Virus record (IMG/VR): IMGVR_UViG_3300030688_000011
Source: an uncultured virus (IMG/VR IMGVR_UViG_3300030688_000011)
Lineage: Duplodnaviria; Heunggongvirae; Uroviricota; Caudoviricetes
Reading direction: 5' to 3' (one strand)
DNA length: 64,000 nucleotides
Under the pieces are notes generated by a model. That model ran no database searches. It was not told the DNA's origin and saw only the letters and a list, made by a program, of their open reading frames with translations. The position numbers were made by a program, and so were the translations under genes. Positions 1 through 64,000 of the stretch are shown piece after piece; positions within the stretch are counted from its first letter, which is position 1; every line of letters begins with the position of its first letter.

Positions 1-451
1 AGTTGCGGCTCAGTTCATCTCTCAGCGAGAACATCTTGCCGTCGATGAAACCGTTCAGGTGATAAGGGAAGTTGCGTTTCGCTGTCCACTTCCAATACTG
101 GTTCTCACCCTTCTTGTAAGCAAGGTACTGGCTCTCGAAGTCGGAGTGGTACTCGATGAACTCTCTGACCGGGCCGTCTACGACCTGCTCCACAGCCAGA
201 ATCTTGTTGATGATGTTCATGGTCTCGCGGTTGTTGGGGAGGGCATTGGTCTCCACGAAGTCCTGCCAGCCGGGGAGTTCACAGGCACCGTACGCCTTGA
301 CCTCAGGATACTTCGCTACAGCCGTGGTCACGAACGACTGGAACTCGTCGCGGCCCTTGTGCAGCTTGGCTTGCAACTCACCATACAGCCTGTAGCGGGA
401 GCATGTGGCCTTGAGGGCCAAGATGCTGGCGGAGAAAGCTTCAGTGCTCAT
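1..451 (-). CDS. hypothetical protein, runs off the window start
   Basis: ATG at 451 with GAGGGG RBS; open frame MSTEAFSASILALKATCSR... to the window edge. Confidence 0.6.
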   Translation of the reverse strand, partial: MSTEAFSASILALKATCSRYRLYGELQAKLHKGRDEFQSFVTTAVAKYPEVKAYGACELPGWQDFVETNALPNNRETMNIINKILAVEQVVDGPVREFIEYHSDFESQYLAYKKGENQYWKWTAKRNFPYHLNGFIDGKMFSLRDELSRN

Positions 452-705
452 TAGAAACCCCTCTTGAGACTGCCATCCGCATTATCCCGTGGGCACTCTT
501 GTCGATGACCACCTTGGCTCCGCCCTCGTATTCGATGGTGATTTTATTTACTTGCAGCATTGACAACCTCCGGGCACAGAGACCCCTGTTGCTTGCGAGG
601 GGCGAGAGCCGCAGCGATGATGCGTAGTGCGATTTTGGTGTTGGTGTTCATGGGTATCCTTGACAGGGCAGACCGGGGCTCTCGCCCCGGCCTTCTTGGT
701 TGGGG

Positions 706-1662
706 TTACGCCGCTACAGCCTTGGCCTTCTTCGCCTTGACGGCGACGGGCTGGTTGAGCGAAGCCTGAAGCATCGCCATGACATCGACCGGGGAGGTAA
801 CAGCCGGGGCCGGAAGTGCGACCGGAGCCGGGGTGCGTCCCATAATCTTGTCGTTGATGAGGCCCTTGAAGGAGCGAGTGAAGGAATCCTCGTAGTCGGT
901 TGCGTCGAAGTCACCCGAGAGCATGTCGATGAGCATTGCGGCCAGTTCGACCTTCTTGTCATCCACAGCGACCGTCTGCCACTTGTCGCAGGAGCGGACT
1001 TCGTTGTCGAAGAACATGTAGTGGACGACCATGCCGTTCGTGCCGTAGGGACGGATGACGACGGTCTGCTCACGACCACGCTGTGCGGTCTGAGCGATGG
1101 CTACGACGCCACGGCCAACCATGGCTGCACGGAGGGTGCTGAACGTCTCTTCGAAGCCTTTGTCGGGAACGAGGTACTCAGCATCCGCGAAGTAGATGGG
1201 GTCGATGGAAGTCATCTTGACGAACTTCTCCACGGTCATGCGCTTGTCTGAGATAACAGAGCAGCCCTTCTTCTCGTCATCGCTGATGATGGCGAACTCG
1301 CCCTTGGCGTACTGGTAGCCCTTGAGGATGTTGGTGCCTTCAACGGTCTCGTTGCAGGTCGGGCAGGACATACCTGCACGCTTCAACTGAGTGTAGATGG
1401 GCGTCATACCCGTCTTGTCCGAGTTGCAGTGATGTACCTGATTGAGTTCCACCTTCTCTTCCTCGGTGGCCTTCAGGGTCTTGACGGTGAGATTGACCAG
1501 CCCGAAGCCAAGGACGCCAGTCCACGTTGCACGGTTGGCGATACCCTTCTCGGCGGGGGCGGTGCTAATCTGCGGCTTGGCTGAGGCAGCGGGTGCCACC
1601 AGAGCAGCAGAGAGGGAGGCGATGGAGGCGGGGGCGGTAGGAGTGGTAATCTTCTTTGCCAT
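706..1662 (-). CDS. ku: prokaryotic Ku DNA end-binding protein
   Basis: RATWTGVLGFGLVN, LNQVH, ILKGYQYAKGEF, IDPIYF...YLVPD, ELAAMLID...FD..DYED, VDVMAMLQASL; ATG 6 nt after TATACT. Confidence 0.92.
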   Translation of the reverse strand: MAKKITTPTAPASIASLSAALVAPAASAKPQISTAPAEKGIANRATWTGVLGFGLVNLTVKTLKATEEEKVELNQVHHCNSDKTGMTPIYTQLKRAGMSCPTCNETVEGTNILKGYQYAKGEFAIISDDEKKGCSVISDKRMTVEKFVKMTSIDPIYFADAEYLVPDKGFEETFSTLRAAMVGRGVVAIAQTAQRGREQTVVIRPYGTNGMVVHYMFFDNEVRSCDKWQTVAVDDKKVELAAMLIDMLSGDFDATDYEDSFTRSFKGLINDKIMGRTPAPVALPAPAVTSPVDVMAMLQASLNQPVAVKAKKAKAVAA

Positions 1663-1668
1663 ACACAC

Positions 1669-1699
1669 AGTATACCGGAGTGAACACGTTTTCGAACAA
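1669..1699 (-). promoter_or_regulatory. repeated promoter TTGTTC-N19-TATACT, leaderless into ku
   Basis: AT-rich upstream tract, TTGTTC, 19-nt spacer, TATACT; motif recurs at 7 other sites. Confidence 0.75.
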
Positions 1700-1857
1700 C
1701 TAATTTTGAAGTTTTTCGCCTATTTTCAGCTTGAAAAGGGGAAGGGGAACCTTGGCAGGTTCCCCGTGTTGCCTCAACCCTTTGAGCCACCTAAGACCCG
1801 CCAGTGACTCTTCCTAAGGCACGACCCGGAGAGAAGGTTCAGGCCGTGCCTAGCTTG

Positions 1858-3135
1858 TTAGTAATCGTCGTCTTCGTCGTCATCATCCAACTCCGAGTCA
1901 TCTTCATCCTCGTAGTCGTCGTCCGAGTCATCGAACTCGTCATCGTACTCGTCGTCATCTTCCACGTCCGAGTCGTCAACAGCGTAGTAGCCGTTATCCA
2001 GCGGGAAGTTGTATCCCCGGAGGGTAGCGATAGCCATGAGAATCTTGTCGATGGTCTCCTGCTCAGGGTGCAGGGCACGCTCAGCGTTGTAGACCTCAGA
2101 GAGCTTCATGTCAGCAGCCTTGGCAACTTCCCCCAAGGTCTTGCCAGCAGCCTCACGGTGGAAGCGGAGAGGGTTCGCGAACAACTTGGACTGTGCCGGG
2201 GCAATGTCCATCCGCGAGAAGCGACGGAGCCAGTTCTTGAGACGAGCGACCGATGCCTTCTTGAAGCTGGCGGAAGTCATCTTGCCACGCTTCAGGAGAC
2301 GCTTGACGCTCGGCAGGGCCTTGACCTGCTTGATGAGTTCCTGACGGTCACCCGAGAGTTCCACGACAGGCTGCATCATGACCGGAGTGTCGGTGCGACC
2401 TTCAATCATCTCGTTGTACTCGACCTCACGCAGAACCTCGTAACGCCACGTGCGACCCTTGGAGTAGCCGTAGTCCACCGGGATGGCAACAACGTCAGCC
2501 GGGTTGACCTTGACTTCCACAATGCGGCTCCCACCTTCACGCCACGCACTGCCGAAGTTGGGCAGGTACGCCTTAGAGCAGAAGTGGAGACCACGGGAGC
2601 ACTCGCGACGACGGTCAGGGTCAACAGCCTTGCGTGGCATAACCACTGGGGGACGGCCCGGACGGTTGTCGAAGCGACCCGTGCGGATGTCCATGAAGTT
2701 GTTCCGAACCTTCTTGTAGGCGAGGAAGCAGCCGTCGTCGGTCAGGGCGAAGCGACCATTGCTCAGCCACTCGTAGACCTCGTTGACGGTATCCGCATCC
2801 GGGTTCAGGTACAGATTGTCCATGAAGCGGAGTAGGTGGGCGACAGGCTTGCCGTGCTCGATGAGTTCGAGAACCTTGGTCGTCAGCACGTTCTCAACCT
2901 TCTGACCCTTGTAGGTCACGCCGTCAGCAGTGACGTTGACCTTACCGTGCGAACGCTCGGCAATCTGAGTCGCCAGCGAGAGCAGCTTCGGTACTCGCGA
3001 GAAGTTCTCACGCGACAGTGCCTTGTGCAGAGCCTTGAATGTTGGTTGACCCTTGCTCACAGGGTAGCTACGGCCACCGACTACCACGGATAGGTAATCG
3101 TTCTGGAGCACGTATGGAATCGCTTGGCTAGGCAT
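1858..3135 (-). CDS. rIIB: rIIB-like protein with C-terminal HTH and acidic tail
   Basis: LTDDGCFLAYKKVR, VDPDRRRECSRGLHFCS..YLPNF, VKVNPADVVAIPVDY..SKGRTWRYEV; follows rIIA. Confidence 0.88.
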   Translation of the reverse strand: MPSQAIPYVLQNDYLSVVVGGRSYPVSKGQPTFKALHKALSRENFSRVPKLLSLATQIAERSHGKVNVTADGVTYKGQKVENVLTTKVLELIEHGKPVAHLLRFMDNLYLNPDADTVNEVYEWLSNGRFALTDDGCFLAYKKVRNNFMDIRTGRFDNRPGRPPVVMPRKAVDPDRRRECSRGLHFCSKAYLPNFGSAWREGGSRIVEVKVNPADVVAIPVDYGYSKGRTWRYEVLREVEYNEMIEGRTDTPVMMQPVVELSGDRQELIKQVKALPSVKRLLKRGKMTSASFKKASVARLKNWLRRFSRMDIAPAQSKLFANPLRFHREAAGKTLGEVAKAADMKLSEVYNAERALHPEQETIDKILMAIATLRGYNFPLDNGYYAVDDSDVEDDDEYDDEFDDSDDDYEDEDDSELDDDDEDDDY

Positions 3136-5632
3136 TGACAGTCTCCTCTTCCTCTTCAGTTTCCGCTACCAATTGTACATCATCCGAAGATACCGCCAAC
3201 TTTTTATTTTGCTCGTCAGCGTACCGGATGTAGTCCACGAGAACATTGTTCTCTTGGATGTTGCTATCGTGGTACCGATTCCTGTTGCATACCCTCAGAA
3301 TCGGATAGTGCCTGATAACCTTCGCCCAAAGCTTGTTGAAGTCGGTGTCGTTGTGTACTTCAACTCCAAGTGCAGTGGCTACCTTCAGCAACTCGTAGTG
3401 ACCGTCCCGGTTCGCCTTCTGTGCGTTGTTCAGGATAGTAGCGAAGAGACGGATGGGGCTGTCAATTGCCAGTACCTGATGAGTAGCGATGTACTCAAGC
3501 AGGGTCGCCCACTCAGAGCTAAACGGGTTGACCGTAAGGCTCATCTCCCGTTCCTTCTCCGGCGTGACGAGAGTCTTTATCTCCGCCTGAAGGTAGGGCA
3601 TAAGGGCGACGAACGAGGAGTCATTCAGCAGGGGAGAGTCGGAGCGGAGGCCGAACACCGGGGTATCCTCCGTGAACTCTGCAAATACCTTGGACTTCCT
3701 CATGCTGTTGGCGAACTCCACGAAGTCACGAGCGGAGGAATGCTCTCCATGGTTGCGTGTGGCCTCACCGAACTTGTCCACCAGAATGTAGAACTTCTTC
3801 GTGGATGCGTCGATGAAATCCAGAGTGTCTTCGCCTCTGTCCCAAGCCTTCCGCCAGCCCGACGACCGGTTGCCCCAGCGACGGTACCGCAAATAGCCGA
3901 CGTAGGTCTTCAGGACACGAGCCTGAATCTTCTTCCGGCGTGCCTGTGCAACCTTAGCTTCCTTCGCTTCCTTCATGAGAGGGTCGTACTTCACCTTCAG
4001 GTCAGAGACCTTCAGGAAGGGAGGATTGCCAAGGGACTCAAGCAGGTCAGCCGCCTCATCGCCAGCCCGTTGCATCTGCACCAGCTTGTGAGCCTTGCTG
4101 ATGACGATGGCACGCTCGTACTCGTTGGTCTCGTCCTGCTGAAGCAAGTAGTTGATGTACTTCTCGCCGTAGTTGTTGATGTCGTTGATGACGAAGATGC
4201 TGTTCTTCGAAACCGAAATCTTGACATCGAACTCAGACTTCTTCGACAGGCCCGATGCCACGTCACGAAGAGCCTGAGCACGCTTGGCAGTGTCCACAGC
4301 CTCGAACATGTTTATCTTGCTGGACTTGCCCCGCTTGCGTTCCGTACGAGCGTACTCCGCCATGTTGATGAAGTTGTAGTCGAGTTCGTTGACAGTAGGC
4401 TTGGCCCCGGTCAGAGTGAAGTTGGTGTACTTGCCGAACAGGAGACCCTTGCTGTAGGCGTCGTGAACGAGTGAGCCCACGCCGCTCTGCAACTGAAGCT
4501 CCATCAGCTTGAGCCGTGCTTCCCAACCTGAGAAGCACAAATCCAGATTCTTCTTGACCTCTTCCATCAGGTGCTCTTCCACGATGTCGAGCCGCTTCAG
4601 AATGTTGCCGATGGTGGTGTCATCAAGTTGCAGGGCCTCACGCGAGACAGCCGGACGCAGGTCGCCGATGTTGAAGAACAGGTCGATGGGCATTGCGACC
4701 ATCTTCTTCTGTGCTTCCGTCAGACGGCTGATGTCGATGTTGCCGACAGTGTACTGCACGTTGCCCATGATGGCCCGGAGACCGTTGGAGTCGTTTCGCA
4801 TTCCCCATGTATCCGTACGCACGGAGTAGTTGGACTTGAGAATCACGACGGACTTGTTCATCTTCGGCTGAGGGTCGAAGAACTCGAACACGATGCCAGC
4901 CTTGTTCTCGAACTCCCAAATGTCGTTAGGGTCAACGGGAAACTGAACCTCTACGCCATTGGACTCTTTGGGTGTGTCCGTGACCGTCATCAGAACCACA
5001 GCCGGGATGCCATTCTTCACGTGAGCATCGTAGATGTAGGTCTTGCCTTCGTAGACATTGGTAACCGTGAAGCCGCCAGACTTGTAGGAGCCGTCAGCGA
5101 GACGCTTGTTGGTGTAGGCGAAGGGGGACTTGGAGCCGAGACCGAAGCCACCAATCATGTCGTCGGAGTTGTTTTTGTCCGAAGAGAAGTAGGTGCAGTA
5201 GAGACGCTTGCACGCATCATAGTCGCCAGTACCATCGCAGGTACCGCACTTGATGTCGCCACGTGTGGGCTCATAGGACTCTAAGGTTGTGTCGTCATCG
5301 GTGGGTGTGATGGCGTTCAGCTTGCCAGTGCCATTGCACTCCAAGCACCCACCCTTGACGTACTTGAGGCCGGTGCCAAAGTCTTTGACTGAGAAGTAGG
5401 GTTCCCACTGGGTGGGGAGATGAATCTCAAAGGGGACATTCGCTTTACCCGCCGCAATGTGCGAGTCAAGAGCGTTGCAGGAAAGCTCCCGGATAGGGGC
5501 ACGGTAGATGTCGTTGTAGATGCTGCTGGACATGATGTTGAAGCTGACAGAGTTTGCGACCATCTTGAAATCGGTGGCAACTCCCGCTGTTCCAGAGACC
5601 TTAGCGTCAATTCCTTTATGTCCAAGTTGCAT
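3128..5632 (-). CDS. rIIA: rIIA-like protein (GHKL ATPase N-terminus)
   Basis: IYNDIYRAPIRELSCNALDSH, VKDFGTG, YFSSDK..SDDMIGGFGLGSKSPFAY, SREAL; RBS AGGAGAG before ATG 5632. Confidence 0.88.
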   Translation of the reverse strand: MQLGHKGIDAKVSGTAGVATDFKMVANSVSFNIMSSSIYNDIYRAPIRELSCNALDSHIAAGKANVPFEIHLPTQWEPYFSVKDFGTGLKYVKGGCLECNGTGKLNAITPTDDDTTLESYEPTRGDIKCGTCDGTGDYDACKRLYCTYFSSDKNNSDDMIGGFGLGSKSPFAYTNKRLADGSYKSGGFTVTNVYEGKTYIYDAHVKNGIPAVVLMTVTDTPKESNGVEVQFPVDPNDIWEFENKAGIVFEFFDPQPKMNKSVVILKSNYSVRTDTWGMRNDSNGLRAIMGNVQYTVGNIDISRLTEAQKKMVAMPIDLFFNIGDLRPAVSREALQLDDTTIGNILKRLDIVEEHLMEEVKKNLDLCFSGWEARLKLMELQLQSGVGSLVHDAYSKGLLFGKYTNFTLTGAKPTVNELDYNFINMAEYARTERKRGKSSKINMFEAVDTAKRAQALRDVASGLSKKSEFDVKISVSKNSIFVINDINNYGEKYINYLLQQDETNEYERAIVISKAHKLVQMQRAGDEAADLLESLGNPPFLKVSDLKVKYDPLMKEAKEAKVAQARRKKIQARVLKTYVGYLRYRRWGNRSSGWRKAWDRGEDTLDFIDASTKKFYILVDKFGEATRNHGEHSSARDFVEFANSMRKSKVFAEFTEDTPVFGLRSDSPLLNDSSFVALMPYLQAEIKTLVTPEKEREMSLTVNPFSSEWATLLEYIATHQVLAIDSPIRLFATILNNAQKANRDGHYELLKVATALGVEVHNDTDFNKLWAKVIRHYPILRVCNRNRYHDSNIQENNVLVDYIRYADEQNKKLAVSSDDVQLVAETEEEEETVNA

Positions 5633-5655
5633 TGGGTGTCTTCTCTCCTGCACAC

Positions 5656-5686
5656 AGTATACGGGATACTCCCACATTCTGAACAT
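5656..5686 (-). promoter_or_regulatory. repeated promoter (ATGTTC-N19-TATACT) for rIIA/rIIB
   Basis: same motif and spacing as other copies. Confidence 0.65.
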
Positions 5687-5940
5687 ATATTTTGGAAAAA
5701 TTTGCCTACAGTGTATAGAACAACTTACGTCGGTTTTCCACATGCCGCTTGATGACGTGGGCCAGCAACAAATTGTACCCAGTACGAGCTATGAGAGCAC
5801 TCATACCGCAGTAAATGGGCATCATCCATGGGATGTTGTGGTTGAGCAGACGGGCCGCTATCAACACTAAGGTGCCGGGTACACTGGCGAGGAACCAGCC
5901 GTAGTAGAACCCGAGTTGCAATGCTTCAAACCGGCTTACT

Positions 5941-6372
5941 CTAATTTTCCCTTGCATTTTTCGCCCCCGTCATCAGGTCGCGGATGTCCCGGCATACTTC
6001 AACCCAACGGTCATTGTCGCCGCGATAGCCCAGCGTCTGAGCAATGGGGAAGGTTGCGTTGCAAGCTTCTGTCCACCGCATCTTGTCCGGGGAGCGGATA
6101 AGCTGTGTCCCGGCCCAGCGGAACTTGGGAGTGGTGCCAAGGTAACCTTCGGCTGTCGCCCTAGCCAGCTTGACGATGCCCATAATGTCGCCCAGATTCG
6201 CCGTGCCGCCCGGAACCTCAGGCAGTGATTCGACAAACTCTTCCGTCGTGATGTCGGTGCCGCACAGCTTGCACACACCCTCGTCGGTGAGGTCGAGATG
6301 CAGACACGAAGCAAAGTCTTCCATGGAACAATCCCCTATGTAAGAGAGACCTGTATTCATTTCACACTCCAA
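5941..6372 (-). CDS. hypothetical protein
   Basis: ORF in tightly packed minus-strand run. Confidence 0.55.
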   Translation of the reverse strand: MECEMNTGLSYIGDCSMEDFASCLHLDLTDEGVCKLCGTDITTEEFVESLPEVPGGTANLGDIMGIVKLARATAEGYLGTTPKFRWAGTQLIRSPDKMRWTEACNATFPIAQTLGYRGDNDRWVEVCRDIRDLMTGAKNAREN

Positions 6373-6688
6373 AGGTTGGCATCGTGCAGGGAGCCCAGTG
6401 CGTTGCTTTCACAGGGTATCCGTGAAGGTTGGTGAAGTAGGGGTCGCCCTGTGACCATACCATCCTACACACAGGGTTCTCTATGCCTCTAGCTGCATCA
6501 GGGTGAGTCGGAGTACCAAACTTAATCCACTCGCACTTGCCAAGAATGTATGCATACTCGGCAGGGGTCTTCTTGTGTACATCGGCGGGTAAGGACTCGT
6601 ATCGAAGCCAGATGATGTCGCTACGCCAACTCCCGTCGTGGGAGTTGGCAGTAGGTAGACCATCTTCAATTGAAACCCAGTTATTCAT
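6362..6688 (-). CDS. hypothetical protein (DUF551-like W.S...LP / THW.P termini)
   Basis: WVSIEDGLP ... ATHWAP. Confidence 0.6.
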   Translation of the reverse strand: MNNWVSIEDGLPTANSHDGSWRSDIIWLRYESLPADVHKKTPAEYAYILGKCEWIKFGTPTHPDAARGIENPVCRMVWSQGDPYFTNLHGYPVKATHWAPCTMPTFGV

Positions 6689-6689
6689 C

Positions 6690-8192
6690 TTAGTTTTCTT
6701 GCGCTACTTCGGCGTCCACATCATCTTCGTAGACGGTGTTCTCGATGTGTGCCAAGTCTTCAGTGGTCAACCCCTCTTCCACCTGAGTGGTAGCATGGTC
6801 GAACATGCCAAGATTCGCTGCCTCGTCCATGTAGTTGTTGTACTGTTCTTCCTCAACCACGAAGTCAGGGTCAGTGAACACCGGGGTGAGGATCGAGTAG
6901 AGCTTATTCATCTTCATCCGCAGTTCGTTGTCCTGATTCTCGTGACCGCTGAGACGCTCGGCTTCGGCCCACAGCATGAACAGTTCCTGCTTGAGCGGGT
7001 TCTTCAGCACGGCTTCCATGATGGTGGCGTGTGGGTCAAGCTGCACGTCAACCTCAGGTTCGGTGTACTGATTGATGGGCTGAAGCTCACCGGAGATAAG
7101 CTTGTCGAACGTGTTGTGAGCCTTGGTTGATGCCGTCGAAAGCTGCTCGGCTTGACGCTCTTCCACTGAACGACCGTCAGCCTTGATGCTTTTCACGTAA
7201 TTGAGCACGAGACCTGAGACCACATGCAGGAACCCAAACCAATTGGTGCTGGGGTCAATAACGAGGGCACCATATTGCGGAGGATTGTACACGAGACGGA
7301 GGATGTGGTCACGCTCTGCGTCGGTGAGCGTAGGGCCGTCACCCAACTCTTCCTTGAGCACCTTGTGGAAGCCGGTCTGCCGGAGAATCTTTGCAGCGGT
7401 CGCACGCAACACGGCACGCTGAGTGAGGGCCTTCTCCAAGATGTCTACTTCGAGAAACACGTGAGGCACAACACCACGAGTCTGAAGTTCCTCTGTGTCA
7501 AGCACGTCGCCCGTGTCGAGTTCAATGTAGACGTTCGAGAGAGGAGTGACCGCGTAGTCAGCGATGAGACCCAGCAGGTCAGAACGGAACAGGTCGAACA
7601 GACGCTGTGCAACCCCGTTCGGCTTGCCTTCCCGGTTGAAGTAGTTGGGGCACTCTTGCCGGATGATGTCCCACACCATATCATCAGGAGCATCTTTGAC
7701 GTTACGCGGCTGTAGTTCGTTGATGTATTTGTTGAGGTCACATCCGCAAGTGTCGCCGGTCGGGTACTTCACCATGTCCGGGAAGAGACGGCTGATGTAC
7801 CAGTTGCGTAGGGGACAGGATTCGTCGGGGTGAGAGATGACGTAGTAGAAGTACCGTCCCTCACCTAGTGTCTCAGAGTATTGTTCAAGGTCAGCGATGG
7901 TGGACGTGAAGGTGCCGTCCGATGAGATGTACTGCTTGCCCACCATGGCATCGCCTCCGAACACAGCACGACGGTTGATGATAAAAGCGTCTTCAATGAT
8001 GGCAAAACGCGGGTCGTGAATCATCTCCCATGTGGGGCCAAGGGTCTCGATGTAGCCGTCTTTGCCGAACAACAGAGCATCGAGTGACTGACAATACTGA
8101 AATTCATCACGTGTGACTTCGCCTGAAACGAAGCGGTATGTTCGCTTACCTTCATCTGTAAGACCCAACATACGCTTGAGGGAATTATCCAT
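6690..8192 (-). CDS. hypothetical protein, 500 aa
   Basis: long ORF with GGAG RBS; no recognised motif. Confidence 0.75.
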   Translation of the reverse strand: MDNSLKRMLGLTDEGKRTYRFVSGEVTRDEFQYCQSLDALLFGKDGYIETLGPTWEMIHDPRFAIIEDAFIINRRAVFGGDAMVGKQYISSDGTFTSTIADLEQYSETLGEGRYFYYVISHPDESCPLRNWYISRLFPDMVKYPTGDTCGCDLNKYINELQPRNVKDAPDDMVWDIIRQECPNYFNREGKPNGVAQRLFDLFRSDLLGLIADYAVTPLSNVYIELDTGDVLDTEELQTRGVVPHVFLEVDILEKALTQRAVLRATAAKILRQTGFHKVLKEELGDGPTLTDAERDHILRLVYNPPQYGALVIDPSTNWFGFLHVVSGLVLNYVKSIKADGRSVEERQAEQLSTASTKAHNTFDKLISGELQPINQYTEPEVDVQLDPHATIMEAVLKNPLKQELFMLWAEAERLSGHENQDNELRMKMNKLYSILTPVFTDPDFVVEEEQYNNYMDEAANLGMFDHATTQVEEGLTTEDLAHIENTVYEDDVDAEVAQEN

Positions 8193-8448
8193 TTACAGCT
8201 ATCTCCAATTTGCCAATATGGCACTCTCTTGTAAGAGAGTCCGCGAGGACTCCACTACATATAAATACTGAGTCAACCGCCTTCAGGAGGATGCCTATGA
8301 AGTTTTTGCTACCATTCGCCCCCACCGCTGTTCTAACCAAGGGATTCGAGAGGGATACGCCTAAACTTGCAACCTGCTAGGAAGGGGTGATTCAAAATCT
8401 ACCGGGTGCCCTTGGCGGTGATGTTGACCTTACCAAGGGCATTCGTGT

Positions 8449-8994
8449 CTATGCACCCTGTGGAGCCGGTACCCACGAGGTACCGAACATTTCCTTCAGC
8501 TTAGCCAATGACATCTTCGCGGCCCTGCCCTTCTCCCCTTCGACATCCAGAATCGTAATGTAAGCCATCGAAATACGACACAGACCCCACACTCCTCCGT
8601 TCACACCAAAGATAAACGCATAGCGCGAGACCCCCTGTCCCGGAAGCAGAGCCAGTGTCGTGATGACTGCTGTAAGAGCAATCCACACGATGCGGAAGCC
8701 AAACTCTATAGGTCCGATACGACGTACGGTACGAGCGGCCTTGGGCTCCCTATGTTCTCTCCACATAAACCAGCCGACGAGCACGTCACCGGGGATTTCC
8801 CACCCTATCGAACCGATAGGGTGGGACGTGTGCATGGTGACCGCGATAATGTAGATGTCGAGGGCACAGCAGAGAATGTAGAGAGCAAACACAACCTGTT
8901 CCACTCGCTTCTGTGAGAGGAAACACCAGTCTTGCAGGAAAACTACTATCCTGTCGTAGACGGAAATCACGATGTCATCAAATTCTTTGAGCAT
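8449..8994 (-). CDS. membrane protein
   Basis: about 4 hydrophobic segments. Confidence 0.65.
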   Translation of the reverse strand: MLKEFDDIVISVYDRIVVFLQDWCFLSQKRVEQVVFALYILCCALDIYIIAVTMHTSHPIGSIGWEIPGDVLVGWFMWREHREPKAARTVRRIGPIEFGFRIVWIALTAVITTLALLPGQGVSRYAFIFGVNGGVWGLCRISMAYITILDVEGEKGRAAKMSLAKLKEMFGTSWVPAPQGA

Positions 8995-8997
8995 GGC

Positions 8998-9774
8998 TTA
9001 TACCGTAATCGTCTTTTCAAAGTGTGCTGCAAGTCCACCACCGGCCAACCGGATAAGCCATCCGTCGGAGCCAATCTTAGTATCCCCACGCTTGGTGGCG
9101 AACATGGGTTCGATGGCGATACGCATACCCTTCTCCAGCTTCACCGGAGCGATGTCAGGTACTATGGCATGGTAATCACTACGATTACTCGGGCGGTCAG
9201 GATGACCCATCGGCTTCCAGTCTTCCCGCTTCTCCATGTGGTAGGTAACCTCATTCGGGATGAAGGGCTCCATATGAAGCTCGGTGCCGATACCGTGTCC
9301 ACCATAGCCGTGGATGACCGCAAGCTCTTCACGCTTGGCTACCGCTTCAATGGCCTTGCCGATGTCGTGCGTGGTGTTTCCCGGCTTCGCCATGTGGATG
9401 CCAGCCTGAAGGGCCTCTTGCGTGGCCTTGAGGAGCCTACGGGCGATGCCTGAGCCCTTACCGATGAGAATGGTCGTAGCTCCGTCATCATATTGCCCCT
9501 CGGTATCCTTGGTGCCGATATCCAACTTGATAACGTCGCCGTCTTCAAACGGACGCTCATCCGGGATGCCATGGATGACTTCCTCATTGATGCTTACGCA
9601 CATCACGCTCGGATAGGCGTTGCCCTTGAAGCCGTTCGGCTTATAGCCAAGGAACGCCGGTTCAACCTTGAACACCTTCATGAGGTTGGCAGCTTGAGCT
9701 TCAAGCTGCTTGCCGGTTGCTCCCTCCACTGTCATTGCCGCGAGGATATCAAGGATGCTTTCGAGGACTGTCAT
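8998..9774 (-). CDS. map: methionine aminopeptidase type I
   Basis: YPSVMCVSINEEVIHGIP, DVIKLDIG, DDGATT, GHGIG..LHMEP, IAIEPM, AAHFEKTI. Confidence 0.9.
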   Translation of the reverse strand: MTVLESILDILAAMTVEGATGKQLEAQAANLMKVFKVEPAFLGYKPNGFKGNAYPSVMCVSINEEVIHGIPDERPFEDGDVIKLDIGTKDTEGQYDDGATTILIGKGSGIARRLLKATQEALQAGIHMAKPGNTTHDIGKAIEAVAKREELAVIHGYGGHGIGTELHMEPFIPNEVTYHMEKREDWKPMGHPDRPSNRSDYHAIVPDIAPVKLEKGMRIAIEPMFATKRGDTKIGSDGWLIRLAGGGLAAHFEKTITV

Positions 9775-10364
9775 TTTTCTCCTGAGACGTACTGTGGTGC
9801 TAAAGGTTTGTGGTCAGCGGTTTCGGTGAACCATTGAGCGTGACATTCAACACACTCCCACGCCAAATAGTCCTCCCAGCGAAAGGTGTGCGGCCCTATC
9901 TTGAGTAGAACACGAGGGCGGTGAGCACTGAGACACTTCACGCAGTTTGAACGGAAGGGCTCTATTTTTATTTCTCTGACCGGGGTTTTCATCATGATGT
10001 TCATTTGAACTTACTGAGGACTTTGAGCATGAATCCTTTAGTCTCCCTTCTGAACTATCTTGTAACAGTCTTCGCACTGGTAGTAATCGTCTTCGTCAAC
10101 CATACTCATGAACCACTTGGTGTTCACGTGAGGGCAGAGAAGTTGCGCCAACCACATAGGCCAGACCGTGATACGAGCCTGCTTGCTCCGCCGCCACCAG
10201 CGGGTGGGTGGTGTATATGGTTGTATCATTCTTCACCCCTTGGAACTCCGCCGATGCGACCACATCCGTCACATGGGTGTGTGATGTGGTGCAGACAACC
10301 CGGATGGTCACAGGGCTGACCCGGCTTCGGCATCTTTTTCGGACGTATGACCCACTCCACGGGC

Positions 10365-10691
10365 TCAGACATAGAGCCTCGCGAGTTTGATGAGAGCCGC
10401 CTCTACCACAGAGGGAGGCTGAACAGTGTCTATGTTGGACTGGAGCCAAGCGAGGATGGAGTTGACCGGGAACTTTTGAGGGATGAATTCGAACATGAAG
10501 GACATCCCCAACACAGCGGCTCCGTCCACACCGTCACCCCATGATGGAGGGACGCTATCAATACCACGTACCAACAAACTCAGTTGGTGCAGCCGGTCAC
10601 CACACACCTTGAACTCAGTGGGAGCCTTGGTGTCCCCATTGACGATAGTGACCGGAGTGTAGTCGAGCTTGGAAGCTTGTTCGATGTTCAT
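10365..10691 (-). CDS. hypothetical protein
   Basis: ORF with GAGGTG RBS. Confidence 0.55.
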   Translation of the reverse strand: MNIEQASKLDYTPVTIVNGDTKAPTEFKVCGDRLHQLSLLVRGIDSVPPSWGDGVDGAAVLGMSFMFEFIPQKFPVNSILAWLQSNIDTVQPPSVVEAALIKLARLYV

Positions 10692-10695
10692 GGTT

Positions 10696-11304
10696 TCACC
10701 TCATTTCCCATGCGGCAAAGGTGGGATTGTCGTGCAGGAACATAGCCATGAACTCGCCTAGCCGGTAAACCCCCTGATGATCGCTATTATTAGCGGGGTG
10801 GGCAGGGCTATTCCAGTAGTCATCCCCCTGTAAAGTGTCACAGCGCCCAGCGTGGAACACTTCATGCATCAGGTTCACCCTCAGCGTTTGGGGGTTTTCA
10901 GTTGGGATATAAGTAATAACATGGTGTTCACAATAAGTCTGCGCGTTGATGGAGGTCACCATAACACCCGGTGGGGTACCTTCAATGTCGGTATAATGGT
11001 TGACCTTTACCACCAACCATTTGCGCCCGTTGATGTACAGTAGGTTTGGTACTCCGTTCTCATCAACAGCACTGGTGTATGCATAACTCCCTCCGATACC
11101 GGTACCGTCCATGCGGAAGTCCTGCCATGTGGCAGCTTTCATAGCTGATAGCATACGGTTTTTGTGAAGGGTGAAGTATACATCAAACATTGCGTTGACT
11201 AGAACTATGAAAGCGAGTGTAACCAACACTATACGCCGCAATCGCGCTGTCCGCTTTTCTTGTAGTATCCGTGCATTAAAACTAATAGGCTTCTTCATAC
11301 TCAT
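10696..11304 (-). CDS. membrane-anchored HEXXH metallopeptidase-like protein
   Basis: N-terminal TM segment; LMHEVFH. Confidence 0.55.
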   Translation of the reverse strand: MSMKKPISFNARILQEKRTARLRRIVLVTLAFIVLVNAMFDVYFTLHKNRMLSAMKAATWQDFRMDGTGIGGSYAYTSAVDENGVPNLLYINGRKWLVVKVNHYTDIEGTPPGVMVTSINAQTYCEHHVITYIPTENPQTLRVNLMHEVFHAGRCDTLQGDDYWNSPAHPANNSDHQGVYRLGEFMAMFLHDNPTFAAWEMR

Positions 11305-11306
11305 CC

Positions 11307-11789
11307 TTAGTGTTCGGACAAAGAATGTCCACGAATCATGAGATTTCTCGACTTGAGCAAAGCAGCCCACTGATTGCGGTTGCCGATGTCCGACCGAGAC
11401 AGGAGACCATACCCCTCTTCCGCCTTGGTGAGCTTGCGAAACTTGCGATAGAACGGATAGTTTGAACCTACCAAAGCTTCCTTGCGATGTAAAATGGGCG
11501 GATTGGTGCGAGTTGAATAATCGGTGATGCAAAGCTGTTTCTGTTCCAGCATGACTTTAATACTGTACTTGAGTGCAGGATGCGCGTCGGTGTTGAAGGT
11601 GGGATAGCGAAGAAGGCAGACGTGGGTTCCATCATGTGCAATCTTCGCTATGTCATAATCAAATTCTCCTGCGATAATTAGAGCCATCGCCAGCATCATT
11701 CTCTTATCGTCGGGGAGATTCCGTGTGTTGCTCTTGTGGATGTAGGTGTGAGAGGTTAGGCTCTTACCCACCGCGTGCGGCTTTCTCAT
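11307..11789 (-). CDS. stand-alone domain resembling the repeated non-catalytic domain of DNA phosphorothioation-associated putative methyltransferases
   Basis: YPTFNTDAHPAL...DYSTRTNPPILHRKE...YRKFRKLTKAEE..GLL...IGNRNQW (family recalled from memory). Confidence 0.6.
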   Translation of the reverse strand: MRKPHAVGKSLTSHTYIHKSNTRNLPDDKRMMLAMALIIAGEFDYDIAKIAHDGTHVCLLRYPTFNTDAHPALKYSIKVMLEQKQLCITDYSTRTNPPILHRKEALVGSNYPFYRKFRKLTKAEEGYGLLSRSDIGNRNQWAALLKSRNLMIRGHSLSEH

Positions 11790-11802
11790 CAGGGCCTCAT
11801 TA

Positions 11803-12360
11803 TTACCAAATCAGGTTATGCAGATTGAGGTACTTGGCGGGAACCGTGTCAGTCAGCCACACGCCATTAGGGGCAAGATAGAAGGATAAACCCTCTTCAT
11901 GCATTGCGGCTGCATCGACAGGTACCACTATAGGGTTACCATGTCGCGACCCTACTGTCCGTGCGGTGTCACACAGAGCGGAAAGATGGACGTGCTGCCG
12001 CTTGCCCTTGAGCAAGCCCTGCTTTTTGATTGAGTCGAGAAACCGGGTGGCGGTTCCGTGGTAGAGAATGCCGGGAGGGATAACGACCTCGTACTTCAGG
12101 TCTACCTCAATACTGTGACCTTGCACGGCCCGGATAGATTTTCCGTCGTCCGAGAACTGGAACCGCTTCTTGTCGTTGTCTTCCACGACTTCATCGAGTT
12201 CCTCGCGATTGATTTTATATCCCTTACTCGCCAGACCAGTCAACAGGTTGGATACGGTACACCAACCATCTGAAGTAAGAGTGAGGGAAGCCTCTTCAGG
12301 TTTATGCCGGAGTACAAGACTCATGAACCTGCTCGTTCGGACTAGGGCTTTGTTATCCAT
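11803..12360 (-). CDS. kptA: RNA 2'-phosphotransferase Tpt1/KptA
   Basis: SRFMSLVLRHKP, NDKKRF, IRAVQGHS, LYHGT, RQHVHLS, NGVWL. Confidence 0.93.
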   Translation of the reverse strand: MDNKALVRTSRFMSLVLRHKPEEASLTLTSDGWCTVSNLLTGLASKGYKINREELDEVVEDNDKKRFQFSDDGKSIRAVQGHSIEVDLKYEVVIPPGILYHGTATRFLDSIKKQGLLKGKRQHVHLSALCDTARTVGSRHGNPIVVPVDAAAMHEEGLSFYLAPNGVWLTDTVPAKYLNLHNLIW

Positions 12361-13249
12361 GTCAAGGTGATTGTACCACAGTCTTACAAAAGTTCAACCT
12401 CAAGTATCGCCCTCTCGTACTCCTCGACTTCGGAGTGCCAACTCTCAGCGTAGGTCTCCATGATACCACTCTTGGAGTCCGGCCAGTCGCCGTACACTGT
12501 GGTCTCCATCTCATGAGTTGAGATGTCGTCGCCATGACGCTTCAGGTACGTGAGTCGGAGTCGGAACATCACACCTCGATGAGGGCCGATGACTGGTAGG
12601 GTTTGAACTCATCGAAGAATTCGCCTAGTTTCCCTTTGAACTTCTTCGACCGCACCGTGTGATTCCGCCAGTTCACACCGGCCTTCGTCAGACGGATAGC
12701 CGCACATTGAGACCACCACACCATGGGGGAGGGTCGTTTCCCTTAGAGAGAATGTTGCGACAAGCCAACAGGTCGAGGACTAGGCTTCGCTTTGCTTCAC
12801 CAATCTCGGCTGCTGTGTACTTAGGATTTGAGAACACTTGCTTGACCTGACCACGTGGGTACATCTTTCGTGCCATTTTATCTGCCCAGTCTTCCATTTA
12901 TCGCCTACCAGCCTTGGCGTCCCGCTCGGCTCTAAACTCTTGGATGGTCGGGCCGATGTAGCGGACAAGCTTGCGGGTACCATCCTCTTCCCTGACGTAG
13001 AACGCATCGGGAGGGAGTTCCATCAGGGCGTCTTCCAAAGATTTTTGGGTGGACTTCATAGCTTCAAGAGCGTGGACGGCGACGAACACGGTAGCTTCAT
13101 CTTCACTGAAACCGTTGACTGTCGCCATGTCAAAGCACCGTTGTGCGACGTGCTCGGTAGTGCATAGCAACCTGAGTCGTTCACGGTAGCCTTCAAGTAT
13201 ACCGGCCTTCAGAGCGGTGTCCATGGGTTCCATTTGCTCTCCTGAAATA

Positions 13250-13336
13250 TGGTGACCCCGGCAGGATTCGAACCTGCGATGTGCTTTCACACGCGAGTTT
13301 AGGAAACTCGTGCCTTGTCCGCTAGACTACGGGGTC
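13250..13336 (-). tRNA. tRNA-Arg(CCT) with long variable arm
   Basis: GACCCCG/CGGGGTC-ACCA; arm CGAGT-TTCCTAA-ACTCG; 16-nt variable region; TTCGAAT loop. Confidence 0.88.
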
Positions 13337-13569
13337 AAACTTGTATTCTACTCTACAACCAATGCTTCAGGTAGTTGTCTGGGAACTTATTCTTGGAGCG
13401 AACCTCGGTGATGTCCGCTTCCGGGTCGCCCAACTTATCCAGAGCTACCAAGTCTTCAGCCAGACCGGCACGGTGACGGCTGTGAATGAACTTCTTCAGC
13501 CCTGCGGTGTTGCGGCGTTCGCCCTTCTTGCCGCAGCAAAAGTCGGCTCCCATCGCTGGGGGAAACTTC

Positions 13570-13959
13570 TCAGCCTTGAACCCGCGTTGGTGATTCGTCT
13601 TGCTCATCGTCCTCTCCAGCTACTTCCTTGAGCGTATCCATGAAGTCCACCGGCTTCCAGCCAGCCGCTTCCATAATCTCCGGGAACGTACCGTTCGCCT
13701 TCTCCGTGGGAACAACCACCCACTCACATGCACAACCCGGCCACAGGCTGGGGAATATGCCTTGGTTCTCCATCTCCTCGGTCATCTCCACGCCGTCGAG
13801 AGCCGCCTGTCGGTCTTGCTTACACGATCCACACATCCCAGCGAAGATGTACTCTTCTGCTGCTTCTTGAGACTCAAAGCCGGAGCGGGATGGGTTGGGC
13901 TCGTCAGATTCTCGTGCCGGGAGGTACAGTGCGGAAAAATCAGGCATTCGTATCACCAA
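13570..13959 (-). CDS. hypothetical protein
   Basis: ORF with Cys motifs; true start probably ATG near 13948. Confidence 0.55.
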   Translation of the reverse strand: MVIRMPDFSALYLPARESDEPNPSRSGFESQEAAEEYIFAGMCGSCKQDRQAALDGVEMTEEMENQGIFPSLWPGCACEWVVVPTEKANGTFPEIMEAAGWKPVDFMDTLKEVAGEDDEQDESPTRVQG

Positions 13960-14179
13960 TCAGGTACAGGTTATTGTCGCTCGACCCACAAACTGCGATG
14001 CCGTCCAGATACCACTTACACTCTTGAGACCCGATGGTGCCGACCAGCCGGGGGCACTCTTCAAAATCCACCATGTGAAGGCTCGTTACCCTGCGCCCGT
14101 CCATTGTCTCCGCCTCGGTGATCCCTCGTGTCGGCACTACCACCGTACTTACATCTAGGTTATTCATACTAGCTAATAC

Positions 14180-14262
14180 TGGAGGGCGCGACAGGATTCG
14201 AACCTGCATTTTCAATTCCACTTACGTTTAACGACTTAGAAGGTCGCCTCGATTACACACCC
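14180..14262 (-). ncRNA. atypical tRNA-like RNA (TCT anticodon arm, no normal D-arm)
   Basis: acceptor GGGTGTG/CGCGCCC-TCCA, T-arm GCAGG-TTCGAAT-CCTGT, arm GCGAC-CTTCTAA-GTCGT placed only 8 nt after the acceptor stem. Confidence 0.7.
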
Positions 14263-14514
14263 CAAAGGTTACGCTGCGATGTCTGTGGTTCTCTCGTTCT
14301 TGGATGACCTTACACACATCTTGGGTGCGTGAGACACGTTGACGAACGTGTCCCACTTCCCTTTGCACGCACACGTGTTGGGGTCTACCTTGTGCTCATC
14401 ATCGCCCAGCAAGTCCTGCAACTTGGTCTGGCCGAAGAGCATACGTACGATAGGTGTGATAAACATATGTGTTCTCCTGTCAGTTGAATTCGTTTATAAT
14501 GCGTGGATGAAACA

Positions 14515-14736
14515 TCAGGATGCCTTGACGAAGGTCCCGCCATCCAGAGCCTTGCGAATGTACCGCATGAGAGTAATGGCCTTCTCGGTTGAGTTCAAGG
14601 TGGCTCCGCCAATGTCTTCGAGCGAGACGGGAAAGGCATATTCGACGCCATCCACCGTTACGTTGTAAAAGGCGTTACCCGTCCTATAGAACGAAAACCT
14701 TGCGGTGTTGTCCTTCACAATCTTCTTGATGTCCAT
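14515..14736 (-). CDS. small hypothetical protein
   Basis: AGGA RBS; MDIKKIVKDNTARF...LMRYIRKAL. Confidence 0.6.
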   Translation of the reverse strand: MDIKKIVKDNTARFSFYRTGNAFYNVTVDGVEYAFPVSLEDIGGATLNSTEKAITLMRYIRKALDGGTFVKAS

Positions 14737-15052
14737 ATGCTCATCCTTCCTTTCAGTTTGACTACTCAGCCATGCAGCTTTGTCTAGACCTATGCCTCGG
14801 TCTGAGTGGCTTCTAACGATGTCCCTTATCTCCGACACTCATGACTCCTTCAACGTACTGCTCTTGCAGATACCTGTCTACTTCTTGGTCAATCTCAGCC
14901 ATGGACTTCATGATGAACGCTTCGGTTTCGAGGTCACCACGGTTATGGGCTTCAGCCGCCTTGTCCATCATGCTCGACTTTACGTAGGCCCGGATTTCTT
15001 CGAAGAGAGAGATTTTGTTTGCGTCTGCCATACTCTCTAATACGGAGACTCA

Positions 15053-15072
15053 GGGGAGTCTTACGACTCCCC
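15053..15072. terminator. GC-rich hairpin (terminator or processing site)
   Basis: GGGGAGTC-TTAC-GACTCCCC. Confidence 0.5.
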
Positions 15073-15084
15073 CTCGTGATTGCC

Positions 15085-15654
15085 CTAGTGGTCGAGTTCT
15101 ACGTTCCAGTAAGCCCAAGATGCCTTTTCAGCGTACAACCACTGCTGCCACTCAGTCCACTCAGGCCGAATCTGCTTGATGTGGAGTTTGAAATTGAACT
15201 TCGGGTCGTCAACCTTCGGTACGAACGGCTGACGGAGCAGCGGCATACGAGCCTGTTCAGGCGTCATGCCAGCCTTCGCCTTGTTGCAGCGAGAGCAAGC
15301 GGCTACGACGTTAGTCCAGACAGTGATACCACCCTGACACCGGGGCTTGACGTGCTCCACCTGAAACTCCTGAGTGGAGACGTGCTTACCGCAGTATTGG
15401 CAAGTACCCTCGTCACGCATGTAGATGTTGCGACGAGAACACGGAACAGCAAGGCGACGACGCTTGTGCCAAGCGTTCTTTACCTGAATGACACGGGGCA
15501 TACCCATCTCGAAAGAAGGGCTGCGAAGCATCCGCCCACCCTCATCTTCCTTGACGATGTTAGCGCGGTCTTCCCAGTACAGCTTGACCGCATTCTTCCA
15601 ACTCATGAAGCCAACCGGCTTCCAGTTTATGTCCAAAACGAGAGTGTCATTCAT
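15085..15654 (-). CDS. HNH endonuclease (McrA-like)
   Basis: SRRNIYMRDEGTCQYCG...VEHVKPRCQGG..VWTNVVAACSRCNKAK. Confidence 0.88.
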   Translation of the reverse strand: MNDTLVLDINWKPVGFMSWKNAVKLYWEDRANIVKEDEGGRMLRSPSFEMGMPRVIQVKNAWHKRRRLAVPCSRRNIYMRDEGTCQYCGKHVSTQEFQVEHVKPRCQGGITVWTNVVAACSRCNKAKAGMTPEQARMPLLRQPFVPKVDDPKFNFKLHIKQIRPEWTEWQQWLYAEKASWAYWNVELDH

Positions 15655-15747
15655 AGAACGCTCCTATCACCTAATGCTGTTTCATGTTGTCCCCCTTGCA
15701 CGGGTGGGTTCTCGCGAACCCTTCTTCGGATGGTGTTGCAACTACAG

Positions 15748-16179
15748 TCAAACTCTTTCGACGGAAATCAGGTTCCCGCCCTCGAAGACGGCATTGTACT
15801 CAAACCACTCCGCCTCCGGTACTTCAATCTCATTGCCCTCGTCATCCCTCGTGGTGGTCTTGCCTTCCGCGAAGTTGACGAAGAATAGCATCCCGCTATT
15901 TGCATCGCCGTAAAAGTTCAAGGTGCCGGTAAAGTCTACGAGGCCCCAGCAGATGTGAATCCGGGTCATGCATCCGACCAGCTTCATCAAGCCTTCGGCG
16001 TTCGGGTCGGAACGGTCTTCAACGTCGTAGTCCGATAGCACCAACTGGCCTTGCTCAGTAATCTGGTAGTCGTCAAAGAACCCAAGGTCAACCAAGCTCT
16101 TCGTCTGGAACTCTATACCAGAGGGGTCGGGCAATCCCGGTAGTGGGTACTCGCAACGTATTTTATCATACATACCCAT
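15748..16179 (-). CDS. hypothetical phage protein
   Basis: MGMYDKIRCEYPLP...EFQTKSL...EYNAVFEGG. Confidence 0.65.
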   Translation of the reverse strand: MGMYDKIRCEYPLPGLPDPSGIEFQTKSLVDLGFFDDYQITEQGQLVLSDYDVEDRSDPNAEGLMKLVGCMTRIHICWGLVDFTGTLNFYGDANSGMLFFVNFAEGKTTTRDDEGNEIEVPEAEWFEYNAVFEGGNLISVERV

Positions 16180-16186
16180 AAGTTTT

Positions 16187-16262
16187 TGGTGCAGACGGTG
16201 GGAGTTGAACCCACAACCATTCGATTAAGAGTCGAGTGCTCTGCCAGTTGAGCTACGTCTGC
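16187..16262 (-). tRNA. tRNA-Lys(CTT)
   Basis: canonical cloverleaf, loop CTCTTAA, encoded CCA. Confidence 0.92.
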
Positions 16263-16279
16263 GTCTCCTACTATAGGGT

Positions 16280-16718
16280 CTAAAAGCTTTCAATTCGTTC
16301 AACCACGTCGCTGTCCCAAATGCATCCACTAGCACAGTCCCACGTGTAATACCACATCATAGACAGCCGGTGCCGCCGCTGGTACGGGGCGATGATGATG
16401 CCCTGATACTTGGCTGCTACCTTCTTCCATTCAATACCCGTTGCACTGGGAAACTGTAAGGAAGTAAATCGGTAATTCTCAGCAAAATCTTCTAGCTGGG
16501 ACTCGGTGGAGATGTGGAGGATGTTGGCGTCAGGCTTGAGTACGACCCTATGCACCAGCTTACCGATACCAAAATCCTCCGCAGCACACCAACTGGCCCA
16601 GTCATGTTCGCCCTGCACCGAAACCCAAAGCGGGTTTATACTGCCAGCCTTCCCCATCTAGTTGCTTCCGCGACCATACATTCAGGAGAGGTTGATTGCT
16701 GTGGTGCAGAAGAATCAT
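16280..16718 (-). pseudogene. hypothetical protein, apparently frameshifted near 16630
   Basis: RBS+ATG at 16718 (MILLHHS...YKP) is out of frame with the LWVSVQGEHDW...WDCASGCIW body. Confidence 0.45.
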
Positions 16719-16725
16719 GACATCC

Positions 16726-17574
16726 TCAGAAATCGTTGTCGAGTGGAGGAAGAACTTCCGCTCTCGCCAACCTCTCTTGTCTCCAAGAGTTTATCATGCC
16801 CTCAAGTGCTCTTACAACAGAATTCATGTCGCACTTGTAGAACCCCGCACTCGCCGTCGAGTTCACTTCGAGTACACTACACTCATCGCCGGTTATACTT
16901 ACATCAAGTACATACGTGGCCGAGATGGGTGTCTCTCCAAGCTCCGCCATCCTCTGTGCGAACTGCATCATCGGATAGAAGAATGCGTTGGTGGAGTCTA
17001 TCCTCGCGTACATTACCTCGCCGAAACTACGGTACACACTTCCCGTTACAACCCTGCCGTCCACGACGAAGAATCTTGCCTCGTGGTCAATCGGCTTCGG
17101 TGGTGCGAACATAACCGGGGTGTCTCCTGTGATGGAGCAGTACCCTGTCTTTGCCAGTTCAACGATACGGTCACGCCAAGGCACCATGTCCTCCGGCGTC
17201 ATCAGACCACCGTTGAATACCTTGGTGTCATGCACCGGGCGGACGAACATCGGCTCCGTGAAGTCCATCTCACTGAACTTGCAGTACGTCGCGTCGTGGT
17301 TGAAGAAGTTGCGACCGAACCGTACTCCGTGCTGCTGCATGTCGAACTCAGGGCCTTGAAACGCACCGGGCTTCCAGCCACGCTCAGTAGCGATACGGGC
17401 CAACCCCATCGAGCCCCAGACCATCACATCCTCATCCGGGTCGAAGTCTACCTCTGGCTGCAAATGCTCCCGGACGCTGACGATGGTGTACTTGCTGTCG
17501 TTCGCATCCAATGCGTCGAGCAGCCCTTTGAAACCGAACTCGTTGAACAACCCTGCCTGTACTACGTGCTGCAT
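16726..17574 (-). CDS. ATP-grasp domain protein (DUF4343/R2K-like)
   Basis: MFVRP..DTKVFNG, EARFFVVDGRVVTGSVY, YVLDV......VLEVNST.SAGFY. Confidence 0.8.
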   Translation of the reverse strand: MQHVVQAGLFNEFGFKGLLDALDANDSKYTIVSVREHLQPEVDFDPDEDVMVWGSMGLARIATERGWKPGAFQGPEFDMQQHGVRFGRNFFNHDATYCKFSEMDFTEPMFVRPVHDTKVFNGGLMTPEDMVPWRDRIVELAKTGYCSITGDTPVMFAPPKPIDHEARFFVVDGRVVTGSVYRSFGEVMYARIDSTNAFFYPMMQFAQRMAELGETPISATYVLDVSITGDECSVLEVNSTASAGFYKCDMNSVVRALEGMINSWRQERLARAEVLPPLDNDF

Positions 17575-17977
17575 ATCTTCCCTTCCAACTCTTGAAACCT
17601 TTCCCACTTCGGGCCGTTGTAAATGAGATGGTAGCCACCCCACATGCCCAGAACTTGAAGTCCGTAATACTCTAAGGTCTCTTCCTTGCTGAGACCCGGC
17701 AGCGGATACGTTGGGGTCTCCCGTACGTATTCTTCACTCATCAGTCTTATCCTCGGAAGCGTCTTCCGTCCATTGCACTGAAGCTCGTTCCACATTCAAC
17801 GATAGCCCGTCGAGAAACAACATTACCTCGCTCCTTAGTTCCGCAGAGTCGAAGCGGTCGTACTTGTCCGAGACATCCAGCGTTAGGGTAAACTTTCTCA
17901 TAGTGATAGATACGTCACTTTCTTCCTTCAAACATGCAAAAAGTGAGATTGCTCTCACTCCTTGGTCGAACAAAACT

Positions 17978-18052
17978 TGGCTCCCAGTGAGGGACTCGAA
18001 CCCCCAACCATACGGTTAACAGCCGTAAGCTCTGCCATTGAGCTAACTGGGA
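17978..18052 (-). tRNA. tRNA-Asn(GTT)
   Basis: TACGG-CTGTTAA-CCGTA; G73-CCA. Confidence 0.92.
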
Positions 18053-18348
18053 ACATCTCTTTGCGGGGCAGACATTGAACCTGCGACCTCTCGGTTAGCC
18101 TCCGACATCTAGGCACCCGCAATCCTTTTGACCCACTTCTTTTCCTTGTCGTTCCATACTCTACGCTTAGAGTACCAACCGGAACGGAAGTGCATCACTA
18201 TTACTGTCATCCCCCAGTGGCGTGTACCCAGCCATCCGATGAGGGTAAGAAACAGTCCGTCGATGAAGTCTACTACATCCTCGGGTTGACGTAACTGTCT
18301 CAACATATCTTGGTTGCGGAGGTTGGGTTGGATGTCTTACCACATTTT

Positions 18349-18425
18349 TGGTTGGGAGAGCAGGGATCGAACCTGCAAACCTCTCGGGTCAGAACCGAGT
18401 GTTCTACCAATTGAACTATCTCCCA
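18349..18425 (-). tRNA. tRNA-Gln(CTG)
   Basis: CTCGG-TTCTGAC-CCGAG; U1-A72; CCA. Confidence 0.9.
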
Positions 18426-18432
18426 ATAACTT

Positions 18433-18509
18433 TGGTACCTCGGGTCGGATTTGAACCGACGATTTCCTCCTTATGAGAGAGGCGTCTTAGACCGCTGGAC
18501 GACCGAGGC
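18433..18509 (-). tRNA. tRNA-Met/Ile2(CAT)
   Basis: CCTCT-CTCATAA-GGAGG; CCA; Met vs Ile2 not resolved. Confidence 0.88.
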
Positions 18510-18510
18510 A

Positions 18511-19197
18511 CTACATTACTTGGGCTAAGTCGGTTCCACCTTTAGAGTTCAGACGGACATTGCGTTCCTTAGCCCATGCACTTACAACCTTGGATAACTT
18601 CCTACCCCTGCCCTTACCCATGTTCATCCCCCTATACGTGGGGGTCAGTGAGTGACAATTAGGACAAAGCAACCTACAATTACTATAGCTGTTATTGTAG
18701 CAATCCCCATCTACATGTTCGAGTTCAATTGGAACTGTGAGGGATTTGGGGTTCACTTTACTCCACCCACAGTCCTCGCATTTCCTTCCCCGCTCAATTA
18801 TCAGATAACCTTTGGCTGATCGTTCCGATGGAACTATTACTCCTGACTTCCATTTTACTAGTAGTACAGCCCGTCTTCTATCCCACGACTGCTTCGACTG
18901 TTTCCCTCCCTCCCTCGAAGCACATTTCCTAGAGCAGTGCCTCTGAGACAGCTTACCGTGGGTAAACGAACCGCCACATGTAATACACGTTTTATCATGA
19001 CAACAGGAAGGCTTATTGAGGAGCCCCGATGTATTGCGTCTATCAACAAGTTCTTCCTTACTTAGGGGGTAATCACGTAACCATAAACTGGCAGAACCCT
19101 TGGCTACTCCCAGTCGAAGCGCAATTTCTTTCAATGAAAGCCGATTCTGTACCCTCAGTGTAATTGCTTCATTCTGTTTTTCCATTAATCTTCGCAT
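18511..19197 (-). CDS. HNH homing endonuclease with N-terminal HTH
   Basis: SLKEIALRLGVAKGSASLWL; KCEDCG...ELEHVDG...N...LLCPNCHSLT. Confidence 0.85.
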   Translation of the reverse strand: MRRLMEKQNEAITLRVQNRLSLKEIALRLGVAKGSASLWLRDYPLSKEELVDRRNTSGLLNKPSCCHDKTCITCGGSFTHGKLSQRHCSRKCASREGGKQSKQSWDRRRAVLLVKWKSGVIVPSERSAKGYLIIERGRKCEDCGWSKVNPKSLTVPIELEHVDGDCYNNSYSNCRLLCPNCHSLTPTYRGMNMGKGRGRKLSKVVSAWAKERNVRLNSKGGTDLAQVM

Positions 19198-19267
19198 TTG
19201 AACCCCCTATAAGAGGTATGCGATAGTCGAAAAACCAGCATGACTAACCTACTGTAGGTACAAATTA

Positions 19268-19343
19268 TGGTGGGGCCGTTCGGCATCGAACCGAAATCTC
19301 ACCGCTTAAAAGGCGGGACTCTAGCCATTTGAGTTACAACCCC
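19268..19343 (-). tRNA. tRNA-Lys(TTT)
   Basis: CCGC-CTTTTAA-GCGG; CCA. Confidence 0.88.
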
Positions 19344-19384
19344 GAATTTGGGCAAACGTTTCATATAGTTCCTTTGCAAAACTT

Positions 19385-19461
19385 TGGTGCGCCGGGGTGG
19401 ATTCGAACCACCGTCATCTCGGGTAAGGGCCGAGTATAATAATCCGCTATACGACCGACGC
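19385..19461 (-). tRNA. tRNA with CTT anticodon (Lys), unusual C33/C38 loop
   Basis: CTCGG-CCCTTAC-CCGAG; intact acceptor and T arms; CCA. Confidence 0.8.
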
Positions 19462-19481
19462 AAAACTGGTACATCTAAACT

Positions 19482-19568
19482 TGGTGCGTCCGGAGGGATT
19501 CGAACCCCCGTTGGGAATCTCTCCCGCTGATTAAGAGTCAGGTGCATAAGCCACTCTGCCACGAACGC
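19482..19568 (-). tRNA. tRNA with CTT anticodon on a class II (Leu-like) body
   Basis: D-arm GCA-GAGTGGCTTA-TGC, CTGA-CTCTTAA-TCAG, V-arm GGGA-GAGAT-TCCC, A73-CCA. Confidence 0.85.
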
Positions 19569-19656
19569 ATATCCCTGTAAGCGGTACAATTGTGCCGGAT
19601 ACAGCTAAAACTAGGCTTTATCGGTAACATACTACCGGTATTGCCGACATCAAACT

Positions 19657-19730
19657 TGGCTCGGTCTCAGGGGGTCGAACCCCGGTTTCTAGGGTCAGAA
19701 CCTAGCGTCCTACCACTGAACGAAGACCGA
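19657..19730 (-). tRNA. tRNA-Gln(CTG)
   Basis: CTAGG-TTCTGAC-CCTAG; G73-CCA. Confidence 0.9.
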
Positions 19731-19746
19731 ACATGTGGAACTAAAC

Positions 19747-19845
19747 TGGTGCGGGTGGGGAGATTCTCACGTCCCCGTGGCACCTTACCCTCTGAGCGTC
19801 AAGACGTGAGTGTGTCGCGACTCAGATAGAGGGCACCTACCCCGC
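19747..19845 (-). ncRNA. tRNA-like RNA with CCA end and non-tRNA core
   Basis: GCGGG.../...CCCGC-ACCA; T-arm-like GGGGA-CGTGAGAATC-TCCCC; internal TCTGAG/CTCAGA helix. Confidence 0.6.
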
Positions 19846-19862
19846 ATACTGTGCTACTAAAC

Positions 19863-19953
19863 TGGCTCAGGGGGAGGGACTCGAACCCTCAGAGGGAATG
19901 GCTACCCGCTTGGTTAACAGCCAAGTACGCTGCCAGTTACGTTTTACCCCTGA
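19863..19953 (-). tRNA. tRNA-Asn(GTT) with long variable region and atypical D-arm
   Basis: TCAGGGG/CCCCTGA-GCCA; CTTGG-CTGTTAA-CCAAG; 18-nt variable region. Confidence 0.8.
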
Positions 19954-19974
19954 ACATCTCTGCTACTAAACTTA

Positions 19975-20078
19975 GGCCGACTCTCTCTTCGGCGTCACAC
20001 CACTTCAACTAAGACACATGCCTTCTACGCTTCTAACGTAGGCTTTCATGTACGTTCATCGCCGAAGCGAAACGCCGG
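19975..20078 (-). ncRNA. putative rod-like structured RNA
   Basis: nested helices CCGGC/GTCGG, CTTCGGCG/CGCCGAAG, TACATG/CATGTG, CTACG/CGTAG; flanked by the TGCTACTAAAC spacer repeat. Confidence 0.5.
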
Positions 20079-20190
20079 GTAGGTGTCACCCTTCTTGTGC
20101 TACTAAACCGGGAGGGCTTGGGATTTCACGAACGTTCCACAGACGGGAGCTACCCGCCAGATGTCTATCCGTCCCTCTTAGTCCCTTTCG

Positions 20191-20258
20191 TTCACTTGGC
20201 GGGAGTCGAACCCGCATCAGCCGCCAACGCGGCTGCTCTACCATTGAGCTACAAGCAA
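20191..20258 (-). ncRNA. tRNA-like RNA without an anticodon loop
   Basis: normal D-arm GCTC-AATGGTA-GAGC and T-arm GCGGG-TTCGACT-CCCGC, but arm GCCGC-GTTG-GCGGC; no CCA. Confidence 0.65.
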
Positions 20259-20281
20259 CTAAGGAACCTCAACTCAAACTA

Positions 20282-20356
20282 TGGCTGGCAAGGCCGGATT
20301 CGAACCGACACCTTCTCCGGTAACAGCGGAGCATCATACCATTAGACCACTTGCCA
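20282..20356 (-). tRNA. tRNA-Asn(GTT), C38 variant
   Basis: CTCCG-CTGTTAC-CGGAG; G73-CCA. Confidence 0.9.
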
Positions 20357-20360
20357 ACAA

Positions 20361-20670
20361 CTCTCACCCGGTGCTCCCGGACAGCGGACTTACTCAGTTC
20401 CGGTCGAATGGGTACGATGCCGGAACACTGCCTCTGCTGGAGGATTTACACGCATGACCTCCATTGAACTTATCGGGCACTGACTTCTAAAGCTACATCC
20501 GGCCAACGCCGCATGGTGACCAACCCTCTCGTCACATCCCCGGATTACGAGTCCGGTGCTTTGTTCAGACTCATCACGTAGGTTCCAGCCCTCGTGAATC
20601 TGTCTAGGTCTAGTCGTGACCAACGGCTGGAACCACTGGTGCCCGAAACCGAGACGGATGTTCTCGCCTC
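20361..20670 (-). ncRNA. unassigned ~310-nt pseudoknotted RNA
   Basis: perfect helices 20581-90/20625-34, 20473-80/20639-46, 20495-501/20655-61 (crossing), 20397-403/20420-26; lies between two tRNAs. Confidence 0.6.
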
Positions 20671-20676
20671 AAAACT

Positions 20677-20752
20677 TGGTGCCCCCGGTAAGAATCGAAC
20701 TCACATCCACGACTTAGAAGGTCGGTGTCCTTGTCCGTTGAACGACGGGGGC
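20677..20752 (-). tRNA. tRNA-Arg(TCT)
   Basis: CGAC-CTTCTAA-GTCG; A20; CCA. Confidence 0.92.
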
Positions 20753-20809
20753 TGTTATCAGGGATTGAACTCAGATCATAAATGAAAATACTATCTGACT
20801 TTAAACCCC

Positions 20810-21460
20810 TTGAGTATGCAAACTAAAACAAAAGTCACTTGCCTAACTTGCCAAGTAGAATTTGAAAAGGCTGAAGCTGAAATCCGTAGATCATCTCCCG
20901 GTCGTAACTTCTGCTCACGTTCCTGCTCAGCCAAACTCCGTCGTGGTCTTCAAAGAAACCCACCAAAACCTCGTACTTGTAAATCCTGCGGGGCTGAGTT
21001 TACATGCTCAACATCCCACCGGTCTTACACCTTCTGCTCCCCATGTTCTGGAAACAAGGAACATCTACTTACTCCCCACCTTCGGCTACGCAAACGCCAC
21101 GGGTCTAATGAGTATATCCGAGTAGACTTCCGCCTTATGACTCTTGAAGAGGCGATGAATTCACCTTATGTAAAAGGCAAGCACCGTAGCCACATCTATG
21201 ATTTCGTCAGGCGGTTCAACCGTTCATGGAACAAACACCTTCTCAAACTACCTTGCTTGTACTGTGGTTATAGTAAGCACAGTGAACTTGCTCACATCAA
21301 AGGCATAAAAACCTTCTCACTTGATTCTACTCTCGGCGAAATCAACAATGTCAGCAACGTCTTACCTCTGTGTCGTAACTGCCACTGGGAGTTTGATAAC
21401 GACCTCCTATCGCTTGAAACCATAAAGTTGGTGCGCCCGAGAGGATTCGAACCTCTGTAG
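20810..21460 (+). CDS. HNH endonuclease with Zn-binding repeats, antisense to tRNA operon
   Basis: FCSRSC; CLYCGYSKH..LAHIK...N...LCRNCHWEFD; 3' end overlaps tRNA-Arg(ACG). Confidence 0.82.
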   Translation: MSMQTKTKVTCLTCQVEFEKAEAEIRRSSPGRNFCSRSCSAKLRRGLQRNPPKPRTCKSCGAEFTCSTSHRSYTFCSPCSGNKEHLLTPHLRLRKRHGSNEYIRVDFRLMTLEEAMNSPYVKGKHRSHIYDFVRRFNRSWNKHLLKLPCLYCGYSKHSELAHIKGIKTFSLDSTLGEINNVSNVLPLCRNCHWEFDNDLLSLETIKLVRPRGFEPL

Positions 21461-21517
21461 AGAACTCTCGTTCAACAGATTCGTAGTCTGGTGCCTCATC
21501 CGCTAGGCTACGGGCGC
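21429..21517 (-). tRNA. tRNA-Arg(ACG) with long variable arm
   Basis: CAGA-CTACGAA-TCTG; V-arm GAAC-GAGA-GTTC; A20; CCA. Confidence 0.88.
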
Positions 21518-21526
21518 ATATATTTT

Positions 21527-21797
21527 GCACATCCTGTTCGTAGCAGGTAAAGGCAAGTACTGTGCCTTGTTCTTAGGATGTGGGCGAGAATGCTGAACTC
21601 CCTGTCCACCCCTCCCGGCCTTTCAACCGAGAGCATCCTGATTGCTCGGAACCTTTTCCAGTGTCGTCGCGACGACCCACTTGCAAGTGGTGAAGGTATC
21701 GAACCTCCTCGGAACCGTCTTGGCTTGTGCGGCCAGCATTTACTGACATATCCGGGCTATCACGCCCGATGAGGCACATCGCCTCCCCTTTCACACA
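21527..21797 (-). ncRNA. unassigned ~270-nt structured RNA with T-loop-like hairpin
   Basis: helices 21528-35/21575-82, 21589-95/21734-40, CCACTT/AAGTGG, GTCGTC/GACGAC, GGAGG-TTCGATA-CCTTC. Confidence 0.55.
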
Positions 21798-21803
21798 AAG
21801 ACT

Positions 21804-21893
21804 TGGTGTACCCGGCAGGACTCGAACCTGCATGAGACTTTCGTCAGCCCACCTTCGGAGGGTGGCGGCTAATCCAATTCACACCACGGGTAC
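21804..21893 (-). tRNA. tRNA-Arg(CCG) with long variable arm
   Basis: CCACC-CTCCGAA-GGTGG; V-arm GAC-GAAA-GTC; CCA. Confidence 0.85.
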
Positions 21894-21896
21894 AAA

Positions 21897-22152
21897 ACGA
21901 CGGTGCTTTGCGAAGCTCCTCACCATTCCGTGAGGCAGGGTTGGTTACCCGCGTCTTCCGTCTAACTCAAAAGTAAGGTGGGGGTCTTCACTTCCCGAAC
22001 GTCGTCCGCTACCAGTGTCACAGCCGCCCTAATACTTCCGGCTACGCCTTTGCCTTACTGATGCTTCTAGCATAGGTTCTGGCGGTTGATTCCCTGTACC
22101 AGTTTCCCGGTACCGGTCTTTTATCCCTTGCGGGTACCGCTACGCCCATGCC
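21897..22152 (-). ncRNA. unassigned ~255-nt structured RNA
   Basis: AGTAAGG/CCTTACT (21972-78/22053-59) crossing CCGCCAG/CTGGTAGCGG (22079-85/22006-15); GNRA-capped hairpins; no ORF. Confidence 0.5.
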
Positions 22153-22160
22153 AAAACTTT

Positions 22161-22235
22161 TGGGGGGCAATCCGGGAATCGAACCCGAGTAACCGATGCC
22201 ACAGATCGGCGTTCTGCCACTGAACTAATCGCCCC
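22161..22235 (-). tRNA. tRNA-His(GTG)
   Basis: G-1:C73; CCGAT-CTGTGGC-ATCGG; CCA. Confidence 0.92.
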
Positions 22236-22259
22236 ACATCTTTTCAAAACTTTGCCTTT

Positions 22260-22335
22260 TGGCGGGGGAGCCGGGATTTGAACCCGGAAAAATGGTTTTG
22301 GAGACCATCGGTTTGCCAGTTGAGCCTACTCCCCC
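22260..22335 (-). tRNA. tRNA-Trp(CCA)
   Basis: ATGGT-CTCCAAA-ACCAT; G73-CCA. Confidence 0.92.
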
Positions 22336-22356
22336 CAATTAGTTGTTTCAAATCAA

Positions 22357-22368
22357 TTGTCAAAGATC
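22357..22368 (-). promoter_or_regulatory. boxA-like antitermination element
   Basis: GATCTTTGACAA between the attenuator and the first tRNA; resembles rrn boxA. Confidence 0.6.
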
Positions 22369-22393
22369 GCTTTTGAGCCTGAGCCCTACAACG

Positions 22394-22420
22394 AAAAACC
22401 CTAGCCGCTTTGGCTAGGGT
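22394..22420 (-). terminator. attenuator intrinsic terminator of tRNA operon 1
   Basis: ACCCTAGCC-AAAGC-GGCTAGGGT-TTTT. Confidence 0.88.
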
Positions 22421-22445
22421 CTGTAATTCTAATCTCGGTTGGTGC

Positions 22446-22547
22446 TTAGGTGATTTTCACCCGACCATGAGATAGACACAGACCCGTGCTGCGGCGATTA
22501 TGCTGCTGCCACATGCCCCGCTTCGAATTGGTCTGTTTTAACGTCAT
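22446..22547 (-). CDS. leader peptide 1, MTLKQTNSKRGMWQQHNRRSTGLCLSHGRVKIT
   Basis: AAGGA RBS 8 nt before ATG; overlaps antiterminator strand GGGTCTGT; codons match downstream tRNAs. Confidence 0.8.
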   Translation of the reverse strand: MTLKQTNSKRGMWQQHNRRSTGLCLSHGRVKIT

Positions 22548-22585
22548 GGTAGTTTCCTTGTGCTGCTGTTTTCTGCTTCTCTTAC

Positions 22586-22616
22586 ATAATACCTGATAGT
22601 TCGGAAATTGAAACAA
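22586..22616 (-). promoter_or_regulatory. promoter of tRNA operon 1 (TTGTTT-N19-TATTAT)
   Basis: copy of the repeated promoter motif. Confidence 0.75.
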
Positions 22617-23325
22617 CTATTTTTGATTTATTTGAAAAATCTTTCGTCTGTTCCTCGCCGCTGGGGCCAGCGGTCTTCCGGGTCTTTCGCCACGTCGCTG
22701 ATAACCCGGCCACAGTAGGGACAAGTTTTGGTGATAAACACCCTTGACTCCTGCACATTCGGTAGTACAATGCGGTCGCAGTAGTGGCAGGTCTCGTGGT
22801 CGCATTGCTTCATAGTGTACCTTCGAGGAAGTTGAAGTGTAGGTCTCTGGTATAGTCGTTGTGAGTAATGTACAACGCCCTACCGGAAGACAGGCGGAGA
22901 ACGTACTCCGGCCCATGGCTTCCGTGAAAATCCACACTGGTGATGGTCTCACCCACGAGAGTCTTCAGGGTTTCCTTGCTCATCTGGTTGCGGTCTTCCG
23001 TTTGCAGTAGACTCATAGTAGTTACCTGTTCTTGTAGAGGAAAATACCAAAGGCGATAGCTAGGGGGACGATAATCCACCCACCAAAGTGAGTGAAGGCG
23101 TACCAGTCAAGGTTCCATCGAGCGACGATGTAGTCCCAAGGTGACATTACTTCTTCTCCGCTTCCTTGTCAGCCTTACGTTGAAGAAGCTGAGCCAGCCC
23201 AGCAACGCCAATGTCCAACTTGCCGTTGCTGAGCAGCCCATGCTTCTTGATGAGTTCGTCGGAGTATTCCTCCGTGATGCCGAACCCCTTCACAGCGTAT
23301 TTCGACGCCTTCATCTTCGGAGCCA

Positions 23326-24048
23326 TTAGTAGCGGCCCTTGACACTCGTGACACCGCCACGGTTGACCACGTAACCCTTGTCATCAATTCCAACCGGAAC
23401 ATCCTTCGGCGGCTCAGGCGGGAGCGGCTGGTTCATCTCAGCCACAGCCGTCTTGAACAGGCGGTCGGACATCGACTGAAGCGACGTGGACAGGCTGCGG
23501 TAGATGGCGCGGAAGGCACGGCGCACCGGGTCATTGAGGAGAGTCCACACGCTGGAGAACGGCCAGTAGGTCATCCACATCAGAATGTCGCTCTTGTGGT
23601 CATGCACCTGAGGGGCTTCCCCCTCAATGTAATTGGTGCCCAAGAATTGCTTGAAGCTGGAGACCAACGCAGGAGTTATTTCGGTCGCGTTTTTGCTCCG
23701 CAGGAACCGGTTGCTCCGCAGGAACCGGGCCTTCTTCTCCTTGTACTCTTCCAGCTTCTTGGTCACGTGCAGGAACCACTTGACCACGCCCCATACCGTA
23801 CCGGCGACGAAGTAGAGTGCGACCCCAATCACCACGTTCCACGGATGGTTGAGAACGTACATGGCTGCTGACTTCAGGTGAAGCGAGAAGAGCAAGGTGA
23901 AGCCGATGAGGAGGGTGAAGAAGGCGGCGAAGCCTGAGTCATGTTCAACATAGGCAATGGTGATGATGACGGCGGCTGCGAGGATAATCCATCCCCATGT
24001 GGAGCCGAAGGCTACGGCGGCGAGAAGTGCGATGAAGAATGCTTCCAT
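23326..24048 (-). CDS. membrane protein
   Basis: 4-5 TM segments; WMTYWPFS. Confidence 0.7.
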   Translation of the reverse strand: MEAFFIALLAAVAFGSTWGWIILAAAVIITIAYVEHDSGFAAFFTLLIGFTLLFSLHLKSAAMYVLNHPWNVVIGVALYFVAGTVWGVVKWFLHVTKKLEEYKEKKARFLRSNRFLRSKNATEITPALVSSFKQFLGTNYIEGEAPQVHDHKSDILMWMTYWPFSSVWTLLNDPVRRAFRAIYRSLSTSLQSMSDRLFKTAVAEMNQPLPPEPPKDVPVGIDDKGYVVNRGGVTSVKGRY

Positions 24049-24287
24049 GATGAATTCCTTTCAGTTACCAGAAAATGGTGATGGAGTAGTACCAGCCACC
24101 GGCAGTGCCGGGTGCGTCGGGGGTAGCTCCTTCCAGCAATTCAGGGGGCTGTCGTTGTACTGCTTCTCGTTTTCAGTGAGAGCCTCACCTACCTTGTCTA
24201 CTATCGAGCAGACGGCCAGACCACACATCTCACAGCAGCGGCGGACTGAGCCGAAGGGCTGACCGTTCTGCGTTACCAAGTGGAGGC

Positions 24288-25274
24288 TCATTTTGCCAAT
24301 GACTCCCGCAAATCCTTCAGGAACTGGTTCTGCTGAGCAAGCTGCTTCGCGGACTGAGCCAACTTCTCAGTGTGATACTTCACGTCTTCGTTGGCACTCT
24401 TCAGGGCCGCACGGTAGATGGAGAGAGGAGTGCAACGCTGTGACTCCTTCATCCACTTCTTATTGTCGGTGTCCCAGTGTTCCATCATGGCGTCAGCGAC
24501 CAGCTTGGTTACAGCCTTGCGGTCGCACTCAGGTTGCAGCGGTGAAGCTTCCTCAGCCGCTACGACATCTGCACGTAGTTGGAAGTAAGCTTCGTTCAGT
24601 TTGTCCAGAGACCAGTTTCCCGCACGGATGTCAAGCAGCACATCCACGTTCGGACGCGGGAAGGTCATGCTCCCAGTCTTCAGGAACTCAAGGCACTCGT
24701 CCAGAGAGCGGACAAGGTGCATCCCGGCCTTGGAGTCATAGCCGTGCTCGTTGATGAGTTCGTCACGCTGCCCGTGCTTGCCCGAACCCGACAGGCCGTT
24801 GATGCGTTCGTACTGGGACTTCGCCAGACCAAGGAAGGCCGACGCATGACCGGACGCGAGGAACAGATGCTTGTTGGGCAGGATGTACTTGTCCCATACA
24901 CTGGGATGGGTCACGAAGCTGTCCTTGATGGCGTCAGGCACGAAGAGGTAGCTGAGGATGGTTGGGTTGCCCTTGAGGGCGAGACCTGCCCAACGCCGAA
25001 GGCTGTACACCTTCAGGTCAACATCGCCTACCTTGTTCTTCTGGCTGTCAGGAGACGTGGTGATGGTAACGTGCCCGTCCTTCTTTGGGTCTTCGTTGCC
25101 GATGGTGAGTTCCTGTGCTGGGGTTCCGATGAAGACACCGGCCACGTCAAGGTCAGACTTACCCTCGATACGTGCCCCATGCTGGTACGAGCCTGACGCG
25201 AACGCCATGATGATGCGGTTCAGCCTCAGCTTTTCGCTGTTCAGTACATGACCGACTAGCTCACCGTTAAACAT
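24288..25274 (-). CDS. RlaP-like Pol-beta family nucleotidyltransferase
   Basis: GSYQHG...SDLDVAGVF, KGNPTILSYLF, GYDSKAGMHLVR, FPRP. Confidence 0.8.
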   Translation of the reverse strand: MFNGELVGHVLNSEKLRLNRIIMAFASGSYQHGARIEGKSDLDVAGVFIGTPAQELTIGNEDPKKDGHVTITTSPDSQKNKVGDVDLKVYSLRRWAGLALKGNPTILSYLFVPDAIKDSFVTHPSVWDKYILPNKHLFLASGHASAFLGLAKSQYERINGLSGSGKHGQRDELINEHGYDSKAGMHLVRSLDECLEFLKTGSMTFPRPNVDVLLDIRAGNWSLDKLNEAYFQLRADVVAAEEASPLQPECDRKAVTKLVADAMMEHWDTDNKKWMKESQRCTPLSIYRAALKSANEDVKYHTEKLAQSAKQLAQQNQFLKDLRESLAK

Positions 25275-25794
25275 GTCGAACCTTTCTATCCATTGCCGCG
25301 TCGATGGCAGCTTGTGGTGACCCCAGCGGGTGACCCGAGATAGACTTCCTCCGCTTTACTACGTTCCACCAGATTGTGTACCCATCGGAAGTACGCTCCC
25401 GGTGTGTAATCAAGTGAGCTTCACGAGTCTCCAGCCATTCAAAACGGTCAGCGTCAGTTCTCATAAGTTCACCTAGTGTATCACGATATCCGTCTTACAG
25501 TCATCTCATTTTTGATAGCTTCGACAACTCTCCATAAGTACGGGCGGCTGTTCTTCTTCATGTAGATGGAGTTACCCAACTTGTTGACAAGGTAGTCTAT
25601 CCCCGCCTTGGCGAAGAACGTCTGAATGGTGTCTTCCGGCATCGCCCAAAACGAGTATGACCACGCTGCATCTCCCGCAACAATGGTGACCTTACCTTGC
25701 CCCTGCTTATAGTTCTGCCAGAACACCGTGATGGGGTCAAGGCTCGAAGTGGGAGTAGAACTCGCAGGTACTTCCAACATACTCAAGTCCATGT

Positions 25795-26826
25795 TCACAG
25801 GAAGATGTTGTTCCCTTCTTGGTGGCAAACGAAGTCGGCGTCAAGCATCGACATCCACTTCTCCTTGGTGGCCTTGAAGTTGGCGAACGTAGTTGCATTG
25901 TCCGCACACCACTCGCACAGAGCGTCGAGAGTCTCGAACACTGGGCTAACCGGGCATCCTTCTCCCGTGTTGCTCCAAAGCTGGAAGCCGGGGCCAGTCG
26001 GAGGTTCCTGTTCCTTCCAGCGGTCGGCCTTCTTCTTGTGCTCCGGGGTGAGCCATACAGAACCATGCCCCTTGCAATGAGCACACTTGGTGGTGCCCAG
26101 CTTGAGCCGCTTCACCTTCGCCTTGACGCACACCCACATGTTGATGCCGTCGTGCCCGAAGCTTCCGATAGACCAGTCATTCACTTCCTGTGCGGTGGGC
26201 TTGTGACCGTTGTTGAAGTGTTTCCACTGGGCCTTGTACTTACCGTCCTGCTGCATCTTTTCCCGCTCGGTATTGTTCCAAGCTTCGATGGCCTCGTACT
26301 CAGCCTTCTGCTCTTCATTGAGAGGACGGCGAGTGAAGTCCGACAGACGGTCTCCCTTGATGAGAGCATCCACGTCAGCCTGATTCAGGTGGTGGCTCCA
26401 CTGCTCGTTCCACATGTTGCTGAGACGACGGGCCTCCCGCTGTATACCTAGCTCCAAATAGGGATGGTCTGCAAGATATGCTTCCGTCTCACCCCGCTTG
26501 TACATCTCCCAGTACAGGTTGATGCCTTGGTCGAAACCATGGTCTCCGATGAAGTCTCCCTGAATCTCGTTCTTGACGGCGAATGCACGCACAGCCGGGT
26601 GGTCGATGGTGAGCGGAGTCGAACCGTTGTCTTCCGGGCGGAAGGGGTTCTTCTCATCCTTCCCATACCATTGGTCGGAGAACCTCTTGGATGCAGCGGA
26701 CTCGCCGGAGCCCTCACAGAAAGGACAATTCTTGCAGAACTGGTAGAAGGGATTCAGGAACCCCTCGTACGTCTTGTTCATCGGCCAGTCAAAGTCCATC
26801 GCTACTCGCTTCAGTTCACGCCCCAT
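25795..26826 (-). CDS. hypothetical protein with two CxxCxGxG motifs
   Basis: CPFCEGSG, CAHCKGHG; PPTGPGFQLW...EGCPVSPVF. Confidence 0.75.
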   Translation of the reverse strand: MGRELKRVAMDFDWPMNKTYEGFLNPFYQFCKNCPFCEGSGESAASKRFSDQWYGKDEKNPFRPEDNGSTPLTIDHPAVRAFAVKNEIQGDFIGDHGFDQGINLYWEMYKRGETEAYLADHPYLELGIQREARRLSNMWNEQWSHHLNQADVDALIKGDRLSDFTRRPLNEEQKAEYEAIEAWNNTEREKMQQDGKYKAQWKHFNNGHKPTAQEVNDWSIGSFGHDGINMWVCVKAKVKRLKLGTTKCAHCKGHGSVWLTPEHKKKADRWKEQEPPTGPGFQLWSNTGEGCPVSPVFETLDALCEWCADNATTFANFKATKEKWMSMLDADFVCHQEGNNIFL

Positions 26827-27469
26827 GGGGAATCTCCAGTGATGTCTCTTCAGTTGTGGTGGTCTCGGTCAACAGACGCACGCCTTCAAGTGCGATGCCC
26901 CTGCTGGTGAGATAATTCTTGGCACGAGTGAGTACGAACTTCAGGGTCTCTTCACTGAAGGGCTCACTCAGGTGGATACCGACAGAGTAGCAAGCTCCAA
27001 ACCAGCTAGGCGTGTTCGTGGCGATGTCGCGGTACTTCTGTTCCTCACGCTCAAGGCCCTCAGGTGTCCAGCTATAAAGACCTTTGGCGGTGTACTCACG
27101 AGCCTTCTCCAGATGTGGTAGCTGATAGTCACGCTGGCACTGGCGGTACTCTTCAATCTGCTCAGGAGTGGGAGGAACATCCATCGACTGCCGATACGCC
27201 CGACCCATGCCGTTGTTCACCCAACCCGGCGTGTACTGAATGGAGCACGGGCGGAAGCATCCGTGTTCGTCCTCCGTCTGCGTAACTTTGTTATCAATTT
27301 CATCAAGGATACTGTCAGAAACACCATCGGTCTCCGCGAAGAACTTGGTTGCCTCTTCCTGACCAACCTCACACTCCCCCACCACTCCCGTGGCGTACGC
27401 GGTCACGTCACGCTCGAAGTTTCCGGCGTAGTGGTCGGTGTCCAGACAGAGAATGTAAGACTTATCCAT
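26816..27469 (-). CDS. hypothetical protein
   Basis: LDTDHYAGNFERD..AYATG..GECEVG. Confidence 0.7.
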   Translation of the reverse strand: MDKSYILCLDTDHYAGNFERDVTAYATGVVGECEVGQEEATKFFAETDGVSDSILDEIDNKVTQTEDEHGCFRPCSIQYTPGWVNNGMGRAYRQSMDVPPTPEQIEEYRQCQRDYQLPHLEKAREYTAKGLYSWTPEGLEREEQKYRDIATNTPSWFGACYSVGIHLSEPFSEETLKFVLTRAKNYLTSRGIALEGVRLLTETTTTEETSLEIPHGA

Positions 27470-27471
27470 CG

Positions 27472-27774
27472 CTACCCCACAGATACAGTGACTTTGGTGT
27501 TGACAGTGAGCGGCGTGACATGCACGACGCGGAATTCCTTGCTGTAGAACGACTGGTCACGAACCTCGTGCTCAACCGCCTCATCGAACTCGGCCTTGTC
27601 GGTGTATGCTTCGTACGAAACGAAGTCCTCGGTGTGAGCCGGATAGCCATGACCCGGAGCCCACTCACCTTCAGCGGGGACACTGACACCCGAACTACGA
27701 AGGATGACCCAGTGCTCCACCTTGGGGACTTGTGAAGCCTTGCTGACGTACACAACACTCTTATGCCTTAACAT
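27472..27774 (-). CDS. hypothetical protein
   Basis: ORF in packed run. Confidence 0.55.
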   Translation of the reverse strand: MLRHKSVVYVSKASQVPKVEHWVILRSSGVSVPAEGEWAPGHGYPAHTEDFVSYEAYTDKAEFDEAVEHEVRDQSFYSKEFRVVHVTPLTVNTKVTVSVG

Positions 27775-28587
27775 AGCTCTCCTCTGGAATGATTCTCTTG
27801 CATCCGCATGGGTGGCTCCAAGCTGGCGATGAACTCATCCACACGCTTGCACCAATCACAGCGGAAACGGTTCTCAGGGTCGGGAACTTCCGATGGGTGG
27901 GTGCAGACGACCGGGTGGTTCTTGTTCACTCGCTGACCGAGACGAATCTCTTCCAGCAGGGCCACGGCTTGTTCTAGTGGAGTCATAATCACCAAGGGAA
28001 CTTCTGGCCGGTTTTCACGGTCACAATCGCACCGACAATGACCAGCACAATCATGAACACGAGGAAAGCGTTGTCACCAACTACCTCCCAAAACTTAACC
28101 CACCCACTAATCGGGGGTCTGTTCAGCTTCGCCAACTCCAGTTCATGCTCCCGCTTCTCCTGCTCGTTCTGCAACTCGTTATCATCCATCATGCTGTACG
28201 TCCTCAGTTAAAATTCGGTTGATGTCCTTCTCGTCAATGTCCAGCAGGTAGCCATCCGGCAGCTTCACCTGATAGTCATAGGGGAGAGACCCGTTGGGGT
28301 TCAATGTCCCATCCGATGCCTTCATAATCTCCACTGGCTCATCACCATGAACCATACCATGCGAGACCAGCGTGAGATAGTTCAGACTACCGTATCCTCG
28401 TTCGTAGCGCAAGACTACCTTGTCGCCAACATTACGCAGCATTCTTCTTCCTCTTCTTCTCGGTTGGGTCACTCGTTGTGCAGGAACTCGAACAGGAGAC
28501 GGTACCCGGTCTCTTCCTGCTCAGGCGTGGTGATGTCGTAGCAGAGAACGTTGGGGCCGGTCTTCCGGTTGCCGTACATGAGAATCT

Positions 28588-29325
28588 TCATTTCGCCGCC
28601 TTCACCTTCTTCGACTTCGAACATTGAGGGTTGATGCACACCGTTTCGTACTGGTTCTTGCTCACGCCCTTCACGCCACGCTTGACCAGACGCTCTCCCA
28701 TTTCAGCGAGGCAGGTCTTGCACCACTCTTCCTCAGGCACAGGCTTATCAGGGATGCCAGCAACCATCTTGTGGAACTTGTACGCCTTGCAGTAGCCTCC
28801 ACCGTTGCTGTTAGATGGCTCTCCCAAGTCGTGCATGTAAGGCGGAACGTCCGTCCGTCCATCCCGGCGAACGAGTTGGAAGGGGGTTCCCTTGGCACAA
28901 TACTCGCACGCCTCATTGATACGCTGCTTCAGAGGTTTCTTGGCCTCGACAGCGGCTTTCTCCCGTGCTTCCTTGTCCCTCCAGAATTCATGGTTACGCA
29001 TGTCGAAGTAGTGTTCAATTTCCTTCGTCGCGACCGAGACATTGTAGCCCATCCAACGCTCCGTCTCGTTGTCCAACTCCCGCTGCTTATCCGGGCGGAA
29101 CTTCAGGAAGCCCCTCTTGTCGTAGCTGTAGACTTCGTTGCGAGGCACAGGCCGTGCAGAAATAGAATGCGTCCGCTTGTCAACGATGATGATTTCGATG
29201 GGACTGTCACCGTCGCAATCGCGAGGAATCATCTGCTCACGCAGGGCAAAGACCTTCTTCTCGAAAGCCTTGAACACCTTCGGGTCGATGTCACCCCAAC
29301 TCGATACTGATTTCGCCTTCGCCAT
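28588..29325 (-). CDS. hypothetical protein with Cys/His clusters
   Basis: GGGAG RBS; CEYC, CKTC...CINPQC. Confidence 0.65.
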   Translation of the reverse strand: MAKAKSVSSWGDIDPKVFKAFEKKVFALREQMIPRDCDGDSPIEIIIVDKRTHSISARPVPRNEVYSYDKRGFLKFRPDKQRELDNETERWMGYNVSVATKEIEHYFDMRNHEFWRDKEAREKAAVEAKKPLKQRINEACEYCAKGTPFQLVRRDGRTDVPPYMHDLGEPSNSNGGGYCKAYKFHKMVAGIPDKPVPEEEWCKTCLAEMGERLVKRGVKGVSKNQYETVCINPQCSKSKKVKAAK

Positions 29326-30101
29326 TACTGGGCTCCCGGAAATACGTGATGGTAGAACTTCACTGCTTGGATAGCGGCACGTGCAGCATCATCAGCGAGA
29401 CCAAGTTCCGCATACTTCACGGCCCACTTTGAGTGCTGCCACGAGTTGCGAATGGCCTTGCGTTGCCACGGTTGTAGTCCCTTGGGCATCATATCCGCAG
29501 ACCTAATGCTTTCTTGTCATCGTCGGACAGCTTGTCGAGAGCGGCTTGCCGACGTGTAGCTTGAGCCACCCCCTCGGAACCGTCGCTACCCCAAGCATCC
29601 TTACCCTTCACTGACAGGGCAGCATCGGCCTCACGGACGAAGTAGGCTACGTGAACGGAGTGACCCTTACCTTCGTTTGAGTCCGAGTTGATAAGCGATT
29701 CGTATACGTTGAACTCTTTCATATCCCTTTCCAATCCAGCCCTGAGGCTCCTTCGGGATAAACCACAAAATCAGCAAACCGACAATTCCGATACATGTAG
29801 CAATCCACCGTTTTTTATCAGTGTCGGCCCATGTAACAAACTGCCACGGCAAGCTGAATGCCGAAAGAAACGACAAGACTACAATCAACCCATAAATGTC
29901 ATCGAGGGTCATCCAATATCCTTGCAGTCGGGGCACAGGTCGAGTAGAATGCCGTCTTTTATAACGACAGCCCACCCGCGTTCCTTGGCCTCGACCCTGA
30001 GAGCAGGGATGGATACTTCGTCAGCGAACCGTAGTCCGCCCGGTGAAACCTCACCGCAGTCTCCATCGCATTTCAGTTCGACCCAGCGTCGTGCGCTCAT
30101 G

Positions 30102-30515
30102 TCAGTATCCAATCATCTTGGCAGGAACCTCTTCCGGCTCCCACACGTCAATGTCACGCACCCATGAGGAACCATAAGCACGCGACTCCACGGTGTAGAA
30201 GGCACCGTTGATGCTGGTCTCGTAACCGCTGGTGACGGCCTTGTGCATGATTCCGGTCGCTACGTCACGGAAGACCACTGGAGTGTAGTTGGGGAGAATG
30301 CGGCCATCCTTCGTGTGGAAGGGACGCTTGATTGCGAAGTTCTTGCTGGCCGGGGCACTGGAGGAGTAGTAGTTGACGAGACGCTCGAAGTAGACCCGTG
30401 CCTTCAGGGGCTTCCAGCGAATGAAAAGGACGAAGGCATACAGGATAATCATCGCGGCTGAACCAAAGCCGACGAGGTATCCCGAACAGTAGCGGTCTGC
30501 ACCATAGTCAATCAT
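30102..30515 (-). CDS. membrane-anchored hypothetical protein, leaderless
   Basis: ATG 6 nt after TATACT. Confidence 0.6.
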   Translation of the reverse strand: MIDYGADRYCSGYLVGFGSAAMIILYAFVLFIRWKPLKARVYFERLVNYYSSSAPASKNFAIKRPFHTKDGRILPNYTPVVFRDVATGIMHKAVTSGYETSINGAFYTVESRAYGSSWVRDIDVWEPEEVPAKMIGY

Positions 30516-30521
30516 GGCTAG

Positions 30522-30552
30522 AGTATACCGGAGTCTAGTGCATCTTGAACAA
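30522..30552 (-). promoter_or_regulatory. repeated promoter TTGTTC-N19-TATACT
   Basis: motif copy. Confidence 0.75.
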
Positions 30553-30572
30553 TAAATTTAGAAAATTTTCAC

Positions 30573-30770
30573 TCAGCCCACTGTGACATTGACAACTCGG
30601 TTGTTTTCAATGCTTAGGTTGAGACGTAAAGGGTCGTAGTCACGAGTCACAATGAGGGCTCGGCCATCGACTTTGGTCACCCGGCTGGAGTATCCGTACC
30701 CCATGATTTGGTTCCGGGCATCATCCAGTGACAGACCGATGAACTTGGAAGGGTCAACGGCCAGAATCAC
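30573..30770 (-). CDS. I78/potato-inhibitor-like small protein
   Basis: FIGLSLDDA...RV...IVTRDYDPLRLNL...V...VG. Confidence 0.6.
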   Translation of the reverse strand: MILAVDPSKFIGLSLDDARNQIMGYGYSSRVTKVDGRALIVTRDYDPLRLNLSIENNRVVNVTVG

Positions 30771-31053
30771 TTTTTCTTCTTGGCCTTCGGTTTCTCAGGC
30801 TTGGTCAGCTTTTTGATTTCATGCTTCTTCATACGATTTCTCCAAAGAGACGCCTTAGGTATCCCCTGCGTACACCCCAGTCCAACCACAGTTGTTCAAG
30901 GTTTCGAATCCTGCCACGCATCCAGTCAGGCACTACCGGCGAGTCATCGCCAGCGGCCACACGGAGCAGCCACAACATCTCATGCCCACTCTTCTTATCC
31001 CTTGGCACGTTCCCATGCCTGAGCCCGGAGGATAGCTTCAACGTGGTCGCTCA

Positions 31054-31464
31054 TTAGCGGTCGTCTCCTGAGCCATGGACAACGCCACGCTCCTGCCGGG
31101 ACTGAAGCTTGGCGACGTTCGTCTCTCCGCAGTCCTGAAGCGTGTAGCCAAGTTCCTTCATTCCGGCTGCGATGTACCAGAACACATCGCCGAATTCTTT
31201 CTTGAAGTTCAGGCGGATTTCTTCGGGCCACTCCTTGGGATTTGAGCCCCACTCCACGCCATTGTCACGGAGGAGCTTGCCCATCTTCTCGCAGATTTCC
31301 CCGGCTTCACCGGCCAGCTTGAAGAGGACGTAGCAGAAGCCTTGGAATTCCCCCTGACCTTTATACAGGGCGGTCTCGACTGCGAGGTTCTGATAGTTGT
31401 TGAGAGTAGGTTCGAGGTGGAGGAGTGTAGCTCGGTCGGTATAGTCGTAAGTGTATTCGCTCAT
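31054..31464 (-). CDS. MazG-like NTP pyrophosphohydrolase
   Basis: LAGEAGEICEK..K..RD, KEFGDVFWY, NVAKLQSRQERG..GSGDDR. Confidence 0.88.
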   Translation of the reverse strand: MSEYTYDYTDRATLLHLEPTLNNYQNLAVETALYKGQGEFQGFCYVLFKLAGEAGEICEKMGKLLRDNGVEWGSNPKEWPEEIRLNFKKEFGDVFWYIAAGMKELGYTLQDCGETNVAKLQSRQERGVVHGSGDDR

Positions 31465-31529
31465 GCAGAGTAATACTGAGAAAATTTTGGTAGTGGGGGA
31501 GGGTTATATATTGTCGGGGTAAAAACTTA

Positions 31530-32249
31530 TTGAACTACGTAGGTCTTATACAGGAGCCCTACACCATGACACTCGTAACCCTCATTTGTTCGAAATGTGG
31601 TAAAGAATTCGAAAGACCACTGAAAACTCACAACCGTAATTTACGTTTAGGCTACACGACGGCCCAGTGCAGTGCGACCTGTCAAGTGGAACACCTCCGC
31701 CCAAAACCATGTGAACATTGTGGAAACACCACAACTAATCCAAGATTTTGTTCATCTAGATGTAATGCTTTAGCTACCTCCAAGTTCAAACCAAAACGGC
31801 CAAAACTTGGTCATTGCCGAGTATGTGGTGACTCAATCAGTAGCCAGAGAGTATATTGCAAGACTTGTAGAAAACTAGCGGTTTCCAATTCTAAAGATTG
31901 GTCGGGGGTGACATTAGGGGAATTACGTATCAAAAGAAAAGCTAATGGGGACGCTACTGTTTGGGCACACGCCAAAAGGGTGTTTTTCGCCTCCCCTCTA
32001 CCGAAAGAATGTTGGATATGCGGATACTTTAAGCATATCGACGTGTGTCACATCAAGCCTGTGGCTGGGTTTGCGGATGCCACACTTATCTGTGAGATAA
32101 ATAACCTGAAAAACCTAATGGGTCTTTGTCGTAATCATCATTGGGAGTTCGATCATGGACAGCTATCCAAAGAGGATAAAGAAAAATTGGTACTCCCGGT
32201 AGGATTCGAACCTACGTCTTGCTCTAATCTGGAGCTAAACCGGTTATAA
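31530..32249 (+). CDS. HNH endonuclease with Zn-binding repeats, antisense to tRNA operon 2
   Basis: CWICGYFKHIDVCHIK...INNLKNLMGLCRNHHWEFD; likely start ATG 31566; 3' end overlaps tRNA-Ile(TAT). Confidence 0.82.
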   Translation: MNYVGLIQEPYTMTLVTLICSKCGKEFERPLKTHNRNLRLGYTTAQCSATCQVEHLRPKPCEHCGNTTTNPRFCSSRCNALATSKFKPKRPKLGHCRVCGDSISSQRVYCKTCRKLAVSNSKDWSGVTLGELRIKRKANGDATVWAHAKRVFFASPLPKECWICGYFKHIDVCHIKPVAGFADATLICEINNLKNLMGLCRNHHWEFDHGQLSKEDKEKLVLPVGFEPTSCSNLELNRL

Positions 32250-32282
32250 GGCGGTTGCGTTAGACCACTACGCTACGGGAGC
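32188..32282 (-). tRNA. tRNA-Ile(TAT) with long variable arm
   Basis: ACCG(C)-CTTATAA-(C)CGGT; V-arm GCTC-CAGATTA-GAGC; CCA. Confidence 0.85.
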
Positions 32283-32292
32283 CTAAGCTTTT

Positions 32293-32379
32293 TGGTAGCG
32301 GCGGAGGGATTCGAACCCTCATGCCCCGAAGGGCCAGAGATTTTAAGTCTCCTGTGTATACCGTTCCAGCCACGCCGCC
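32293..32379 (-). tRNA. tRNA-Leu(TAA)
   Basis: GGAGA-CTTAAAA-TCTCT; class II; A73-CCA. Confidence 0.92.
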
Positions 32380-32720
32380 ATATTTATTCAATTGGAGTTG
32401 GGTATTCGTAAGCGGGTTGTGAAAGCGGTGTTCATTCTTTGAATCCTGTCCTTGTGCGTAGTGGAATCGACTTCGGTTGCGGCGGGTTCTCCACCACATG
32501 CTTGAGCCGCTCAGCGAACTCAGCTTCGTACTCTACTTCAGCTTCCTTGACCTTAGCCAATAACTCAGGGTCACTCGGCTCAGTCTTCACATAGGCGGCG
32601 AGAAGCTTGAGGAACTTTGTCCTCGCTTCCTTCACCGGCTCGTAGCTGTTCAACTGATCTACTTGCTCATCGGAAATTTGGCCTTCGTTCATCTAACCCA
32701 ATACTCCCAATTTGAAATGT

Positions 32721-32797
32721 TGGTGCGCCCTCTCGGGCTTGAACCGAGAACCCCCGCGTTATGAGCACGTCGCTCTGACCAATTGAGCTAAGGGCAC
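32721..32797 (-). tRNA. tRNA-Ile2/Met(CAT), probably Ile2
   Basis: GTGCCCTTAGCTC..., CGTG-CTCATAA-CGCG; CCA. Confidence 0.88.
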
Positions 32798-33133
32798 TAA
32801 TCTTCATCATACTCGAAATACCCGGCCACGTTACAAATGGCTTCGATGAACTCGTAAGCGTTCTCAATCACCCGGTCGGACTGGTACACCGCTTCAGAGC
32901 ACACAATCTTCTGGTCAGCGATGAACTTCTCAGCGATTTGTAGAACTCTTTCAGCCTTCTCTTCGCGGGTCATACGTTCCTATAAACATGCACATCCGGT
33001 CAGGGTTCAATCCACGTCGCCTTGCGGCAGTTCCCCGTACCCAACTGAGGGTTCTTCTCACCAGAAAGCCAAGTACCCGTCGATGCTTGGTAGTATCAGT
33101 CTTGCCTGACTGCTTCACGGCGTATGTACAAAC

Positions 33134-33226
33134 TGGAGGAAGGTGTCGGATTCGAACCCACGGTGCCTATCACTAGGACACTCTAGTTTTCAAGACTAGC
33201 GCAATCGACCGCTCTGCCAACCTTCC
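33134..33226 (-). tRNA. tRNA-Ser(TGA)
   Basis: CTAGT-CTTGAAA-ACTAG; long V-arm; U73-CCA. Confidence 0.92.
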
Positions 33227-33433
33227 CAAACTTTTATTTCCTAGTGTAGACAATGCTCAACTGCGGGTCATTGTCCTTGACAACTGCCATCAAGAGCCCA
33301 CCGTACCTGCTCTTGTAATACTTGACTGCCTTCGTATCCGAAGGGAACTCCTGTGCTGGAATCTGCTCATTGAACAGATGACCGTCGCACTCGGGATAGT
33401 ACAGTTCGCTCATGCAATACCTTTCATAAATTT

Positions 33434-33521
33434 TGGCGGAGGCGGAGGGAGTTCAACCCCCAAGTCCTTGCGGAACGTCCCGTTTCGAGCGGGGTGGGCT
33501 TAGCACATGCCCAACGCCTCC
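33434..33521 (-). tRNA. tRNA-Ser(CGA) with swapped elbow pair
   Basis: CCCG-CTCGAAA-CGGG; D-loop ATGTGCTAA and T-loop TTGAACT. Confidence 0.85.
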
Positions 33522-33526
33522 AATTT

Positions 33527-33612
33527 TGGCGGAGAGTCCGGGGGTCGAACCCGGTCAACCTTGCGGTTGTACAGTTTAGCAAACTGCTGCATTACCGTCC
33601 TGCCCACTCTCC
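33527..33612 (-). tRNA. tRNA-Ser(GCT)
   Basis: GCAGT-TTGCTAA-ACTGT; long V-arm; G73-CCA. Confidence 0.92.
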
Positions 33613-33956
33613 AAACTTTTACGAACCACCGAACCGTTCGAGCTTCTTCACCATGGCATCCAATTCGATGCCCCTCAGGAACTCGGGCCGGTTGGCCTGA
33701 ACCGTCAGACCACAGCACTCACAGGTGCTGCTCTTCCGGTCGTACCCTGCTGCAACCTCACCAATCAATCGTGCCGCTTGCAACAGCTTCGCTGCGTTGT
33801 GCTCGGCCTCAGTGGCCTTGCGAATGTGTGTCATGCTCATAAATGCCTCCTGTTGGTACATACGCTGGGGGCGGCTTAGAATTAACCCCTCACTTGTATA
33901 TGTCCAGCTTTCAGGCAATATGAGCGGCTGACCTCACATTTATTTTGGCGTTGAAC

Positions 33957-34406
33957 TTAATTCTGATACAACTTGATTTCAAACGGCGGGACTTCCATCT
34001 TCCCGTATGGCTTGAACTCATCAAATCTGTGCTCCCCCGGCTTGGCCTCAACAAAGTAGCCAATCGTCTCCGGGTATACCTGCCCAAACTTCTCACGCAT
34101 GTACGTGAACCGCTTCTTCTCCGCGTCCCACCGGGCTACTGTGGCGTTGCGGCACTTCCCGTGGTAGTACGCTTCGTGCTCAAGTTCCTCCAGCGGTACC
34201 ATCGGCATCCCCGGCTTATGCTTCTCCGGTGTCGGACACTCCAGATAGCAGTTACCCTCTCGGACATAGGCATCAGCCTCTTCACGTGGAGTACCCCTGC
34301 CCACCATACGTTCCGCGACCGCTTCGGCTTCCTTACCGAAGACCCGCTCAGCACCACACTGCACACAAATCTTCCACTGTACATCCACGTACGTATCGAA
34401 CTTCAT
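33957..34406 (-). CDS. hypothetical protein
   Basis: YYHGKCRNATVARWD...FTYMREKFG. Confidence 0.65.
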   Translation of the reverse strand: MKFDTYVDVQWKICVQCGAERVFGKEAEAVAERMVGRGTPREEADAYVREGNCYLECPTPEKHKPGMPMVPLEELEHEAYYHGKCRNATVARWDAEKKRFTYMREKFGQVYPETIGYFVEAKPGEHRFDEFKPYGKMEVPPFEIKLYQN

Positions 34407-34412
34407 GCAAAC

Positions 34413-34518
34413 CTTTCTGTGCTGGATTCGAACCAGCGGTACCCCGGTACTTCGTGCTATGACACTTCCCGAAGAACTTCATCATAGTTAGGTTTAAGCC
34501 GCTCACCCAACAGTAAAG
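34413..34518 (-). ncRNA. tRNA-like RNA with expanded anticodon arm, no CCA
   Basis: D-arm GGT-GAGCGGCTTAA-ACC, T-arm GCTGG-TTCGAAT-CCAGC, central CTATGA...TCATAG helix. Confidence 0.55.
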
Positions 34519-34532
34519 TAAAGCTTACAAGT

Positions 34533-34622
34533 TGGCGGAGAAAGAGGGATTCGAACCCTCGATACCCTTGCGAGTATGCCACCTTTCCAAGGTGGTGCAA
34601 TCGACCACTCTGCCATCTCTCC
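34533..34622 (-). tRNA. tRNA-Ser(GGA)
   Basis: CCACC-TTGGAAA-GGTGG; long V-arm; G73-CCA. Confidence 0.93.
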
Positions 34623-34628
34623 AAAACT

Positions 34629-34655
34629 AAAAAGCCACCCGAGTTGGGCGGCTTT
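34629..34655 (-). terminator. attenuator intrinsic terminator of tRNA operon 2
   Basis: AAAGCCGCCC-AACTC-GGGTGGCTTTTT. Confidence 0.88.
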
Positions 34656-34693
34656 GGTATCTTGCTGAAGTCTGTGTTTACTTATCCACAGTA

Positions 34694-34771
34694 TCAAACG
34701 TTCACCACGCCGCCGCCAGTCCATGAACTGGATGAGGTAGAGCTTGACGATATGGATAACGTGTTCTTCAT
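34694..34771 (-). CDS. leader peptide 2, MKNTLSISSSSTSSSSWTGGGVVNV (leaderless)
   Basis: ATG 6 nt after TATTAT; 9 Ser codons using all six Ser triplets plus TTA and ATA; overlaps antiterminator strand GGCGGCGTGGT. Confidence 0.85.
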   Translation of the reverse strand: MKNTLSISSSSTSSSSWTGGGVVNV

Positions 34772-34777
34772 GTCTGT

Positions 34778-34808
34778 ATAATACTACCAAAGTTCGAAAA
34801 GTGAACAA
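34778..34808 (-). promoter_or_regulatory. promoter of tRNA operon 2 (TTGTTC-N19-TATTAT)
   Basis: motif copy. Confidence 0.78.
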
Positions 34809-35378
34809 CTATTTTTTGAATTATTTCGCTGTAGCTTAGAATCTCCCCGGCTTCAAGGGCTTGCTCGTACAGGATACGGGCCTCTTCATGGGTGTAGGCG
34901 ATTGGTGACATCGGCTCCTACTGTCTCGCTACGTGCTCACGCTTTGCCAGCACCCGACGCAGGATTACATCGTAGGGCAGCAGAACTTCGTTGAACTCTT
35001 TGACGGCCCATTCGTTGCCATCACCCGGCTCCAGATGAGCCCCAACGAATCCCATCCGCTTGGTGAGAGCACGACGGACGCCCAAAAGCCGCTTAGTGTT
35101 CAGCTTTTCGAGTTGCTCTTCGGTCAGTAGTTTCATTTCTGCCTCCGTGCTTCACGTTCTTCTTCGGCTTCAATCTCACGTTCCAGTTTGCACTCCGGGC
35201 ATAGACACTCCCAGCCTACAGGCTCGAAGGGCTCACCACAGTTTTTGCAGTTCTTAAGTCTCACTTAATGTTCTCTAAGCACTTGAGAAGAGTTGCGTGT
35301 GACAGCTTCATGCTCTTCCTCCTGACTCGTGGCGTTCTCAGGAATGACCACAACCATATGAACTTGCTTGTCCGCCAT

Positions 35379-37253
35379 TTAGACCGCCTCCGTTGCAAAC
35401 CCTGCGGCCTTCACCGTGACTCCAGCATCGGCCAGAGTCTTGACGACCCAATCCTTCCCGACCTTTTCAATCTTCGCACCCTTGGCAACCAGTTCATCGA
35501 ACTTGGTCAGCTTCGACTTACCGGCCCCGGAGTCGCCCACGATAAGGTGGGTGAGGTTCTTGGACACGCCAGACTTCGCAACAGCACCGAGAGATTCAAA
35601 CTTCTTCGTGAGGTCGTCGCGGTCTACGAAGTCAAACTCGCCAGTGATGCAGAACGCCACACCAACCAGAGGCTGAGCCCCTGCATTCTGCGTGACGGTA
35701 GGCTCAGGACGAACACCAGCACGGTACAGGGCCTCGCAAATGGAACGGTTCACAGGGTCGAGAGACCACTTCAGCAGAATCTCGCTCTTGACATCGCCCA
35801 TGCCTTCGATGTTGCTCTTGGACGCAGCCTCCAGCTTGGAGCACAGGGTGAGCATGTCACCAGACTCCAGCTTGAGTTCCTTCGCCAGCAGCTTACCCAA
35901 GGTGCGACCGACCATCGGGATACCGAAGGCAGAGAGCCACTTGTTCCACGGGGCCGTCTTGGCCTTCTCCATGCTGCGGAGCATCTTCAGGACGGTGACG
36001 TTGAACCCCTGCTTGTTCATCAAGGCAAGGAACTTGGTCTCACCCGGCTCTTCACCATACTTGACTTGAAGAATGTTGAGTTCACGAAGAGCTTCAACTT
36101 GGAACTCGAACAACTCACCGATGTTGCGTGCGAACTCGCCCTTGATGATGCGGGTCGCCATATCGTCGGCCAGACCATCAATTTCAAGGATGTCGCGAGA
36201 GCCGATGTAGCTGAACAGGTCACGCACGCGACCGGGGCATACACCGTTCTCGCAGAAGCGAGTGGTGATTTTGCTCTTGGGGTCAGTCCATACCGTGATG
36301 ACCTTCTGGCACTCAGGGCAGACGGAGGGGAAGATGATGTCCTCGCCAGTGTCGTCCAGCACCTTGGTAATCTGCGGGATGACATCGCCGGAGCGAAGCA
36401 TCTCAACCTTGGCTCCCAGCTTCAGGCCCATGGCGGTAATCCACGTCTCGTTGTTGAGAGTCGCACGGGTCACCGATGCACCAGCAAGCACAACCGGGTC
36501 ACACGTCGCCACCGGGGTGAGGGCACCCTGACGACCAATCTGCCAGATGATTTCGCGGAGGTAGGTCGTGCCTGATGCCGACTGCGGCTTGAAGCACGTC
36601 ATCCAGTTCGTGAACTTCGATGCTACGCCAAGTTCCTTGCGAAGCTTGTGCGAGTCCACCTTGATGACCACACCGTCTGCACGGATGTCGGACTTGGAGT
36701 TCAGAGCGAGGATAGCATCAATAGCGGGAATCACTTCAGATTCCTTCTCCACCCGTATGCCGAGATACTTGGGGAACCCCACACTTTCCAATAGCTGCAT
36801 CCGGTCATATGCCGAATCCGGCAAGTTAGCGTCTTCGGTGGGGGAGTACATGTCCCACGGTATCAGGATGAGGGCGCGGCTGGAGACAACTGACAGGTCT
36901 TTCTGTTTCAGAGTTCCCGCAGTAAGATTGCGGGTTGATGCGTAAGTCTTAGCCCCTTTGGCAGTCGCCTCCGCGTTGATGCGGTCGAGTTCTCCGTCAC
37001 GCATGACCAGTTCGCCCCGAACGCGAATCTCCTTTGCCATATCCAGTAGTGGAGCCTGAGCTAAAACCTGAGGAACATTACGGAGAGCCCTGACCTGAGC
37101 GGTCATATCCTCGCCTTCGGAGCCAGTGCCACGGGTAACAGCTTGGGTCAGCCGCCCGTTGACGTAGCATAGCTCGGCACTAACACCGTCTTGCTTGGCC
37201 TCAAACAAACAAACTACCGGATTCTTAGTAAGGGAACTCGCAGGTGATTCCAT
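35379..37253 (-). CDS. ligA: NAD-dependent DNA ligase, C-terminal part (adenylation core, OB, Zn finger, HhH, BRCT)
   Basis: EAKQDG (KxDG), AVTRG, VRGE, RN..AGTLKQ, DGVVIK, RSGDVIP, CPEC, SGVSKNLTHLIVG..AGKSK. Confidence 0.9.
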   Translation of the reverse strand: MESPASSLTKNPVVCLFEAKQDGVSAELCYVNGRLTQAVTRGTGSEGEDMTAQVRALRNVPQVLAQAPLLDMAKEIRVRGELVMRDGELDRINAEATAKGAKTYASTRNLTAGTLKQKDLSVVSSRALILIPWDMYSPTEDANLPDSAYDRMQLLESVGFPKYLGIRVEKESEVIPAIDAILALNSKSDIRADGVVIKVDSHKLRKELGVASKFTNWMTCFKPQSASGTTYLREIIWQIGRQGALTPVATCDPVVLAGASVTRATLNNETWITAMGLKLGAKVEMLRSGDVIPQITKVLDDTGEDIIFPSVCPECQKVITVWTDPKSKITTRFCENGVCPGRVRDLFSYIGSRDILEIDGLADDMATRIIKGEFARNIGELFEFQVEALRELNILQVKYGEEPGETKFLALMNKQGFNVTVLKMLRSMEKAKTAPWNKWLSAFGIPMVGRTLGKLLAKELKLESGDMLTLCSKLEAASKSNIEGMGDVKSEILLKWSLDPVNRSICEALYRAGVRPEPTVTQNAGAQPLVGVAFCITGEFDFVDRDDLTKKFESLGAVAKSGVSKNLTHLIVGDSGAGKSKLTKFDELVAKGAKIEKVGKDWVVKTLADAGVTVKAAGFATEAV

Positions 37254-37282
37254 CTCGATACTTTCTCCTACTTCTAGGATAC

Positions 37283-37921
37283 ATGAAAACGGCGGATATG
37301 AAGAAAATTATTTCAATCTACCAGATACGCAATCTGGTGAACGGCAAGCTATACATCGGGAGTTCCCTGTGGACGCAAAAACGATTCAACAAACACTCTT
37401 CCCTGCTTAGCAAAGGCACCCACCCTAACGCCCATCTTCAAGCCGCGTGGAACCTGTATGGTAAAGTTGCCTTCGCTTTTGAAATCCTCGAAGTATGCCC
37501 ACCGGACACGCTTGAGATAGACCTGCGTCAGAAGGAGGCTGGGTACATCAAAACGCTTGCTGCCGAGTACAACATGGCTGTTAGCACTACGGCACCGATG
37601 ACGGGTCGGAAACACTCGACACAGGTGGTTGAGGGTATTAGAGAGAGGATGAAACTGTTCCGACACACCGAGGAATCCAAGAAGAAAATTGCAGACTCCA
37701 ATCGCCGTAGAAAGGGGGAGACCCGCTCTGCTGCGGTGAGAGCAAAGCTGTCGGCGATTCATAAGGGGAAGAAGCATAAACCATTCTCCGATGAAGCTAG
37801 GAAGAACATAAGCGAGGCACAGAAGCGAAGGTTTCAAACTCAGGCACCAACCGGCTGTGCTGCTAGAGGAAAGGGGTGGAAGCACACCGAGGAAGCGAGG
37901 AGACTGATGAAACGTGTTTAG
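37283..37921 (+). CDS. GIY-YIG homing endonuclease with NUMOD3 repeats
   Basis: SIYQIRNLVNGKLYIGSS...R...HPNAHLQAAWN.YG; GRKHS, HTEESKKKI. Confidence 0.88.
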   Translation: MKTADMKKIISIYQIRNLVNGKLYIGSSLWTQKRFNKHSSLLSKGTHPNAHLQAAWNLYGKVAFAFEILEVCPPDTLEIDLRQKEAGYIKTLAAEYNMAVSTTAPMTGRKHSTQVVEGIRERMKLFRHTEESKKKIADSNRRRKGETRSAAVRAKLSAIHKGKKHKPFSDEARKNISEAQKRRFQTQAPTGCAARGKGWKHTEEARRLMKRV

Positions 37922-38250
37922 TCCTCATCCCCTATTTCTCTGGTACACCAGCCACAGGGAGGGTACCCCATATGACAGTAGCAGCTAGTTGGAGCCTCAT
38001 ACGGGAGTTCCGGTTCGGGTGCCGCTTTTGGTTTGCGGTTGGGGATGCCCAGCTTCTTGTTGAGGGCATACCTTTCTCTGGCCTTTCTCCTTCTTCGCTC
38101 GTTGAGCATCTCCGTTCGTTTACGCCCTTGTTCCTGCACTAAACGGGACAGGGCTTTGAATCCATCAAAAATGTCATATACGACATGAGAGCCAGAGTCA
38201 TGCGATGCCCGTACAATCTTGTCGATTTCTTTCTTAGCCTCGTCGCTCAT
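37918..38250 (-). CDS. hypothetical protein
   Basis: AGGAG RBS; C-terminal CYCHMGYPPCGWC. Confidence 0.6.
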   Translation of the reverse strand: MSDEAKKEIDKIVRASHDSGSHVVYDIFDGFKALSRLVQEQGRKRTEMLNERRRRKARERYALNKKLGIPNRKPKAAPEPELPYEAPTSCYCHMGYPPCGWCTREIGDED

Positions 38251-38289
38251 CCGTGCATCTCCTTTTCTAATATCAAACCCACAGTAGGT

Positions 38290-38982
38290 ATGAAATTTCA
38301 GAGTAAGTTTCTCAATCCGATAATAGAAACACCCGCGTTCAAGCAATGGTTCTCTGGGTCTAAAGTTGTGGACGGCGTGGGTCAGCCCCTCCGTGTCTAT
38401 CATGGAACTACGGCTGATTTTGACTCCTTCGCGGGTTTGGCTTATTTCACGCCTGACCCTGAGTATAGTGAGAAGTTCACTGATGGGGGACACGGAAACC
38501 CTAATGGTGGGACTTTTGGAAGACCTGAGGGGGCGAAGACCATCCCTGTGTATTTGAAAATTGGCAACCCGCTCGATGCTCGACCCTTTGGGGAAGACTC
38601 CATCACCGGCCAGCAGTATGCGGAGTTTATCGGTGCCAATAAAACTGACAAGTTCTTCGCACCCTGTTGGTCACTATCTCGCAGTGGCTCATGTCTCCTT
38701 TGCGGGAGTCGGCCACCCCACCCCGGCGACTCCAAGTGCCCGAACGCGGTGAACCGCATGGACGCTTCTGCCACTTTTTGGGAGCATCTGGGTCTGAGCA
38801 AAGCTGCGACGAAACGGGTTCTGTTGGAGAACGGGTATGATGGTGTCTTCATGGAAGAGTCCTTCAACGGTCTGAGTACCACCGCATATGTTACCTTGAA
38901 TCCAAATCAAGTTAAGAGTGCCATCGGTAATAGCGGGGGGTTCACCCGTGACAAAAACCTGACCGCAAAATTTCAGGGGTAA
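38290..38982 (+). CDS. ADP-ribosyltransferase-like (ART-PolyVal-type) domain protein
   Basis: TPAFKQWFSGSKVVD..GQPLRVYHGT, YFT, PVYLKIGNPL, GYDGV, PNQVKSAIGNSG. Confidence 0.7.
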   Translation: MKFQSKFLNPIIETPAFKQWFSGSKVVDGVGQPLRVYHGTTADFDSFAGLAYFTPDPEYSEKFTDGGHGNPNGGTFGRPEGAKTIPVYLKIGNPLDARPFGEDSITGQQYAEFIGANKTDKFFAPCWSLSRSGSCLLCGSRPPHPGDSKCPNAVNRMDASATFWEHLGLSKAATKRVLLENGYDGVFMEESFNGLSTTAYVTLNPNQVKSAIGNSGGFTRDKNLTAKFQG

Positions 38983-39735
38983 GTTCCTTCAGGCTGTCGG
39001 CACAAACACCCGGTAGTCTCTGGCGGCTTTCATGCACTCTTGCACTGAGGTCTTCTGAACTCTGGGTAAGCAGTTGAACTCCTCGACCAGAGCCGTAAGC
39101 GCGAAGAGGGCCTCGTCCAACCGATATGATTCTACCTCATCAGGGGGTAGTCCCTGTATGTCCCCACACAGGTCGCGTGGAACCGTGGTAGTTTCCTCCT
39201 TCAGTTTGGATAGTACCGAGATAAGGTTGCTCCGCGCTACAGCATAGTGAGCTACGATGCAATAATCTGAATCAACCGGGCCAGAAAGCTTCAGATACTG
39301 CACTATAGCCTCTGTCAATTGTGCTTTCATTTCGCTATTCATCGTTGTTCTCATCAAGGCAGTCCTGTGAGCAGTGCCACGCACCATCTTCCGATGTAAA
39401 GTTCTCGCCGATACCCTCAGCAAAGCCGGGGTCAACCTCGGTTGCGGGGTACCGCTTGCCACATACATCACCACACGGGCAGATAATGTCATTGGGTCTC
39501 ATGAATTTACCTCCGTTCCGCCTGAAATCGTGGTCATATTCTGTAGGTTTATCTTGGCAAGTGTAGGAGCCTCCGGTAGTAATTCAACCGCCCCATCAAT
39601 CACTTGTTTCAATTCCTCTATCTGGTCTTTAGCGGTACACATAGGGCACTTGTTGAGAAACCCATCATGCGTCCATGAGACTATGCAACCGTCATGCGCT
39701 TCACATATGTAAATGGCTGCTCTCATAGTGTCCCC

Positions 39736-40128
39736 TTAGTCTGGAGTTCCTTGGAGTTCCTTGAAGAACTTCACCACGTCATCCTTGGTGTACTGGTTCT
39801 CGATGGAGAGCATGGGACGTACGTGCTTGATGCGACCAGTGCTGACAGATGCTTGAGCGTTGAGGTTGTCCATCGCTGCATCCAACGCAGCGGGATTGGG
39901 AACCACAGTCCTCAGCATGGAAGTCAGCGGACTATCTTCGATGTCACTACCCACGGCGTTCAATGCGGTCGCAAATTCCGCCAAGTCCGGGTTCGCGGCA
40001 ACAGCACCCTTGAGTTGGGCTTCGAGGGTGTCGTACTCGGCGTCCGTCATGATGGGGGCGGCGAGGACATAGTAGGCGTGCTGGGCTCCAAGGAGTTTGG
40101 CGTTGATGTCTTTTACGAACGTTTCCAT
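39736..40128 (-). CDS. ligA: NAD-dependent DNA ligase, N-terminal part (domain Ia), leaderless
   Basis: HAYYVLAAPIMTDAEYD.L...VGS...KH.RPMLSIEN. Confidence 0.85.
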   Translation of the reverse strand: METFVKDINAKLLGAQHAYYVLAAPIMTDAEYDTLEAQLKGAVAANPDLAEFATALNAVGSDIEDSPLTSMLRTVVPNPAALDAAMDNLNAQASVSTGRIKHVRPMLSIENQYTKDDVVKFFKELQGTPD

Positions 40129-40231
40129 GTCTTTAGTATACCCGAAGTTACCACTATTTTGTTATTTTGTCATCAATTTCGGAAATATTTTTACCGCCTG
40201 AAAATAGGCACGCAAGTTGAACGACTCGAAA

Positions 40232-41002
40232 CTAAGCTCCGGCAGCGTGGCTGTGAACATGGGTTCCCTCGTTGAGCATCTGGTTGAATGAGGCGAGAAT
40301 GGCTTGAGCATCCTGTTCCTCTACCATGAGATTACTCAGATAGAGAGACTGAACGTCGATGAACTTTTGCAAGCAAGTCCGGCACCGGGTGTCCTCGTTG
40401 GTCAGATGGGGGACACGGAGACCTTGGAAGCGAGACGCCAGCTTGCAACTGAGGAGCGTGGTGGTCTTCAGGGCTTCCTTCGCCCATTCGACCTGCGTGT
40501 TGATGCGGTCGCGAGTATTCAGCTTGGCACGCTTCTCCCGGTGGTTCTTCTCCTGCGAGTCCTTACGCTTGGCAGAGCAAGCAGGGCAATACCGCTTGCG
40601 GGAGGCAGTGGGGATGAGCGTGGGGCACGCGATGCAAGGCTTCATGGAGTCAGCGTCACGCTTCTCCCGGCACTTCTTCCCGATGCGCTTGTAGTGTTCA
40701 ACAGGCTCGGCGTTGCACTCGTGGCAGAGACGTTCCTTCGCCGCAGTCTTATGGCTGCTGTACCACTTGTTCCGTGAGTCGGCATCGACAAATACAAAAC
40801 TGGGTTCAGGACGGATAGCTTTGCTGGGGGCCTTGTAGGCACTGCGGATGACGACGGAGCGTCCCGGCTCTTCCTTACCAAGGCGAAGCAGCAACTTTTC
40901 CTTGGCGATGTCGATGCTGTCTTCTTGTACATCCACCATGTACCGACGAGCACGCCCGTCTGCAACCTCATCCTCATAGTAAAATGAGACACGAAAAATC
41001 AT
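40232..41002 (-). CDS. Cys-rich hypothetical protein
   Basis: several CxxC motifs. Confidence 0.6.
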   Translation of the reverse strand: MIFRVSFYYEDEVADGRARRYMVDVQEDSIDIAKEKLLLRLGKEEPGRSVVIRSAYKAPSKAIRPEPSFVFVDADSRNKWYSSHKTAAKERLCHECNAEPVEHYKRIGKKCREKRDADSMKPCIACPTLIPTASRKRYCPACSAKRKDSQEKNHREKRAKLNTRDRINTQVEWAKEALKTTTLLSCKLASRFQGLRVPHLTNEDTRCRTCLQKFIDVQSLYLSNLMVEEQDAQAILASFNQMLNEGTHVHSHAAGA

Positions 41003-41541
41003 AATAGACTCCCTTCAGATTGTCGGGCTCCGACCTGTTGTGTCTGGCGGGGTCTCCTGATGATTGCTTGTATTTCCTCCAAGGATTTTGCGTCGAGTAT
41101 CAAGAGGGCACGGTTGTACCTGTCCCTGATACCTTGTTCACTTTTGGGTAGAGTATGAATCCGCTTCATGTTGATTGTAACATCCACCCGTTTCAGTCTA
41201 CGGGAAGCTTCCCCCTGCCACGCCCGGACGATGAAGTCAACATAGACTTCCTTCTCAAGCTTGCGGCGAGTCACTCCGTCCACGATGTTGGCTACGACCG
41301 GGCCAAATTGTTCGAGGATGTAGGCGAGGGTGTATTCCGTGTCTTCTACCACGTCATGGAGCACGGCAGCGGACATAAACTCTTCGCGGGTGACGGGGAT
41401 TGGACTTCGGTCGTACTCTTCACCCGCAGCCAGCATCACCACAAAGGCGTGGAGGATAGCAGGGTAGCCCTGCTTATCCAGCATACCTGCGAAAGCTGAT
41501 GTGGCTAACCGGATTGCTTTCTCTAATATACCTGTACTCAT
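40999..41541 (-). CDS. HD-domain hydrolase (SpoT/Mesh1-like)
   Basis: DKQGYPAILH, AAVLHDVVEDT, FGPVVANIVDGVT. Confidence 0.8.
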   Translation of the reverse strand: MSTGILEKAIRLATSAFAGMLDKQGYPAILHAFVVMLAAGEEYDRSPIPVTREEFMSAAVLHDVVEDTEYTLAYILEQFGPVVANIVDGVTRRKLEKEVYVDFIVRAWQGEASRRLKRVDVTINMKRIHTLPKSEQGIRDRYNRALLILDAKSLEEIQAIIRRPRQTQQVGARQSEGSLL

Positions 41542-41549
41542 ACACGAGT

Positions 41550-41580
41550 AGTATACCTGAGATAAACACGGCTCGAACAA
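41550..41580 (-). promoter_or_regulatory. repeated promoter TTGTTC-N19-TATACT
   Basis: motif copy; ATG 8 nt downstream. Confidence 0.75.
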
Positions 41581-41648
41581 CTTTTTCTGGAACTTTTTCA
41601 GGAATGGTTTGTTTTCAACAGGTTAGGAGCCTGTGATAAAATACCCAG

Positions 41649-42323
41649 ATGGAGACGGGAACCCCAGAAGCGTTGATGGCACGGGATTTCGAGAGCATGT
41701 TCGCTCCCGCTGACCTGCACCCGGACTTGGCCGCATACCTCGTCAAGGGGCCACCCTTCGACATGCTGCAACATCCGTTGGTCTACTCTGTACCATATCA
41801 CGAAGTGATGAACAATCACCACAACCAACGGTACGAAATGTTGAAGGCCGATGCGGAGAAAGCTTTGAAGGAAGGACGAGCATTCCATTACGTCTTCCAG
41901 TACGAGCGCCCGTATCGGCTTAACGCTCTGTGTGATTATCTCGACAGGAAGACCCTCAAGGACGGGGACTACTGGGACCTGCTGGGGGCGGTGTGGACGG
42001 ATTCGGAAAATTGCTGGCAGAACCTAGAAATCTGGAAGCGGTTGCTGAGGTCGAAGCGGAGCCAGAAGTTCCGCTTCATGGATGAGACAGAGCGGAAGGC
42101 CCTGAAGGAACTCCCGGCTGAGTTTACCGTATACCGTGGATGCGTTCGCGGTCTGAATGAAGAGGGGTTGTCGTGGACGCTCAATAAAGACAAAGCTGAA
42201 TGGTTCTCCCAGCGATGGAGAAGGAAAGACGAGACCGCAATCGTACTCACGAAGACCGTGAGCCGGAAGCAAGTGTTCGCCTATCTGTTAGGACGTGGGG
42301 AAAGTGAAGTGATTATACTCTGA
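41649..42323 (+). CDS. putative R-S-E ADP-ribosyltransferase-fold protein, leaderless
   Basis: VYRG...SWT...ESEV; ATG 6 nt after TGnTAAAAT. Confidence 0.55.
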   Translation: METGTPEALMARDFESMFAPADLHPDLAAYLVKGPPFDMLQHPLVYSVPYHEVMNNHHNQRYEMLKADAEKALKEGRAFHYVFQYERPYRLNALCDYLDRKTLKDGDYWDLLGAVWTDSENCWQNLEIWKRLLRSKRSQKFRFMDETERKALKELPAEFTVYRGCVRGLNEEGLSWTLNKDKAEWFSQRWRRKDETAIVLTKTVSRKQVFAYLLGRGESEVIIL

Positions 42324-43812
42324 CCAGCTTGCCCGTGAGTTCCAAGCCGGGGAGAGCCGCCTTAATCTTGAGAGCCATCGCACGCGAGTAGAGGACAGCC
42401 TTAGCCTTGTTGGTGGTAAGGTGAATCTTACCGCCCTTATTGTCCACGCCGGAGACGTAAGCCACTGACGCCTTCTTGAGCTTGGTTGCATCCACCTGAA
42501 TGGCGTACTTCATCGAAGCATACTTCGCTTCGAACTTCGGCCACACATCGCCCAGCATTACACTGCCGTCCGGGGACTGGCGAGAGTAGAAGAGAGCGAA
42601 GTCAGCGGCCTTACCGTCATCCACCTTTTGAACATTGTGTGCCCACATCTTGGCGTTATCCATAACTGACTTACGCCGTTCCGCGTCCGGCTTGATGTCA
42701 TTCTGGCGACGGTCGAAGTCGAACAGACCACCATACTTCTTGGCCTCAGCAACTTCCTTATCGAAGAAGGACTTGATGAAGTCCTGCAACATCTGCTCGT
42801 AACTTGCGTCAGCGGAGAGTGTGCTTTCGATGCTGTCCAGCCCAGCCCAGAAGGATTCAGCCTCATCCCCCTGAAGGTGCTTGGTAGCGTTGGCCGGGGA
42901 GATGAGAACCACGTCGTTCCCACTCGCTTCATAGTCGTACTGCTTCGGTGCGGTGGTGGACATGTCGAAGGCAAGCTTGGGTTTCTTTTTGCGAAGGAGG
43001 GCGTTCTTGGTATGAGCGAGTACGCCCATCTCTTTGAGAGGGCCAGCCTTGTCTTCTTCGGTGAACTCGCGGTCGTGCTTGACTGGCGTCGGATGCAGGT
43101 TGCTCAGAGTCTGCCACAGTTCTTCGGAGTCCTGTCCCTGCTGTACCAACTCTCCGCCGCGTTCGACAAGGAAATAGGGCTCAGGACCTTCGTGAATCAT
43201 GACCTGAATGTCGGACTTGATGGGGTGGCAGTACACGGTGTCTTCCCACTCAGTGTCGGCTTCCTCGTCAATCACGTAACCCAGCTTTTTCAGGATGTCA
43301 ACCCACTGGTCTTCGGCAAAGACAGCGGTCTTGGCGGATGCGGTCTGCTCGATGCCCATGGTTTTGAGCAACTCGGCGTCATGGACGGTGGGCTCGTACA
43401 TATCCTTCGGCGGCTGGGGTTCACCCTTCTCCGTACCAGCCTGATAGATGTAGCCGTCATCGCCGACGTAGAGGTCTACGTTGCCAAACTTCTCGGATAC
43501 CTTGGTAAGCTCGTCGCCATGCTTCGGCCAGTCGCCATCCCAAAAACCGGCACCGTGACCGACGCGGGTGAGCCAGAAGTCGTGACCGGCCTGATGTAGT
43601 CCCTCGCCTTCATCTTCAATCAGGGCTCCGCACTGTTGCTGGAACTCCTGACAATCCTTCACCATAGCCTCAAGGGACTCAGGGGCGATGTCGTCAAGGC
43701 TGTATTTGTCGAGGGGCTGGTCTTGGTCGTCGGTCGATGACCACAGGGCGGCTTCGATGTAAGCACTGGTGAACTCATCCAGATTGGGGGAGGCTACTTT
43801 TGACTGGGACAT
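42313..43812 (-). CDS. acidic multi-domain phage protein
   Basis: AYIEAALWSS...AGHDFWLTR.GHGAGFWD N-terminal domain. Confidence 0.75.
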   Translation of the reverse strand: MSQSKVASPNLDEFTSAYIEAALWSSTDDQDQPLDKYSLDDIAPESLEAMVKDCQEFQQQCGALIEDEGEGLHQAGHDFWLTRVGHGAGFWDGDWPKHGDELTKVSEKFGNVDLYVGDDGYIYQAGTEKGEPQPPKDMYEPTVHDAELLKTMGIEQTASAKTAVFAEDQWVDILKKLGYVIDEEADTEWEDTVYCHPIKSDIQVMIHEGPEPYFLVERGGELVQQGQDSEELWQTLSNLHPTPVKHDREFTEEDKAGPLKEMGVLAHTKNALLRKKKPKLAFDMSTTAPKQYDYEASGNDVVLISPANATKHLQGDEAESFWAGLDSIESTLSADASYEQMLQDFIKSFFDKEVAEAKKYGGLFDFDRRQNDIKPDAERRKSVMDNAKMWAHNVQKVDDGKAADFALFYSRQSPDGSVMLGDVWPKFEAKYASMKYAIQVDATKLKKASVAYVSGVDNKGGKIHLTTNKAKAVLYSRAMALKIKAALPGLELTGKLVRV

Positions 43813-43879
43813 TGGGCTTCCTTATAGAGAAAAATACGTCTATAAAGGGAGCCCGAAGCTACTTTTTCTCTACGAGATG

Positions 43880-44021
43880 ATTGAATGCCCCGCCAGTCGG
43901 AGGTTGCGACAACGCACGTGTAGGCGTTGACTCTCACGATGGAGAGACGGGTGGTCTCAGGGTCTGGATGCGGTTCCAGTACAACTGGAACTACGTATGC
44001 GTGGCTGTTGCTATCTGCCAT
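43880..44021 (-). pseudogene. N-terminal fragment resembling DRB0094-family RNA ligase
   Basis: VVPVVLEPHPDPETTRLSIVRVNAYTCVV...W.G, after which similarity stops. Confidence 0.45.
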
Positions 44022-44024
44022 AAC

Positions 44025-44366
44025 TCACTTCACTTTCTTGGGGAGAAACTTGATGGTGACTTCAACGTCGTCACCCTCCTCAGCGGCCTCTTCAGTCGCA
44101 CGGGATACCGCCAACGTCATAGACGGTGCATTACCCAGTAACGTCGATGAGGAGTCGTAGCTTTGAATGTCTATAGTCCCGCCGTCTTTGTTCTTACTCA
44201 CAATCCAAACCTTGTAAGGGATGGTGATGACTTCGGGAGGAGCCGGGGCTACATTGTTGGAGTTGGTTATGCTGGGTCTCAACACGGCGTAACCGAACTC
44301 AAATGCACTCAGGCAGAGGACAAGGAATACAGGCACGCCAATCGCCATGTACTTTACTCTAATCAT
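44025..44366 (-). CDS. membrane-anchored hypothetical protein
   Basis: AGGAG RBS; N-terminal TM. Confidence 0.6.
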   Translation of the reverse strand: MIRVKYMAIGVPVFLVLCLSAFEFGYAVLRPSITNSNNVAPAPPEVITIPYKVWIVSKNKDGGTIDIQSYDSSSTLLGNAPSMTLAVSRATEEAAEEGDDVEVTIKFLPKKVK

Positions 44367-44649
44367 GAATGTCTCCTTGACAGGAGTCTATCATAAAAGT
44401 TGGAGTTTTCTACAAATTAGTTTCACCCAAGTCAACCCCACACCAGTACAGAGTTGCAGCCGGGTGTTCTTCGGTTGCGTACTCTACTGTAATCGTAGAG
44501 GGTGGAAGGGGGTTCTGACATGAGAGCCAATAACCGTCATGCTGGGTGTACGTGTTGCTCCTGTCATCGGTCACTGAGGGCTTCCTCCGCGTCTACTAGG
44601 AAGTAGTCGCTAGGGGGAGGCCCAGCCGCGTTGATGACAACGAGATAGC

Positions 44650-45615
44650 TCACTTGACAAGTGCCTTCTTTACATTGGCTTTGAATTCCTCGAACAGGGG
44701 TTCAGGCTCAGGTTTGTTTTTCAAGTTCAAGGTGTTGATTTTGTCCTTCATGCTTCTCATCTGTTCCAAATCCGATTCGAATAGTCCCTTGCGACCGGGA
44801 TTGAGAGAAGAAGCAAGAGCGTGGAACTTGAGAGCAACTTCGGCCTGTTCCGATTTCACGATGAGCAAGGGGGCAACCAACTTAGCTACCTCCGCTGCTG
44901 CTGCGTGACTCCACACTAATGCCCATGCTGTCGCATGTTTGTCGGTCGCCTTGCGAGTCTGCATCACAGAGCCCCCGAATCTAGCCTGAATGGTTTCTAA
45001 CAACCCCTTGTTGGTGTTGTAGACATAGCTCCTAAGGTAGTAGGACTCTTTACGCTTTTCTTCCCTCTTCACAATGGTTATGGAGCCCTCTGCATCAATC
45101 ATAGCGGCCAGATAAGCCGAAGTCATTTGAGAAGCTACCTCCGCATTTATGCCACGAAGCTTCAACCAACCAATCTCTCTCTGAGAGAGGGCCGGTGGAG
45201 GGGGGTCTCCCGGAGACCAAGGGTTAATATGGTCAGCGAGGTTGTTGAAGGACTTGCTACGATACCCGGTGGATACCCATATACCCATTTGGAGGGCGTT
45301 CAATAGATTCCATATAGCTTGGGGGAGATGGGCTTCTGAACGGTCGCCTTCTCTGTAACGTTCGATGTGACGAAGGGCTGAACCTAATAGGTCGCCAATT
45401 TTCATCCCATTTTCCCAGTTGCGGTCGTCCCCATTTCCAGTCTTGCTCCGACCTTTATTACCAGCCTCATAAATACAGCTAACAAGGGCTAAAGCCTGAC
45501 TAGGCATCCACTCGGGGGCACCCTTACCTGTACGACTGTCACGTTGAGCACCACCTTCGTAAATGGTCTCACCAGCAGCACTCTTCTTGAACCCTACATC
45601 TAAAGTATCGCTCAT
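44650..45615 (-). CDS. dATP/dGTP diphosphohydrolase-like (DUF5664) domain fused to LAGLIDADG endonuclease
   Basis: GAQRD...GK...P..AL...YEAG...RNWENG...SALRH...HL; AYLAAMIDAEGSI...FGG...KSEQA. Confidence 0.75.
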   Translation of the reverse strand: MSDTLDVGFKKSAAGETIYEGGAQRDSRTGKGAPEWMPSQALALVSCIYEAGNKGRSKTGNGDDRNWENGMKIGDLLGSALRHIERYREGDRSEAHLPQAIWNLLNALQMGIWVSTGYRSKSFNNLADHINPWSPGDPPPPALSQREIGWLKLRGINAEVASQMTSAYLAAMIDAEGSITIVKREEKRKESYYLRSYVYNTNKGLLETIQARFGGSVMQTRKATDKHATAWALVWSHAAAAEVAKLVAPLLIVKSEQAEVALKFHALASSLNPGRKGLFESDLEQMRSMKDKINTLNLKNKPEPEPLFEEFKANVKKALVK

Positions 45616-45627
45616 GCAGGATAATAC

Positions 45628-46111
45628 TTACTTCTGGTGGATAAGAATCGTACCATTCTGCACTTCGATGACGGGATTGGTAATGACCGTGGAACCAGTG
45701 GAGGCAACTGGGGCTGAAGTTACTGCTACCGGGGTCTTAGCGGCCTGTACGGGGATTGCCATCTTCTGCACGGCGACGATGTAGCGACTGCCGCTGTCCG
45801 ATGAGATAGGAGTCCAGAAGTAGTCTCGGTACTGTACCTTGACTTCGTACTGCCCGTTGAGAGCATCCTTCAACTGAGCGTACACTGCGTCGTCGGTGAC
45901 CGTGCCATTCAGAGGCGTGGTGGAGAAGGAGCCGGAGCCGCCGTTCATGCCGCCACGGACAATCTCAACTTCGTTGGTCGTGTTGAGTACGCCTTCCTGC
46001 GATACCTTGATGACAGAGCCGACCTTCTCGCCGTTGCCGACAAGATGGGTGCAGCCAGTGAGGGCGAGGGCGGACGTGAGCAATACTGCTTGTTGCGATG
46101 CGACGGTTCAT
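45628..46111 (-). CDS. putative lipoprotein with an apparent +1 frameshift in the signal peptide
   Basis: AGGAG+ATG at 46111 (MNRRIAT) out of frame with AVLLTSALALTG|C lipobox. Confidence 0.6.
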
Positions 46112-46296
46112 GTTATCTCCTGTATTCGACAGCGGTCAGGTAGTACCGGCTGTCATCGAAATCCTTGACGTTCCCGATTTGCGTGTTGGGGCTAACCTCC
46201 GATGAGACCTGTGCTTGGTGTGGGAGTCCCTTCCTTTCAAGGTAACCCCGCACCGCATACAGAATCTCATCCTCAGCCACAGTACACATCGGGACT

Positions 46297-46953
46297 TCAA
46301 CTTCGAGCGTGATTCGTTTGACCTTCATGAATTTCCTTTTGGTGTTGAACCAACCGTTTAGCCCAAGCTAGGAACTCCACCACTGTCATGGTGCTCTTCG
46401 CTATGTTACAGAACTTGCAACAACTGACCACGTTATCAACGGAATATGCTCCCTCGCTATCAATTCGGTCGAGCCCATTGATAACTATCCAAGCCTTATC
46501 CCATCTCTCTCTACTTACCTCAGTCACCCCTCCAGCCGCTCTACCCCCGTTATGGAAAATTTTACCGTTGTACCTTTGACAGGGGGCTGAACCACAGTAC
46601 CCACAATCTCTGTATATAAACCCACAGAAATCGTCAAGGGTTATATCGAACCGGATACCTCTAGTCTTAGCAGAGGATTTTGTACGGGAGAAAAGGTACG
46701 TTTCTGACGCTTGGGCTGGTGCGTGGGTGGGTTTAACCCCGTAAGCGCGATCTTTGTACCGCATACACCCACATGACTTCCGACGACCCGTAACTATGTT
46801 TCCTGTGGCTTCTTCAAAAGTGACGCCACAGACACAGCTACATACCCATAGTTGCCGGAGATGCCCACCCTTACTTTCCCTTTTACCCCCCTTAGTCAGC
46901 ACGTCAAAATGACCGTGCTTTGTGGCGGTTAAATCAATAAACTCCCTTTTCAT
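46297..46953 (-). CDS. HNH-type homing endonuclease
   Basis: WVCSCVCG, KSCGC, CGYCG, NGLDRIDS..AY..DNVVSCC..CN.AK. Confidence 0.85.
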   Translation of the reverse strand: MKREFIDLTATKHGHFDVLTKGGKRESKGGHLRQLWVCSCVCGVTFEEATGNIVTGRRKSCGCMRYKDRAYGVKPTHAPAQASETYLFSRTKSSAKTRGIRFDITLDDFCGFIYRDCGYCGSAPCQRYNGKIFHNGGRAAGGVTEVSRERWDKAWIVINGLDRIDSEGAYSVDNVVSCCKFCNIAKSTMTVVEFLAWAKRLVQHQKEIHEGQTNHARS

Positions 46954-46961
46954 GTGTACCT

Positions 46962-47004
46962 CGAATATGGCATTCTTACTAACTAATAAAGAATGCCATA
47001 TTCG
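46962..47004. repeat. perfect 16-bp inverted repeat adjoining the endonuclease RBS
   Basis: CGAATATGGCATTCTT-N11-AAGAATGCCATATTCG. Confidence 0.9.
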
Positions 47005-47010
47005 TAAAAC

Positions 47011-47595
47011 TTACTTACGTAGATTAAGTGCATCTGCTTTATGCGTATTAAAATCCTGTTGTGTCTTGTCCGAGGTCAGGATAGCATACTTGTCTTCGGC
47101 ACCATCAGGCACACCGCACTGGATGTGAGGGTAGCTACCGATGGTGTTATAGAACCGGCCAGAGGTCGTCGCCTTCAGCATGAGACCATAGCTCTGCTTC
47201 TCGCTGATAAGTTTCGTCTGCGAGGCTTCGAAGGTCGAGTGGAAGGACTCAATCTGCTCCTGCACCTTGCGGTACAGAGAGGCATCAATCTGCGGGTTGG
47301 ATTCCTTGATGAACTGAAGCGTAGCCTGAGAGCCGTTGGCTCCGTAGCGGCCAGTCAGGGCACCCTGCCAGACCTTCTGCATGTCGTCACGGTAGTTCTC
47401 CGGCACCTGTGCCGTCTCCATGACTTGCTTCCAGCCGTTGTCGTAGACGTTCTTCATCTGTTGATACTGGGCCGGGATGTCCACTTCGAAGTGGTTGGCG
47501 TCGTTCGAGAAGCTGATGTAGCCGCCGACTAGCATGACGCCAAACAGGACGAACACGCCGACGATAGACAGGACGATGATAGTTCCCTTCTTCAT
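47011..47595 (-). CDS. LemA-like membrane-anchored protein
   Basis: N-terminal TM; QVPENY, GRYG, FIKESNP...SLY. Confidence 0.6.
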   Translation of the reverse strand: MKKGTIIVLSIVGVFVLFGVMLVGGYISFSNDANHFEVDIPAQYQQMKNVYDNGWKQVMETAQVPENYRDDMQKVWQGALTGRYGANGSQATLQFIKESNPQIDASLYRKVQEQIESFHSTFEASQTKLISEKQSYGLMLKATTSGRFYNTIGSYPHIQCGVPDGAEDKYAILTSDKTQQDFNTHKADALNLRK

Positions 47596-47605
47596 TTTGA
47601 ATCTC

Positions 47606-48694
47606 CTAGTACCGCGAGTTGTACGATGACGAGTCATCGGTGATGTCGTTTTTGACTGACCATATAGCCAGCCCAATGCTGAGCAGCACGGAAATGATAA
47701 AGCTGACCCACAGCGAAGTTCCTGAAGGCTGGAAGCTACGCATGAGGTACTTCATATCCTTCATGTGCATCCTCACGAACTTGTTCTGCACCGTGGTTGC
47801 GATGGTCTTGACAATCGCGTCCCGCTGGTCGAGTGTGCCGATTTCCTCGATGCTATCCTTGAGAACAATCTTCAGGTCGGAGTTGGTAGACCACGACATT
47901 ACATCGGCGAACTCCACCTTGTGACCATCCTTCGACCCGATGACAACCGTCACGTCGTTCTTCTTGCCGCCCATCCACTTATCCTTGAGGGCCAGCATAT
48001 ACGAGGCGTCGTCGGTGGGGACGAAGATGAGTATGACGTTGACCTGCTTGGACGGGCCGAGCAACTTGTTCACGTTGTTCGCCAACAGCCAGTTCCACGT
48101 ATTCATGTCGATGTTGGGCACGCCCATGTTCACCACAGCGTCGTGGCTGTAATAGTCGTACACCGTGTCCGGGTATGGGGGCAGCATCGCGGCGAACTTC
48201 ACCACGTCGCCCTTAGTGCCGAGCAGAACGCTGTCGGGGTTGGCACGGATGTAGTTCGTGAAGGTGTGCTGAGAAGAAAAGGGCTGGCCGGGGTAAACGG
48301 CGTCCCAACGCTTGGGCTCGATGAGGCCCTGACGGTCTTCGCGGTCGATGTCGATGGCCTCTCCGGTCGTGGCATGGACTGTCCAGTCCACGTCGAACGC
48401 ATGTTCATAGCACGTCGAGCAGTGGCGGTTGCCCTTGCTGTCAGTGTAGCAGTTGCAGTCGTAGGAGTGAGAGCACGACACAACATCGCGTGTGCGGGAG
48501 GTCACCTGACCGTTCCAAATCTCAGTGTCCGTGGTACTGGAGTTGTAGGCCACCGCGAGACAAATGCCGACGCACACCGCGACGACGCCTAGCTGCCCGA
48601 GAAACTCATAGATGGTCACCTTGCCCTTGAAGAAGAACAAAGCACCCAACGCGATGATGAGAGGAACGCACATCAGCATCAGAAAATCAAGCAT
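47606..48694 (-). CDS. membrane protein with Cys-rich extracytoplasmic and TPM-like region
   Basis: DTEIWNGQV...VSCSHSYDCNC...CSTCYEH; WMGGKKNDV; C-terminal TM. Confidence 0.7.
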   Translation of the reverse strand: MLDFLMLMCVPLIIALGALFFFKGKVTIYEFLGQLGVVAVCVGICLAVAYNSSTTDTEIWNGQVTSRTRDVVSCSHSYDCNCYTDSKGNRHCSTCYEHAFDVDWTVHATTGEAIDIDREDRQGLIEPKRWDAVYPGQPFSSQHTFTNYIRANPDSVLLGTKGDVVKFAAMLPPYPDTVYDYYSHDAVVNMGVPNIDMNTWNWLLANNVNKLLGPSKQVNVILIFVPTDDASYMLALKDKWMGGKKNDVTVVIGSKDGHKVEFADVMSWSTNSDLKIVLKDSIEEIGTLDQRDAIVKTIATTVQNKFVRMHMKDMKYLMRSFQPSGTSLWVSFIISVLLSIGLAIWSVKNDITDDSSSYNSRY

Positions 48695-49247
48695 TGGAGT
48701 CCGCTTTCTTGGTTGTATCGTCATTCTCCCAATGACGGGGAATCATGTCCCGCAGATAGCTACGCTTGCGGGTGAAGATCGGGGTCTTCTCGTCAATCTG
48801 CCAAGTGCCTCGCTGGAGGACGGCAAGGGCAAGAGGGAGGGCTACGTTGCGTGCATCAAGAGCCTCAATCGAGGATACGAACTTAACAACGTTCAATGGG
48901 TCTACAAACCCATCAATAACATGAAGTGGAAGCTACCACAAGACGAGTTCACTCGCCTTTGTCGCTTGGTGGTGGCTAATTCAAGTCAGCGATGAGACGA
49001 TGGCAGGGGTAACCCTTGTACGTGCTGGAGTAAATAAACTTGTCCAGTTCAGCCGGGGGCGTGAGTTCCACAACACCTTTGGATAGACGGGCAATTCCAT
49101 GGTTAGGGGGGACGGACGCTACTCTACTGCCCTTCTTCCCGGCCTTGGTGTAAATGTACGGCACTTCATTCTGAACGATGATAGCCCCTGCTCTCAGTTG
49201 TGTCATTGTCTTCCTTTCATGGCTCACCCTCTTGTCGATACACACTG

Positions 49248-49278
49248 AGTATACCGGACAAGAGGGCGTTTTGGACAA
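49248..49278 (-). promoter_or_regulatory. repeated promoter TTGTCC-N19-TATACT
   Basis: motif copy. Confidence 0.72.
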
Positions 49279-49292
49279 CATTTTGAAATATT

Positions 49293-50171
49293 TTAGAGTT
49301 CCCTGAACTCCCGCTTCAATTGGGCCACGAACGCCATGAAATTCGGGGTCAAAGTGATGTCCGGATGCCACGCAAGGTCAAGGTCAATCAGGTTATAGCT
49401 CTTGACAATGTGGGTGCCGGGGATGTTAGTCCCGTCCGGGTTCTTGTCATGGCCGAGCATCCATACCGTATCCGCAACTGCACACCCCGCCGTCACATCG
49501 TGAGTGACGATGATGATGGTGTTAAGTTCATCAAGATTTGCTATCTTCTGAATGAGTTGAGCCGCCTTCTCCAGTGCGATGGGATCGAGACCAGAGAATG
49601 GCTCGTCCATCAAAATGAAGTGGTTATTGCACAGAACCTGCTGGATGATGGCGATGCGTTGACGCTGACCACCGGATAAGCTGGCCGGGTAGTCATTGAC
49701 CTTATCAGCCAACTCGAACTCTGTGAGGTAGGCCATGATTTCATCATGAGCCTGTGCGGTCGTCTTGCCGTTACGCTTCGCCGCCAGCATCAGGTTGCCC
49801 ATGACAGTGCGGTGAGGGAACAGCGGGTAGCTCTGAGCCACAACACCAACGTCTCCCGCATGAACCGCACAACGTTCCTTGGTGCATCCTTCCCGACCGC
49901 AGTTGCAGTTGTTGATGTAGACGATACCGCTGTTGGGTTTGTTGAGTCCAGCAATGGTGCGGAACAGTTGAGTCTTACCATAACCTGAAGGCCCGAGGAG
50001 AGCGACTACTTGGCCTTTGACGAAGGGCTTACCCGTGGACGGGTCGATGTGTGTGCATTTGATGTCTTTAATGTTTGCATTGACGTTGACCAGCACTGGG
50101 TGGTCGTAAGACACGTTGATATTCTCGATGGTCAGTAGTGCCTGACCGAGTGTGTAGTCCATGCTTGACAT
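49293..50171 (-). CDS. ABC transporter ATP-binding protein (NitT/TauT-like)
   Basis: GPSGYGKT, LSGGQRQR, ILMDEPFSGLD, VTHD. Confidence 0.93.
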   Translation of the reverse strand: MSSMDYTLGQALLTIENINVSYDHPVLVNVNANIKDIKCTHIDPSTGKPFVKGQVVALLGPSGYGKTQLFRTIAGLNKPNSGIVYINNCNCGREGCTKERCAVHAGDVGVVAQSYPLFPHRTVMGNLMLAAKRNGKTTAQAHDEIMAYLTEFELADKVNDYPASLSGGQRQRIAIIQQVLCNNHFILMDEPFSGLDPIALEKAAQLIQKIANLDELNTIIIVTHDVTAGCAVADTVWMLGHDKNPDGTNIPGTHIVKSYNLIDLDLAWHPDITLTPNFMAFVAQLKREFREL

Positions 50172-50174
50172 ATA

Positions 50175-51026
50175 TTAGTTCTCCACCGTCAGGTTAGCGT
50201 AACCAAAGAACATGTTCTTCAGGAAGCCGAAGATGTAGTCCTGACCGATACCGATGATGAGGATGCAAATCTGAATCGCCATGATATCACCATACTTCGC
50301 GTGATGCTGCATGGTCTGTAGCATGGTGCCGACGCCACCCTCAGCGAACACGATACCTTCAACCAAGGTAAGCATCATCCAACCCATGGCAGCGGTCTGG
50401 CGGAGTACGTCGAAAGCCTGAGCCGCAGTGCCAAGGATGACTACTTCCCACACGATACGCCACTGACTGAAGCGGAGAGTACGGGCAAGGTCAAACTGTT
50501 CCTTGGGGATGTTCTTGATGACATCCAGCATGGACGTGATGAACCATACCGAGATAGAGAAGGCTAACATCGCAACCTTGACCGTGTGCTTAGAGTCGAA
50601 GGTCAACTCGAACGCGAGTGAAATACCCACCATGGACAGCATACGAAGAGCGGTGGTCATCTGAGCAGTTGGTTTGAATATGGGGATAACTGACAGGTAC
50701 GAGATTGACAGCGAGGCGATAAGAGCCACACCGATGGCCTGAAGGTTGAGCACATAGCTGACGATGAGTTGGTTGCCAAGTCCACTGTTCATCCACAGGT
50801 CGGTGAAGCAATGCCATACCTCAGCCGGGGTGGGGAGTAGAGCCCACGGGCTGAATAGCCATGCTCCGAGCAGGACAACTATGGTCGAAGCGAAGATGCC
50901 TGTGGCGACTGTCTTGTTCACAGTTCGCAGAGGGGAGACAGAGTTGATAGACACACGCAGGAAAAACTTCAGTTTGTCTTTCAGGGGGACACTGGTTACA
51001 GCGGGAACTACAGCTTGAGTTGCCAT
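50175..51026 (-). CDS. ABC transporter permease
   Basis: LPTPAEV, multiple TMs, DLARTL (EAA-like loop). Confidence 0.88.
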   Translation of the reverse strand: MATQAVVPAVTSVPLKDKLKFFLRVSINSVSPLRTVNKTVATGIFASTIVVLLGAWLFSPWALLPTPAEVWHCFTDLWMNSGLGNQLIVSYVLNLQAIGVALIASLSISYLSVIPIFKPTAQMTTALRMLSMVGISLAFELTFDSKHTVKVAMLAFSISVWFITSMLDVIKNIPKEQFDLARTLRFSQWRIVWEVVILGTAAQAFDVLRQTAAMGWMMLTLVEGIVFAEGGVGTMLQTMQHHAKYGDIMAIQICILIIGIGQDYIFGFLKNMFFGYANLTVEN

Positions 51027-51040
51027 TCAATCCTCACAAG

Positions 51041-51064
51041 GAAGGGGCGGCGAACCGCCCCTTC
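51041..51064. terminator. GC-rich hairpin
   Basis: GAAGGGGCGG-CGAA-CCGCCCCTTC. Confidence 0.6.
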
Positions 51065-51087
51065 TCTGGTTAGCCTACAGGTTAGTT

Positions 51088-52929
51088 TTACCCAATCTGC
51101 AAAATTTCCACACGGCGGTTCTTCTGCTTGTCATCCGTCGTGTCGTTCGGAGCCACCGGGTTCGCAGAGCCGAGGCCCTTGACAGCCTTGAACCGAGCAG
51201 CAGGGAAGTCCTGCGGAGCGTACGACATGAGGTAAGCCTTCACCGCAGCAGCACGCTGTGCGGACAGGTCGATGTTGTGCTGATGCCCAGTTGGAGTCTG
51301 GTCACCCGCGTTGTCAGTGTAGCCGTCAATCTCGAACGCAAGAGACTTGGCGATACCGAGCGTAGTTGCCAACTGGTCAAGCTGAGCCTTGCCAGCCGGA
51401 GTCAGAGCAGCCGAGTTGGTAGCGAACACAATATACTGCTTATCCGTGCTCACGACCGCACCCGTGGAGATAGCCGCAGTGTAGTCTGTGGTCTCAGCAC
51501 CCCCTCCCGTCACACCGTTATTGGTGAGGGCGTCCTCAGCCAAGCGGATGTACTTGGTGTTGACCGCCTGAGCGTAGGTCGGGATGGGGCTATCCTTGAA
51601 CAGGGAGGCGTACTGCTCCATGTCGATACGAGCGAACGTCTCGTAGGTCGCCTTCATGTTGTTCTGGTATCCGGGTACGAGACCAAAATACTGAAGGTTG
51701 TCCTGAAGGTTAAAGACAGCCGAGCCGCCAATCAGGTTGCCCGTCTTATCCTTCTCACCCACGAAGTAGTTGTACCAGTAGTCGCCCGTGTTGTCTGCGT
51801 AGACAGTTGCGGCAACGTTCGAAGCAAACTTGATGGCAGCAGGGTACGCCTTCATCTGGTCAGCAGCCGTGAACGACGCAGCGAAGAAACCAGACATGGT
51901 GTCGGGGTTCTTATCGGCGAACTTGCTGATGACGGCCAAGGTAGCTGGCATCTGAGCCGAGTATTCACGCGACGAGATAATCTTCGTTGTCCCGTCAATG
52001 GGACCGTGGATGGCATCATCGTCTCCCGGCGTCCAAGTTACGACACCATCCGGGCAAACGGTTGCAATCTTGCCATCCTTCTTGCCAGAGTCATCGACCT
52101 CAGGTCGCTGTTCGCACTTGTGCGGGTTGTAGACATCGGTGACGGCCTTGATGTAATCGTCGTCCGGTGCCGCCATCCAGTTCACAGCGGTCGGGTTGTA
52201 GGTGTGCGGGTCAGGGTTGTTCTTCAAGTTGTTGAAGCCCTCGAACGCCATGGCGATGTTCCAGTCACCGTCACGAATGACGCCGACGATAGTCTTACCA
52301 ATCATGGTTTGAGGATTCTTCTTCCACTCAGCAGGTCCAAGTAAAGCATCCTCACCGTTGGAGCGACCAAGCGCACCATACAGCTTGACCGTGTAGGCAC
52401 CAACGCCCTTGTCCAGCTTGAGCAACTGAGCGTTCAGTTCCGACAGCCACTGTCCGCCTGAGTCACCCATGAAGATGAGAGCAGCCGCTCCAGTGTCACA
52501 CGTGTTCTGGTTCTTGGATGCCATCTGATTGGCACACGCAAGGATGTCAGCACGCATGGTGTCGTTGGAGTCAGTACGCTTGAACTTGTAGTTCACGTTG
52601 TACTTCTCGAACAGGGAACCCTGCATTGTTTCAGCACCACCGGAAGCGAGAAAAATGCTGTGTTGTGCGTTCCACTCCCATCCGTCCACGAGGAACAGAG
52701 GGGAAGAGAGACTTGCCGGGTTGGAGGAAGGGAAGGGGAGCGGGGCAATGCCCTGCACCACAGCGTCTTCCTGTTTGAGAACCTGCACCTTCGTGGCGAC
52801 GACCGACTTCAGGATGCCGGGGGTCGGAATCAACCCCGTGGACATCGCGAAGCGAAGACCGAACACAACGACTGCGGCTACGATAACGACCAAGAACAAC
52901 TTGGCTTGAGGCTTGATTCGGATTGCCAT
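51088..52929 (-). CDS. ABC substrate-binding protein fused to OmpA-like peptidoglycan-binding domain
   Basis: N-terminal TM; GDWNI, VTWTPGD; F.TNSA.L, IDGYTD, LSAQRA..V, KNRRVEI. Confidence 0.85.
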   Translation of the reverse strand: MAIRIKPQAKLFLVVIVAAVVVFGLRFAMSTGLIPTPGILKSVVATKVQVLKQEDAVVQGIAPLPFPSSNPASLSSPLFLVDGWEWNAQHSIFLASGGAETMQGSLFEKYNVNYKFKRTDSNDTMRADILACANQMASKNQNTCDTGAAALIFMGDSGGQWLSELNAQLLKLDKGVGAYTVKLYGALGRSNGEDALLGPAEWKKNPQTMIGKTIVGVIRDGDWNIAMAFEGFNNLKNNPDPHTYNPTAVNWMAAPDDDYIKAVTDVYNPHKCEQRPEVDDSGKKDGKIATVCPDGVVTWTPGDDDAIHGPIDGTTKIISSREYSAQMPATLAVISKFADKNPDTMSGFFAASFTAADQMKAYPAAIKFASNVAATVYADNTGDYWYNYFVGEKDKTGNLIGGSAVFNLQDNLQYFGLVPGYQNNMKATYETFARIDMEQYASLFKDSPIPTYAQAVNTKYIRLAEDALTNNGVTGGGAETTDYTAAISTGAVVSTDKQYIVFATNSAALTPAGKAQLDQLATTLGIAKSLAFEIDGYTDNAGDQTPTGHQHNIDLSAQRAAAVKAYLMSYAPQDFPAARFKAVKGLGSANPVAPNDTTDDKQKNRRVEILQIG

Positions 52930-52972
52930 AATGCTTCTCCTAAAAGTTCAGGGTTGAAGGTTGATGGTTGAA

Positions 52973-54073
52973 CTACTTGAACGGGTCGATGTCGTCACTC
53001 GTGGAAGAGAACCCACCAGCCGGACGAGCCATGGGGACAGGAGCAGGGGACGAGATACCCGGAATCTGAATGAGGTCTGCACCAGCCGGTGCCGAGCCGG
53101 AAGTGAGGAGCTTCGCACTGAACTCTGCAAACTGCTGACGAGCGAGTTCCGCGTTGGCACCAGATTCAATCTGGTCGTTGGTAAGCAGCTTGTCGGTGAA
53201 GCGAGAGAAGTCACGAATCTCGCCCAAGGTACGAGACGTATCCTCTTCGAGGTAGTCCAGTGCCATATCGACCATCTGTTCCTGCTGAGAGTTGCCCTTG
53301 AGCAGACGCTGACCGATGCTGAGAGTTGCCTTCGCATCGAGAATCATCTTGCGCTGCGTGGTGAGGAAGCTGACCTTGTTCGCCGTCCGCTGAATCTTTG
53401 CGTCGGAGACCATCGACCACTGCTGGAAGGTGGTGAGAAGGTGCGAGGTGTCAGCTTCAAGAGCCTTCAACTGCTGCACGCCCTGAAGCAACATGCCAGC
53501 GTTCTCTTCATCGGTGCCCGACTGAAGGGTCAACTGCTGCTTCTTCATGGGGTCGGTTTCTGCTGCCGCCATCCTCGCGGCCTGTTGACTCATGGCGTAA
53601 GCCTTCTGAGCCTCAGCCTGTTTGGAGGCGATGTTACGCTGCAACATACTCTCAGAGCCAGCGAAACGCTGAACGGTTCCGTCGAGCGTGGCCTTCTCTT
53701 TACGCATGTCATCGAGGTTGTTGTTGAGAATCCCGATAGGGTCAATGGTAGTGTAGCACCGGGCGACCATACGCGAGAAGCTCTGGAAAGCGTTACTAAT
53801 GACGGAGCGAAGGCCACCGAGAGGTCCGACGCCAAGAGCGATGGAACCCGCCGCAAGCAGGATGGCAAAGTAGGCAACCGACAGCACGGTGTTCTGCAAC
53901 GTTTCTACGACAAAGGGAACAATCAGTCCCCAAAACCAGAACGTAGCAACGCAAGCAGCCGCAATGCCCGTGTAGATGAGACCCTTCCCGGCTCCGCCTT
54001 CAGGCCGCTGCCAGAAGGACTTCGGGGTGAATCCCTGAGGGACGCTAATGTATGGTGTCATGCCTGTGGACAT
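52973..54073 (-). CDS. membrane-anchored coiled-coil protein (PspA-like)
   Basis: KSFWQRPEG, two TMs, IDPIGIL followed by long coiled coil. Confidence 0.7.
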   Translation of the reverse strand: MSTGMTPYISVPQGFTPKSFWQRPEGGAGKGLIYTGIAAACVATFWFWGLIVPFVVETLQNTVLSVAYFAILLAAGSIALGVGPLGGLRSVISNAFQSFSRMVARCYTTIDPIGILNNNLDDMRKEKATLDGTVQRFAGSESMLQRNIASKQAEAQKAYAMSQQAARMAAAETDPMKKQQLTLQSGTDEENAGMLLQGVQQLKALEADTSHLLTTFQQWSMVSDAKIQRTANKVSFLTTQRKMILDAKATLSIGQRLLKGNSQQEQMVDMALDYLEEDTSRTLGEIRDFSRFTDKLLTNDQIESGANAELARQQFAEFSAKLLTSGSAPAGADLIQIPGISSPAPVPMARPAGGFSSTSDDIDPFK

Positions 54074-54104
54074 AGTGGGTGCCTTTCTCTTTGAAGGTTT
54101 GAAG

Positions 54105-54827
54105 TTACTTGGTAAGCATCGAGGCGAACTGAGCCTTCTGCCCGTCGATTTCGGTACCACGCTTGGTCAACGCAGTGTTGAACGCCGTCTGAGTTCCAGC
54201 ATCCTTCGCCTGTGCCGCCGCGAGGTCTGAAGTGACCTGCGTCTGCTCAGTCTGGAGAGCGGTAAGCTGCTGTGCGATGTCCGCCAGACGATTCTGACGT
54301 GCCGTGATTTCCTTGTCCTCGAACGCACCGACCTTAGTTTTGAAGTTGTCCGCCGCTGTCGCCAGCGTGGTCTTGAGCGTGTCGAAAGTGTTGAGGATAG
54401 CGTCTTCAGTGATGTTGGCGTTTGCCTTCGCTTGAGCAACAGCGGTGCGGAACTTCAGGTTATCATCCATCGGCAGAGCTTTCAACGGCTCAAGGAACTT
54501 GTTGATGGTGTTCGCAATGTCGGTGGTGTCGAAGTTGGTCTTCGTGAAAAGCTTCTGGTAAAAGTCTTCGGCCTCAGCGGAGGATACTGGTGCCGCTCCA
54601 CCCACGAAGGAAGAGAGTGTGGACGCACCAGCAGGAGGAGGCGTGTAGGCCGCAGGAGCGAACGCGGGGGCAGTGCCAGCGGCAGATGAGCCGAAGGAGA
54701 AGGGGGATACAGCAGCAGCGGCGACCGGAGCCGGGGCTACAGGGACAGGAGTGGGGGCAGAGGGGTCGTCTTCAACCACCATGCTCTTGAGGGAGTCGAA
54801 TAGGCTGTGGTGTTTCTGGTCGCTCAT
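54105..54827 (-). CDS. Pro/Ala-rich linker plus coiled-coil protein
   Basis: first large gene of the ABC/OmpA cassette. Confidence 0.7.
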   Translation of the reverse strand: MSDQKHHSLFDSLKSMVVEDDPSAPTPVPVAPAPVAAAAVSPFSFGSSAAGTAPAFAPAAYTPPPAGASTLSSFVGGAAPVSSAEAEDFYQKLFTKTNFDTTDIANTINKFLEPLKALPMDDNLKFRTAVAQAKANANITEDAILNTFDTLKTTLATAADNFKTKVGAFEDKEITARQNRLADIAQQLTALQTEQTQVTSDLAAAQAKDAGTQTAFNTALTKRGTEIDGQKAQFASMLTK

Positions 54828-55117
54828 ATGTTCCTTTCAATCGGGTGTATGTTGTCGGAGTTGATTCGGATGTTCATGTCAAAAACGCCGGGAGCCCCCA
54901 AGTACATGTACGGGCCGAAGACACGCATGAACTCCCAGCCACTGAAGCGGGAGTAGCCTTCTTCATCCACAGGCAATTGTACAGGAGTGAGATTCTTCCT
55001 CGCAATCTCAGGCAACGCTTCACGCCATGCGTGAGCATCAGCAAGGTACACAGACCTACCGAGTTCGGTAAGCTTGACCCACACTGAGTTGTTGATGTTG
55101 AAAGACAGCAAGCTCAT
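54824..55117 (-). CDS. hypothetical protein, leaderless
   Basis: FNINNSVWVKLTELG...WEFMRVFG; ATG 7 nt after TATACT. Confidence 0.6.
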   Translation of the reverse strand: MSLLSFNINNSVWVKLTELGRSVYLADAHAWREALPEIARKNLTPVQLPVDEEGYSRFSGWEFMRVFGPYMYLGAPGVFDMNIRINSDNIHPIERNI

Positions 55118-55124
55118 GTCCCGT

Positions 55125-55155
55125 AGTATACGGGACGAATTTAGTTTTGGGAAAC
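55125..55155 (-). promoter_or_regulatory. repeated promoter (GTTTCC-N19-TATACT)
   Basis: motif copy. Confidence 0.62.
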
Positions 55156-55517
55156 TATTTTTCAAGTAAAAATTTTATTCAAAAACGTAAGCGAGAGTGT
55201 GTACGTCCTCGTCTACTATTTCGAAGTTCTGAAGCTCTGCGGTGTGAGACACCACTCCAGAATTTTGCAGGTACTCGAACGCAGGGATGAAGGTCTCTAG
55301 GATTGCAAACACCTTCATGCTTGGGAGTAGAATGGAAACTTCTTCAGTGTAGGGCGGTTGAATGTTGCATGAAGTATACAACAGCAAACTACGTAAGTGC
55401 TGCGGCTGAGTAGTTAGGTACGACAGAGTTACTTTTACGAATCCACTTTTCGCAGCCGCTAGTTCAGGCTTCACTGCGGGAGCAATGGGTCGAGCATCAG
55501 AGACTGTGGTCTTGATA

Positions 55518-56201
55518 CTAGAGTCCAAGGAACTCCTCCACAATCTTGGATAACTTCAATGACGTTTGCTTAGGCACAGGTGCCCCCGGTGTTACAGGTG
55601 CAGCATTTGCGGCTGGTTGAGCGGGTGCCGGTGCTGTAGGTTCAGGCTGAGCCCCAACAGGGTGTGGGTGCTCTGTCGCTTCCTCGTTCCTACGTACCTT
55701 ACGGTTGATTCCCACTTTTAGCTTGTTGCTCTTGTCTGTGAAATACTTGTCGATGTAACTTTCAGACTGTGCGACTGCAATCTCTCCCATGTCGCTAGTC
55801 CTGATCGTATCATCATTGCTCAAAGAGTCCGAGTCCGAGAATAATGAATTACGTGTACCCTCTCCATCCCCCTCTTGATATACAAACCGGAGGTCACGCA
55901 GAGGGTAGCCGCTGCCATTGAGCATGTCGATAACATCAGGGGAGACAAGGAGGTATACACCAATCTCAGTTACTTGAACATCCCCATCTTCTAGAGTCGA
56001 GTTGCCATGGTCGTCCATCGAAGGCTCATCATACTTGATGATGGCACCACGGGCCACTTCTAGGACGTTAGGGTTAGTGACAATACCATAGAGCCATATG
56101 TCGAGCCCGTCGATGCTATCGACCACTCTGTCCAGAATGTCGAGCCCATCGCGTAGCTTATCTATATCGTTGTTGTATAGCTCTGAATATTCACTTGCCA
56201 T
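55518..56201 (-). CDS. acidic hypothetical protein
   Basis: GAGG RBS. Confidence 0.65.
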   Translation of the reverse strand: MASEYSELYNNDIDKLRDGLDILDRVVDSIDGLDIWLYGIVTNPNVLEVARGAIIKYDEPSMDDHGNSTLEDGDVQVTEIGVYLLVSPDVIDMLNGSGYPLRDLRFVYQEGDGEGTRNSLFSDSDSLSNDDTIRTSDMGEIAVAQSESYIDKYFTDKSNKLKVGINRKVRRNEEATEHPHPVGAQPEPTAPAPAQPAANAAPVTPGAPVPKQTSLKLSKIVEEFLGL

Positions 56202-56289
56202 GTTGTGCCTCTACTCAAGAGGACTAATATCATTAAATTCATGTACCAGTGGCTCAGGCGGTTCAATTTGTCAATTTTTGGTAATTTAT

Positions 56290-56388
56290 ACACCTCCTAC
56301 CCGGATAGCGAACCACTCCCCGCATCTAGCAGCCTATAAAACGGAGGGGGTCACTAACCCAGCGTAGTCACGTCCGGGTAGGAAGTAT
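56290..56388 (-). ncRNA. putative ~100-nt small RNA
   Basis: perfect 11-bp closing stem TCCTACCCGGA/TCCGGGTAGGA in an intergenic gap, downstream of an AT-rich promoter-like tract. Confidence 0.45.
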
Positions 56389-56424
56389 GTTCTATATTAC
56401 TGATTCTTTCGGTTTTTATTTGAA

Positions 56425-56877
56425 CTATCGGGTAGGGGGTGCCATGGGGTATTCCAGCAACGGGTACCATGGTGTGCCGTCACGAAGGTACACTACGTGA
56501 GGACGCAGGTCTGGTGTGTCGATGTGAGGGCACATGAAGTTTCTCTCTACACTCACGGCCACATCCTTGGTGTCGTAGCGTACCGGCCGCCGCTTGAGGA
56601 ACCACACGGGAGCGTACTTCTCTTTGAGGTACTCCCATGGGGTCGCTGGGTACTTATAGAGTTGTGTCTTGGTCTTGTCGGTCTTGTGGATGTTCGCAAG
56701 AAAGCTGGAGAAGATGTAATCGACATGCTCCGCCGTGTCGTACGGGAGGTACGGTGTAACCGTTAGATTCCGTGCCACCATTGGATACCTGTTGCGTATC
56801 CGTTCAACAACGGACACACGCAGGGTGTCGATTACAATCTCATCTACAGCTATCGAGTTGTTGAAACTACTTGACAC
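56425..56877 (-). CDS. hypothetical protein
   Basis: YPATPWEYLKEKYAP.WFLKR.PV.Y. Confidence 0.6.
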   Translation of the reverse strand: MSSSFNNSIAVDEIVIDTLRVSVVERIRNRYPMVARNLTVTPYLPYDTAEHVDYIFSSFLANIHKTDKTKTQLYKYPATPWEYLKEKYAPVWFLKRRPVRYDTKDVAVSVERNFMCPHIDTPDLRPHVVYLRDGTPWYPLLEYPMAPPTR

Positions 56878-57901
56878 CGGCGACCGCCAAGTACATGACT
56901 GCTCCCATGAGCCCGATACCGATAGCGATTAGACCCCACGTGACGAACTTATCGCTGAAGAAGGGCTCGTCCTCGTCGGTTGGTACGGGAGCGGTGAGAG
57001 GCCGAGAAGCTGGGGGCATGTCCGAGGTAGTTACCTCACCAGAGAGAACGGGGTTGACCGACGGAGTACCCGGCCAGATGGTACCCCTAACTTCAGACTC
57101 CGACATTCCATCAGCCACAAGCTGGTGGAACAGTTCAGTCTTCTCGGTCTCGTTCATGTCGTCCAGCACCTTGTCGCACATGTCGCTGACAAGCCCGTCG
57201 TCAAGGGTGGGGGCGCTAATCGCTGCCTGAACCAGTTCACAAGCATGACGACCGGCATCTACATCATCCGGGTCACCGTCGTCATCCGGGGAGTCATACT
57301 TGTTGATGCGGCCCGTGCCAACCTTCTCGAACGCCCAAGCCTTCGGCGGGTCTGCGGTCAACAGGCTACTAAGATGCGACAACGGGTGCCAGTGTGCGAG
57401 AGCCACCTTCGCCGTGGTCGTCTTAGCCAGAGGCGGAGCCACAGCAGGGATTGCACCTACAGTGTAACCCCCAACACTCAGCACGTCACCACGCAGCAAC
57501 ACGCCAAGCTGGTCTGCGGACAGGTCACCAACGAGGGGACGCTGAACCGGAGCAGGGACAGGTGGGGTGATAGGCTGAACCGGAGCAGGGACAGTACGCA
57601 GCTTGAGGTTATTCTCCAACGTGGCCATCTGAGTAGGAGTGAGCACTTCCGCACTACTGTACGGGAGCGTTCCCAAATTCTCAGGGTAGCGGGTGGCACT
57701 CAGGATAACGATGTCACGGAACGCCCGGCTCCTGATGTAATCCTTGGCCTTATCTGAGGTCGTAGTCCGATAGAAGGTGGTGTATACAGGCATCCTGCCG
57801 CCCATGGGGGTGACTGCATAGTCTTGCAGTTCGACATGAACGACCTTGTAGCGGTACGTGCGAACGCGAGGCTTGCTGAGGGTGGAGGGGGAGATTGTCA
57901 T
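56867..57901 (-). CDS. Pro-rich protein with C-terminal TM
   Basis: long ORF; hydrophobic C-terminus. Confidence 0.65.
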   Translation of the reverse strand: MTISPSTLSKPRVRTYRYKVVHVELQDYAVTPMGGRMPVYTTFYRTTTSDKAKDYIRSRAFRDIVILSATRYPENLGTLPYSSAEVLTPTQMATLENNLKLRTVPAPVQPITPPVPAPVQRPLVGDLSADQLGVLLRGDVLSVGGYTVGAIPAVAPPLAKTTTAKVALAHWHPLSHLSSLLTADPPKAWAFEKVGTGRINKYDSPDDDGDPDDVDAGRHACELVQAAISAPTLDDGLVSDMCDKVLDDMNETEKTELFHQLVADGMSESEVRGTIWPGTPSVNPVLSGEVTTSDMPPASRPLTAPVPTDEDEPFFSDKFVTWGLIAIGIGLMGAVMYLAVAGVK

Positions 57902-58057
57902 GGTGTCAGAGTCTTCCTTCTAGTGCGGGTTAGGTATGCCTGACGCATTTGTTCTTTGCCGGTTTTCTTCCCTAGCGGCTTCCTCGGCGTCAATCCGAGG
58001 CTTCCGTTCCTTGCAACGTTCATCGAACGCTGCCAGCTTTTCATCGAGAGATTCCAT

Positions 58058-58525
58058 CTACTTCTCCTCTACCAAGCTTCTCCAAGGGATACCTGCTTCT
58101 TCGAACATCGTCTTGGAGATTGAGATTGAGTTCAACCACCGTTGTACACGAGGGTCGTTCAAGTCCGGCTCAAAGCCTACAATCTCTTTGATACCGCTCT
58201 GAATGGCAAGTTTAGCACACTCATTGCAGATAGGGGGGAAGGAAAAACTGGGGTACACGTACAAGGTTGCCCCACGTGCCAGCAGTCCGGCCTTCTGTAT
58301 CGCGTTTACTTCGGCGTGTACCACGAGCTTGTACTTCAGTTCGCGGTCTTCGTAGCGTTCAGGAGAGTCCACAACCCCGCGAGGGAATCCGTTATAGCCA
58401 AGGAACTCCTGATGCTGTTCCCAATTAACCAGCACGGCTCCGACCTTTGTTGAAGGGTCGTGAGACCAGTTTGTAGCCACATACTTGGCTAATCCCAAGT
58501 ATTTCCTGTCCCATCGTTCCGTCAT
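58058..58525 (-). CDS. dCMP deaminase
   Basis: WSHDPSTKVGAV, GYNGFPRG, HAEVNAI, PPICNECAK. Confidence 0.92.
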   Translation of the reverse strand: MTERWDRKYLGLAKYVATNWSHDPSTKVGAVLVNWEQHQEFLGYNGFPRGVVDSPERYEDRELKYKLVVHAEVNAIQKAGLLARGATLYVYPSFSFPPICNECAKLAIQSGIKEIVGFEPDLNDPRVQRWLNSISISKTMFEEAGIPWRSLVEEK

Positions 58526-58922
58526 AATCTTCCTTTCAACTGCTTAACCTTGTCAACAATAGCTTGACGTTGCTTCAAAGTATCGGTACCTAACCTTTTT
58601 CCTCCCGTAGTTATAGTGGATTGAAAATCTAGCAAGGACTGCGCTTGTTGTTGCTTTTCAATCAAATCGGGAGCAGCCTAGTACATGCATTCTCGGCATC
58701 TCGACTAACAACTACCCATCGGTAAGTGGGTCGCCAACACTTTTTTCGTTTTCTGATATTCTTTGTGTACGAGCCCCCGAATGCTTCTTTCAGGGTACGA
58801 ATAACAGGAGAAAAGGTGGTTTCGCACGCTACCATAATTTTCTTGTTACGTATCGTAGTACCCACAAAAGTGAAACAACCCTCACCATCTAAATAACCAG
58901 CTAGATACTCCATTGAAACCAT
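58522..58922 (-). pseudogene. LAGLIDADG homing endonuclease, frameshifted near 58667
   Basis: YLAGYLDGEGC...FGG...YRW...LLP| continues in the -1 frame LIEKQQQAQ...KVKQLKGRL* overlapping the deaminase ATG. Confidence 0.75.
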
Positions 58923-59852
58923 CTACACTGCCACCGTGAAGTCCGGGTGATTCGGCTGGAAGTCAGTCACGTACTCCTTGGGCAGGAAGTGCCGGTAGGA
59001 CTTCCATCCAATGTACTTGGCGTAACGCTGCCCGTCACCCATCGCCTGACACACATGCTCAAACGGGGAGGCATGAAGGGGCGTGTGGAAGCGGAGACGG
59101 TCGTGCAGCTTGACATCCTCACCAAAGTCACGAGTGCCTTCCTGCGTGAGGTAAGAAGTACGGGCACAGCGGCCTGTAGAAATCTCAACCATCTTCTCGG
59201 CAACGTAGGGGGTCTTCTCCGGGTTGAAGAAGTTTCGGGTCATTTCGGGGTGGAGTGATAGAGCCCACTTCACCAACTCATCCTTCTCCTCCGGCTTGAT
59301 GTAAGGCGTGTGCCATTCACCCGGCTTGAGCACGGTCGGCGTGGATTCGTAGTATGCCTTCTGTGCCATGTATGCAATCTTCTGCATGTGAGGTTCTGCG
59401 TCTGGGTGGCAGCGCAGAGCGAAGAAGTTAGACCAAGCCCCAGCATCCCCTGTAGTGCAATTAGTCGTCCACATCCACGGCTCAAGTAAGCGATTTGGAA
59501 TTTGTTTATGGAGATTCAAGCCCCCTGCATCGGCCATCTGAGATGCTATACGAACCGCCTCATCACGTGCTTCAAGCCACAGGACGACAGCTTGTTCCCG
59601 ATGGCTACCTTCAAGCTCAACGGAGGCTACCATCCCAGCCTGATTTTTACCCCAGTAGATAGGGACAAAGGGAGCATCAATGATGTTCTTTACCATTTTT
59701 GCGAAGGGGATAGCTCGACTACTGGATGTGTTACGCGCAAACATCGCATGGGTATTCCACTCAGCCAAGATGATGCGAGGGAAAGTGACCTGCACTGTGG
59801 TCAGTCGTTGACCATTACAGATTGAATCTTTGAGTATCTTAGCTTCAAACAC
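58923..59852 (-). CDS. thyX: flavin-dependent thymidylate synthase
   Basis: FPRIILAEWNTH....N..SSRAIP, LHKQIPNRLLEPW, NFFALR, CARTSY, HASPFEH. Confidence 0.88.
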   Translation of the reverse strand: MFEAKILKDSICNGQRLTTVQVTFPRIILAEWNTHAMFARNTSSSRAIPFAKMVKNIIDAPFVPIYWGKNQAGMVASVELEGSHREQAVVLWLEARDEAVRIASQMADAGGLNLHKQIPNRLLEPWMWTTNCTTGDAGAWSNFFALRCHPDAEPHMQKIAYMAQKAYYESTPTVLKPGEWHTPYIKPEEKDELVKWALSLHPEMTRNFFNPEKTPYVAEKMVEISTGRCARTSYLTQEGTRDFGEDVKLHDRLRFHTPLHASPFEHVCQAMGDGQRYAKYIGWKSYRHFLPKEYVTDFQPNHPDFTVAV

Positions 59853-60153
59853 TGTTAAAACTCCTGTACGGTAACGTTGTAGTTGACGACAATCAACTTG
59901 ATCGTTGGGTCGTTGAGCTTCTTGCGAAGTTCATCCAGTGTTGCCGGAGGAATGTCTGGTGCTGTGACGAGCAAGGGGCTGTAGCCCACAATGAGGTTCT
60001 GTACGCTGACAGGATAGTTCACAACCGTGGGGATTCTCACGTCGTCAAGGGATGAGGCACAGAGTCCCTCCAGAACGGTAAGCTCGTCTGGAGGGATGTC
60101 CGGGGCGCAGACTAAAGTGACCCGCCTAGCCACGACCAACTCGTACTCCGCCA

Positions 60154-60417
60154 TTAGCGAACCACGATGGTGGAACCGGTGCGACCATTCGCGGTCTGCC
60201 AGTTGATGAAGTTCTTCTTCTGGAGATTGCGGAGGGCACGGGCGACTGCGTGACGGCTCAAACCACCCTGCAAGTCCTCAGCGATTTCGGTGGTGGTGAC
60301 ATCGCTGACGGTGTTTCCGCCGTTGGCCTTGGTCGCGACGGCGACCATGACTGCGAACTCGTTGATGGTGAGGTTACCGTTGGTGAACTGCGAGATAAGG
60401 TTGTTGCTGTTGCTCAT
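60154..60417 (-). CDS. winged-HTH DNA-binding protein
   Basis: TTEIAEDLQGGLSRHAVARALRNLQKKNFI; AGGAG RBS. Confidence 0.7.
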   Translation of the reverse strand: MSNSNNLISQFTNGNLTINEFAVMVAVATKANGGNTVSDVTTTEIAEDLQGGLSRHAVARALRNLQKKNFINWQTANGRTGSTIVVR

Positions 60418-60679
60418 ATATTCTCCTTCAAACGTAGACTACTGTTGTGTACTACCTGAGACTGTAATACTAGGTTTTTGGATTGGGGTGTGATTTTTTA
60501 TGTAATCGTTACCCCACTTTGAAGTAAGCATCCGCTCCATGAAGCGAAGTCCGGTCTCTTCAACCTTACGGTTCATGGCCCACACGAACCTCCGGTACTC
60601 TTGGTTGATGTGGTTCCTTTGAGTTCATGTGACCCTTCCAGTCCCATGACACGAATCCGAACTTTACTGTTTTGTCCAC

Positions 60680-61141
60680 TTAGAACTCCTTGCCGAGACG
60701 GTACACTCCCGGTGCGCTGTGGATAGGGCAGTTGCCGTCACCATCAGTGTCCCTGTCGCAGCAACGCTCAGGCACACACTTAGATACTACGAGGGGAGCG
60801 AGTTTTACCATCTCGTTCCTGACAATTGCTTCCTTGATGTAGTCCCACGTCTCCCTGCTGAACTTACCATCGGGCAGGTCACAGCCACGAGTCCAGTCTT
60901 CACCGGGAAGCTGAGACGTACATGAGGCGATGCACCCTAAGTACGTGGGAGTGGCCCTGATGCTGTAGCGATGGGATTCCGTGCAGAAGATGTAGCTGAC
61001 GAAGTTCGCGTGATTATCAGCGTCGGGGCTGATGTCCAGTCCTTCACGAACCTTGCGAATGTAGAGGTCGAGCTTGGAATAAGGAACGATTTCCTTGAAC
61101 CACTCGACAAGTTCTGAGCGAAAGCTTTGCTGCTGTTCCAT
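60680..61141 (-). CDS. hypothetical protein
   Basis: GGAGG RBS; YLGCIAS...GEDWTRG.DLPDG. Confidence 0.6.
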   Translation of the reverse strand: MEQQQSFRSELVEWFKEIVPYSKLDLYIRKVREGLDISPDADNHANFVSYIFCTESHRYSIRATPTYLGCIASCTSQLPGEDWTRGCDLPDGKFSRETWDYIKEAIVRNEMVKLAPLVVSKCVPERCCDRDTDGDGNCPIHSAPGVYRLGKEF

Positions 61142-61184
61142 AAATCCTCCGGGAACTTTACTTGTCATTTTCAATTGTAGGAAG

Positions 61185-61412
61185 CTAGAGGTACTCTTCA
61201 AACTCCGCTAGTGTTAAATACCGGATTTCGTTGTGACTCAACGCCAGTTTTAATTTGGTCGAGTAGATTTCGAAGTGGAGTCGGGGCTCTGTCTTTATCC
61301 AATCCTGATTCAGGCCGAGCATCTCCCCGAACTCACGAAGCTCCCCCTCTGTGTCCGCAATGATGCGACTATGCATCCGAACGTCGAAGAGTGGTTCGTG
61401 GATGTATACCAT
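61185..61412 (-). CDS. DUF4031-like protein
   Basis: MVYI...ADTEGEL.EF...LGL...W....HFEI. Confidence 0.55.
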   Translation of the reverse strand: MVYIHEPLFDVRMHSRIIADTEGELREFGEMLGLNQDWIKTEPRLHFEIYSTKLKLALSHNEIRYLTLAEFEEYL

Positions 61413-61873
61413 TAGTAGTTCTCGGTGATGGTGAAGGATGAGGCACGTTCGCCCTTGGTGAAGGCCAAGGCCATAGGTATGAGCCAGCGGACATTGGGGA
61501 TAATGTTATCCTTCCAAAGTTCTAGCTCACTTATATACCAAACAACAATCTCCTCATCGGTCACACTCACTACCTTGTCGTAGTCAGCGGAGATGGCGAA
61601 GAATACATTGAGTTGGAAGTCCCCTGCATGGCTATTCAGCGTAGCGTACTGTCGCCACGTAGTAATCTCGACGCCAGTCTCCTCACGGAACTCACGCACC
61701 ATGGCTTGGTCAGGCGTCTCGCCTTCTTCAATCTTGCCGCCGACGCCATTGTGCTTACCAGCTTGCCAGCCGGGACGACGCTTCTCAATGAGGACAACGT
61801 GTTCTAGTCTAGGGTCAAACAGGAATCCAAGTACGTATTTGGTCATACGCACTAATACCAAACCCCCGACCAT
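61412..61873 (-). CDS. NUDIX hydrolase
   Basis: GGKIEEGETPDQAMVREFREETG; exact start uncertain. Confidence 0.9.
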   Translation of the reverse strand: MVGGLVLVRMTKYVLGFLFDPRLEHVVLIEKRRPGWQAGKHNGVGGKIEEGETPDQAMVREFREETGVEITTWRQYATLNSHAGDFQLNVFFAISADYDKVVSVTDEEIVVWYISELELWKDNIIPNVRWLIPMALAFTKGERASSFTITENY

Positions 61874-61889
61874 TTGGTGGTCGGGGGTT
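61861..61889. terminator. intrinsic terminator-like hairpin
   Basis: AACCCCCGACCA-N5-TGGTCGGGGGTT. Confidence 0.7.
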
Positions 61890-62130
61890 CAGGTTTTATT
61901 CACATGGTAATACTTGAGCCGAAGATGACGTGACCCTCGGGATGTGCCGGACAAGAGATATGCGTATGGCTACCGGGCGGTACCCACAACAGCATCGGCT
62001 TGTTCAACACACATTGTGACTCACGCCACGGGTCACGGTAAACTACAGGACATCCGGGATGCGGACACTTCAGGCTGAGTCTGCCAAGTGCCCGACCCAA
62101 TGCGGTCGTAGAAACGATTGATACCGTAGT

Positions 62131-63069
62131 TCACAGGAGCACCAGCGAGGTTCCGCACTGAGAGCAGAACTTGTTGGTGGCCTTGTTGACGCGACCGCAG
62201 GTCGTGCAGGTCGGCTTGATTTCAACCGTGACCGGACGAACCACAGGCTGGTTTCCTACCTTACCCACCAGCTTGAGTACAAGCGTGTGAGAAGCATCCT
62301 CAGTCGGGAACCAATCACCCCAGCCGAACTTCTGGCGGGACTCGCTACCGGCTACCGTGATGCCGTTCTCGTTCTGCGGAGCAGCGGAGGTCTCTACCGA
62401 GTCGAAGCTGCGGAAGGCACCAAGCCGGGTGGGGGCTGGAGCAGGACGGCCCTTCATCGCTGCACTGCGAGTGAGCAAAGCCCTCATTCCCTTGGAGGAG
62501 AAGGACGGACGCGGCGTAGGAGCGGAGGACTGCGTGAACGCCATCTTGGGAGTCGAAGCATCGCTGACGTTGTAGCAGGAAGCCGAGCCTACCGAAGTGG
62601 TGTTGATGTTGAGAGGGCTCTGTCCACCCTTAAAGTTAGGAGTACCCTGACCACCGTAACTGACATCGCCGTTGCTGTTCCAGATGGTATAGCTGGGGAT
62701 GTAGTTCTGAGGCTGAGGAGCTTCGAACTTGTATTCGATGTTGATGAGACCGTCTTCGGCACCGATGCCACGGAAGTTTTCAATCTGGCCGGTGCGTTCA
62801 ATGAACTTGAACTTGTTGCCCTTTTCCATGTCGCCGTTCTTGATGAACCGCTCCAATTCAAGGCTCCCCTTGGCGGGGACAATGAGCCACACGTTTTCGG
62901 TTGCGTCCTGTCCATCGACAGATACACGCACGAGGGCACGAACCGTACTCAGGTTCTTGAGGTAAATGCTGTACTCTGCCCCGAACGGGACGGCCACAGT
63001 TTCTTTGTCTTCGCGAAGGATTTTGCCGCCGATTTTGATCGTGGCTACGAGGTTATTCTGATACACCAT
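62131..63069 (-). CDS. protein with C-terminal zinc ribbon
   Basis: LPFG-like EYSI.LKN...V.VDG; GITVAGS.S.Q.F; CTTCG...KFCSQCGT. Confidence 0.75.
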   Translation of the reverse strand: MVYQNNLVATIKIGGKILREDKETVAVPFGAEYSIYLKNLSTVRALVRVSVDGQDATENVWLIVPAKGSLELERFIKNGDMEKGNKFKFIERTGQIENFRGIGAEDGLINIEYKFEAPQPQNYIPSYTIWNSNGDVSYGGQGTPNFKGGQSPLNINTTSVGSASCYNVSDASTPKMAFTQSSAPTPRPSFSSKGMRALLTRSAAMKGRPAPAPTRLGAFRSFDSVETSAAPQNENGITVAGSESRQKFGWGDWFPTEDASHTLVLKLVGKVGNQPVVRPVTVEIKPTCTTCGRVNKATNKFCSQCGTSLVLL

Positions 63070-63420
63070 AGTTCTCCTTGTTATAGGTCACCGACTAAGA
63101 CCTTGAATTTGCTTAAAGTCGGTTGGATTACTGCTACTGTATAATACCACGAAATTGGAAAACCGGTGAATATTATTTTAGAAGATGCTCTCGACCAGCG
63201 TGCTCAGGGGCATGAGACTGGTGTCAGCACAGCCGGGGCACACAACAGAACTGTTGGTTATGACATCGCAGGATGCACAGATGTAGGCATCACGCAGGGG
63301 GATGTGAACAGTCTGGCCTAGCCCCAAACTTTGCGTGGGCTTCTTACCTGTGGTTACTTCCTCTGCTAACTTATAGATTTCCAATGACTCGCTCACTTGT
63401 TTCCTCCAGTTGGTACACTA

Positions 63421-63843
63421 TCACAGATTGATTTTCTTTGCCTTCATCTTCGCGAGGAAACTTTGCAGTATAGTATTTGCAGCGTTAACCTCGCGGTTAG
63501 CTTCCGAGATTCTCTGATTGGCTTCATTCAACAGTTTCTGCATCTCCGCTATCTTCTGGTTGGCTTCAGCCAGCTTCTGTTCGCACGCCGGGTCGGACAC
63601 AGGTTCAGGTATCTCGTGAGTACCCGGCTCTCCTGTGACCATGGGCAATTCGTTCAAGACGAACTCGTAGTAGTTCCGCTCGTCCTTGGTACGCTCCTCA
63701 CTGTAGAACTTCTTGACGAGGGCCTCGTCCGTGACTACGCCGATGGGAGCCTCATTGTTGTGACCATTACGGTCTTTGTCCCGCATCATGAGGACGTACA
63801 CTACCTGACCAGCCTTCTTGAGATACTTGGCGGAGAACTTCAT
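63421..63843 (-). CDS. coiled-coil hypothetical protein
   Basis: GGAGG RBS. Confidence 0.6.
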   Translation of the reverse strand: MKFSAKYLKKAGQVVYVLMMRDKDRNGHNNEAPIGVVTDEALVKKFYSEERTKDERNYYEFVLNELPMVTGEPGTHEIPEPVSDPACEQKLAEANQKIAEMQKLLNEANQRISEANREVNAANTILQSFLAKMKAKKINL

Positions 63844-64000
63844 GCCCGTTCCTCCAGAATCTTGTGGAGGTCTGTAATCATGGTGTCGAGGTCATGGTAG
63901 ATGGGCACGTTGAAGTGCTCAGCGTATATCTGAAGGTTGGCCTCTCGGTAGAAGCCTGTCTCAACACACAATATGGTGTCCTTGGTGGTACCCCACGCCC
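63840..64000 (-). CDS. nucleoside 2-deoxyribosyltransferase-like protein, partial
   Basis: C-terminus ILCVETGFYREANLQIYAEHFNVPIY. Confidence 0.55.
   Translation of the reverse strand, partial: AWGTTKDTILCVETGFYREANLQIYAEHFNVPIYHDLDTMITDLHKILEERA

What the first reader, a model, noticed from the sequence alone, without database searches (positions are those of the whole stretch)
13250..21893. Class-I tRNAs carrying long variable arms: three Arg isoacceptors
Arg-CCT (13250), Arg-ACG (21429) and Arg-CCG (21804) each have a 16-18-nt variable region with its own hairpin, while keeping ArgRS identity elements (A20, C35, A73). Bacterial long V-arms are normally restricted to Leu, Ser, Tyr and Sec. 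The three arms differ in sequence, suggesting repeated selection. Inference: the arm may sterically block tRNA-cleaving or modifying toxins, or alter charging.
Basis: partly seen in the sequence, partly recalled or inferred. Interest (0 to 1): 0.7.

Follow-up and report, generated by a model that had tools for sequence, protein, structure and literature searches.

The report
Phage arginine tRNAs with extra arms
A giant soil phage carries arginine, lysine, asparagine and isoleucine tRNA genes with an extra hairpin arm that textbooks reserve for serine, leucine and tyrosine tRNAs, and related phages keep the same hairpin, so it appears to be a selected design whose purpose is untested.

Summary
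tRNA-Arg(CCT) 13250-13336, Arg(ACG) 21429-21517 and Arg(CCG) 21804-21893 are 7/5 cloverleaf tRNAs with encoded CCA, A20, C35 and A73. Each has a 16-18 nt variable region that folds into a 3-4 bp hairpin capped by GAAA or GAGA.

The feature is wider than reported. Lys(CTT), Asn(GTT) and Ile(TAT) genes in the same jumbo-phage array also carry long arms. A seventh gene (about 14180-14262) is an Arg(TCT)-type tRNA with a rearranged D arm.

Homologues in other huge-phage contigs, and in the cultured phages Tunturi 5 and XacN1, keep the hairpin through compensatory changes. One strain variant of the window's own Arg(CCT) has two compensated pairs. Variable regions fold far better than shuffles.

Arg(CCT) and Arg(ACG) have arginine-type bodies. 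Arg(CCG) has a weak D stem and a leucine-like D arm.

Best reading: these are working Arg decoders, covering 93% of the phage's Arg codons, whose extra arm is selected, possibly to evade tRNA-targeting defence. That role has a published precedent (Retron-Eco7) but is untested here.

I found no paper describing the design. The scan noted it before on other DNA (e1-5618481, e1-295098).

The parts
13250..13336 (-). tRNA-Arg(CCT), 87 nt, Arg-type body. The variable arm lies at 13278-13293 (16 nt; stem GTGT/GCAC, loop GAAA, tail ATC).
   Evidence: ARAGORN. Rfam 56.6 bits. Parse. In DNA runs X3 and X6, one variant contig each changes 13282, 13284, 13289 and 13291 so that two stem pairs are compensated. 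Homologues L236, L280 and L273 keep the same layout.
21429..21517 (-). tRNA-Arg(ACG), 89 nt, Arg-type body. The variable arm lies at 21457-21474 (18 nt; stem GAAC/GTTC, loop GAGA, tail TCTAC).
   Evidence: ARAGORN. Rfam 56.5 bits. Parse. Its D arm matches Arg(CCT) at 16 of 19 positions.
21804..21893 (-). tRNA-Arg(CCG), 90 nt. The variable arm lies at 21832-21848 (17 nt; stem GAC/GTC, loop GAAA, tail TCAT). The D stem is weak (2 of 4 pairs) and the D arm is most like the phage's Leu tRNAs.
   Evidence: ARAGORN. Rfam 37.6 bits. D-arm comparison. T arm matches Arg(CCT) at 16 of 17 positions.
19482..19568 (-). tRNA-Lys(CTT), 87 nt. The variable arm lies at 19510-19525 (GGGAGAGATTCCCAAC). Two normal-length Lys(CTT) genes lie at 16187-16262 and 19385-19461.
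   Evidence: Homologues with the same D and anticodon arms carry other hairpins: L131, L136, and Tunturi 5 Lys(TTT) at L001:27425-27509. L188 has the same body with a 5-nt variable loop.
19863..19953 (-). tRNA-Asn(GTT), 91 nt, discriminator G. The variable arm lies at 19891-19908 (18 nt; 3-bp stem, 8-nt loop). Normal-length Asn(GTT) genes lie at 17978-18052 and 20282-20356.
   Evidence: Rfam 37.1 bits.
32188..32282 (-). tRNA-Ile(TAT), 95 nt. The variable arm lies at 32216-32238 (23 nt; stem GCTC/GAGC, loop CAGATTA).
   Evidence: L103 Ile(TAT) has nearly the same loop with a changed stem. Rfam 58.6 bits.
14180..14262 (-). Arg(TCT)-type tRNA with a rearranged core. There is no D arm at the usual place, and 23 nt containing TGGA (like G18 G19 A20) lie between the anticodon arm and the T arm. 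It has a 7-bp acceptor stem, discriminator T and CCA.
   Evidence: Rfam tRNA 32.8 bits at 14183-14262. ARAGORN does not call it. Sequence read. The wider class is described.
20677..20752 (-). tRNA-Arg(TCT), 76 nt, with a normal 4-nt variable loop. It is the only canonically shaped Arg tRNA in the DNA held.
11803..12360 (-). Tpt1/KptA RNA 2'-phosphotransferase gene, an RNA repair or splicing end-healing enzyme, about 0.9 kb from Arg(CCT).
   Evidence: Pfam PF01885, E 8.4e-49.
24288..25274 (-). RlaP-family nucleotidyltransferase gene (RNA-repair-pathway Pol beta family), beside the tRNA array.
   Evidence: Pfam PF10127, E 1.1e-14. PHROG 388 nucleotidyltransferase, E 1.6e-43.

Best explanation
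These are genuine tRNA genes in the large tRNA complement of a peat-soil jumbo phage. At least 41 such genes lie in the roughly 173 kb held. The phage is distantly related to Acidobacteriota phage Tunturi 5 and to XacN1-like phages.

Shown here:
- An ordinary class-I tRNA body carries a short hairpin inserted where class-II tRNAs have their variable arm. The body has a 7/5 cloverleaf, the Arg identity set A20/C35/A73, a standard T loop and an encoded CCA. The hairpin is usually capped by a GNRA loop.
- Relatives keep the hairpin's structure through compensatory substitutions, so it is a selected module.

Inferred:
- The RNAs are made, charged with arginine by the host ArgRS, and used as the phage's main Arg decoders. 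EF-Tu and the ribosome already accept this shape in Leu, Ser and Tyr tRNAs.

Inferred more weakly:
- The arm is kept because it changes the surface or shape that tRNA-targeting nucleases and other tRNA-directed defence or takeover enzymes read. That would let phage copies survive while host copies are destroyed. In these phages the arm is gained on Arg, Lys, Asn and Ile tRNAs and lost on some Leu tRNAs, and the arrays sit beside RNA-repair genes.
For: 1. They are real tRNAs: ARAGORN and Rfam at 56.6, 56.5 and 37.6 bits. 23 of 24 window tRNAs end in CCA.
2. The identity elements A20, C35 and A73 are present in all three. A20 and C35 are the main Arg determinants (review PMC9976931, passages read). 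Arg(CCT) and Arg(ACG) have Arg-type D arms (16 of 19 to each other, next best is Arg(TCT)) and G15/C48 rather than the A15-U48 that E. coli LeuRS needs.
3. No normal-arm gene for CCT, ACG or CCG exists in the window or in the other 110 kb of the same genome (all 17 Rfam tRNA hits of G001 were examined). The codons these three read make up 319 of 342 Arg codons (93%) in 20 annotated ORFs. Standard-code translations give strong full-length family matches.
4. The hairpin is selected:
   - A strain variant turns stem GTGT/GCAC into GAGA/TCTC.
   - L236 (463-kb contig) has GAGC/GCTC, L280 has GAC/GTC, L273 has GTC/GAC, L276 has GAG/CTC and L285 has GG/CC. All have a GAAA loop and the same D-arm type.
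   - Of 17 Arg tRNAs sharing that D arm, 6 have the hairpin and 11 have a 5-7 nt loop.
   - Variable regions fold far beyond shuffles.
5. The design recurs:
   - 43 distinct long-arm tRNAs with non-Leu/Ser/Tyr anticodons among 447 ARAGORN calls in the loci gathered.
   - Cultured Tunturi 5 has a long-arm Lys(TTT).
   - Cultured XacN1 has long-arm Lys, Gly, Thr, Cys and Asn tRNAs.
6. The context fits a conflict over tRNA:
   - Tpt1 and RlaP genes lie in or beside the array.
   - Tunturi 5 has an RtcB-type ligase in its array.
   - XacN1 has PNKP/Hen1 (paper PMC5852040, passages read) and an RNA ligase (annotated in the record).
7. There is a precedent. Retron-Eco7 PtuAB cuts E. coli tRNA-Tyr in the variable loop. 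Phage SP15 tRNA-Tyr, with a 5-nt longer loop, escapes. Swapping or deleting that loop abolishes the rescue (PMC12673091).
Against: - There is no evidence here of expression, processing, charging or use. The one RNA library held only two exact contigs, on spacers at 20689-20946 and 21098-21302, and none across a long-arm tRNA.
- Close relatives with and without the hairpin coexist, so the arm is dispensable for decoding and could be nearly neutral.
- Most characterised anticodon nucleases cut in the anticodon loop (recalled), far from the arm.
- The host and its defence systems are unknown. The host assignment rests on one protein at 42% identity and on the peat source.
- Arg(CCG) has a defective D stem and a Leu-like D arm, so it may not work like the other two.
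- GNRA loops often mediate RNA or protein contacts (recalled), which could point to a different role.
Confidence: 0.4

Rival explanations
1. The hairpin is a tolerated, nearly neutral insertion. It arose by slippage or gene conversion in the variable loop and persists because ArgRS, EF-Tu and the ribosome do not care. It stays paired only because an unpaired insert would misfold the tRNA. It has no role of its own.
For: Long-arm and short-arm versions of the same tRNA body coexist among close relatives: 6 against 11 Arg, and L188 against L131 for Lys. Stem lengths vary from 2 to 5 bp. Phage tRNA arrays evolve fast and also hold odd copies, such as 20190-20258.
Against: The design recurs in many isotypes and in distant phages. 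Half of the arms are capped by GNRA or UNCG loops (21 of 41 against 0.4 expected). The same tail of about 3 nt and even the same 10-14 nt hairpin recur in different tRNAs. This looks more constrained than neutral persistence. In this phage all major Arg decoders carry it.
Confidence: 0.25
2. The arm is a handle for a phage-encoded or host partner rather than a shield. Candidates are a modification, repair (Tpt1, RlaP, ligase) or sorting factor that marks phage tRNAs as its own.
For: GNRA-capped hairpins are typical docking modules (recalled). RNA-repair genes sit in or beside the arrays of all three phages examined: this window, Tunturi 5 and XacN1.
Against: No candidate partner was identified. 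Arm sequences differ between tRNAs of one phage. The repair genes are common in large phages regardless (recalled).
Confidence: 0.12
3. The RNAs are not decoders. They are decoys, sponges or regulators that mimic tRNAs, or decaying pseudogenes. This applies especially to Arg(CCG), and to the Lys and Asn copies that have normal paralogues.
For: Arg(CCG) has only 2 of 4 D-stem pairs and the lowest model score of the three Arg genes (37.6 bits); the long-arm Asn copy scores 37.1. Lys(CTT) and Asn(GTT) long-arm copies are redundant with two normal copies each. In Mukai et al. 2017 (PMC5389517, passages read), some irregular acidobacterial tRNAs were charged but not used in translation.
Against: Acceptor, T and anticodon arms are intact, the discriminators match the isotype (A for Arg, Lys and Ile; G for Asn), and CCA is encoded. 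For CCT, ACG and CCG no other phage copy exists in the DNA held.
Confidence: 0.12
4. The arm switches identity. The tRNAs are charged by LeuRS, SerRS or TyrRS and reassign Arg, Lys, Asn or Ile codons, like nematode nev-tRNAs or allo-tRNAs.
For: A73 plus a long arm is compatible with LeuRS, which in E. coli ignores the anticodon and the arm (PMC9976931). Arg(CCG) has a Leu-like D arm and differs from Leu(CAG) by one anticodon base. Cellular genomes do hold Ser-, Leu- or Tyr-type bodies with an ACG anticodon.
Against: These three tRNAs read 93% of the phage's own Arg codons, so mischarging would wreck the phage's proteins. Arg(CCT) and Arg(ACG) have Arg-type D arms, G15/C48, and A rather than G at position 73. 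Their stems are shorter and their 3' tails longer than in the phage's own Ser tRNAs: 3-5 nt unpaired against 1. None can form an 8/4 structure.
Confidence: 0.07
5. The extra bases are an intron-like insert, removed after transcription by cleavage and religation. The phage's Tpt1 would remove the junction 2'-phosphate.
For: A Tpt1 gene lies 0.9 kb away, and Tunturi 5 annotates a 'tRNA splicing ligase' in its array. Removing the hairpin alone would leave a normal 4-5 nt variable loop.
Against: The inserts are plain 10-18 nt hairpins. They have no bulge-helix-bulge motif and are far too small for a group I intron. No splicing endonuclease was seen. No RtcB or PF09414 ligase was found in the 140 kb of G001, though that record is a fragment. 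Bacterial Tpt1 and RtcB are generally read as repair enzymes (recalled).
Confidence: 0.04

Closest known systems
Class II tRNAs (bacterial Leu, Ser, Tyr, Sec)
   Same: A stem-loop of 3-7 bp, often with a tetraloop, inserted between positions 45 and 48. The overall L-shape is accepted by EF-Tu and the ribosome. The phage's own Leu and Ser tRNAs have GCAA, GAAA and TTCG loops like the arms discussed here.
   Different: The anticodons and identity sets are Arg, Lys, Asn and Ile. The D arms of Arg(CCT) and Arg(ACG) are class-I type (TA at 8-9, 4-bp stem). The arms are shorter, with 3-5 unpaired bases on the 3' side against 1 in Ser and 2 in Leu of the same phages.
allo-tRNAs and irregular tRNAs of Acidobacteria and soil metagenomes (Mukai et al. 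2017, PMC5389517; passages and section 14 read)
   Same: A long variable arm combined with non-Ser/Leu/Tyr anticodons, including Arg (AGA/AGG, CGC) and Ile (UAU). The habitat (peat and forest soil) and likely host phylum are the same.
   Different: allo-tRNAs have 8/4 or 9/3 acceptor/T stems, a long D stem with a tetraloop, and mostly G73 or U73 (serine identity). The tRNAs here are 7/5 with a normal D loop and A73, and nucleotide 8 cannot pair with nucleotide 65 in 6 of 6.
Phage SP15 tRNA-Tyr that evades Retron-Eco7 PtuAB (PMC12673091, passages read; companion paper PMC11555353 seen only as a search listing)
   Same: A phage-encoded tRNA whose variable region differs from the host's, where that difference decides escape from a defence nuclease.
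   Different: tRNA-Tyr already has a long arm and only its length changes. Function was shown by experiment there, and nothing has been tested here.
Nematode nev-tRNAs (PMC3333845; abstract seen in the search listing)
   Same: Long-arm tRNAs whose anticodons belong to class-I amino acids.
   Different: They are eukaryotic. Per that abstract they are class II tRNAs with non-Leu/Ser anticodons and decode an alternative code for leucine, so they change codon meaning. The Arg(CCT) and Arg(ACG) bodies here are Arg-type.
Phage tRNAs that escape anticodon nucleases through anticodon-loop changes (PMC10264068), and the T5 tRNA-Lys that neutralises PARIS (PMC11464382); both seen as search listings only
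   Same: The idea that phage tRNA arrays are counter-defence sets whose members differ from host tRNAs at the features nucleases read.
   Different: Those differences lie in the anticodon loop or are sequence variants. Here a whole extra arm is added.

Membership tests
tRNA (Rfam RF00005), canonical 7/5 cloverleaf | Score at or above the curated gathering score (29 bits) | tested here: met
   56.6 bits for CCT, 56.5 for ACG and 37.6 for CCG.
tRNA (Rfam RF00005), canonical 7/5 cloverleaf | 7-bp acceptor stem, 5-bp T stem, 7-nt T loop, 7-nt anticodon loop with U33 | tested here: met
   ARAGORN drawings; parse and stem check.
tRNA (Rfam RF00005), canonical 7/5 cloverleaf | Paired D stem closing a loop with G18 G19 | tested here: inconclusive
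   Met for Arg(CCT) and Arg(ACG), with 4 pairs each. Arg(CCG) has G18 G19 but only 2 of 4 D-stem pairs.
tRNA-Arg (substrate of ArgRS) | A20 in the D loop and C35, the main determinants, plus G/U36 and A/G73 | tested here: met
   All present in the three sequences. The determinants are as stated in PMC9976931.
tRNA-Arg (substrate of ArgRS) | Aminoacylation with arginine | not testable with these tools
   Needs in vitro charging or charged-tRNA sequencing.
Class II tRNA (Leu/Ser/Tyr/Sec) | Variable region longer than 10 nt that forms a stem-loop | tested here: met
   16, 18 and 17 nt with 4, 4 and 3 bp stems.
Class II tRNA (Leu/Ser/Tyr/Sec) | Anticodon of Leu, Ser, Tyr or Sec | tested here: not met
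   The anticodons are CCT, ACG and CCG.
Class II tRNA (Leu/Ser/Tyr/Sec) | Serine type: G73, and a long stem with about 1 unpaired base before position 48 | tested here: not met
   All three have A73. They have 3-5 unpaired bases, against 1 in most (5 of 7) Ser tRNAs of these phages.
Class II tRNA (Leu/Ser/Tyr/Sec) | Leucine type (E. coli rules): A73, A15-U48, Leu-type D arm | tested here: inconclusive
   All three have A73. Arg(CCT) and Arg(ACG) have G15/C48 and Arg-type D arms. Arg(CCG) ends its variable region in T and its D arm is closest to the phage's Leu tRNAs (15 of 21).
allo-tRNA (Mukai et al. 2017) | 8/4 or 9/3 acceptor/T-stem composition | tested here: not met
   Nucleotide 8 cannot pair with nucleotide 65 in 6 of 6 long-arm tRNAs, and all have 5-bp T stems.
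allo-tRNA (Mukai et al. 2017) | Long D stem with a tetraloop; G73 or U73 | tested here: not met
   D loops are 8-11 nt with GG. The discriminator is A in 5 of 6 and G in the Asn tRNA. The family's features are taken from PMC5389517.
Intron-containing tRNA gene | Bulge-helix-bulge motif, or a group I intron, at the insert | tested here: not met
   The inserts are simple hairpins within 16-23 nt variable regions, without flanking bulges. Removal at the RNA level was not testable; the RNA run did not cover them.

The most novel reading that the evidence does not exclude
Large phages may systematically re-architect their tRNAs so that shape-reading tRNA nucleases cannot act on them while synthetases and ribosomes still can. 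They add a variable arm to Arg, Lys, Asn, Ile, Gly, Thr and Cys tRNAs. They remove it from some Leu (and, per an earlier scan note, Ser) tRNAs. They even re-thread the D arm of an Arg tRNA. This would be a general layer of counter-defence at the level of tRNA structure, and a natural library of orthogonal tRNA scaffolds.
Probability: 0.3. Interest if true: 0.85.

Novelty: new variant of a known kind. Interest (0 to 1): 0.62.

Why it matters
Textbooks and reviews state that in bacteria only Leu, Ser, Tyr and Sec tRNAs have a long variable arm. [quoted passage not shown]

This finding shows a conserved, selected exception in phage tRNA arrays. Examples already sit unremarked in two cultured phages, XacN1 and Tunturi 5, so experiments are possible now.

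It bears on an old question, why phages carry tRNAs, by offering a structural feature that can be deleted and tested against tRNA-targeting defence systems.

It also bears on how ArgRS, LysRS, AsnRS and IleRS tolerate an extra arm. That is useful for engineering orthogonal or tagged tRNAs.

Tried and rejected
- **Close relatives.** Megablast of 12 kb against GenBank phages gave no match. Protein-seeded and exact-pattern scans of viral contigs gave nothing. The metagenome scan gave only four short, near-identical contigs, 97-100%, which were not used further.
- **Whole genome.** None is held. G001 turned out to be a fragment of the same genome that starts at window position 33803.
- **BLAST of single tRNAs against GenBank phages**. 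It is too insensitive for 80-90 nt queries. It gave one normal Arg tRNA and three unannotated or mis-annotated places for the rearranged class.
- **RNA evidence.** One RNA run with a 0.05 word share gave no contig across any long-arm tRNA. Absence of cover proves nothing, and DNA carry-over in that library cannot be excluded for the two spacer contigs.
- **Searches of G001** for RtcB, ArgRS (PF00750) and RNA ligase (PF09414) gave no match. The record is 44% complete, so this shows little.
- **Pairwise alignment with cheap gaps** gave noisy nearest neighbours. I replaced it with a D-arm comparison.
- **MAFFT alignment A2 of Arg tRNAs** did not align the arms consistently, so no pair counts were made on it.
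- **The list of 10-nt hairpin cores** was selected for pairing, so it was not used as a test.
- **Rearranged class.**
  - The partner-shuffle control did not discriminate (2.82 against 2.79).
  - The proposed 3-bp helix is only 56.6% paired in the MAFFT register.
  - Its support is the set of nine different complementary triplets at one place.
  - In the window's own copy only 2 bp can form.
  - A heuristic search found no further member in L001-L004.
- **Pfam at permissive thresholds** on 16 unannotated ORFs gave nothing usable.
- One search was one base too long and one search had too many words. One search was a script error, fixed.

Full report
**What the window is.** PHROG and Pfam matches mark it as part of a large tailed phage. 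They include rIIA, rIIB, NAD-dependent DNA ligase, thymidylate synthase, Ku, HNH endonucleases, an R2K ATP-grasp enzyme, Tpt1 and RlaP.
- An IMG/VR record of 139,754 bases (G001; CheckV estimate 44% complete) is identical to the window from position 33803 onward. About 173 kb of a roughly 300-kb genome is therefore in hand.
- The closest named phage for the 305-aa ATP-grasp protein is Tunturiibacter phage Tunturi 5, at 42% identity. It is a 309-kb jumbo phage of Acidobacteriota.
- Another protein is closest to Xanthomonas jumbo phage XacN1, at 38%.
- 23 peat-metagenome DNA runs hold at least half of the sampled words of 13200-22400.
- The host assignment is therefore tentative.

**The observation.** ARAGORN finds 24 tRNA genes, all on the minus strand, and 23 end in CCA. 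The three flagged Arg genes are real.
- Rfam tRNA scores are 56.6, 56.5 and 37.6 bits against a cut-off of 29.
- Each has a 7-bp acceptor stem, a 5-bp T stem and a 7-nt anticodon loop. Each has GG followed by A in the D loop (A20), C35 and discriminator A.
- Their variable regions are 16, 18 and 17 nt. They fold into 4, 4 and 3 bp stems capped by GAAA, GAGA and GAAA, followed by 3-5 unpaired bases.
- Arg(CCG) is the weak member. Only 2 of its 4 D-stem pairs form. Its D arm is most like the phage's own Leu tRNAs (15 of 21). Yet its T arm matches Arg(CCT) at 16 of 17 positions and its acceptor stem shares the CCCG of the other Arg genes.

**The feature is wider than reported.**
- One of three Lys(CTT) genes (19482-19568), one of three Asn(GTT) genes (19863-19953) and the Ile(TAT) gene (32188-32282) also carry variable regions of 16, 18 and 23 nt with hairpins. 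Each keeps the discriminator expected for its anticodon: A, G and A.
- A further Rfam hit that ARAGORN misses (14183-14262, 32.8 bits) is an Arg(TCT)-type gene with no D arm in the usual place.
- The only Arg gene of ordinary shape in the DNA held is Arg(TCT) at 20677-20752. None of the 16 other tRNA genes of G001 is an Arg gene.

**Is the arm selected?** Four lines of evidence say yes.
1. Laying contigs of independent peat DNA runs on the region showed one variant contig in each of two runs (depth 4.8 and 4.2). It differs from the window inside the Arg(CCT) arm at 13282, 13284, 13289 and 13291. In tRNA sense this turns stem GTGT/GCAC into GAGA/TCTC, which is two compensated pairs. A second contig with the 13282 change alone stops aligning at 13281. 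I take that one as an edge effect from another tRNA.
2. Scans of IMG/VR found homologues with the same D arm and the same layout but different stems:
   - L236 (a 463-kb contig) has GAGC/GCTC.
   - L280 has GAC/GTC, L273 has GTC/GAC, L276 has GAG/CTC and L285 has GG/CC. All have a GAAA loop. L291 has GGT/ACC with a 7-nt loop.
   - Of 17 Arg tRNAs sharing that D arm, 6 have the hairpin and 11 have 5-7 nt loops.
3. The Lys gene has relatives with identical D and anticodon arms and other hairpins: L131 (GCC/GGC), L136 (GTCC/GGAC) and Tunturi 5 Lys(TTT) (GGAC/GTCT). All are followed by AAC. L188 is a short-loop relative. The Ile(TAT) arm shares its loop sequence with L103 while the stem differs.
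4. Over 41 distinct long-arm tRNAs with non-Leu/Ser/Tyr anticodons, the variable regions fold far better than shuffles:
   - Summed energy is -136.4 against -27.0 (sd 6.4).
   - 35 of 41 form hairpins of 3 bp or more, against 13.5 expected.
   - 21 of 41 have GNRA or UNCG caps, against 0.4 expected.
   - These rows are related to one another and came from scans aimed at Arg and Lys, so the counts say nothing about isotype frequencies.

**How widespread is it?**
18 of the 120 loci are ARAGORN Arg(ACG) genes of 81-97 nt. At least 83 more belong to the rearranged class.
- The same pattern over 185,579 species genomes also hit its limit, at 121 loci. Only 13 of those are ARAGORN tRNAs, and most have Ser-, Leu- or Tyr-type bodies with G73. 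That is a different phenomenon, closer to the suppressor-like tRNAs of Mukai et al. Five more are rearranged-class members.
- Two cultured, published phages carry the design:
  - Tunturi 5 has an 85-nt Lys(TTT).
  - XacN1 has Lys(CTT), Gly(TCC), Thr(TGT), Cys(GCA) and Asn(GTT) genes of 86-91 nt, annotated as plain tRNAs.
  - XacN1's Lys and Cys arms share the same 14 nt. Thirteen of those also occur in L236 Arg(CCT).
  - The window's Arg(CCG) hairpin core equals that of L280 Arg(CCT).
- Tunturi 5 also has Leu(CAG) and Leu(TAA) genes with variable loops of only 7 and 5 nt. In this group of phages the arm is therefore both gained and lost.

**What it most likely does.**
- Charging with arginine is the simplest reading.
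  - A20 and C35 are the main determinants (PMC9976931).
  - Arg(CCT) and Arg(ACG) have Arg-type D arms and G15/C48, not the A15-U48 needed by E. coli LeuRS.
  - A at position 73, short stems and long 3' tails speak against SerRS.
- The three genes read CGT, CGC, CGA, CGG and AGG. These make up 319 of 342 Arg codons in 20 annotated ORFs. Mischarging would damage the phage itself. Standard-code translations match protein families well.
- Why the arm is kept is inferred only.
  - The array sits among RNA-repair genes (Tpt1, RlaP). Tunturi 5 has RtcB in its array. XacN1 has PNKP/Hen1 and an RNA ligase.
  - Defence systems that cut tRNAs are common. For one of them the variable loop of a phage tRNA has been shown to decide escape (PMC12673091).
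  - A bacterial Schlafen cuts both host and phage tRNAs, including Lys, Met and Ile species (PMC13056530).
- I therefore rank 'working decoder whose arm evades tRNA-directed attack' first, at 0.4 overall. I am about 0.9 sure the genes and the selected hairpin are real, about 0.65 sure they decode, and about 0.35 sure of the evasion role.
- The rivals are a tolerated insertion, a docking handle, a non-decoding mimic, an identity switch and an intron.

**Comparison with what is known.**
- The tRNAs work like class II tRNAs in shape but are not members by anticodon or identity.
- They resemble allo-tRNAs in combining a long arm with Arg and Ile anticodons in acidobacterial settings, but fail every structural criterion of that family.
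- Searches for a description of long-arm Arg, Lys, Asn or Ile tRNAs in phages found none. I also read passages of:
  - Mukai 2017.
  - Krahn 2020.
  - Al-Shayeb 2020 and Morgado 2019.
  - The Tunturi paper.
  - The XacN1 paper, which calls its tRNAs canonical.
- Supplementary tables of those papers were not opened and might list tRNA lengths.
- Earlier notes of this scan had already recorded the same design on other DNA. e1-5618481 covers Gly, Arg, Asn and Ile in a soil phage. e1-295098 covers the rearranged Arg tRNA and short-arm Leu tRNAs. My results agree with them but were obtained independently here.

**The rearranged Arg class (noticed in passing, partly followed).**
- In 66 aligned members the acceptor, anticodon and T stems pair in 99.6%, 94.5% and 98.8% of cells, with many double changes.
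- The bases right after T8 A9 are complementary to the three bases just before a conserved TAAY(T/C)GGA motif that lies after the anticodon arm.
- Nine different triplet pairs occur at that place: ACC/GGT, GCC/GGC, CAC/GTG, CGC/GCG, ATG/CAT, AGC/GCT, TTC/GGA, ACT/AGT and TCC/GGG.
- This suggests that one D-stem strand and the D loop, including the GG-A that mimics G18 G19 A20, have moved to the 3' side of the anticodon arm.
- The support is weaker than for the other stems. The shuffle control does not discriminate, and pairing is 56.6% in the MAFFT register. In the window's own copy only 2 bp can form.
- In GenBank phages the three BLAST matches are unannotated or lie under a 'hypothetical protein'.

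**Verdict.** The design is a new variant of a known kind. It is present but unremarked in public phage genomes and can be tested in two cultured systems.

Noticed in passing
window 14180-14262 (-): Arg(TCT)-type tRNA with no D arm at the usual place and a D-loop-like TGGA motif after the anticodon arm. It belongs to a class that made up at least 83 of the first 120 IMG/VR matches to an ACG-loop pattern and is not called by ARAGORN. It also occurs with ACG and CCT anticodons.
   Followed up: partly
window 20190-20258 (-): A 69-nt tRNA-like gene (Rfam 52.6 bits) with a 6-nt anticodon loop, so ARAGORN reports a 2-base anticodon. It is the only one of the 24 window tRNA genes without an encoded CCA.
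   Followed up: no
L001:6516-6594 and L001:6959-7036 (Tunturi 5, PP885688.1): Leu(CAG) and Leu(TAA) genes with Leu-type D arms but variable loops of only 7 and 5 nt. The arm is lost where it is normally present, in the same phage that has a long-arm Lys(TTT).
   Followed up: partly
window 11803-12360 (-), 24288-25274 (-), 16726-17643 (-): Tpt1 RNA 2'-phosphotransferase, an RlaP RNA-repair-type nucleotidyltransferase and an R2K ATP-grasp enzyme lie in or beside the tRNA array. HNH endonuclease genes sit inside it at 15085-15654 and 18511-19197.
   Followed up: partly
window 20689-20946 and 21098-21302: Contigs of an RNA library (run X24) match these stretches exactly, at 258 and 205 nt. The first runs from within Arg(TCT) into the spacer. 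This would fit transcription of the array as long precursors, but DNA carry-over cannot be excluded.
   Followed up: no
L335, L336, L355, L357, L339, L377, L307 (species genomes, mostly MAGs; two are Acidobacteriota): tRNAs with Ser-, Leu- or Tyr-type bodies (TG at 8-9, GAGTGG-type D loops, often G73) but an Arg ACG anticodon. They are possible missense-suppressor-like tRNAs in cellular genomes and are distinct from the phage Arg-type long-arm tRNAs.
   Followed up: no
L417:20564-20652 and L417:35203-35291 (XacN1); L236; L280: The same 14-nt hairpin plus tail occurs in XacN1 Lys(CTT) and Cys(GCA), and 13 of its 14 bases in L236 Arg(CCT). The window's Arg(CCG) hairpin core equals that of L280 Arg(CCT). 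This suggests either exchange of the arm between tRNA genes or convergence on a preferred sequence.
   Followed up: partly
L044, L045, L047, L062, L066 (IMG/VR): Elements with a T arm, an acceptor 3' strand and CCA, but with the CTACGAA motif only 13 nt from the best acceptor 5' strand. They are neither the normal nor the rearranged class, and their structure is not worked out.
   Followed up: no
window 33134-33226 (-): tRNA-Ser(TGA) has discriminator T instead of the G usual for bacterial Ser tRNAs. The other three Ser genes in the window have G.
   Followed up: no

Follow-up and report, generated by a model that had tools for sequence, protein, structure and literature searches.

The minus-strand segment 22636–22391 (unit 1) is likely to be a ribosome-mediated leader-peptide transcription attenuator acting on a phage tRNA operon and, as judged from sequence, one of six such units in the same phage. 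A promoter motif comes first, then a ribosome-binding site, an ORF of 33 codons and an intrinsic terminator, and 17 tRNA genes follow. The window, by which we mean the whole 64,000-nucleotide stretch of DNA analyzed here, had been the subject of an original prediction of a codon-matched, ribosome-sensing attenuator. This prediction is supported by replication of the unit, by its conservation, by complementarity between the ORF and the terminator arm, and by covariation.

Leader region of tRNA cluster 1

The promoter, ribosome-binding site, ORF and terminator that the original prediction had placed before the tRNA run are all found at their assigned places on the minus strand. The promoter motif spans ~58 nt (22579–22636; profile match, E = 1.5e-10) with a –10-like hexamer at 22591–22586, and was missed by a generic sigma-70 scan because it has no canonical –35 element. 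By direct reading of the sequence, a Shine–Dalgarno-like purine run (22555–22559) lies 7 nt upstream of the ATG of leader ORF 1, which comprises 33 codons plus a TAA stop (22446–22547). The intrinsic terminator with its T run (22391–22422) has a stem at 22422–22396 of 11 pairs, six of them G–C, with a 5-nt loop and a T-rich tail. The 17 genes of tRNA cluster 1 (13250–22335, minus strand), identified by ARAGORN and Rfam, begin at 22335 with tRNA-Trp and continue in the order His, Arg ×3, Asn, an odd tRNA, Asn, Gln-CTG, Lys ×3, Met, Gln-CTG, Asn, Lys and Arg. Homing-endonuclease ORFs are interspersed, including HNH endonucleases at 15085–15654 and 18511–19197 (PHROGs), and since the 9-kb cluster is broken up in this way, internal promoters are possible.

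The putative sensor tract of the leader occupies codons 9–19 (22491–22523) and reads Lys Arg Gly Met Trp Gln Gln His Asn Arg Arg. Ten of these 11 codons are read by downstream anticodons, the exception being Gly GGC; comparison with the anticodons of cluster 1 bears out the earlier count. Over the entire leader, tRNAs of cluster 1 read 16 of the 32 body codons, where long-ORF codon usage would predict 22.7% (binomial P = 6.6e-4), and the best 12-codon window contains ten cognate codons. Equal enrichment for cluster 1 codons is reached by just five of the 1474 ATG ORFs of 20–45 codons in the ~320 kb composite sequence described below.

Directly behind the tract lies region 2, the putative antiterminator 5′ strand (22476–22490, codons 20–24). 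Its 8-nt core (22485–22478) is complementary to 22424–22417 in region 3, the antiterminator 3′ strand (22412–22424) that overlaps the terminator 5′ arm, and also to region 1 within codons 4–6 (22536–22530). Both complementarities had been proposed and are confirmed. In the minimum-energy fold (–63.7 kcal/mol), region 1 is paired with the core of region 2 and the terminator (regions 3:4) is formed; the fold has a z score of –4.64, and none of 200 shuffles is equally stable. The complete 1:2, 2:3, 3:4 layout described earlier is thus present in unit 1, but the 5′ strand of the 1:2 helix has no counterpart in the sole homologue of unit 1, found in the distant relative G004, and no obvious region 1 is seen in unit 2.

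To model switching, a ribosome was placed on the leader and only the RNA 3′ of it was folded. The modelled terminator probability is 0.95–0.98 when no ribosome is present or when one sits on the stop codon. With the A site on the leader, it is ~0.6–0.7 at codons 2–9, 0.36 at codon 10, 0.06–0.09 at codons 11–14, again ~0.6–0.7 at codons 15–17, 0.75 at codon 18, and at least 0.93 from codon 19 onward, reaching 0.98 at the stop. The proposal that a stalled ribosome frees the antiterminator holds in the model for codons 11–14, but stalling on codons 18–19 of the tract would not free it.

Replication in one phage and conservation in relatives

The window and public record G001 overlap with 2 mismatches in 30,198 nt, and G001 in turn overlaps G002; the composite of the three represents most of an uncultured peat phage, ~320 kb, with 56 tRNA genes. 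All six main tRNA clusters are preceded by a promoter motif and a leader, and five of the six by a canonical terminator as well; the Pro/Met/Phe unit has no canonical terminator, neither in this phage nor in G004. Codons matching their own cluster make up 16/32, 11/24, 10/28, 6/20, 27/41 and 11/27 of leaders 1 to 6, respectively. Among all 720 permutations of leaders against clusters, the true pairing ranks first, with a score of 20.22 versus 15.21 for the second and a median of 3.56. The match extends to synonymous codons (CAG versus CAA, TTA versus CTN, ATA versus ATT): CAG is confined to leader 1, with Gln-CTG in cluster 1, and CAA to leader 6, with Gln-TTG in cluster 6, while among the six leaders ATA occurs in leader 2 alone and ATT in leader 6 alone.

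Unit 2, also on the minus strand, has a promoter motif at 34772–34830 (profile match, E = 3.1e-11) and a 25-codon leader ORF at 34694–34771, in which tRNAs of cluster 2 read 11 of 24 body codons (P = 2.5e-5). Codons 5–16 of this leader read Leu(TTA) Ser Ile(ATA) Ser Ser Ser Ser Thr Ser Ser Ser Ser, and 11 of the 12 codons in its best window are cognate. A candidate antiterminator 5′ strand (34702–34715) follows immediately 3′ of the Ser tract, and the intrinsic terminator with its T run (34623–34655; 9-bp stem, 5-nt loop) abuts the tRNA-Ser gene of cluster 2 (32188–34622), which encodes Ser-GGA, Ser-GCT, Ser-CGA, Ser-TGA, Met, Leu-TAA and Ile-TAT. The –10-like hexamer of unit 2 ends at 34778, 6 nt from the ATG, so its transcript is probably leaderless; the ATG sits at the same distance past the hexamer in unit 4, and leaders 2 and 4 both appear to be leaderless mRNAs.

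The promoter profile, made from five minus-strand units, matches before every tRNA cluster and, in addition, before one tRNA-Met and one protein gene. A leader ORF is absent for one tRNA-Met with a promoter of its own and for the cluster of the amber-suppressor-like tRNA. Neither the phage RNA polymerase beta subunit (PF00562) nor sigma-70 region 2 (PF04542) was detected in G001, G002 or G004 with Pfam models, which could miss divergent phage polymerases; the lack of matches fits transcription by the host polymerase with intrinsic termination.

Complementarity between leader and terminator was assessed from the best duplex that the ORF can form with the terminator arm extended by 8 nt, in comparison with 500 shuffled ORFs. 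The duplex reaches –17.7 kcal/mol in unit 1 (shuffled ORFs, –11.6 ± 2.3) and –19.3 kcal/mol in unit 2 (–10.9 ± 2.5), and the native value is equalled by 5, 3, 2, 5 and 0 of 500 shuffled ORFs in units 1, 2, 3, 5 and 6, respectively. In every one of these cases, the ORF strand of the duplex ends directly 3′ of the codon tract. The corresponding counts for five units of G004 are 15, 7, 1, 49 and 17 of 500, while the duplex of the Pro/Met/Phe unit is no better than shuffles in either phage (186/500 here, 292/500 in G004).

G004 is a distant relative of 463 kb (CheckV, 100% complete) that carries homologues of all six units. Its leader peptides have diverged, and their composition still matches the tRNA clusters, the true pairing again being the best of 720 permutations (18.56, versus 15.11 for the second and a median of 3.14). 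Both the small ORF and its codon/anticodon covariation, to which the original prediction had looked in homologues, are kept in G004, and the expected enrichment of leader codons for downstream anticodons is borne out by the top-ranking true pairing in both phages. The tract of the unit 1 homologue reads Arg Lys Gln Trp Arg Asn Arg Arg His, and the cluster behind it encodes tRNAs for Trp, His (×2), Arg (×4), Asn, Gln-CTG and Lys. Similarly, the unit 6 leader of G004 contains both CAG and CAA, and its cluster both Gln-CTG and Gln-TTG. Between unit 1 and its homologue, the 2:3 helix retains its core, and its outer pairs change along with the terminator arm.

Covariation could be followed further in an alignment of ten unit 5 homologues, from which two other carriers of a unit 5 homologue (L321 and L323) were left out. 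In the antiterminator helix, 99% of 100 cells are paired and two pairs are altered on both sides, as compared with 39–58% paired in slid controls; in the terminator helix, 96.7% of 90 cells are paired and four pairs are altered on both sides (slid controls, 31–62%). At columns 82 and 84, covariation extends to both alternative partners.

Further relatives of unit 1 were sought by several routes. G003 carries homologues of units 5 and 6, and no unit 1 homologue was found in G003 or G005–G008, which are fragments of 13–58% completeness. A promoter-pattern scan of IMG/VR yielded 17 loci, in which all unit carriers are letter-identical copies of the window's phage in five records. A scan with the 16-nt promoter core gave at least 120 loci and was too unspecific; profile filtering then gave G004. 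A tRNA-Trp pattern scan returned four further contigs, none with a leader resembling that of unit 1, and a locus search in IMG/VR guided by the nucleotidyltransferase (24288–25274) found no relatives. At the DNA level, 21800–23400 matches only the tRNA-Trp of Erwinia phage Asesino among 50,697 phage records. A search with the rIIA protein found no cultured relative above 34% identity, and by tblastx the upstream flank of unit 1 shows no similarity to that of its G004 homologue.

Proposed mechanism and competing readings

In the mechanism that we propose for unit 1, leader translation, terminator function and stall-driven switching are all presumed. A polymerase, probably that of the host, would initiate at the common promoter, closely followed by a ribosome translating the 33-codon leader. 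When charged tRNAs for Lys, Arg, Met, Trp, Gln-CAG, His and Asn are abundant, the ribosome would proceed and cover region 2, the terminator at 22422–22396 would fold, and transcription would end ahead of tRNA-Trp. When any tRNA of the tract is short, the ribosome would stall within the tract and leave region 2 exposed; region 2 could then pair with 22424–22412, so that no terminator forms and the tRNA genes are transcribed. Each tRNA set would then probably be made only upon slow decoding of the matching codons. As the products of the operon are the molecules sensed, such a circuit would constitute negative feedback that holds decoding capacity to a set point, codon family by codon family. Shortage could arise where host tRNA supply does not match the codon demand of the phage, where host tRNAs decay, or through tRNA-cleaving defences. 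Host anticodon nucleases, the trigger inferred in the original prediction, are a possible cause; any lack of charged cognate tRNA would set off the sensor.

Such a sensor reads charged tRNA and would also fire under amino-acid starvation, where extra tRNA is useless. This bears on an unlikely alternative in which the architecture is the same but the signal is overall translation capacity or amino-acid supply, the units serving as a timer or throttle on tRNA synthesis, for example early on. Leader-peptide attenuators read charged tRNA and, as is established for trp, his and thr, do not distinguish starvation from tRNA loss; the state of the ribosome pool may also influence how the apparently leaderless leaders 2 and 4 are translated. 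A general throttle, however, would have no need of six leaders codon-matched to six tRNA sets, a match that is kept in a distant relative.

It is far less probable that the small ORFs are chance or untranslated, with hairpins that are ordinary terminators, insulators or processing marks and tRNAs expressed from other promoters. Several observations are in keeping with this view. Terminator-like sites as a class are not enriched in 12500–24500 (9 found versus 10.6 expected), the unit 1 terminator being the longest of the nine and the only one on the minus strand. By one measure, the native spacer is hardly a more frequent partner of the G/C-rich arms than random sequence: when transcripts are truncated ahead of the terminator 3′ arm, the paired fraction of the 5′ arm is reached by 53, 55 and 78 of 200 dinucleotide-shuffled spacers for units 1, 2 and 3, and because it is no higher than in these controls, its drop past the tract is not evidence by itself. 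In addition, no contig of the peat metatranscriptome run X24 matches leader 1 or leader 2; its two exact contigs both lie in operon 1 spacers, and such contigs are uninformative on transcript starts, transcript ends and attenuation. Against chance stand a matched ORF at all six clusters, a true pairing that is the best of 720 in two phages, peptides that diverge in sequence yet retain their composition, and an ATG 6 nt past the –10-like hexamer in two units. Furthermore, ORF–arm complementarity exceeds that of shuffles in five of six units, the antiterminator helix shows compensatory changes, and no sigma-70-like promoter was found by scanning between the unit 1 terminator and tRNA-Trp.

Equally improbable is that the leaders are functional micropeptides, or the terminated leader RNA a trans-acting small RNA, with codon composition secondary: trans roles are reported for the Sinorhizobium trpL peptide and attenuator RNA, and the six leaders begin alike (Met, then Lys/Asn/Thr/Arg, with an early Thr or Ser), but the peptides show little conservation from one homologous unit to another while their codon classes track the tRNA sets, and a trans role would add to attenuation without replacing it.

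Implications and relation to known regulators

Phage tRNAs are usually discussed as aids to codon usage or as a means of escape from tRNA-targeting defences, and to our knowledge little is known of how their expression is controlled. In the literature searched, we found no description of leader-peptide attenuation of tRNA genes; the original prediction likewise was aware of no attenuator described for phage tRNA operons. If the proposed attenuation is true, tRNA genes are a new target for a classic mechanism, which here would form a feedback loop on decoding capacity. We tentatively extend this idea, at somewhat less than even odds, to huge phages in general, whose tRNA operons may be sorted by codon family and each equipped with a multi-codon ribosome sensor, so that only families in short supply are resupplied and cleaved tRNAs are replaced. 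Such a design would explain the grouping of huge-phage tRNA genes by codon family and predicts that loss of one tRNA induces one operon; if the codon-resolved network is true, tRNA-cleaving defences would be self-defeating against such phages. The units are compact (~150–250 nt) and should lend themselves to use in reporters or cell-free systems, and, if confirmed, they may provide codon-specific sensors of tRNA availability.

Multivalent leader peptides are known from enterobacteria, such as thrL (Thr, Ile) and ilvL (Ile, Leu, Val), alongside hisL, leuL, pheL and trpL. The phage units resemble these in having a promoter, a short leader with a run of test codons, a terminator, and an antiterminator strand placed right after the run. 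In both, on the mechanism proposed here, several amino acids are sensed per leader, and the antiterminator strand is exposed by a stalled ribosome and covered by a finishing one. The phage units differ in that the genes controlled are tRNA genes in place of biosynthetic enzymes, making the sensed molecule the product, and in that up to eight amino acids or codon families are represented per leader, with specificity for synonymous codons. They are also phage-borne, with six units dividing almost the whole tRNA set, and their 1:2 pause hairpin lacks conservation. Synthetase attenuators such as the pheM leader of pheST likewise control a component of translation for the sensed codon; by comparison, their product is a protein enzyme, they respond to one amino acid, and they reside in a cellular genome. 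The attenuation mechanism of the pheL leader peptide is described in PMC3082878.

T-box riboswitches likewise use a terminator/antiterminator switch to report the state of a specific tRNA. They bind uncharged tRNA directly and without translation, whereas in the phage units sensing would fall to a ribosome translating an ORF. The T-box model of Rfam matches nothing in the window at gathering level, nor in 22340–22640 at E values up to 10. Rfam leader families gave no match at gathering score, the window yielding tRNA matches only; the best leader-type match in 22340–22640 is rnk_leader, with 16.5 bits against a cut-off of 50. Escherichia coli pheV was rejected as a precedent for a tRNA gene with an attenuator-like leader, as the K-12 sequence has the promoter directly before the tRNA and no leader ORF.

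In mycobacteria, leaderless polycysteine short ORFs are described as cysteine-responsive attenuators in a preprint (bioRxiv 10.1101/834739). These respond to cysteine supply and precede protein genes in a bacterium, unlike the phage tRNA units. They place the sensing ORF at the 5′ end of the transcript, as is apparently the case in units 2 and 4.

Leader anatomy and codon content of unit 1

Unit 1, on the minus strand, opens with an A/T-rich promoter motif of about 58 nt that ends in a -10-like hexamer (22591-22586), followed by a purine-rich ribosome-binding site (22559-22555), a leader ORF of 33 codons (ATG at 22547, end at 22446) and a predicted terminator hairpin of 11 pairs (22422-22396) with an adjoining T run. 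The first gene of cluster 1, tRNA-Trp, lies 55 nt past the hairpin and T run, and the 17 tRNA genes of this cluster extend to 13250, all on the minus strand. Re-reading of the sequence confirmed every coordinate assigned to the unit by the original prediction. Leader codons 9-19, the tract, are Lys-Arg-Gly-Met-Trp-Gln-Gln-His-Asn-Arg-Arg, and, as had been claimed of their match to the downstream tRNAs, the Gly codon alone has no downstream anticodon. Across the leader body, 16 of 32 codons are cognate to cluster 1, where the codon usage of 168 long ORFs predicts 22.7% (P = 6.6e-4), and only 5 of the 1474 small ORFs of the phage (ATG ORFs, 20-45 codons) are as enriched for this codon set. The 8-nt segment 22485-22478 (region 2) has two complements, 22424-22417, overlapping the terminator 5' arm (region 3), and 22536-22530 in codons 4-6 (region 1), so that both claimed complementarities are present. 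The leader RNA (196 nt) folds at -63.7 kcal/mol (z = -4.64), a stability reached by none of 200 shuffles.

The best reading of unit 1 is as a candidate for trp/his-type leader-peptide attenuation of a tRNA operon. If the tract is decoded fast, the ribosome would move on to cover region 2, so that the terminator forms and the operon is off; if any tract codon is decoded slowly, region 2 would be left free to sequester the terminator arm, and the tRNAs would be made. Because the products of the operon are themselves sensed, this would amount to homeostatic feedback for each codon family. The natural shortage sensed could be codon-usage mismatch, host tRNA decay or the action of anticodon nucleases. 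The phage units share the anatomy of known leader-peptide attenuators and belong to none of the Rfam leader families, and the Rfam search found no T-box riboswitch. The original prediction knew of no described attenuator of phage tRNA operons; our search of the openly accessible full-text literature likewise found no description of leader-peptide attenuation of tRNA genes, and passages of PMC3082878 and PMC2965389 describe none. Attenuation of tRNA genes by codon-matched leaders appears to be unpublished. The K-12 sequence does not support an attenuator before E. coli pheV.

Cluster 1 is interspersed with HNH homing-endonuclease ORFs at 15085-15654 and 18511-19197 on the minus strand (PHROGs E = 9e-29 and 7e-17). 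ARAGORN assigns lengths of 87-95 nt, compared with a normal ~76 nt, to several Arg, Lys, Asn and Ile tRNAs of the window (13250-13336, 19482-19568, 19863-19953, 21429-21517, 21804-21893 and 32188-32282), suggesting that they contain introns, insertions or long extra arms. The tRNA-like gene at 20190-20258 scores 52.6 bits in Rfam and has an irregular anticodon loop in ARAGORN with no assignable anticodon; similarly odd calls occur in the related phage G004. Long spacers separate tRNA genes at 21894-22160, with stable hairpins, and at 20753-21428, and this long cluster may hold internal promoters. Two exact contigs from a peat RNA-library run (20689-20946 and 21098-21302), covering the latter spacer, weakly suggest that operon 1 is transcribed and have no bearing on attenuation.

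Six leaders and their tRNA clusters

Two near-identical records of the same phage extend the window: G001 (IMG/VR, 139,754 bp), which matches 33803-64000 with 2 mismatches in 30,198, and G002 (231,108 bp), which overlaps G001 with tRNA coordinates offset by 73 nt. Positionwise comparison of these two records fails past an indel, and units 3 and 4 are letter-identical between them. The composite of ~320 kb, to which coordinates above 64000 refer, carries 56 tRNA genes (ARAGORN). Its gene content includes rIIA/rIIB, an NAD-dependent ligase, a nucleotidyltransferase and HNH endonucleases within the tRNA array, and no close cultured relative was found. In 23 peat-metagenome DNA runs, half or more of the words sampled from 20000-24000 are present. 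Phage RNA polymerase beta and sigma-70 region 2 were not detected in G001, G002 or G004, a search that divergent enzymes could escape, which fits the use of host polymerase and intrinsic termination.

All six main tRNA clusters are preceded by the common promoter motif and a short ORF (motif profile E = 4e-12 to 1e-6). Unit 2, which precedes the second tRNA cluster of the window, combines this motif with a 25-codon ORF and a terminator abutting tRNA-Ser; its codons 5-16 are Leu(TTA)-Ser-Ile(ATA)-Ser-Ser-Ser-Ser-Thr-Ser-Ser-Ser-Ser, and cluster 2 encodes four Ser tRNAs, Met, Leu-TAA and Ile-TAT. The tract of unit 3 (ATG 132999), Leu-Gly-Leu-Ser-Leu-Tyr-Tyr-Leu-Leu, uses CTC, CTA, TTG, CTG and CTT and never TTA, and is followed by two Tyr tRNAs, Leu-TAG, Leu-CAG, Leu-CAA and Leu-GAG. 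Six Pro and two Phe codons in unit 4 (128092) precede two Pro tRNAs, Met and Phe, and 27 of 41 codons in leader 5 (177053) specify Val, Ala, Gly, Glu, Asp or Cys, the amino acids of precisely the tRNAs that follow. On the plus strand, unit 6 (254459) reads Gln(CAA)-Thr-Arg-Ile(ATT)-Thr x5-Gln(CAA)-Thr before two Ile-GAT, three Thr and Gln-TTG tRNAs. When leaders are tabulated against clusters (6 x 6), every row peaks on the diagonal, and the true pairing ranks first of 720 permutations (20.22; second 15.21, median 3.56). The leaders also mirror split isoacceptors: among the six, CAG occurs in leader 1 only and CAA in leader 6 only, while ATA is restricted to leader 2 and ATT to leader 6. This replication across units is a stronger argument than the codon statistics of leader 1. 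Leaderless mRNAs are predicted for units 2 and 4, whose ATG follows the -10-like hexamer at a distance of 6 nt.

The tRNA genes are grouped largely by codon family across the six clusters, for example all G-starting codons with Cys in cluster 5, Ser with Leu-TTA and Ile-ATA, and CTN/TTG Leu with Tyr; this grouping is kept in G004.

The original prediction proposed comparing leader codons with downstream anticodons in relatives. G003 (103 kb, syntenic, 64-74% identity over 15 blastn segments), identified by a terminator-pattern scan, holds homologues of units 5 and 6, and G004 (463,033 bp, CheckV 100%), identified by a promoter-core scan, holds homologues of all six units. The G004 leader peptides have diverged and keep their codon classes. 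Its unit-1 homologue has the tract Arg-Lys-Gln-Trp-Arg-Asn-Arg-Arg-His, with Trp, two His, four Arg, Asn, Gln-CTG and Lys tRNAs in the corresponding cluster, and the true pairing is again first of 720 (18.56; second 15.11, median 3.14). Leader 6 of G004 contains CAG and CAA and its cluster Gln-CTG and Gln-TTG; this phage has CAA only and Gln-TTG only, and this parallel difference indicates codon/anticodon covariation between the phages. Homologues thus retain both the upstream ORF and its covariation with the tRNAs. A metagenome scan supplied more unit-5 homologues.

Modelled switch geometry and helix covariation

Our ribosome model masks 15 nt on the 5' side and 12 nt on the 3' side of the A-site codon, counted from its first base, and folds only RNA 3' of the ribosome. 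The modelled terminator probability of unit 1 is about 0.6-0.7 with the A site at codons 2-9, 0.36 at codon 10, 0.06-0.09 at codons 11-14, about 0.6-0.7 at codons 15-17, 0.75 at codon 18 and at least 0.93 from codon 19 onward, reaching 0.98 at the stop. The predicted release of the antiterminator by a stalled ribosome is therefore reproduced at codons 11-14 but not at codons 18 and 19.

The paired fraction of the terminator 5' arm in transcripts truncated ahead of the 3' arm was dropped as a measure because dinucleotide-shuffled spacers match it (53, 55 and 78 of 200 reach the native value for units 1, 2 and 3). A more specific comparison does hold up, in which the best duplex that a leader ORF can form with the terminator 5' arm, extended by 8 nt, is set against the duplexes of shuffled ORFs. 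The duplex of unit 1 reaches -17.7 kcal/mol versus a shuffled mean of -11.6 (5/500 as good; G004 homologue 7/500), unit 2 -19.3 versus -10.9 (3/500; 15/500), unit 3 -18.4 versus -9.0 (2/500; 17/500), unit 5 -22.3 versus -15.3 (5/500; 49/500) and unit 6 -21.9 versus -12.0 (0/500; 1/500), while that of unit 4 is not significant against shuffled ORFs (186/500; 292/500). Each significant duplex uses an ORF strand whose end falls immediately 3' of the tract, at codon 24 (codon 40 in unit 5).

The alignment comprised ten distinct homologues of unit 5, taken from this phage, from G003 and G004, and from seven metagenome contigs. In the antiterminator helix 99% of 100 cells are paired, with two pairs changed on both sides (slid controls 39-58%), and in the terminator helix 96.7% of 90 cells, with four such pairs (slid controls 31-62%). 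Two columns common to both helices vary in concert with each of their partners, the behaviour that a switch predicts. Between unit 1 and its sole homologue, in G004, the 2:3 core is identical and the outer pairs differ, matching the altered terminator arm. Of the proposed 1:2, 2:3, 3:4 layout, the 2:3 core is accordingly kept in G004, but region 1 lacks a counterpart there.

Departures from the common pattern

Unit 4 (Pro/Met/Phe) has two mutually exclusive hairpins and no T run in both this phage (128092-127874) and G004 (locus L273, about 6442-6545). Its leader stop codon is TAG. The cluster with an amber-suppressor-like tRNA has no leader, and in G003 and G004 that cluster also has Lys-TTT. 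Within this leaderless cluster, each of the three related phages carries one to three CTA-anticodon tRNAs (252527-252600; G003 locus L142, 3791-3962; G004 locus L271, three copies), which hints at TAG read-through or recoding. A lone tRNA-Met has the promoter motif directly upstream (motif at about 126170-126218, G001/G002) and neither leader nor terminator; if it is the initiator, it would be invisible to an elongation sensor.

In unit 6, ~170 nt of very stable hairpins (254290-254458, G002) lie between promoter and leader ATG (-86.8 kcal/mol for 191 nt), and two or three small ORFs separate the terminator from the cluster 6 tRNAs; the G003 homologue of leader 6 directly abuts tRNA-Ile. The promoter motif recurs in weaker form at 63137-63183 on the minus strand (E = 0.027), ahead of the protein gene 62131-63069, and so is not exclusive to tRNA operons.

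Follow-up and report, generated by a model that had tools for sequence, protein, structure and literature searches.

The window analyzed here is a stretch of 64,000 nucleotides from an uncultured virus. Read 5' to 3' on the minus strand, positions 34822-34623 hold a promoter-like site, a 25-codon open reading frame (ORF), and an intrinsic terminator, followed by the gene for tRNA-Ser(GGA). The T-run of the terminator abuts this gene and leaves no room for a separate tRNA promoter. The leader comprises the following features:

34778..34822, minus strand: promoter-like element, with an A-tract at 34818-34811 and a -35-like TTGTTC at 34808-34803
34786-34781 or 34783-34778, minus strand: the two -10 options, TAGTAT (with TGG before it) or TATTAT
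34694..34771, minus strand: leader ORF of 25 codons plus TGA, MKNTLSISSSSTSSSSWTGGGVVNV, from the ORF translation and three homologs
34724..34759, minus strand: regulatory codons 5-16, namely TTA, ATA, a single ACC, and Ser codons representing all six kinds
34746..34755, minus strand: region 1, CCAUAUCGUC, pairing with region 2 in minimum-energy folds of the free transcript, when no ribosome is present
34703..34714, minus strand: region 2, GGCGGCGUGGU, codons 20-23, 5' arm of the antiterminator
34646..34659, minus strand: region 3, AUACCAAAGCCGCCC, the shared arm (3' in the antiterminator, 5' in the terminator)
34623..34640, minus strand: region 4, GGGUGGCUUU, 3' arm of the terminator, with the T-run UUAGUUUU; the tRNA begins at the next base

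Seven tRNA genes, all found on the minus strand by ARAGORN as the preliminary description had named them, lie downstream together with small ORFs:

34533-34622, minus strand: tRNA-Ser(GGA), the first gene past the terminator
33957-34406, minus strand: 149-aa ORF, phrog_18490 (function unknown)
33619-33840, minus strand: 73-aa ORF
33527-33612, minus strand: tRNA-Ser(GCT)
33434-33521, minus strand: tRNA-Ser(CGA)
33234-33413, minus strand: small ORF
33134-33226, minus strand: tRNA-Ser(TGA)
32797-32973, minus strand: small ORF
32721-32797, minus strand: tRNA(CAT)
32432-32692, minus strand: small ORF
32293-32379, minus strand: tRNA-Leu(TAA)
32188-32282, minus strand: tRNA-Ile(TAT)

The tRNA with anticodon CAT is a putative Ile2 tRNA; its best Escherichia coli matches are annotated as tRNA-Ile, at 76% identity and E = 0.2. 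The five small protein ORFs, which were missing from the preliminary description, belong to the same transcription unit, so that the tRNAs are not its sole output. Neither Pfam nor PHROGs assigned a function to these operon ORFs, and no further match to the promoter family or to a terminator was found inside the tRNA block (32188..33612).

A consensus scan placed a putative promoter (TTCACT-16-TATTAT, 9 of 12 positions matching) at 34805-34778 on the minus strand. The ATG lies 6-9 nt downstream of the -10 hexamer, and the predicted 5' UTR measures 0-4 nt, depending on the hexamer chosen. There is no Shine-Dalgarno sequence ahead of the ORF, and the mRNA may be leaderless or nearly so. The overlapping IMG/VR record G001 was used alongside the window, and 173.6 kb of this genome were scanned. 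Over this sequence, a promoter-family profile built from 7 sites gave 8 matches, 6 of them with E < 0.01 and all on the minus strand; they precede four putative attenuators of this genome (attenuators 1-4, the present one being attenuator 2), a tRNA-Met, and an ordinary gene. The element is also kept in three relatives (L002, L013, and L014), and the scan, the profile, and these relatives all point to the predicted promoter ahead of the leader ORF. The earlier opinion that attenuators 1 and 2 are unrelated has to be amended in one respect, as both share this promoter family.

Inspection of the leader ORF confirmed its reported sequence and reading: codons 5-16 are TTA TCC ATA TCG TCA AGC TCT ACC TCA TCC AGT TCA, and the ORF thus offers TTA, ATA, and about 10 Ser codons in which all six kinds are present. 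Under standard wobble, the seven downstream tRNAs decode 11 of the 12 codons in this run, ACC being the exception. Codons cognate to the operon tRNAs (operon-2 codons) make up 11/24 of the whole leader (binomial P = 2e-5 against a background frequency of 0.112); the remaining 13/24 are non-cognate, which is a point against the attenuator reading. When all 1,101 short ATG ORFs of 15-45 codons in six frames of the 173.6 kb were ranked by operon-2 codons, the leader came first with 11 in a 12-codon window, followed by a runner-up with 10. Among 343 ORFs of at least 100 codons, none of the 68,057 12-codon windows exceeded 8.

These figures bear on the idea that the product of the ORF is itself a functional Ser-rich micropeptide, or that the codon match is a coincidence, with the terminator ending a short transcript or insulating the upstream ligase cluster and the tRNAs arising from leaky read-through. 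Short ORFs with at least 8 operon-2 codons per 12-codon window are found at a rate of 9/1,101, and the upstream genes have no other terminator; however, the top scorer lies exactly ahead of the matching tRNAs, the promoter sits between the upstream genes and the terminator, and the design occurs four times in one genome. In addition, the C-terminal half of the peptide is unconserved as a protein, whereas its complementarity to the terminator is kept. We regard this explanation as highly improbable.

Four distinct versions of the locus were compared: the window (identical to L011 and G001) and three diverged metagenomic relatives that keep its layout, with leader homologs at L002:12334-12414, L013:3719-3811, and L014:3164-3238. 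All four share MKN..IS, a run of 8-10 Ser codons, a Gly-rich end, the terminator, and then tRNA-Ser(GGA). The Ser runs are respelled between versions (TCN to AGY and the reverse) with Ser maintained, which points to selection on decoding in the leader frame. One observation goes against a strict codon match: L002 has ATA in place of TTA, yet retains tRNA-Leu(TAA). Of the three sense frames, only the leader frame is open in all four versions. Antisense frame -1 is likewise open in all of them, which is automatic for a Ser run. An acidic antisense ORF (34644-34781, plus strand) was consequently rejected: its open frame follows from the Ser run, its residues alternate between D/E and L/V at positions that remain Ser in the sense frame, and its orientation is opposite to that of all neighboring genes.

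Two other loci were retrieved. L012 has neither a tRNA nor a Ser-rich ORF over the 395 nt that precede the marker gene, and around the gene in L010 that is distantly related to the 149-aa ORF there are no tRNAs. Comparison of the leader region with 50,697 phage records by blastn matched the tRNA-Ser part only, covering at most 17% of the query, and the upstream ligase shows at most 32% identity to any cultured phage. A looser leader pattern retrieved 5 viral and 8 genome stretches; two of the viral ones are the leaders already known from G001 and G002, and the remaining 11 were discarded as unrelated MKNI(L/I)SIS N-termini.

The terminator, previously placed at 34629-55, was found as a GC-rich stem of 10 pairs (34655-34631, minus strand) with a T-run and a hairpin energy of about -17.5 kcal/mol. 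In the alignment, 40 of 40 cells over the four homologs are paired, and 2 pairs are compensatory, with both sides changed. The proposed pairing of the ORF end with the 5' arm of the terminator was equally borne out: GGCGGC (34714-34709) pairs with GCCGCC (34652-34647), extended by GUGGU with AUACC, and this antiterminator is the minimum-energy fold before the 3' arm of the terminator exists. It forms in each homolog folded alone before region 4 exists, and its core helix reads GGCGGC/GCCGCC in the window, GGUGGU/GCCACC in L013, GGUGGC/GCCGCC in L014, and GGACGGC/GCCGUCC in L002; one of its pairs is C-G in the window but U-A in L013, with both bases changed. To this two-way pairing, which the preliminary description contained, the present analysis adds the region 1:2 hairpin, equivalents of which were seen in all four homologs; with it, the design has the full four regions.

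The energy gain of the antiterminator exceeded that of dinucleotide shuffles in three of the four versions (reached by 0, 3, and 1 of 200 shuffles); for L013 the gain was within the shuffle range (44/200), which speaks against the pairing in that version. On the alignment, 79% of antiterminator cells are paired, compared with at most 50% at slid registers. The observed covariation values were reached by 17-36 of 500 shuffles for the antiterminator and by 66/500 for the terminator, statistics that are weak because only four related versions are available. When a ribosome was simulated with codons 5-15 in its A site, the antiterminator stayed intact, and from codon 17 onward the structure was progressively destroyed, in all four versions. 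With its stop codon 25 nt past region 2, L013 would have masking in transit. For the full-length RNA, the terminator fold is favored over the antiterminator fold by 4-9 kcal/mol, and this holds even when nt 1-34 are masked; since the terminator is thus the equilibrium fold, the predicted switch must be kinetic.

That equilibrium fold is also what would be expected of an RNA element independent of translation, namely a constitutive or protein- or RNA-controlled terminator or a processing signal, with the ORF left untranslated. The missing Shine-Dalgarno sequence fits such an element, as do the strongly conserved nucleotides TCCATATCG, which are part of the 1:2 helix. Nevertheless, Ser identity survives TCN/AGY exchanges that alter 2-3 bases per codon, ORF indels are multiples of three, and the codon-to-tRNA logic recurs in three sequence-unrelated leaders, two of which have Shine-Dalgarno sequences. 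Rfam covariance models run over the region, among them the Trp, His, Leu, Thr, and Phe leaders and the T-box, also count against it: Phe_leader was the only leader hit, at chance level (E = 0.68) and with 23.8 bits where the gathering score is 55, no T-box was matched, and no family explains the region. An element of this kind is very unlikely.

The layout, codon match, alternative pairings, conservation, and covariation were read directly from the sequence, and every sequence feature of the preliminary description was located where it had been placed. All in-silico tests able to break the attenuator reading (layout, Ser respelling, covariation, and geometry) favored it. We consider it quite likely that the locus is a leader-peptide transcription attenuator of the classical type, here acting on tRNA genes. 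Since a Ser-rich test ORF and a switchable stop lie ahead of the tRNAs, the Ser/Ile/Leu tRNAs are probably made only when ribosomes slow on those codons.

In the proposed mechanism, a host-type promoter would start transcription a few bases before the ATG of the 25-codon ORF, at a predicted start site, and the ORF would be translated without a Shine-Dalgarno sequence by a ribosome presumably coupled to RNA polymerase. When decoding is fast, the ribosome would cover region 2 (codons 20-23) on its way to the stop, region 3 would pair with region 4, and the polymerase would terminate at the T-run, one base ahead of tRNA-Ser(GGA). If any regulatory codon is slow for want of its cognate aminoacyl-tRNA, which may be rare in the host, become diluted as infection advances, or be cut by host nucleases, the ribosome would stall over region 1. 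Region 2 would then be free to pair with region 3 ahead of the synthesis of region 4, and the antiterminator so formed would let the polymerase continue past the T-run into the tRNA genes for Ser, Ile, and Leu and the intervening small ORFs. With no ribosome, regions 1 and 2 would pair and termination would follow. The expected regulatory outcome is a negative feedback circuit matching tRNA supply to demand, as the products are the very tRNAs that would relieve the stall.

The same mechanism might instead sense serine starvation or seryl-tRNA charging, with the small proteins as outputs or with the unit tracking host starvation. From established knowledge of trp/his attenuation, a stalled ribosome cannot distinguish an uncharged tRNA from a missing one, and the five ORFs of unknown function would be candidate outputs. 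However, extra tRNA gives no relief from amino-acid starvation, and the use of all six Ser codons with the rare TTA and ATA implies that isoacceptors rather than one amino acid are sampled. Four leaders match the anticodons of their own blocks, and the Leu codons are divided by isoacceptor between two of them. Overall, we find the starvation reading unlikely.

Besides the present leader, this genome carries three others built alike, for Lys/Gln/Asn/Arg/His/Trp (attenuator 1, also conserved in the relative G002), Leu/Tyr, and Pro/Phe, each followed by hairpins, one of which is terminator-like. The last two lie outside the window, and as codon-matched leaders they strengthen the notion of a "modular" system in the preliminary description. 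In each of the three, codons of its own block are overrepresented (15/32, 10/28, and 6/20, with off-diagonal values of 0-7), and the true assignment of the four leaders to tRNA blocks ranks first among 24 permutations, in agreement with the earlier claim that the two tRNA operons are partitioned by amino acid as their leaders are. Leucine itself is split: TTA is found here with tRNA-Leu(TAA), and the other five codons are in leader 3 with Leu-TAG, CAG, CAA, and GAG. A further block of tRNA genes, the fifth, lies at L020 13126-14549 (Ala, Ala, Glu, Glu, Gly), and no matching leader was visible in the 205 nt between it and the upstream end of the contig. On balance, we lean towards a codon-resolved tRNA supply network in which at least four attenuators would divide the genetic code down to isoacceptors, each switching on its own relieving block, as a regulated counter-defense.

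Multivalent leader-peptide attenuators are familiar from thrL (Thr and Ile codons) and the ilvGMEDA leader (Ile, Leu, Val), and trpL, hisL, leuL, and pheL are further examples of leader-peptide control. Like these enterobacterial leaders, the phage locus combines a putative promoter, a short ORF whose regulatory codons represent multiple amino acids, the pairings 1:2, 2:3, and 3:4, an intrinsic terminator upstream of the first gene under control, and a stop codon so located that a ribosome completing the ORF would mask region 2. Unlike them, it would regulate tRNA genes instead of biosynthetic enzymes, so that the feedback would act on tRNA supply; it also samples all Ser isoacceptors plus the rare TTA and ATA, lacks a Shine-Dalgarno sequence, appears (near-)leaderless, and has no sequence similarity to Rfam leader families. 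The E. coli pheST operon, encoding phenylalanyl-tRNA synthetase, is controlled by the pheM leader attenuator, likewise a case of leader-peptide attenuation of a component of the translation apparatus by the supply of cognate aminoacyl-tRNA; there, in contrast, a synthetase and not tRNAs is regulated, through a single amino acid and in a cellular gene. T-box elements bind uncharged tRNA directly and need no translation. They share with the phage element a choice between terminator and antiterminator set by the state of a specific tRNA, but the phage element is far shorter. The general principle of leader-peptide attenuation is stated in the abstract of PMC1183508. No description of leader-peptide attenuation of tRNA genes was found in the literature searched, within which the arrangement, an extension of known leader-peptide attenuation, is apparently undescribed. 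In phage T5, the stretch from promoter P14a to tRNA-Tyr contains just a 4-codon minigene (MRSN) with no codon match, and the tRNAs are not sorted by amino acid; with no matching leader in that region, the design is not universal.

According to PMC10264068, PMC11464382, and PMC11555353, phage tRNAs counter host tRNA-cleaving defenses, and nucleases that cleave tRNA-Ser(GGA/TGA/CGA) within the anticodon are mentioned in the first of these. Such work suggests why a phage would sense the loss of particular tRNAs; as far as these excerpts go, its subject is the purpose of phage tRNAs and not their regulation, and the terms attenuat-, leader, terminator, and promoter do not occur in PMC10264068. That purpose, according to the abstract of the same paper, has been under debate for decades. 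If an attenuator is spelled in the codons of the tRNAs under its control, the genome itself would state their purpose: tRNAs made when their codons are read slowly, and only then. If the network is real, the phage would detect and repair a decoding shortfall block by block, whether it arises from host codon-usage mismatch, host tRNA decay in infection, or host anticodon nucleases, and tRNA genes would have their first known case of translational feedback control. Attenuation would then extend from amino-acid biosynthesis to the tRNA pool itself. The design also suggests that the host tRNAs a phage expects to be lacking or lost may be predicted from sequence, and that such compact modules could serve as decoding-speed sensors for individual codons.

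The locus ahead of the Ser/Ile/Leu tRNA block is laid out as follows, all on the minus strand of the window.

34822-34623: whole element, starting with an A-tract and a sigma-70-like promoter predicted from its sequence motif
34808-34803: -35-like TTGTTC of that promoter motif
34786-34781 (TGG-TAGTAT) or 34783-34778 (TATTAT): candidate -10 elements
34771 (ATG) to 34696-34694 (stop): leader ORF of 25 codons, MKNTLSISSSSTSSSSWTGGGVVNV
34655-34631: terminator, a GC-rich 10-bp hairpin followed by a T-run up to 34623
34622 (start): tRNA-Ser(GGA), called by ARAGORN
down to 32188: six more tRNAs (Ser-GCT, Ser-CGA, Ser-TGA, CAT, Leu-TAA, Ile-TAT)

The ORF, the terminator, the order of the tRNAs and the match of 11 out of 12 codons claimed in the preliminary description were all located in the sequence. 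The leader ATG (34771) lacks a Shine-Dalgarno sequence. Because tRNA-Ser(GGA) begins at 34622, the next base after the T-run, no space is left for a promoter of its own, and scans for the promoter family and for terminators gave no additional match inside the block, where five small ORFs of no assigned function are interspersed with the tRNA genes. An upstream 47-aa ORF (34768-34911, minus strand) crosses the promoter, and its terminal ATGA overlaps the leader ATG, which it reaches because of a run of six A's found in every copy of this phage (the window, L001 and L011). In two diverged metagenome contigs, L013 and L014, the run has five A's, and the counterpart ORF ends at a TAG within the A-tract. 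The ATGA overlap could couple leader translation to upstream read-through transcripts.

Several other features of the block were recorded. tRNA-like remnants lie between tRNA genes at 34411-34450 and about 33000-33120 (minus strand), for example a T-arm-like GGTTCGAATCC stretch immediately 3' of tRNA-Ser(GGA), and weak Rfam hits overlap them. A convergent HNH endonuclease gene (31530-32249, plus strand) overlaps the end of tRNA-Ile; heg (HNH) genes are also annotated among the tRNA genes of phage T5. Several tRNAs outside the Leu, Ser and Tyr classes are unusually long, at 95 nt for Ile-TAT and 87-91 nt for Arg, Lys and Asn, and ARAGORN reported a two-base anticodon for one tRNA (tRNAs concerned, all minus strand: 32188-32282, 13250-13336, 19482-19568, 19863-19953, 21429-21517, 21804-21893 and 20190-20258). 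In Ile-TAT (32188-32282, minus strand) the extra length falls in the variable region; a relative's Ile-TAT measures 79 nt.

Codons 5-16 of the leader are TTA TCC ATA TCG TCA AGC TCT ACC TCA TCC AGT TCA. Under standard wobble, the seven tRNAs of the block cover 11 of the 12, and across the 24 internal codons the count is likewise 11 (binomial P = 2e-5 for the latter, with a background frequency of 0.112 for these codons in long ORFs). A six-frame scan of 173.6 kb of this genome gave 1,101 short ATG ORFs of 15-45 codons; among them the Ser leader had the top score, 11 per 12-codon window, and the runner-up reached 10. In the 343 ORFs of at least 100 codons, no window out of 68,057 scored above 8.

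The window overlaps, at 100% identity, the end of the IMG/VR record G001 (139,754 bp), for which CheckV gives 44% completeness, suggesting a whole genome of about 300 kb. An NAD-dependent ligase just upstream of the leader shares at most 32% identity with the ligase of any cultured phage. Homolog searches used two markers, this ligase and the 149-aa gene that follows tRNA-Ser(GGA), and returned identical copies (L001, L008 and L011) and three diverged relatives: the IMG/VR record L002, whose ligase is 79% identical, and the contigs L013 and L014. In all three relatives a leader ORF preceded by the same promoter motif (MKNMISISSSSSSSSTSGWDGMGVCA in L002, MKNTLSISTSSSSSSSSTGRGGGGSVDTWD in L013 and MKNTLTISSSSSSSSTGGDGMVCV in L014) is followed by a terminator and a tRNA-Ser(GGA) gene. 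The tRNA-Ser(GGA)-like sequence of L002 (12480-12568) received no ARAGORN call and its T-arm looks degenerate; it may be a pseudogene. The ligase match in L002 (6001-8803) spans 2.8 kb, compared with 1.9 kb in the window, and the gene appears to be split by an insertion; two further ORFs of L002 (12610-13137 and 14097-14648, plus strand), at or between tRNA genes, look HNH-like by sequence. At the locus L012 the 395 nt preceding the marker gene contain neither a tRNA nor a Ser-rich ORF, and the locus L010, with a distant relative of the 149-aa gene, is without tRNAs nearby. Looser pattern scans of viral and genome collections yielded no further leader homologs; what they matched in addition was unrelated N-termini.

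The Ser run is spelled differently in each of the four versions, with exchanges between TCN and AGY codons; ATA occurs throughout, TTA in three of them. The leader frame is the only one of the three sense frames to be open in every version. Since Ser is kept through TCN/AGY exchange in the sole open sense frame, selection is taken, from this sequence comparison, to act on the decoding of that frame. Antisense frame -1 is likewise open in all four versions; it was rejected as coding, as a Ser run inevitably leaves it open and, at positions where Ser persists in the leader, it encodes now D/E, now L/V.

In the predicted fold of the free transcript, region 1 (CCAUAUCGUC, within the Ser codons) pairs with region 2 (GGCGGCGUGG, codons 20-23), and regions 3 and 4 form the terminator (-45.5 kcal/mol, z = -2.5, an energy matched by 4 of 200 shuffles). 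When region 4 has yet to be made, all four versions adopt an antiterminator fold in which region 2 pairs with the 5' arm of the terminator. The core helix is GGCGGC/GCCGCC in the window, GGUGGU/GCCACC in L013, GGUGGC/GCCGCC in L014 and GGACGGC/GCCGUCC in L002, the differences comprising one exchange of C-G to U-A and one inserted A-U pair. Upstream pairing of the terminator 5' arm gains -12.0 kcal/mol in the window, -10.3 in L014, -13.6 in L002 and -6.0 in L013, values reached by 0, 3, 1 and 44, respectively, of 200 dinucleotide shuffles each of the part upstream of that arm. In a MAFFT alignment of the four versions, all 40 of the 40 terminator cells are paired, and two of the pairs are compensatory. 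For the antiterminator, 79% of cells are paired, compared with at most 50% at slid registers; four of its pairs differ on both sides, and the additional pair in L002 shifts that version partly out of register. These covariation statistics are only suggestive, as the four sequences are related and values as high as those observed arise in 17-66 of 500 shuffles.

Ribosome positions were simulated by masking the RNA up to 13 nt beyond the A-site codon. With the ribosome at codons 5-15, each of the four versions kept its antiterminator; from codon 17 on it was lost, and at the stop codon the terminator had no competitor. In this simulation the Ser leader shows the arrangement of regulatory codons, stop and pairing regions of a classical attenuator. 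Once the transcript is complete, the terminator state is favoured by 4-9 kcal/mol, a preference that persists when nucleotides 1-34 are masked; the choice must therefore be kinetic and made during transcription, as is likewise accepted for the trp attenuator.

Three further leaders precede tRNA genes of the same genome, L018 being a stretch of G001.

Window 22385-22640, minus strand: attenuator 1, ORF MTLKQTNSKRGMWQQHNRRSTGLCLSHGRVKIT with a Shine-Dalgarno sequence, lying between a promoter of the same family as that of the Ser leader and a terminator
L018 12126-12384 (G001 about 99126-99384, outside the window), minus strand: leader 3, the third attenuator, ORF MNRLSHNTTLGLSLYYLLSSGLVLSDRPS
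L018 7145-7410, minus strand: leader 4, an ORF (MKFTSPNPSFPPCPTLHGPDL) that looks leaderless and has six Pro and two Phe codons

Attenuator 1 precedes Trp, His, Arg, Asn, Gln, Lys and Met tRNAs and is conserved in the relative G002 (L037 6470-6775, plus strand), with MTMKQTNSMRQWQKRNHRRATGLCSVMRDIKW, a terminator of its own and a similar set of tRNAs. Leader 3 contains five of the six Leu codons (CTC, CTA, TTG, CTG and CTT) and the Tyr codons TAT and TAC; it has nearly the same terminator as the Ser leader, and two tRNA-Tyr and five tRNA-Leu genes (TAG, CAG, CAA, GAG and CAA) follow directly. The only Leu codon of the Ser leader is TTA, whose cognate tRNA lies in the same operon; the other five are those of leader 3. 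Leader 4 stands ahead of tRNA-Pro(CGG), tRNA-Pro(TGG) and, later, tRNA-Phe(GAA); its terminator is less clear, with hairpins present and no clean T-run terminator. When the codons of the four leaders were tabulated against the anticodons of the four operons, the diagonal read 15/32, 11/24, 10/28 and 6/20, and off-diagonal counts ranged from 0 to 7; the true assignment ranked first of 24 permutations (sum 1.58 versus 1.03 for the next best).

A tRNA(CAT) gene (tRNA-Met) of G001 (L018 5436-5490, minus strand) has a promoter of the same family, neither leader ORF nor terminator, and begins 5 nt past the -10 hexamer, which indicates that gating is not universal among the tRNAs of this phage. An ordinary gene at window 63067 also has a promoter of this family; the promoter family thus serves generally, with the leaders added onto it.

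Codon match, alternative folds, masking geometry, relatives and sibling leaders thus support in silico the initial proposal of attenuation, and we consider the element to be probably a leader-peptide attenuator gating the Ser/Ile/Leu tRNA block. The mechanism is like that of the multivalent amino-acid operon attenuators and pheST, which act by leader-peptide attenuation; the Ser leader differs from these in its target genes (tRNAs), its putative leaderless start and its phage setting. No Rfam leader model or T-box matched the Ser-leader region. In phage T5, the single promoter-to-tRNA region inspected (L039 15429-15600, minus strand; P14a to tRNA-Tyr) has no such leader; between P14a and the Tyr/Glu/Trp/Phe tRNAs there is just a 4-codon minigene, MRSN, with no codon match. 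A full-text literature search, with most subscription journals outside its coverage, found no description of leader-peptide control of tRNA genes. Leader-peptide attenuation is already known; if the attenuator reading is right, as seems likely, its application to phage tRNA genes is the new aspect.

Slow decoding of the leader codons would lead to transcription of the tRNA block and, because tRNAs are the product, its output would exert negative feedback on tRNA supply. Such an attenuator cannot tell a missing tRNA from an uncharged one. The presence of codons for every Ser isoacceptor and of two rare codons, together with the partition of codons among four leaders, argues that the relevant variable is isoacceptor supply. 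One source (PMC10264068) mentions host nucleases that cleave tRNA-Ser at the anticodon, and phage tRNAs are described as overcoming tRNA-cleaving defences (PMC10264068, PMC11464382, PMC11555353). Given such anticodon nucleases and tRNA-based counter-defence, tRNA-cleaving host defence is a plausible selective reason for the sensing that the leader would perform.
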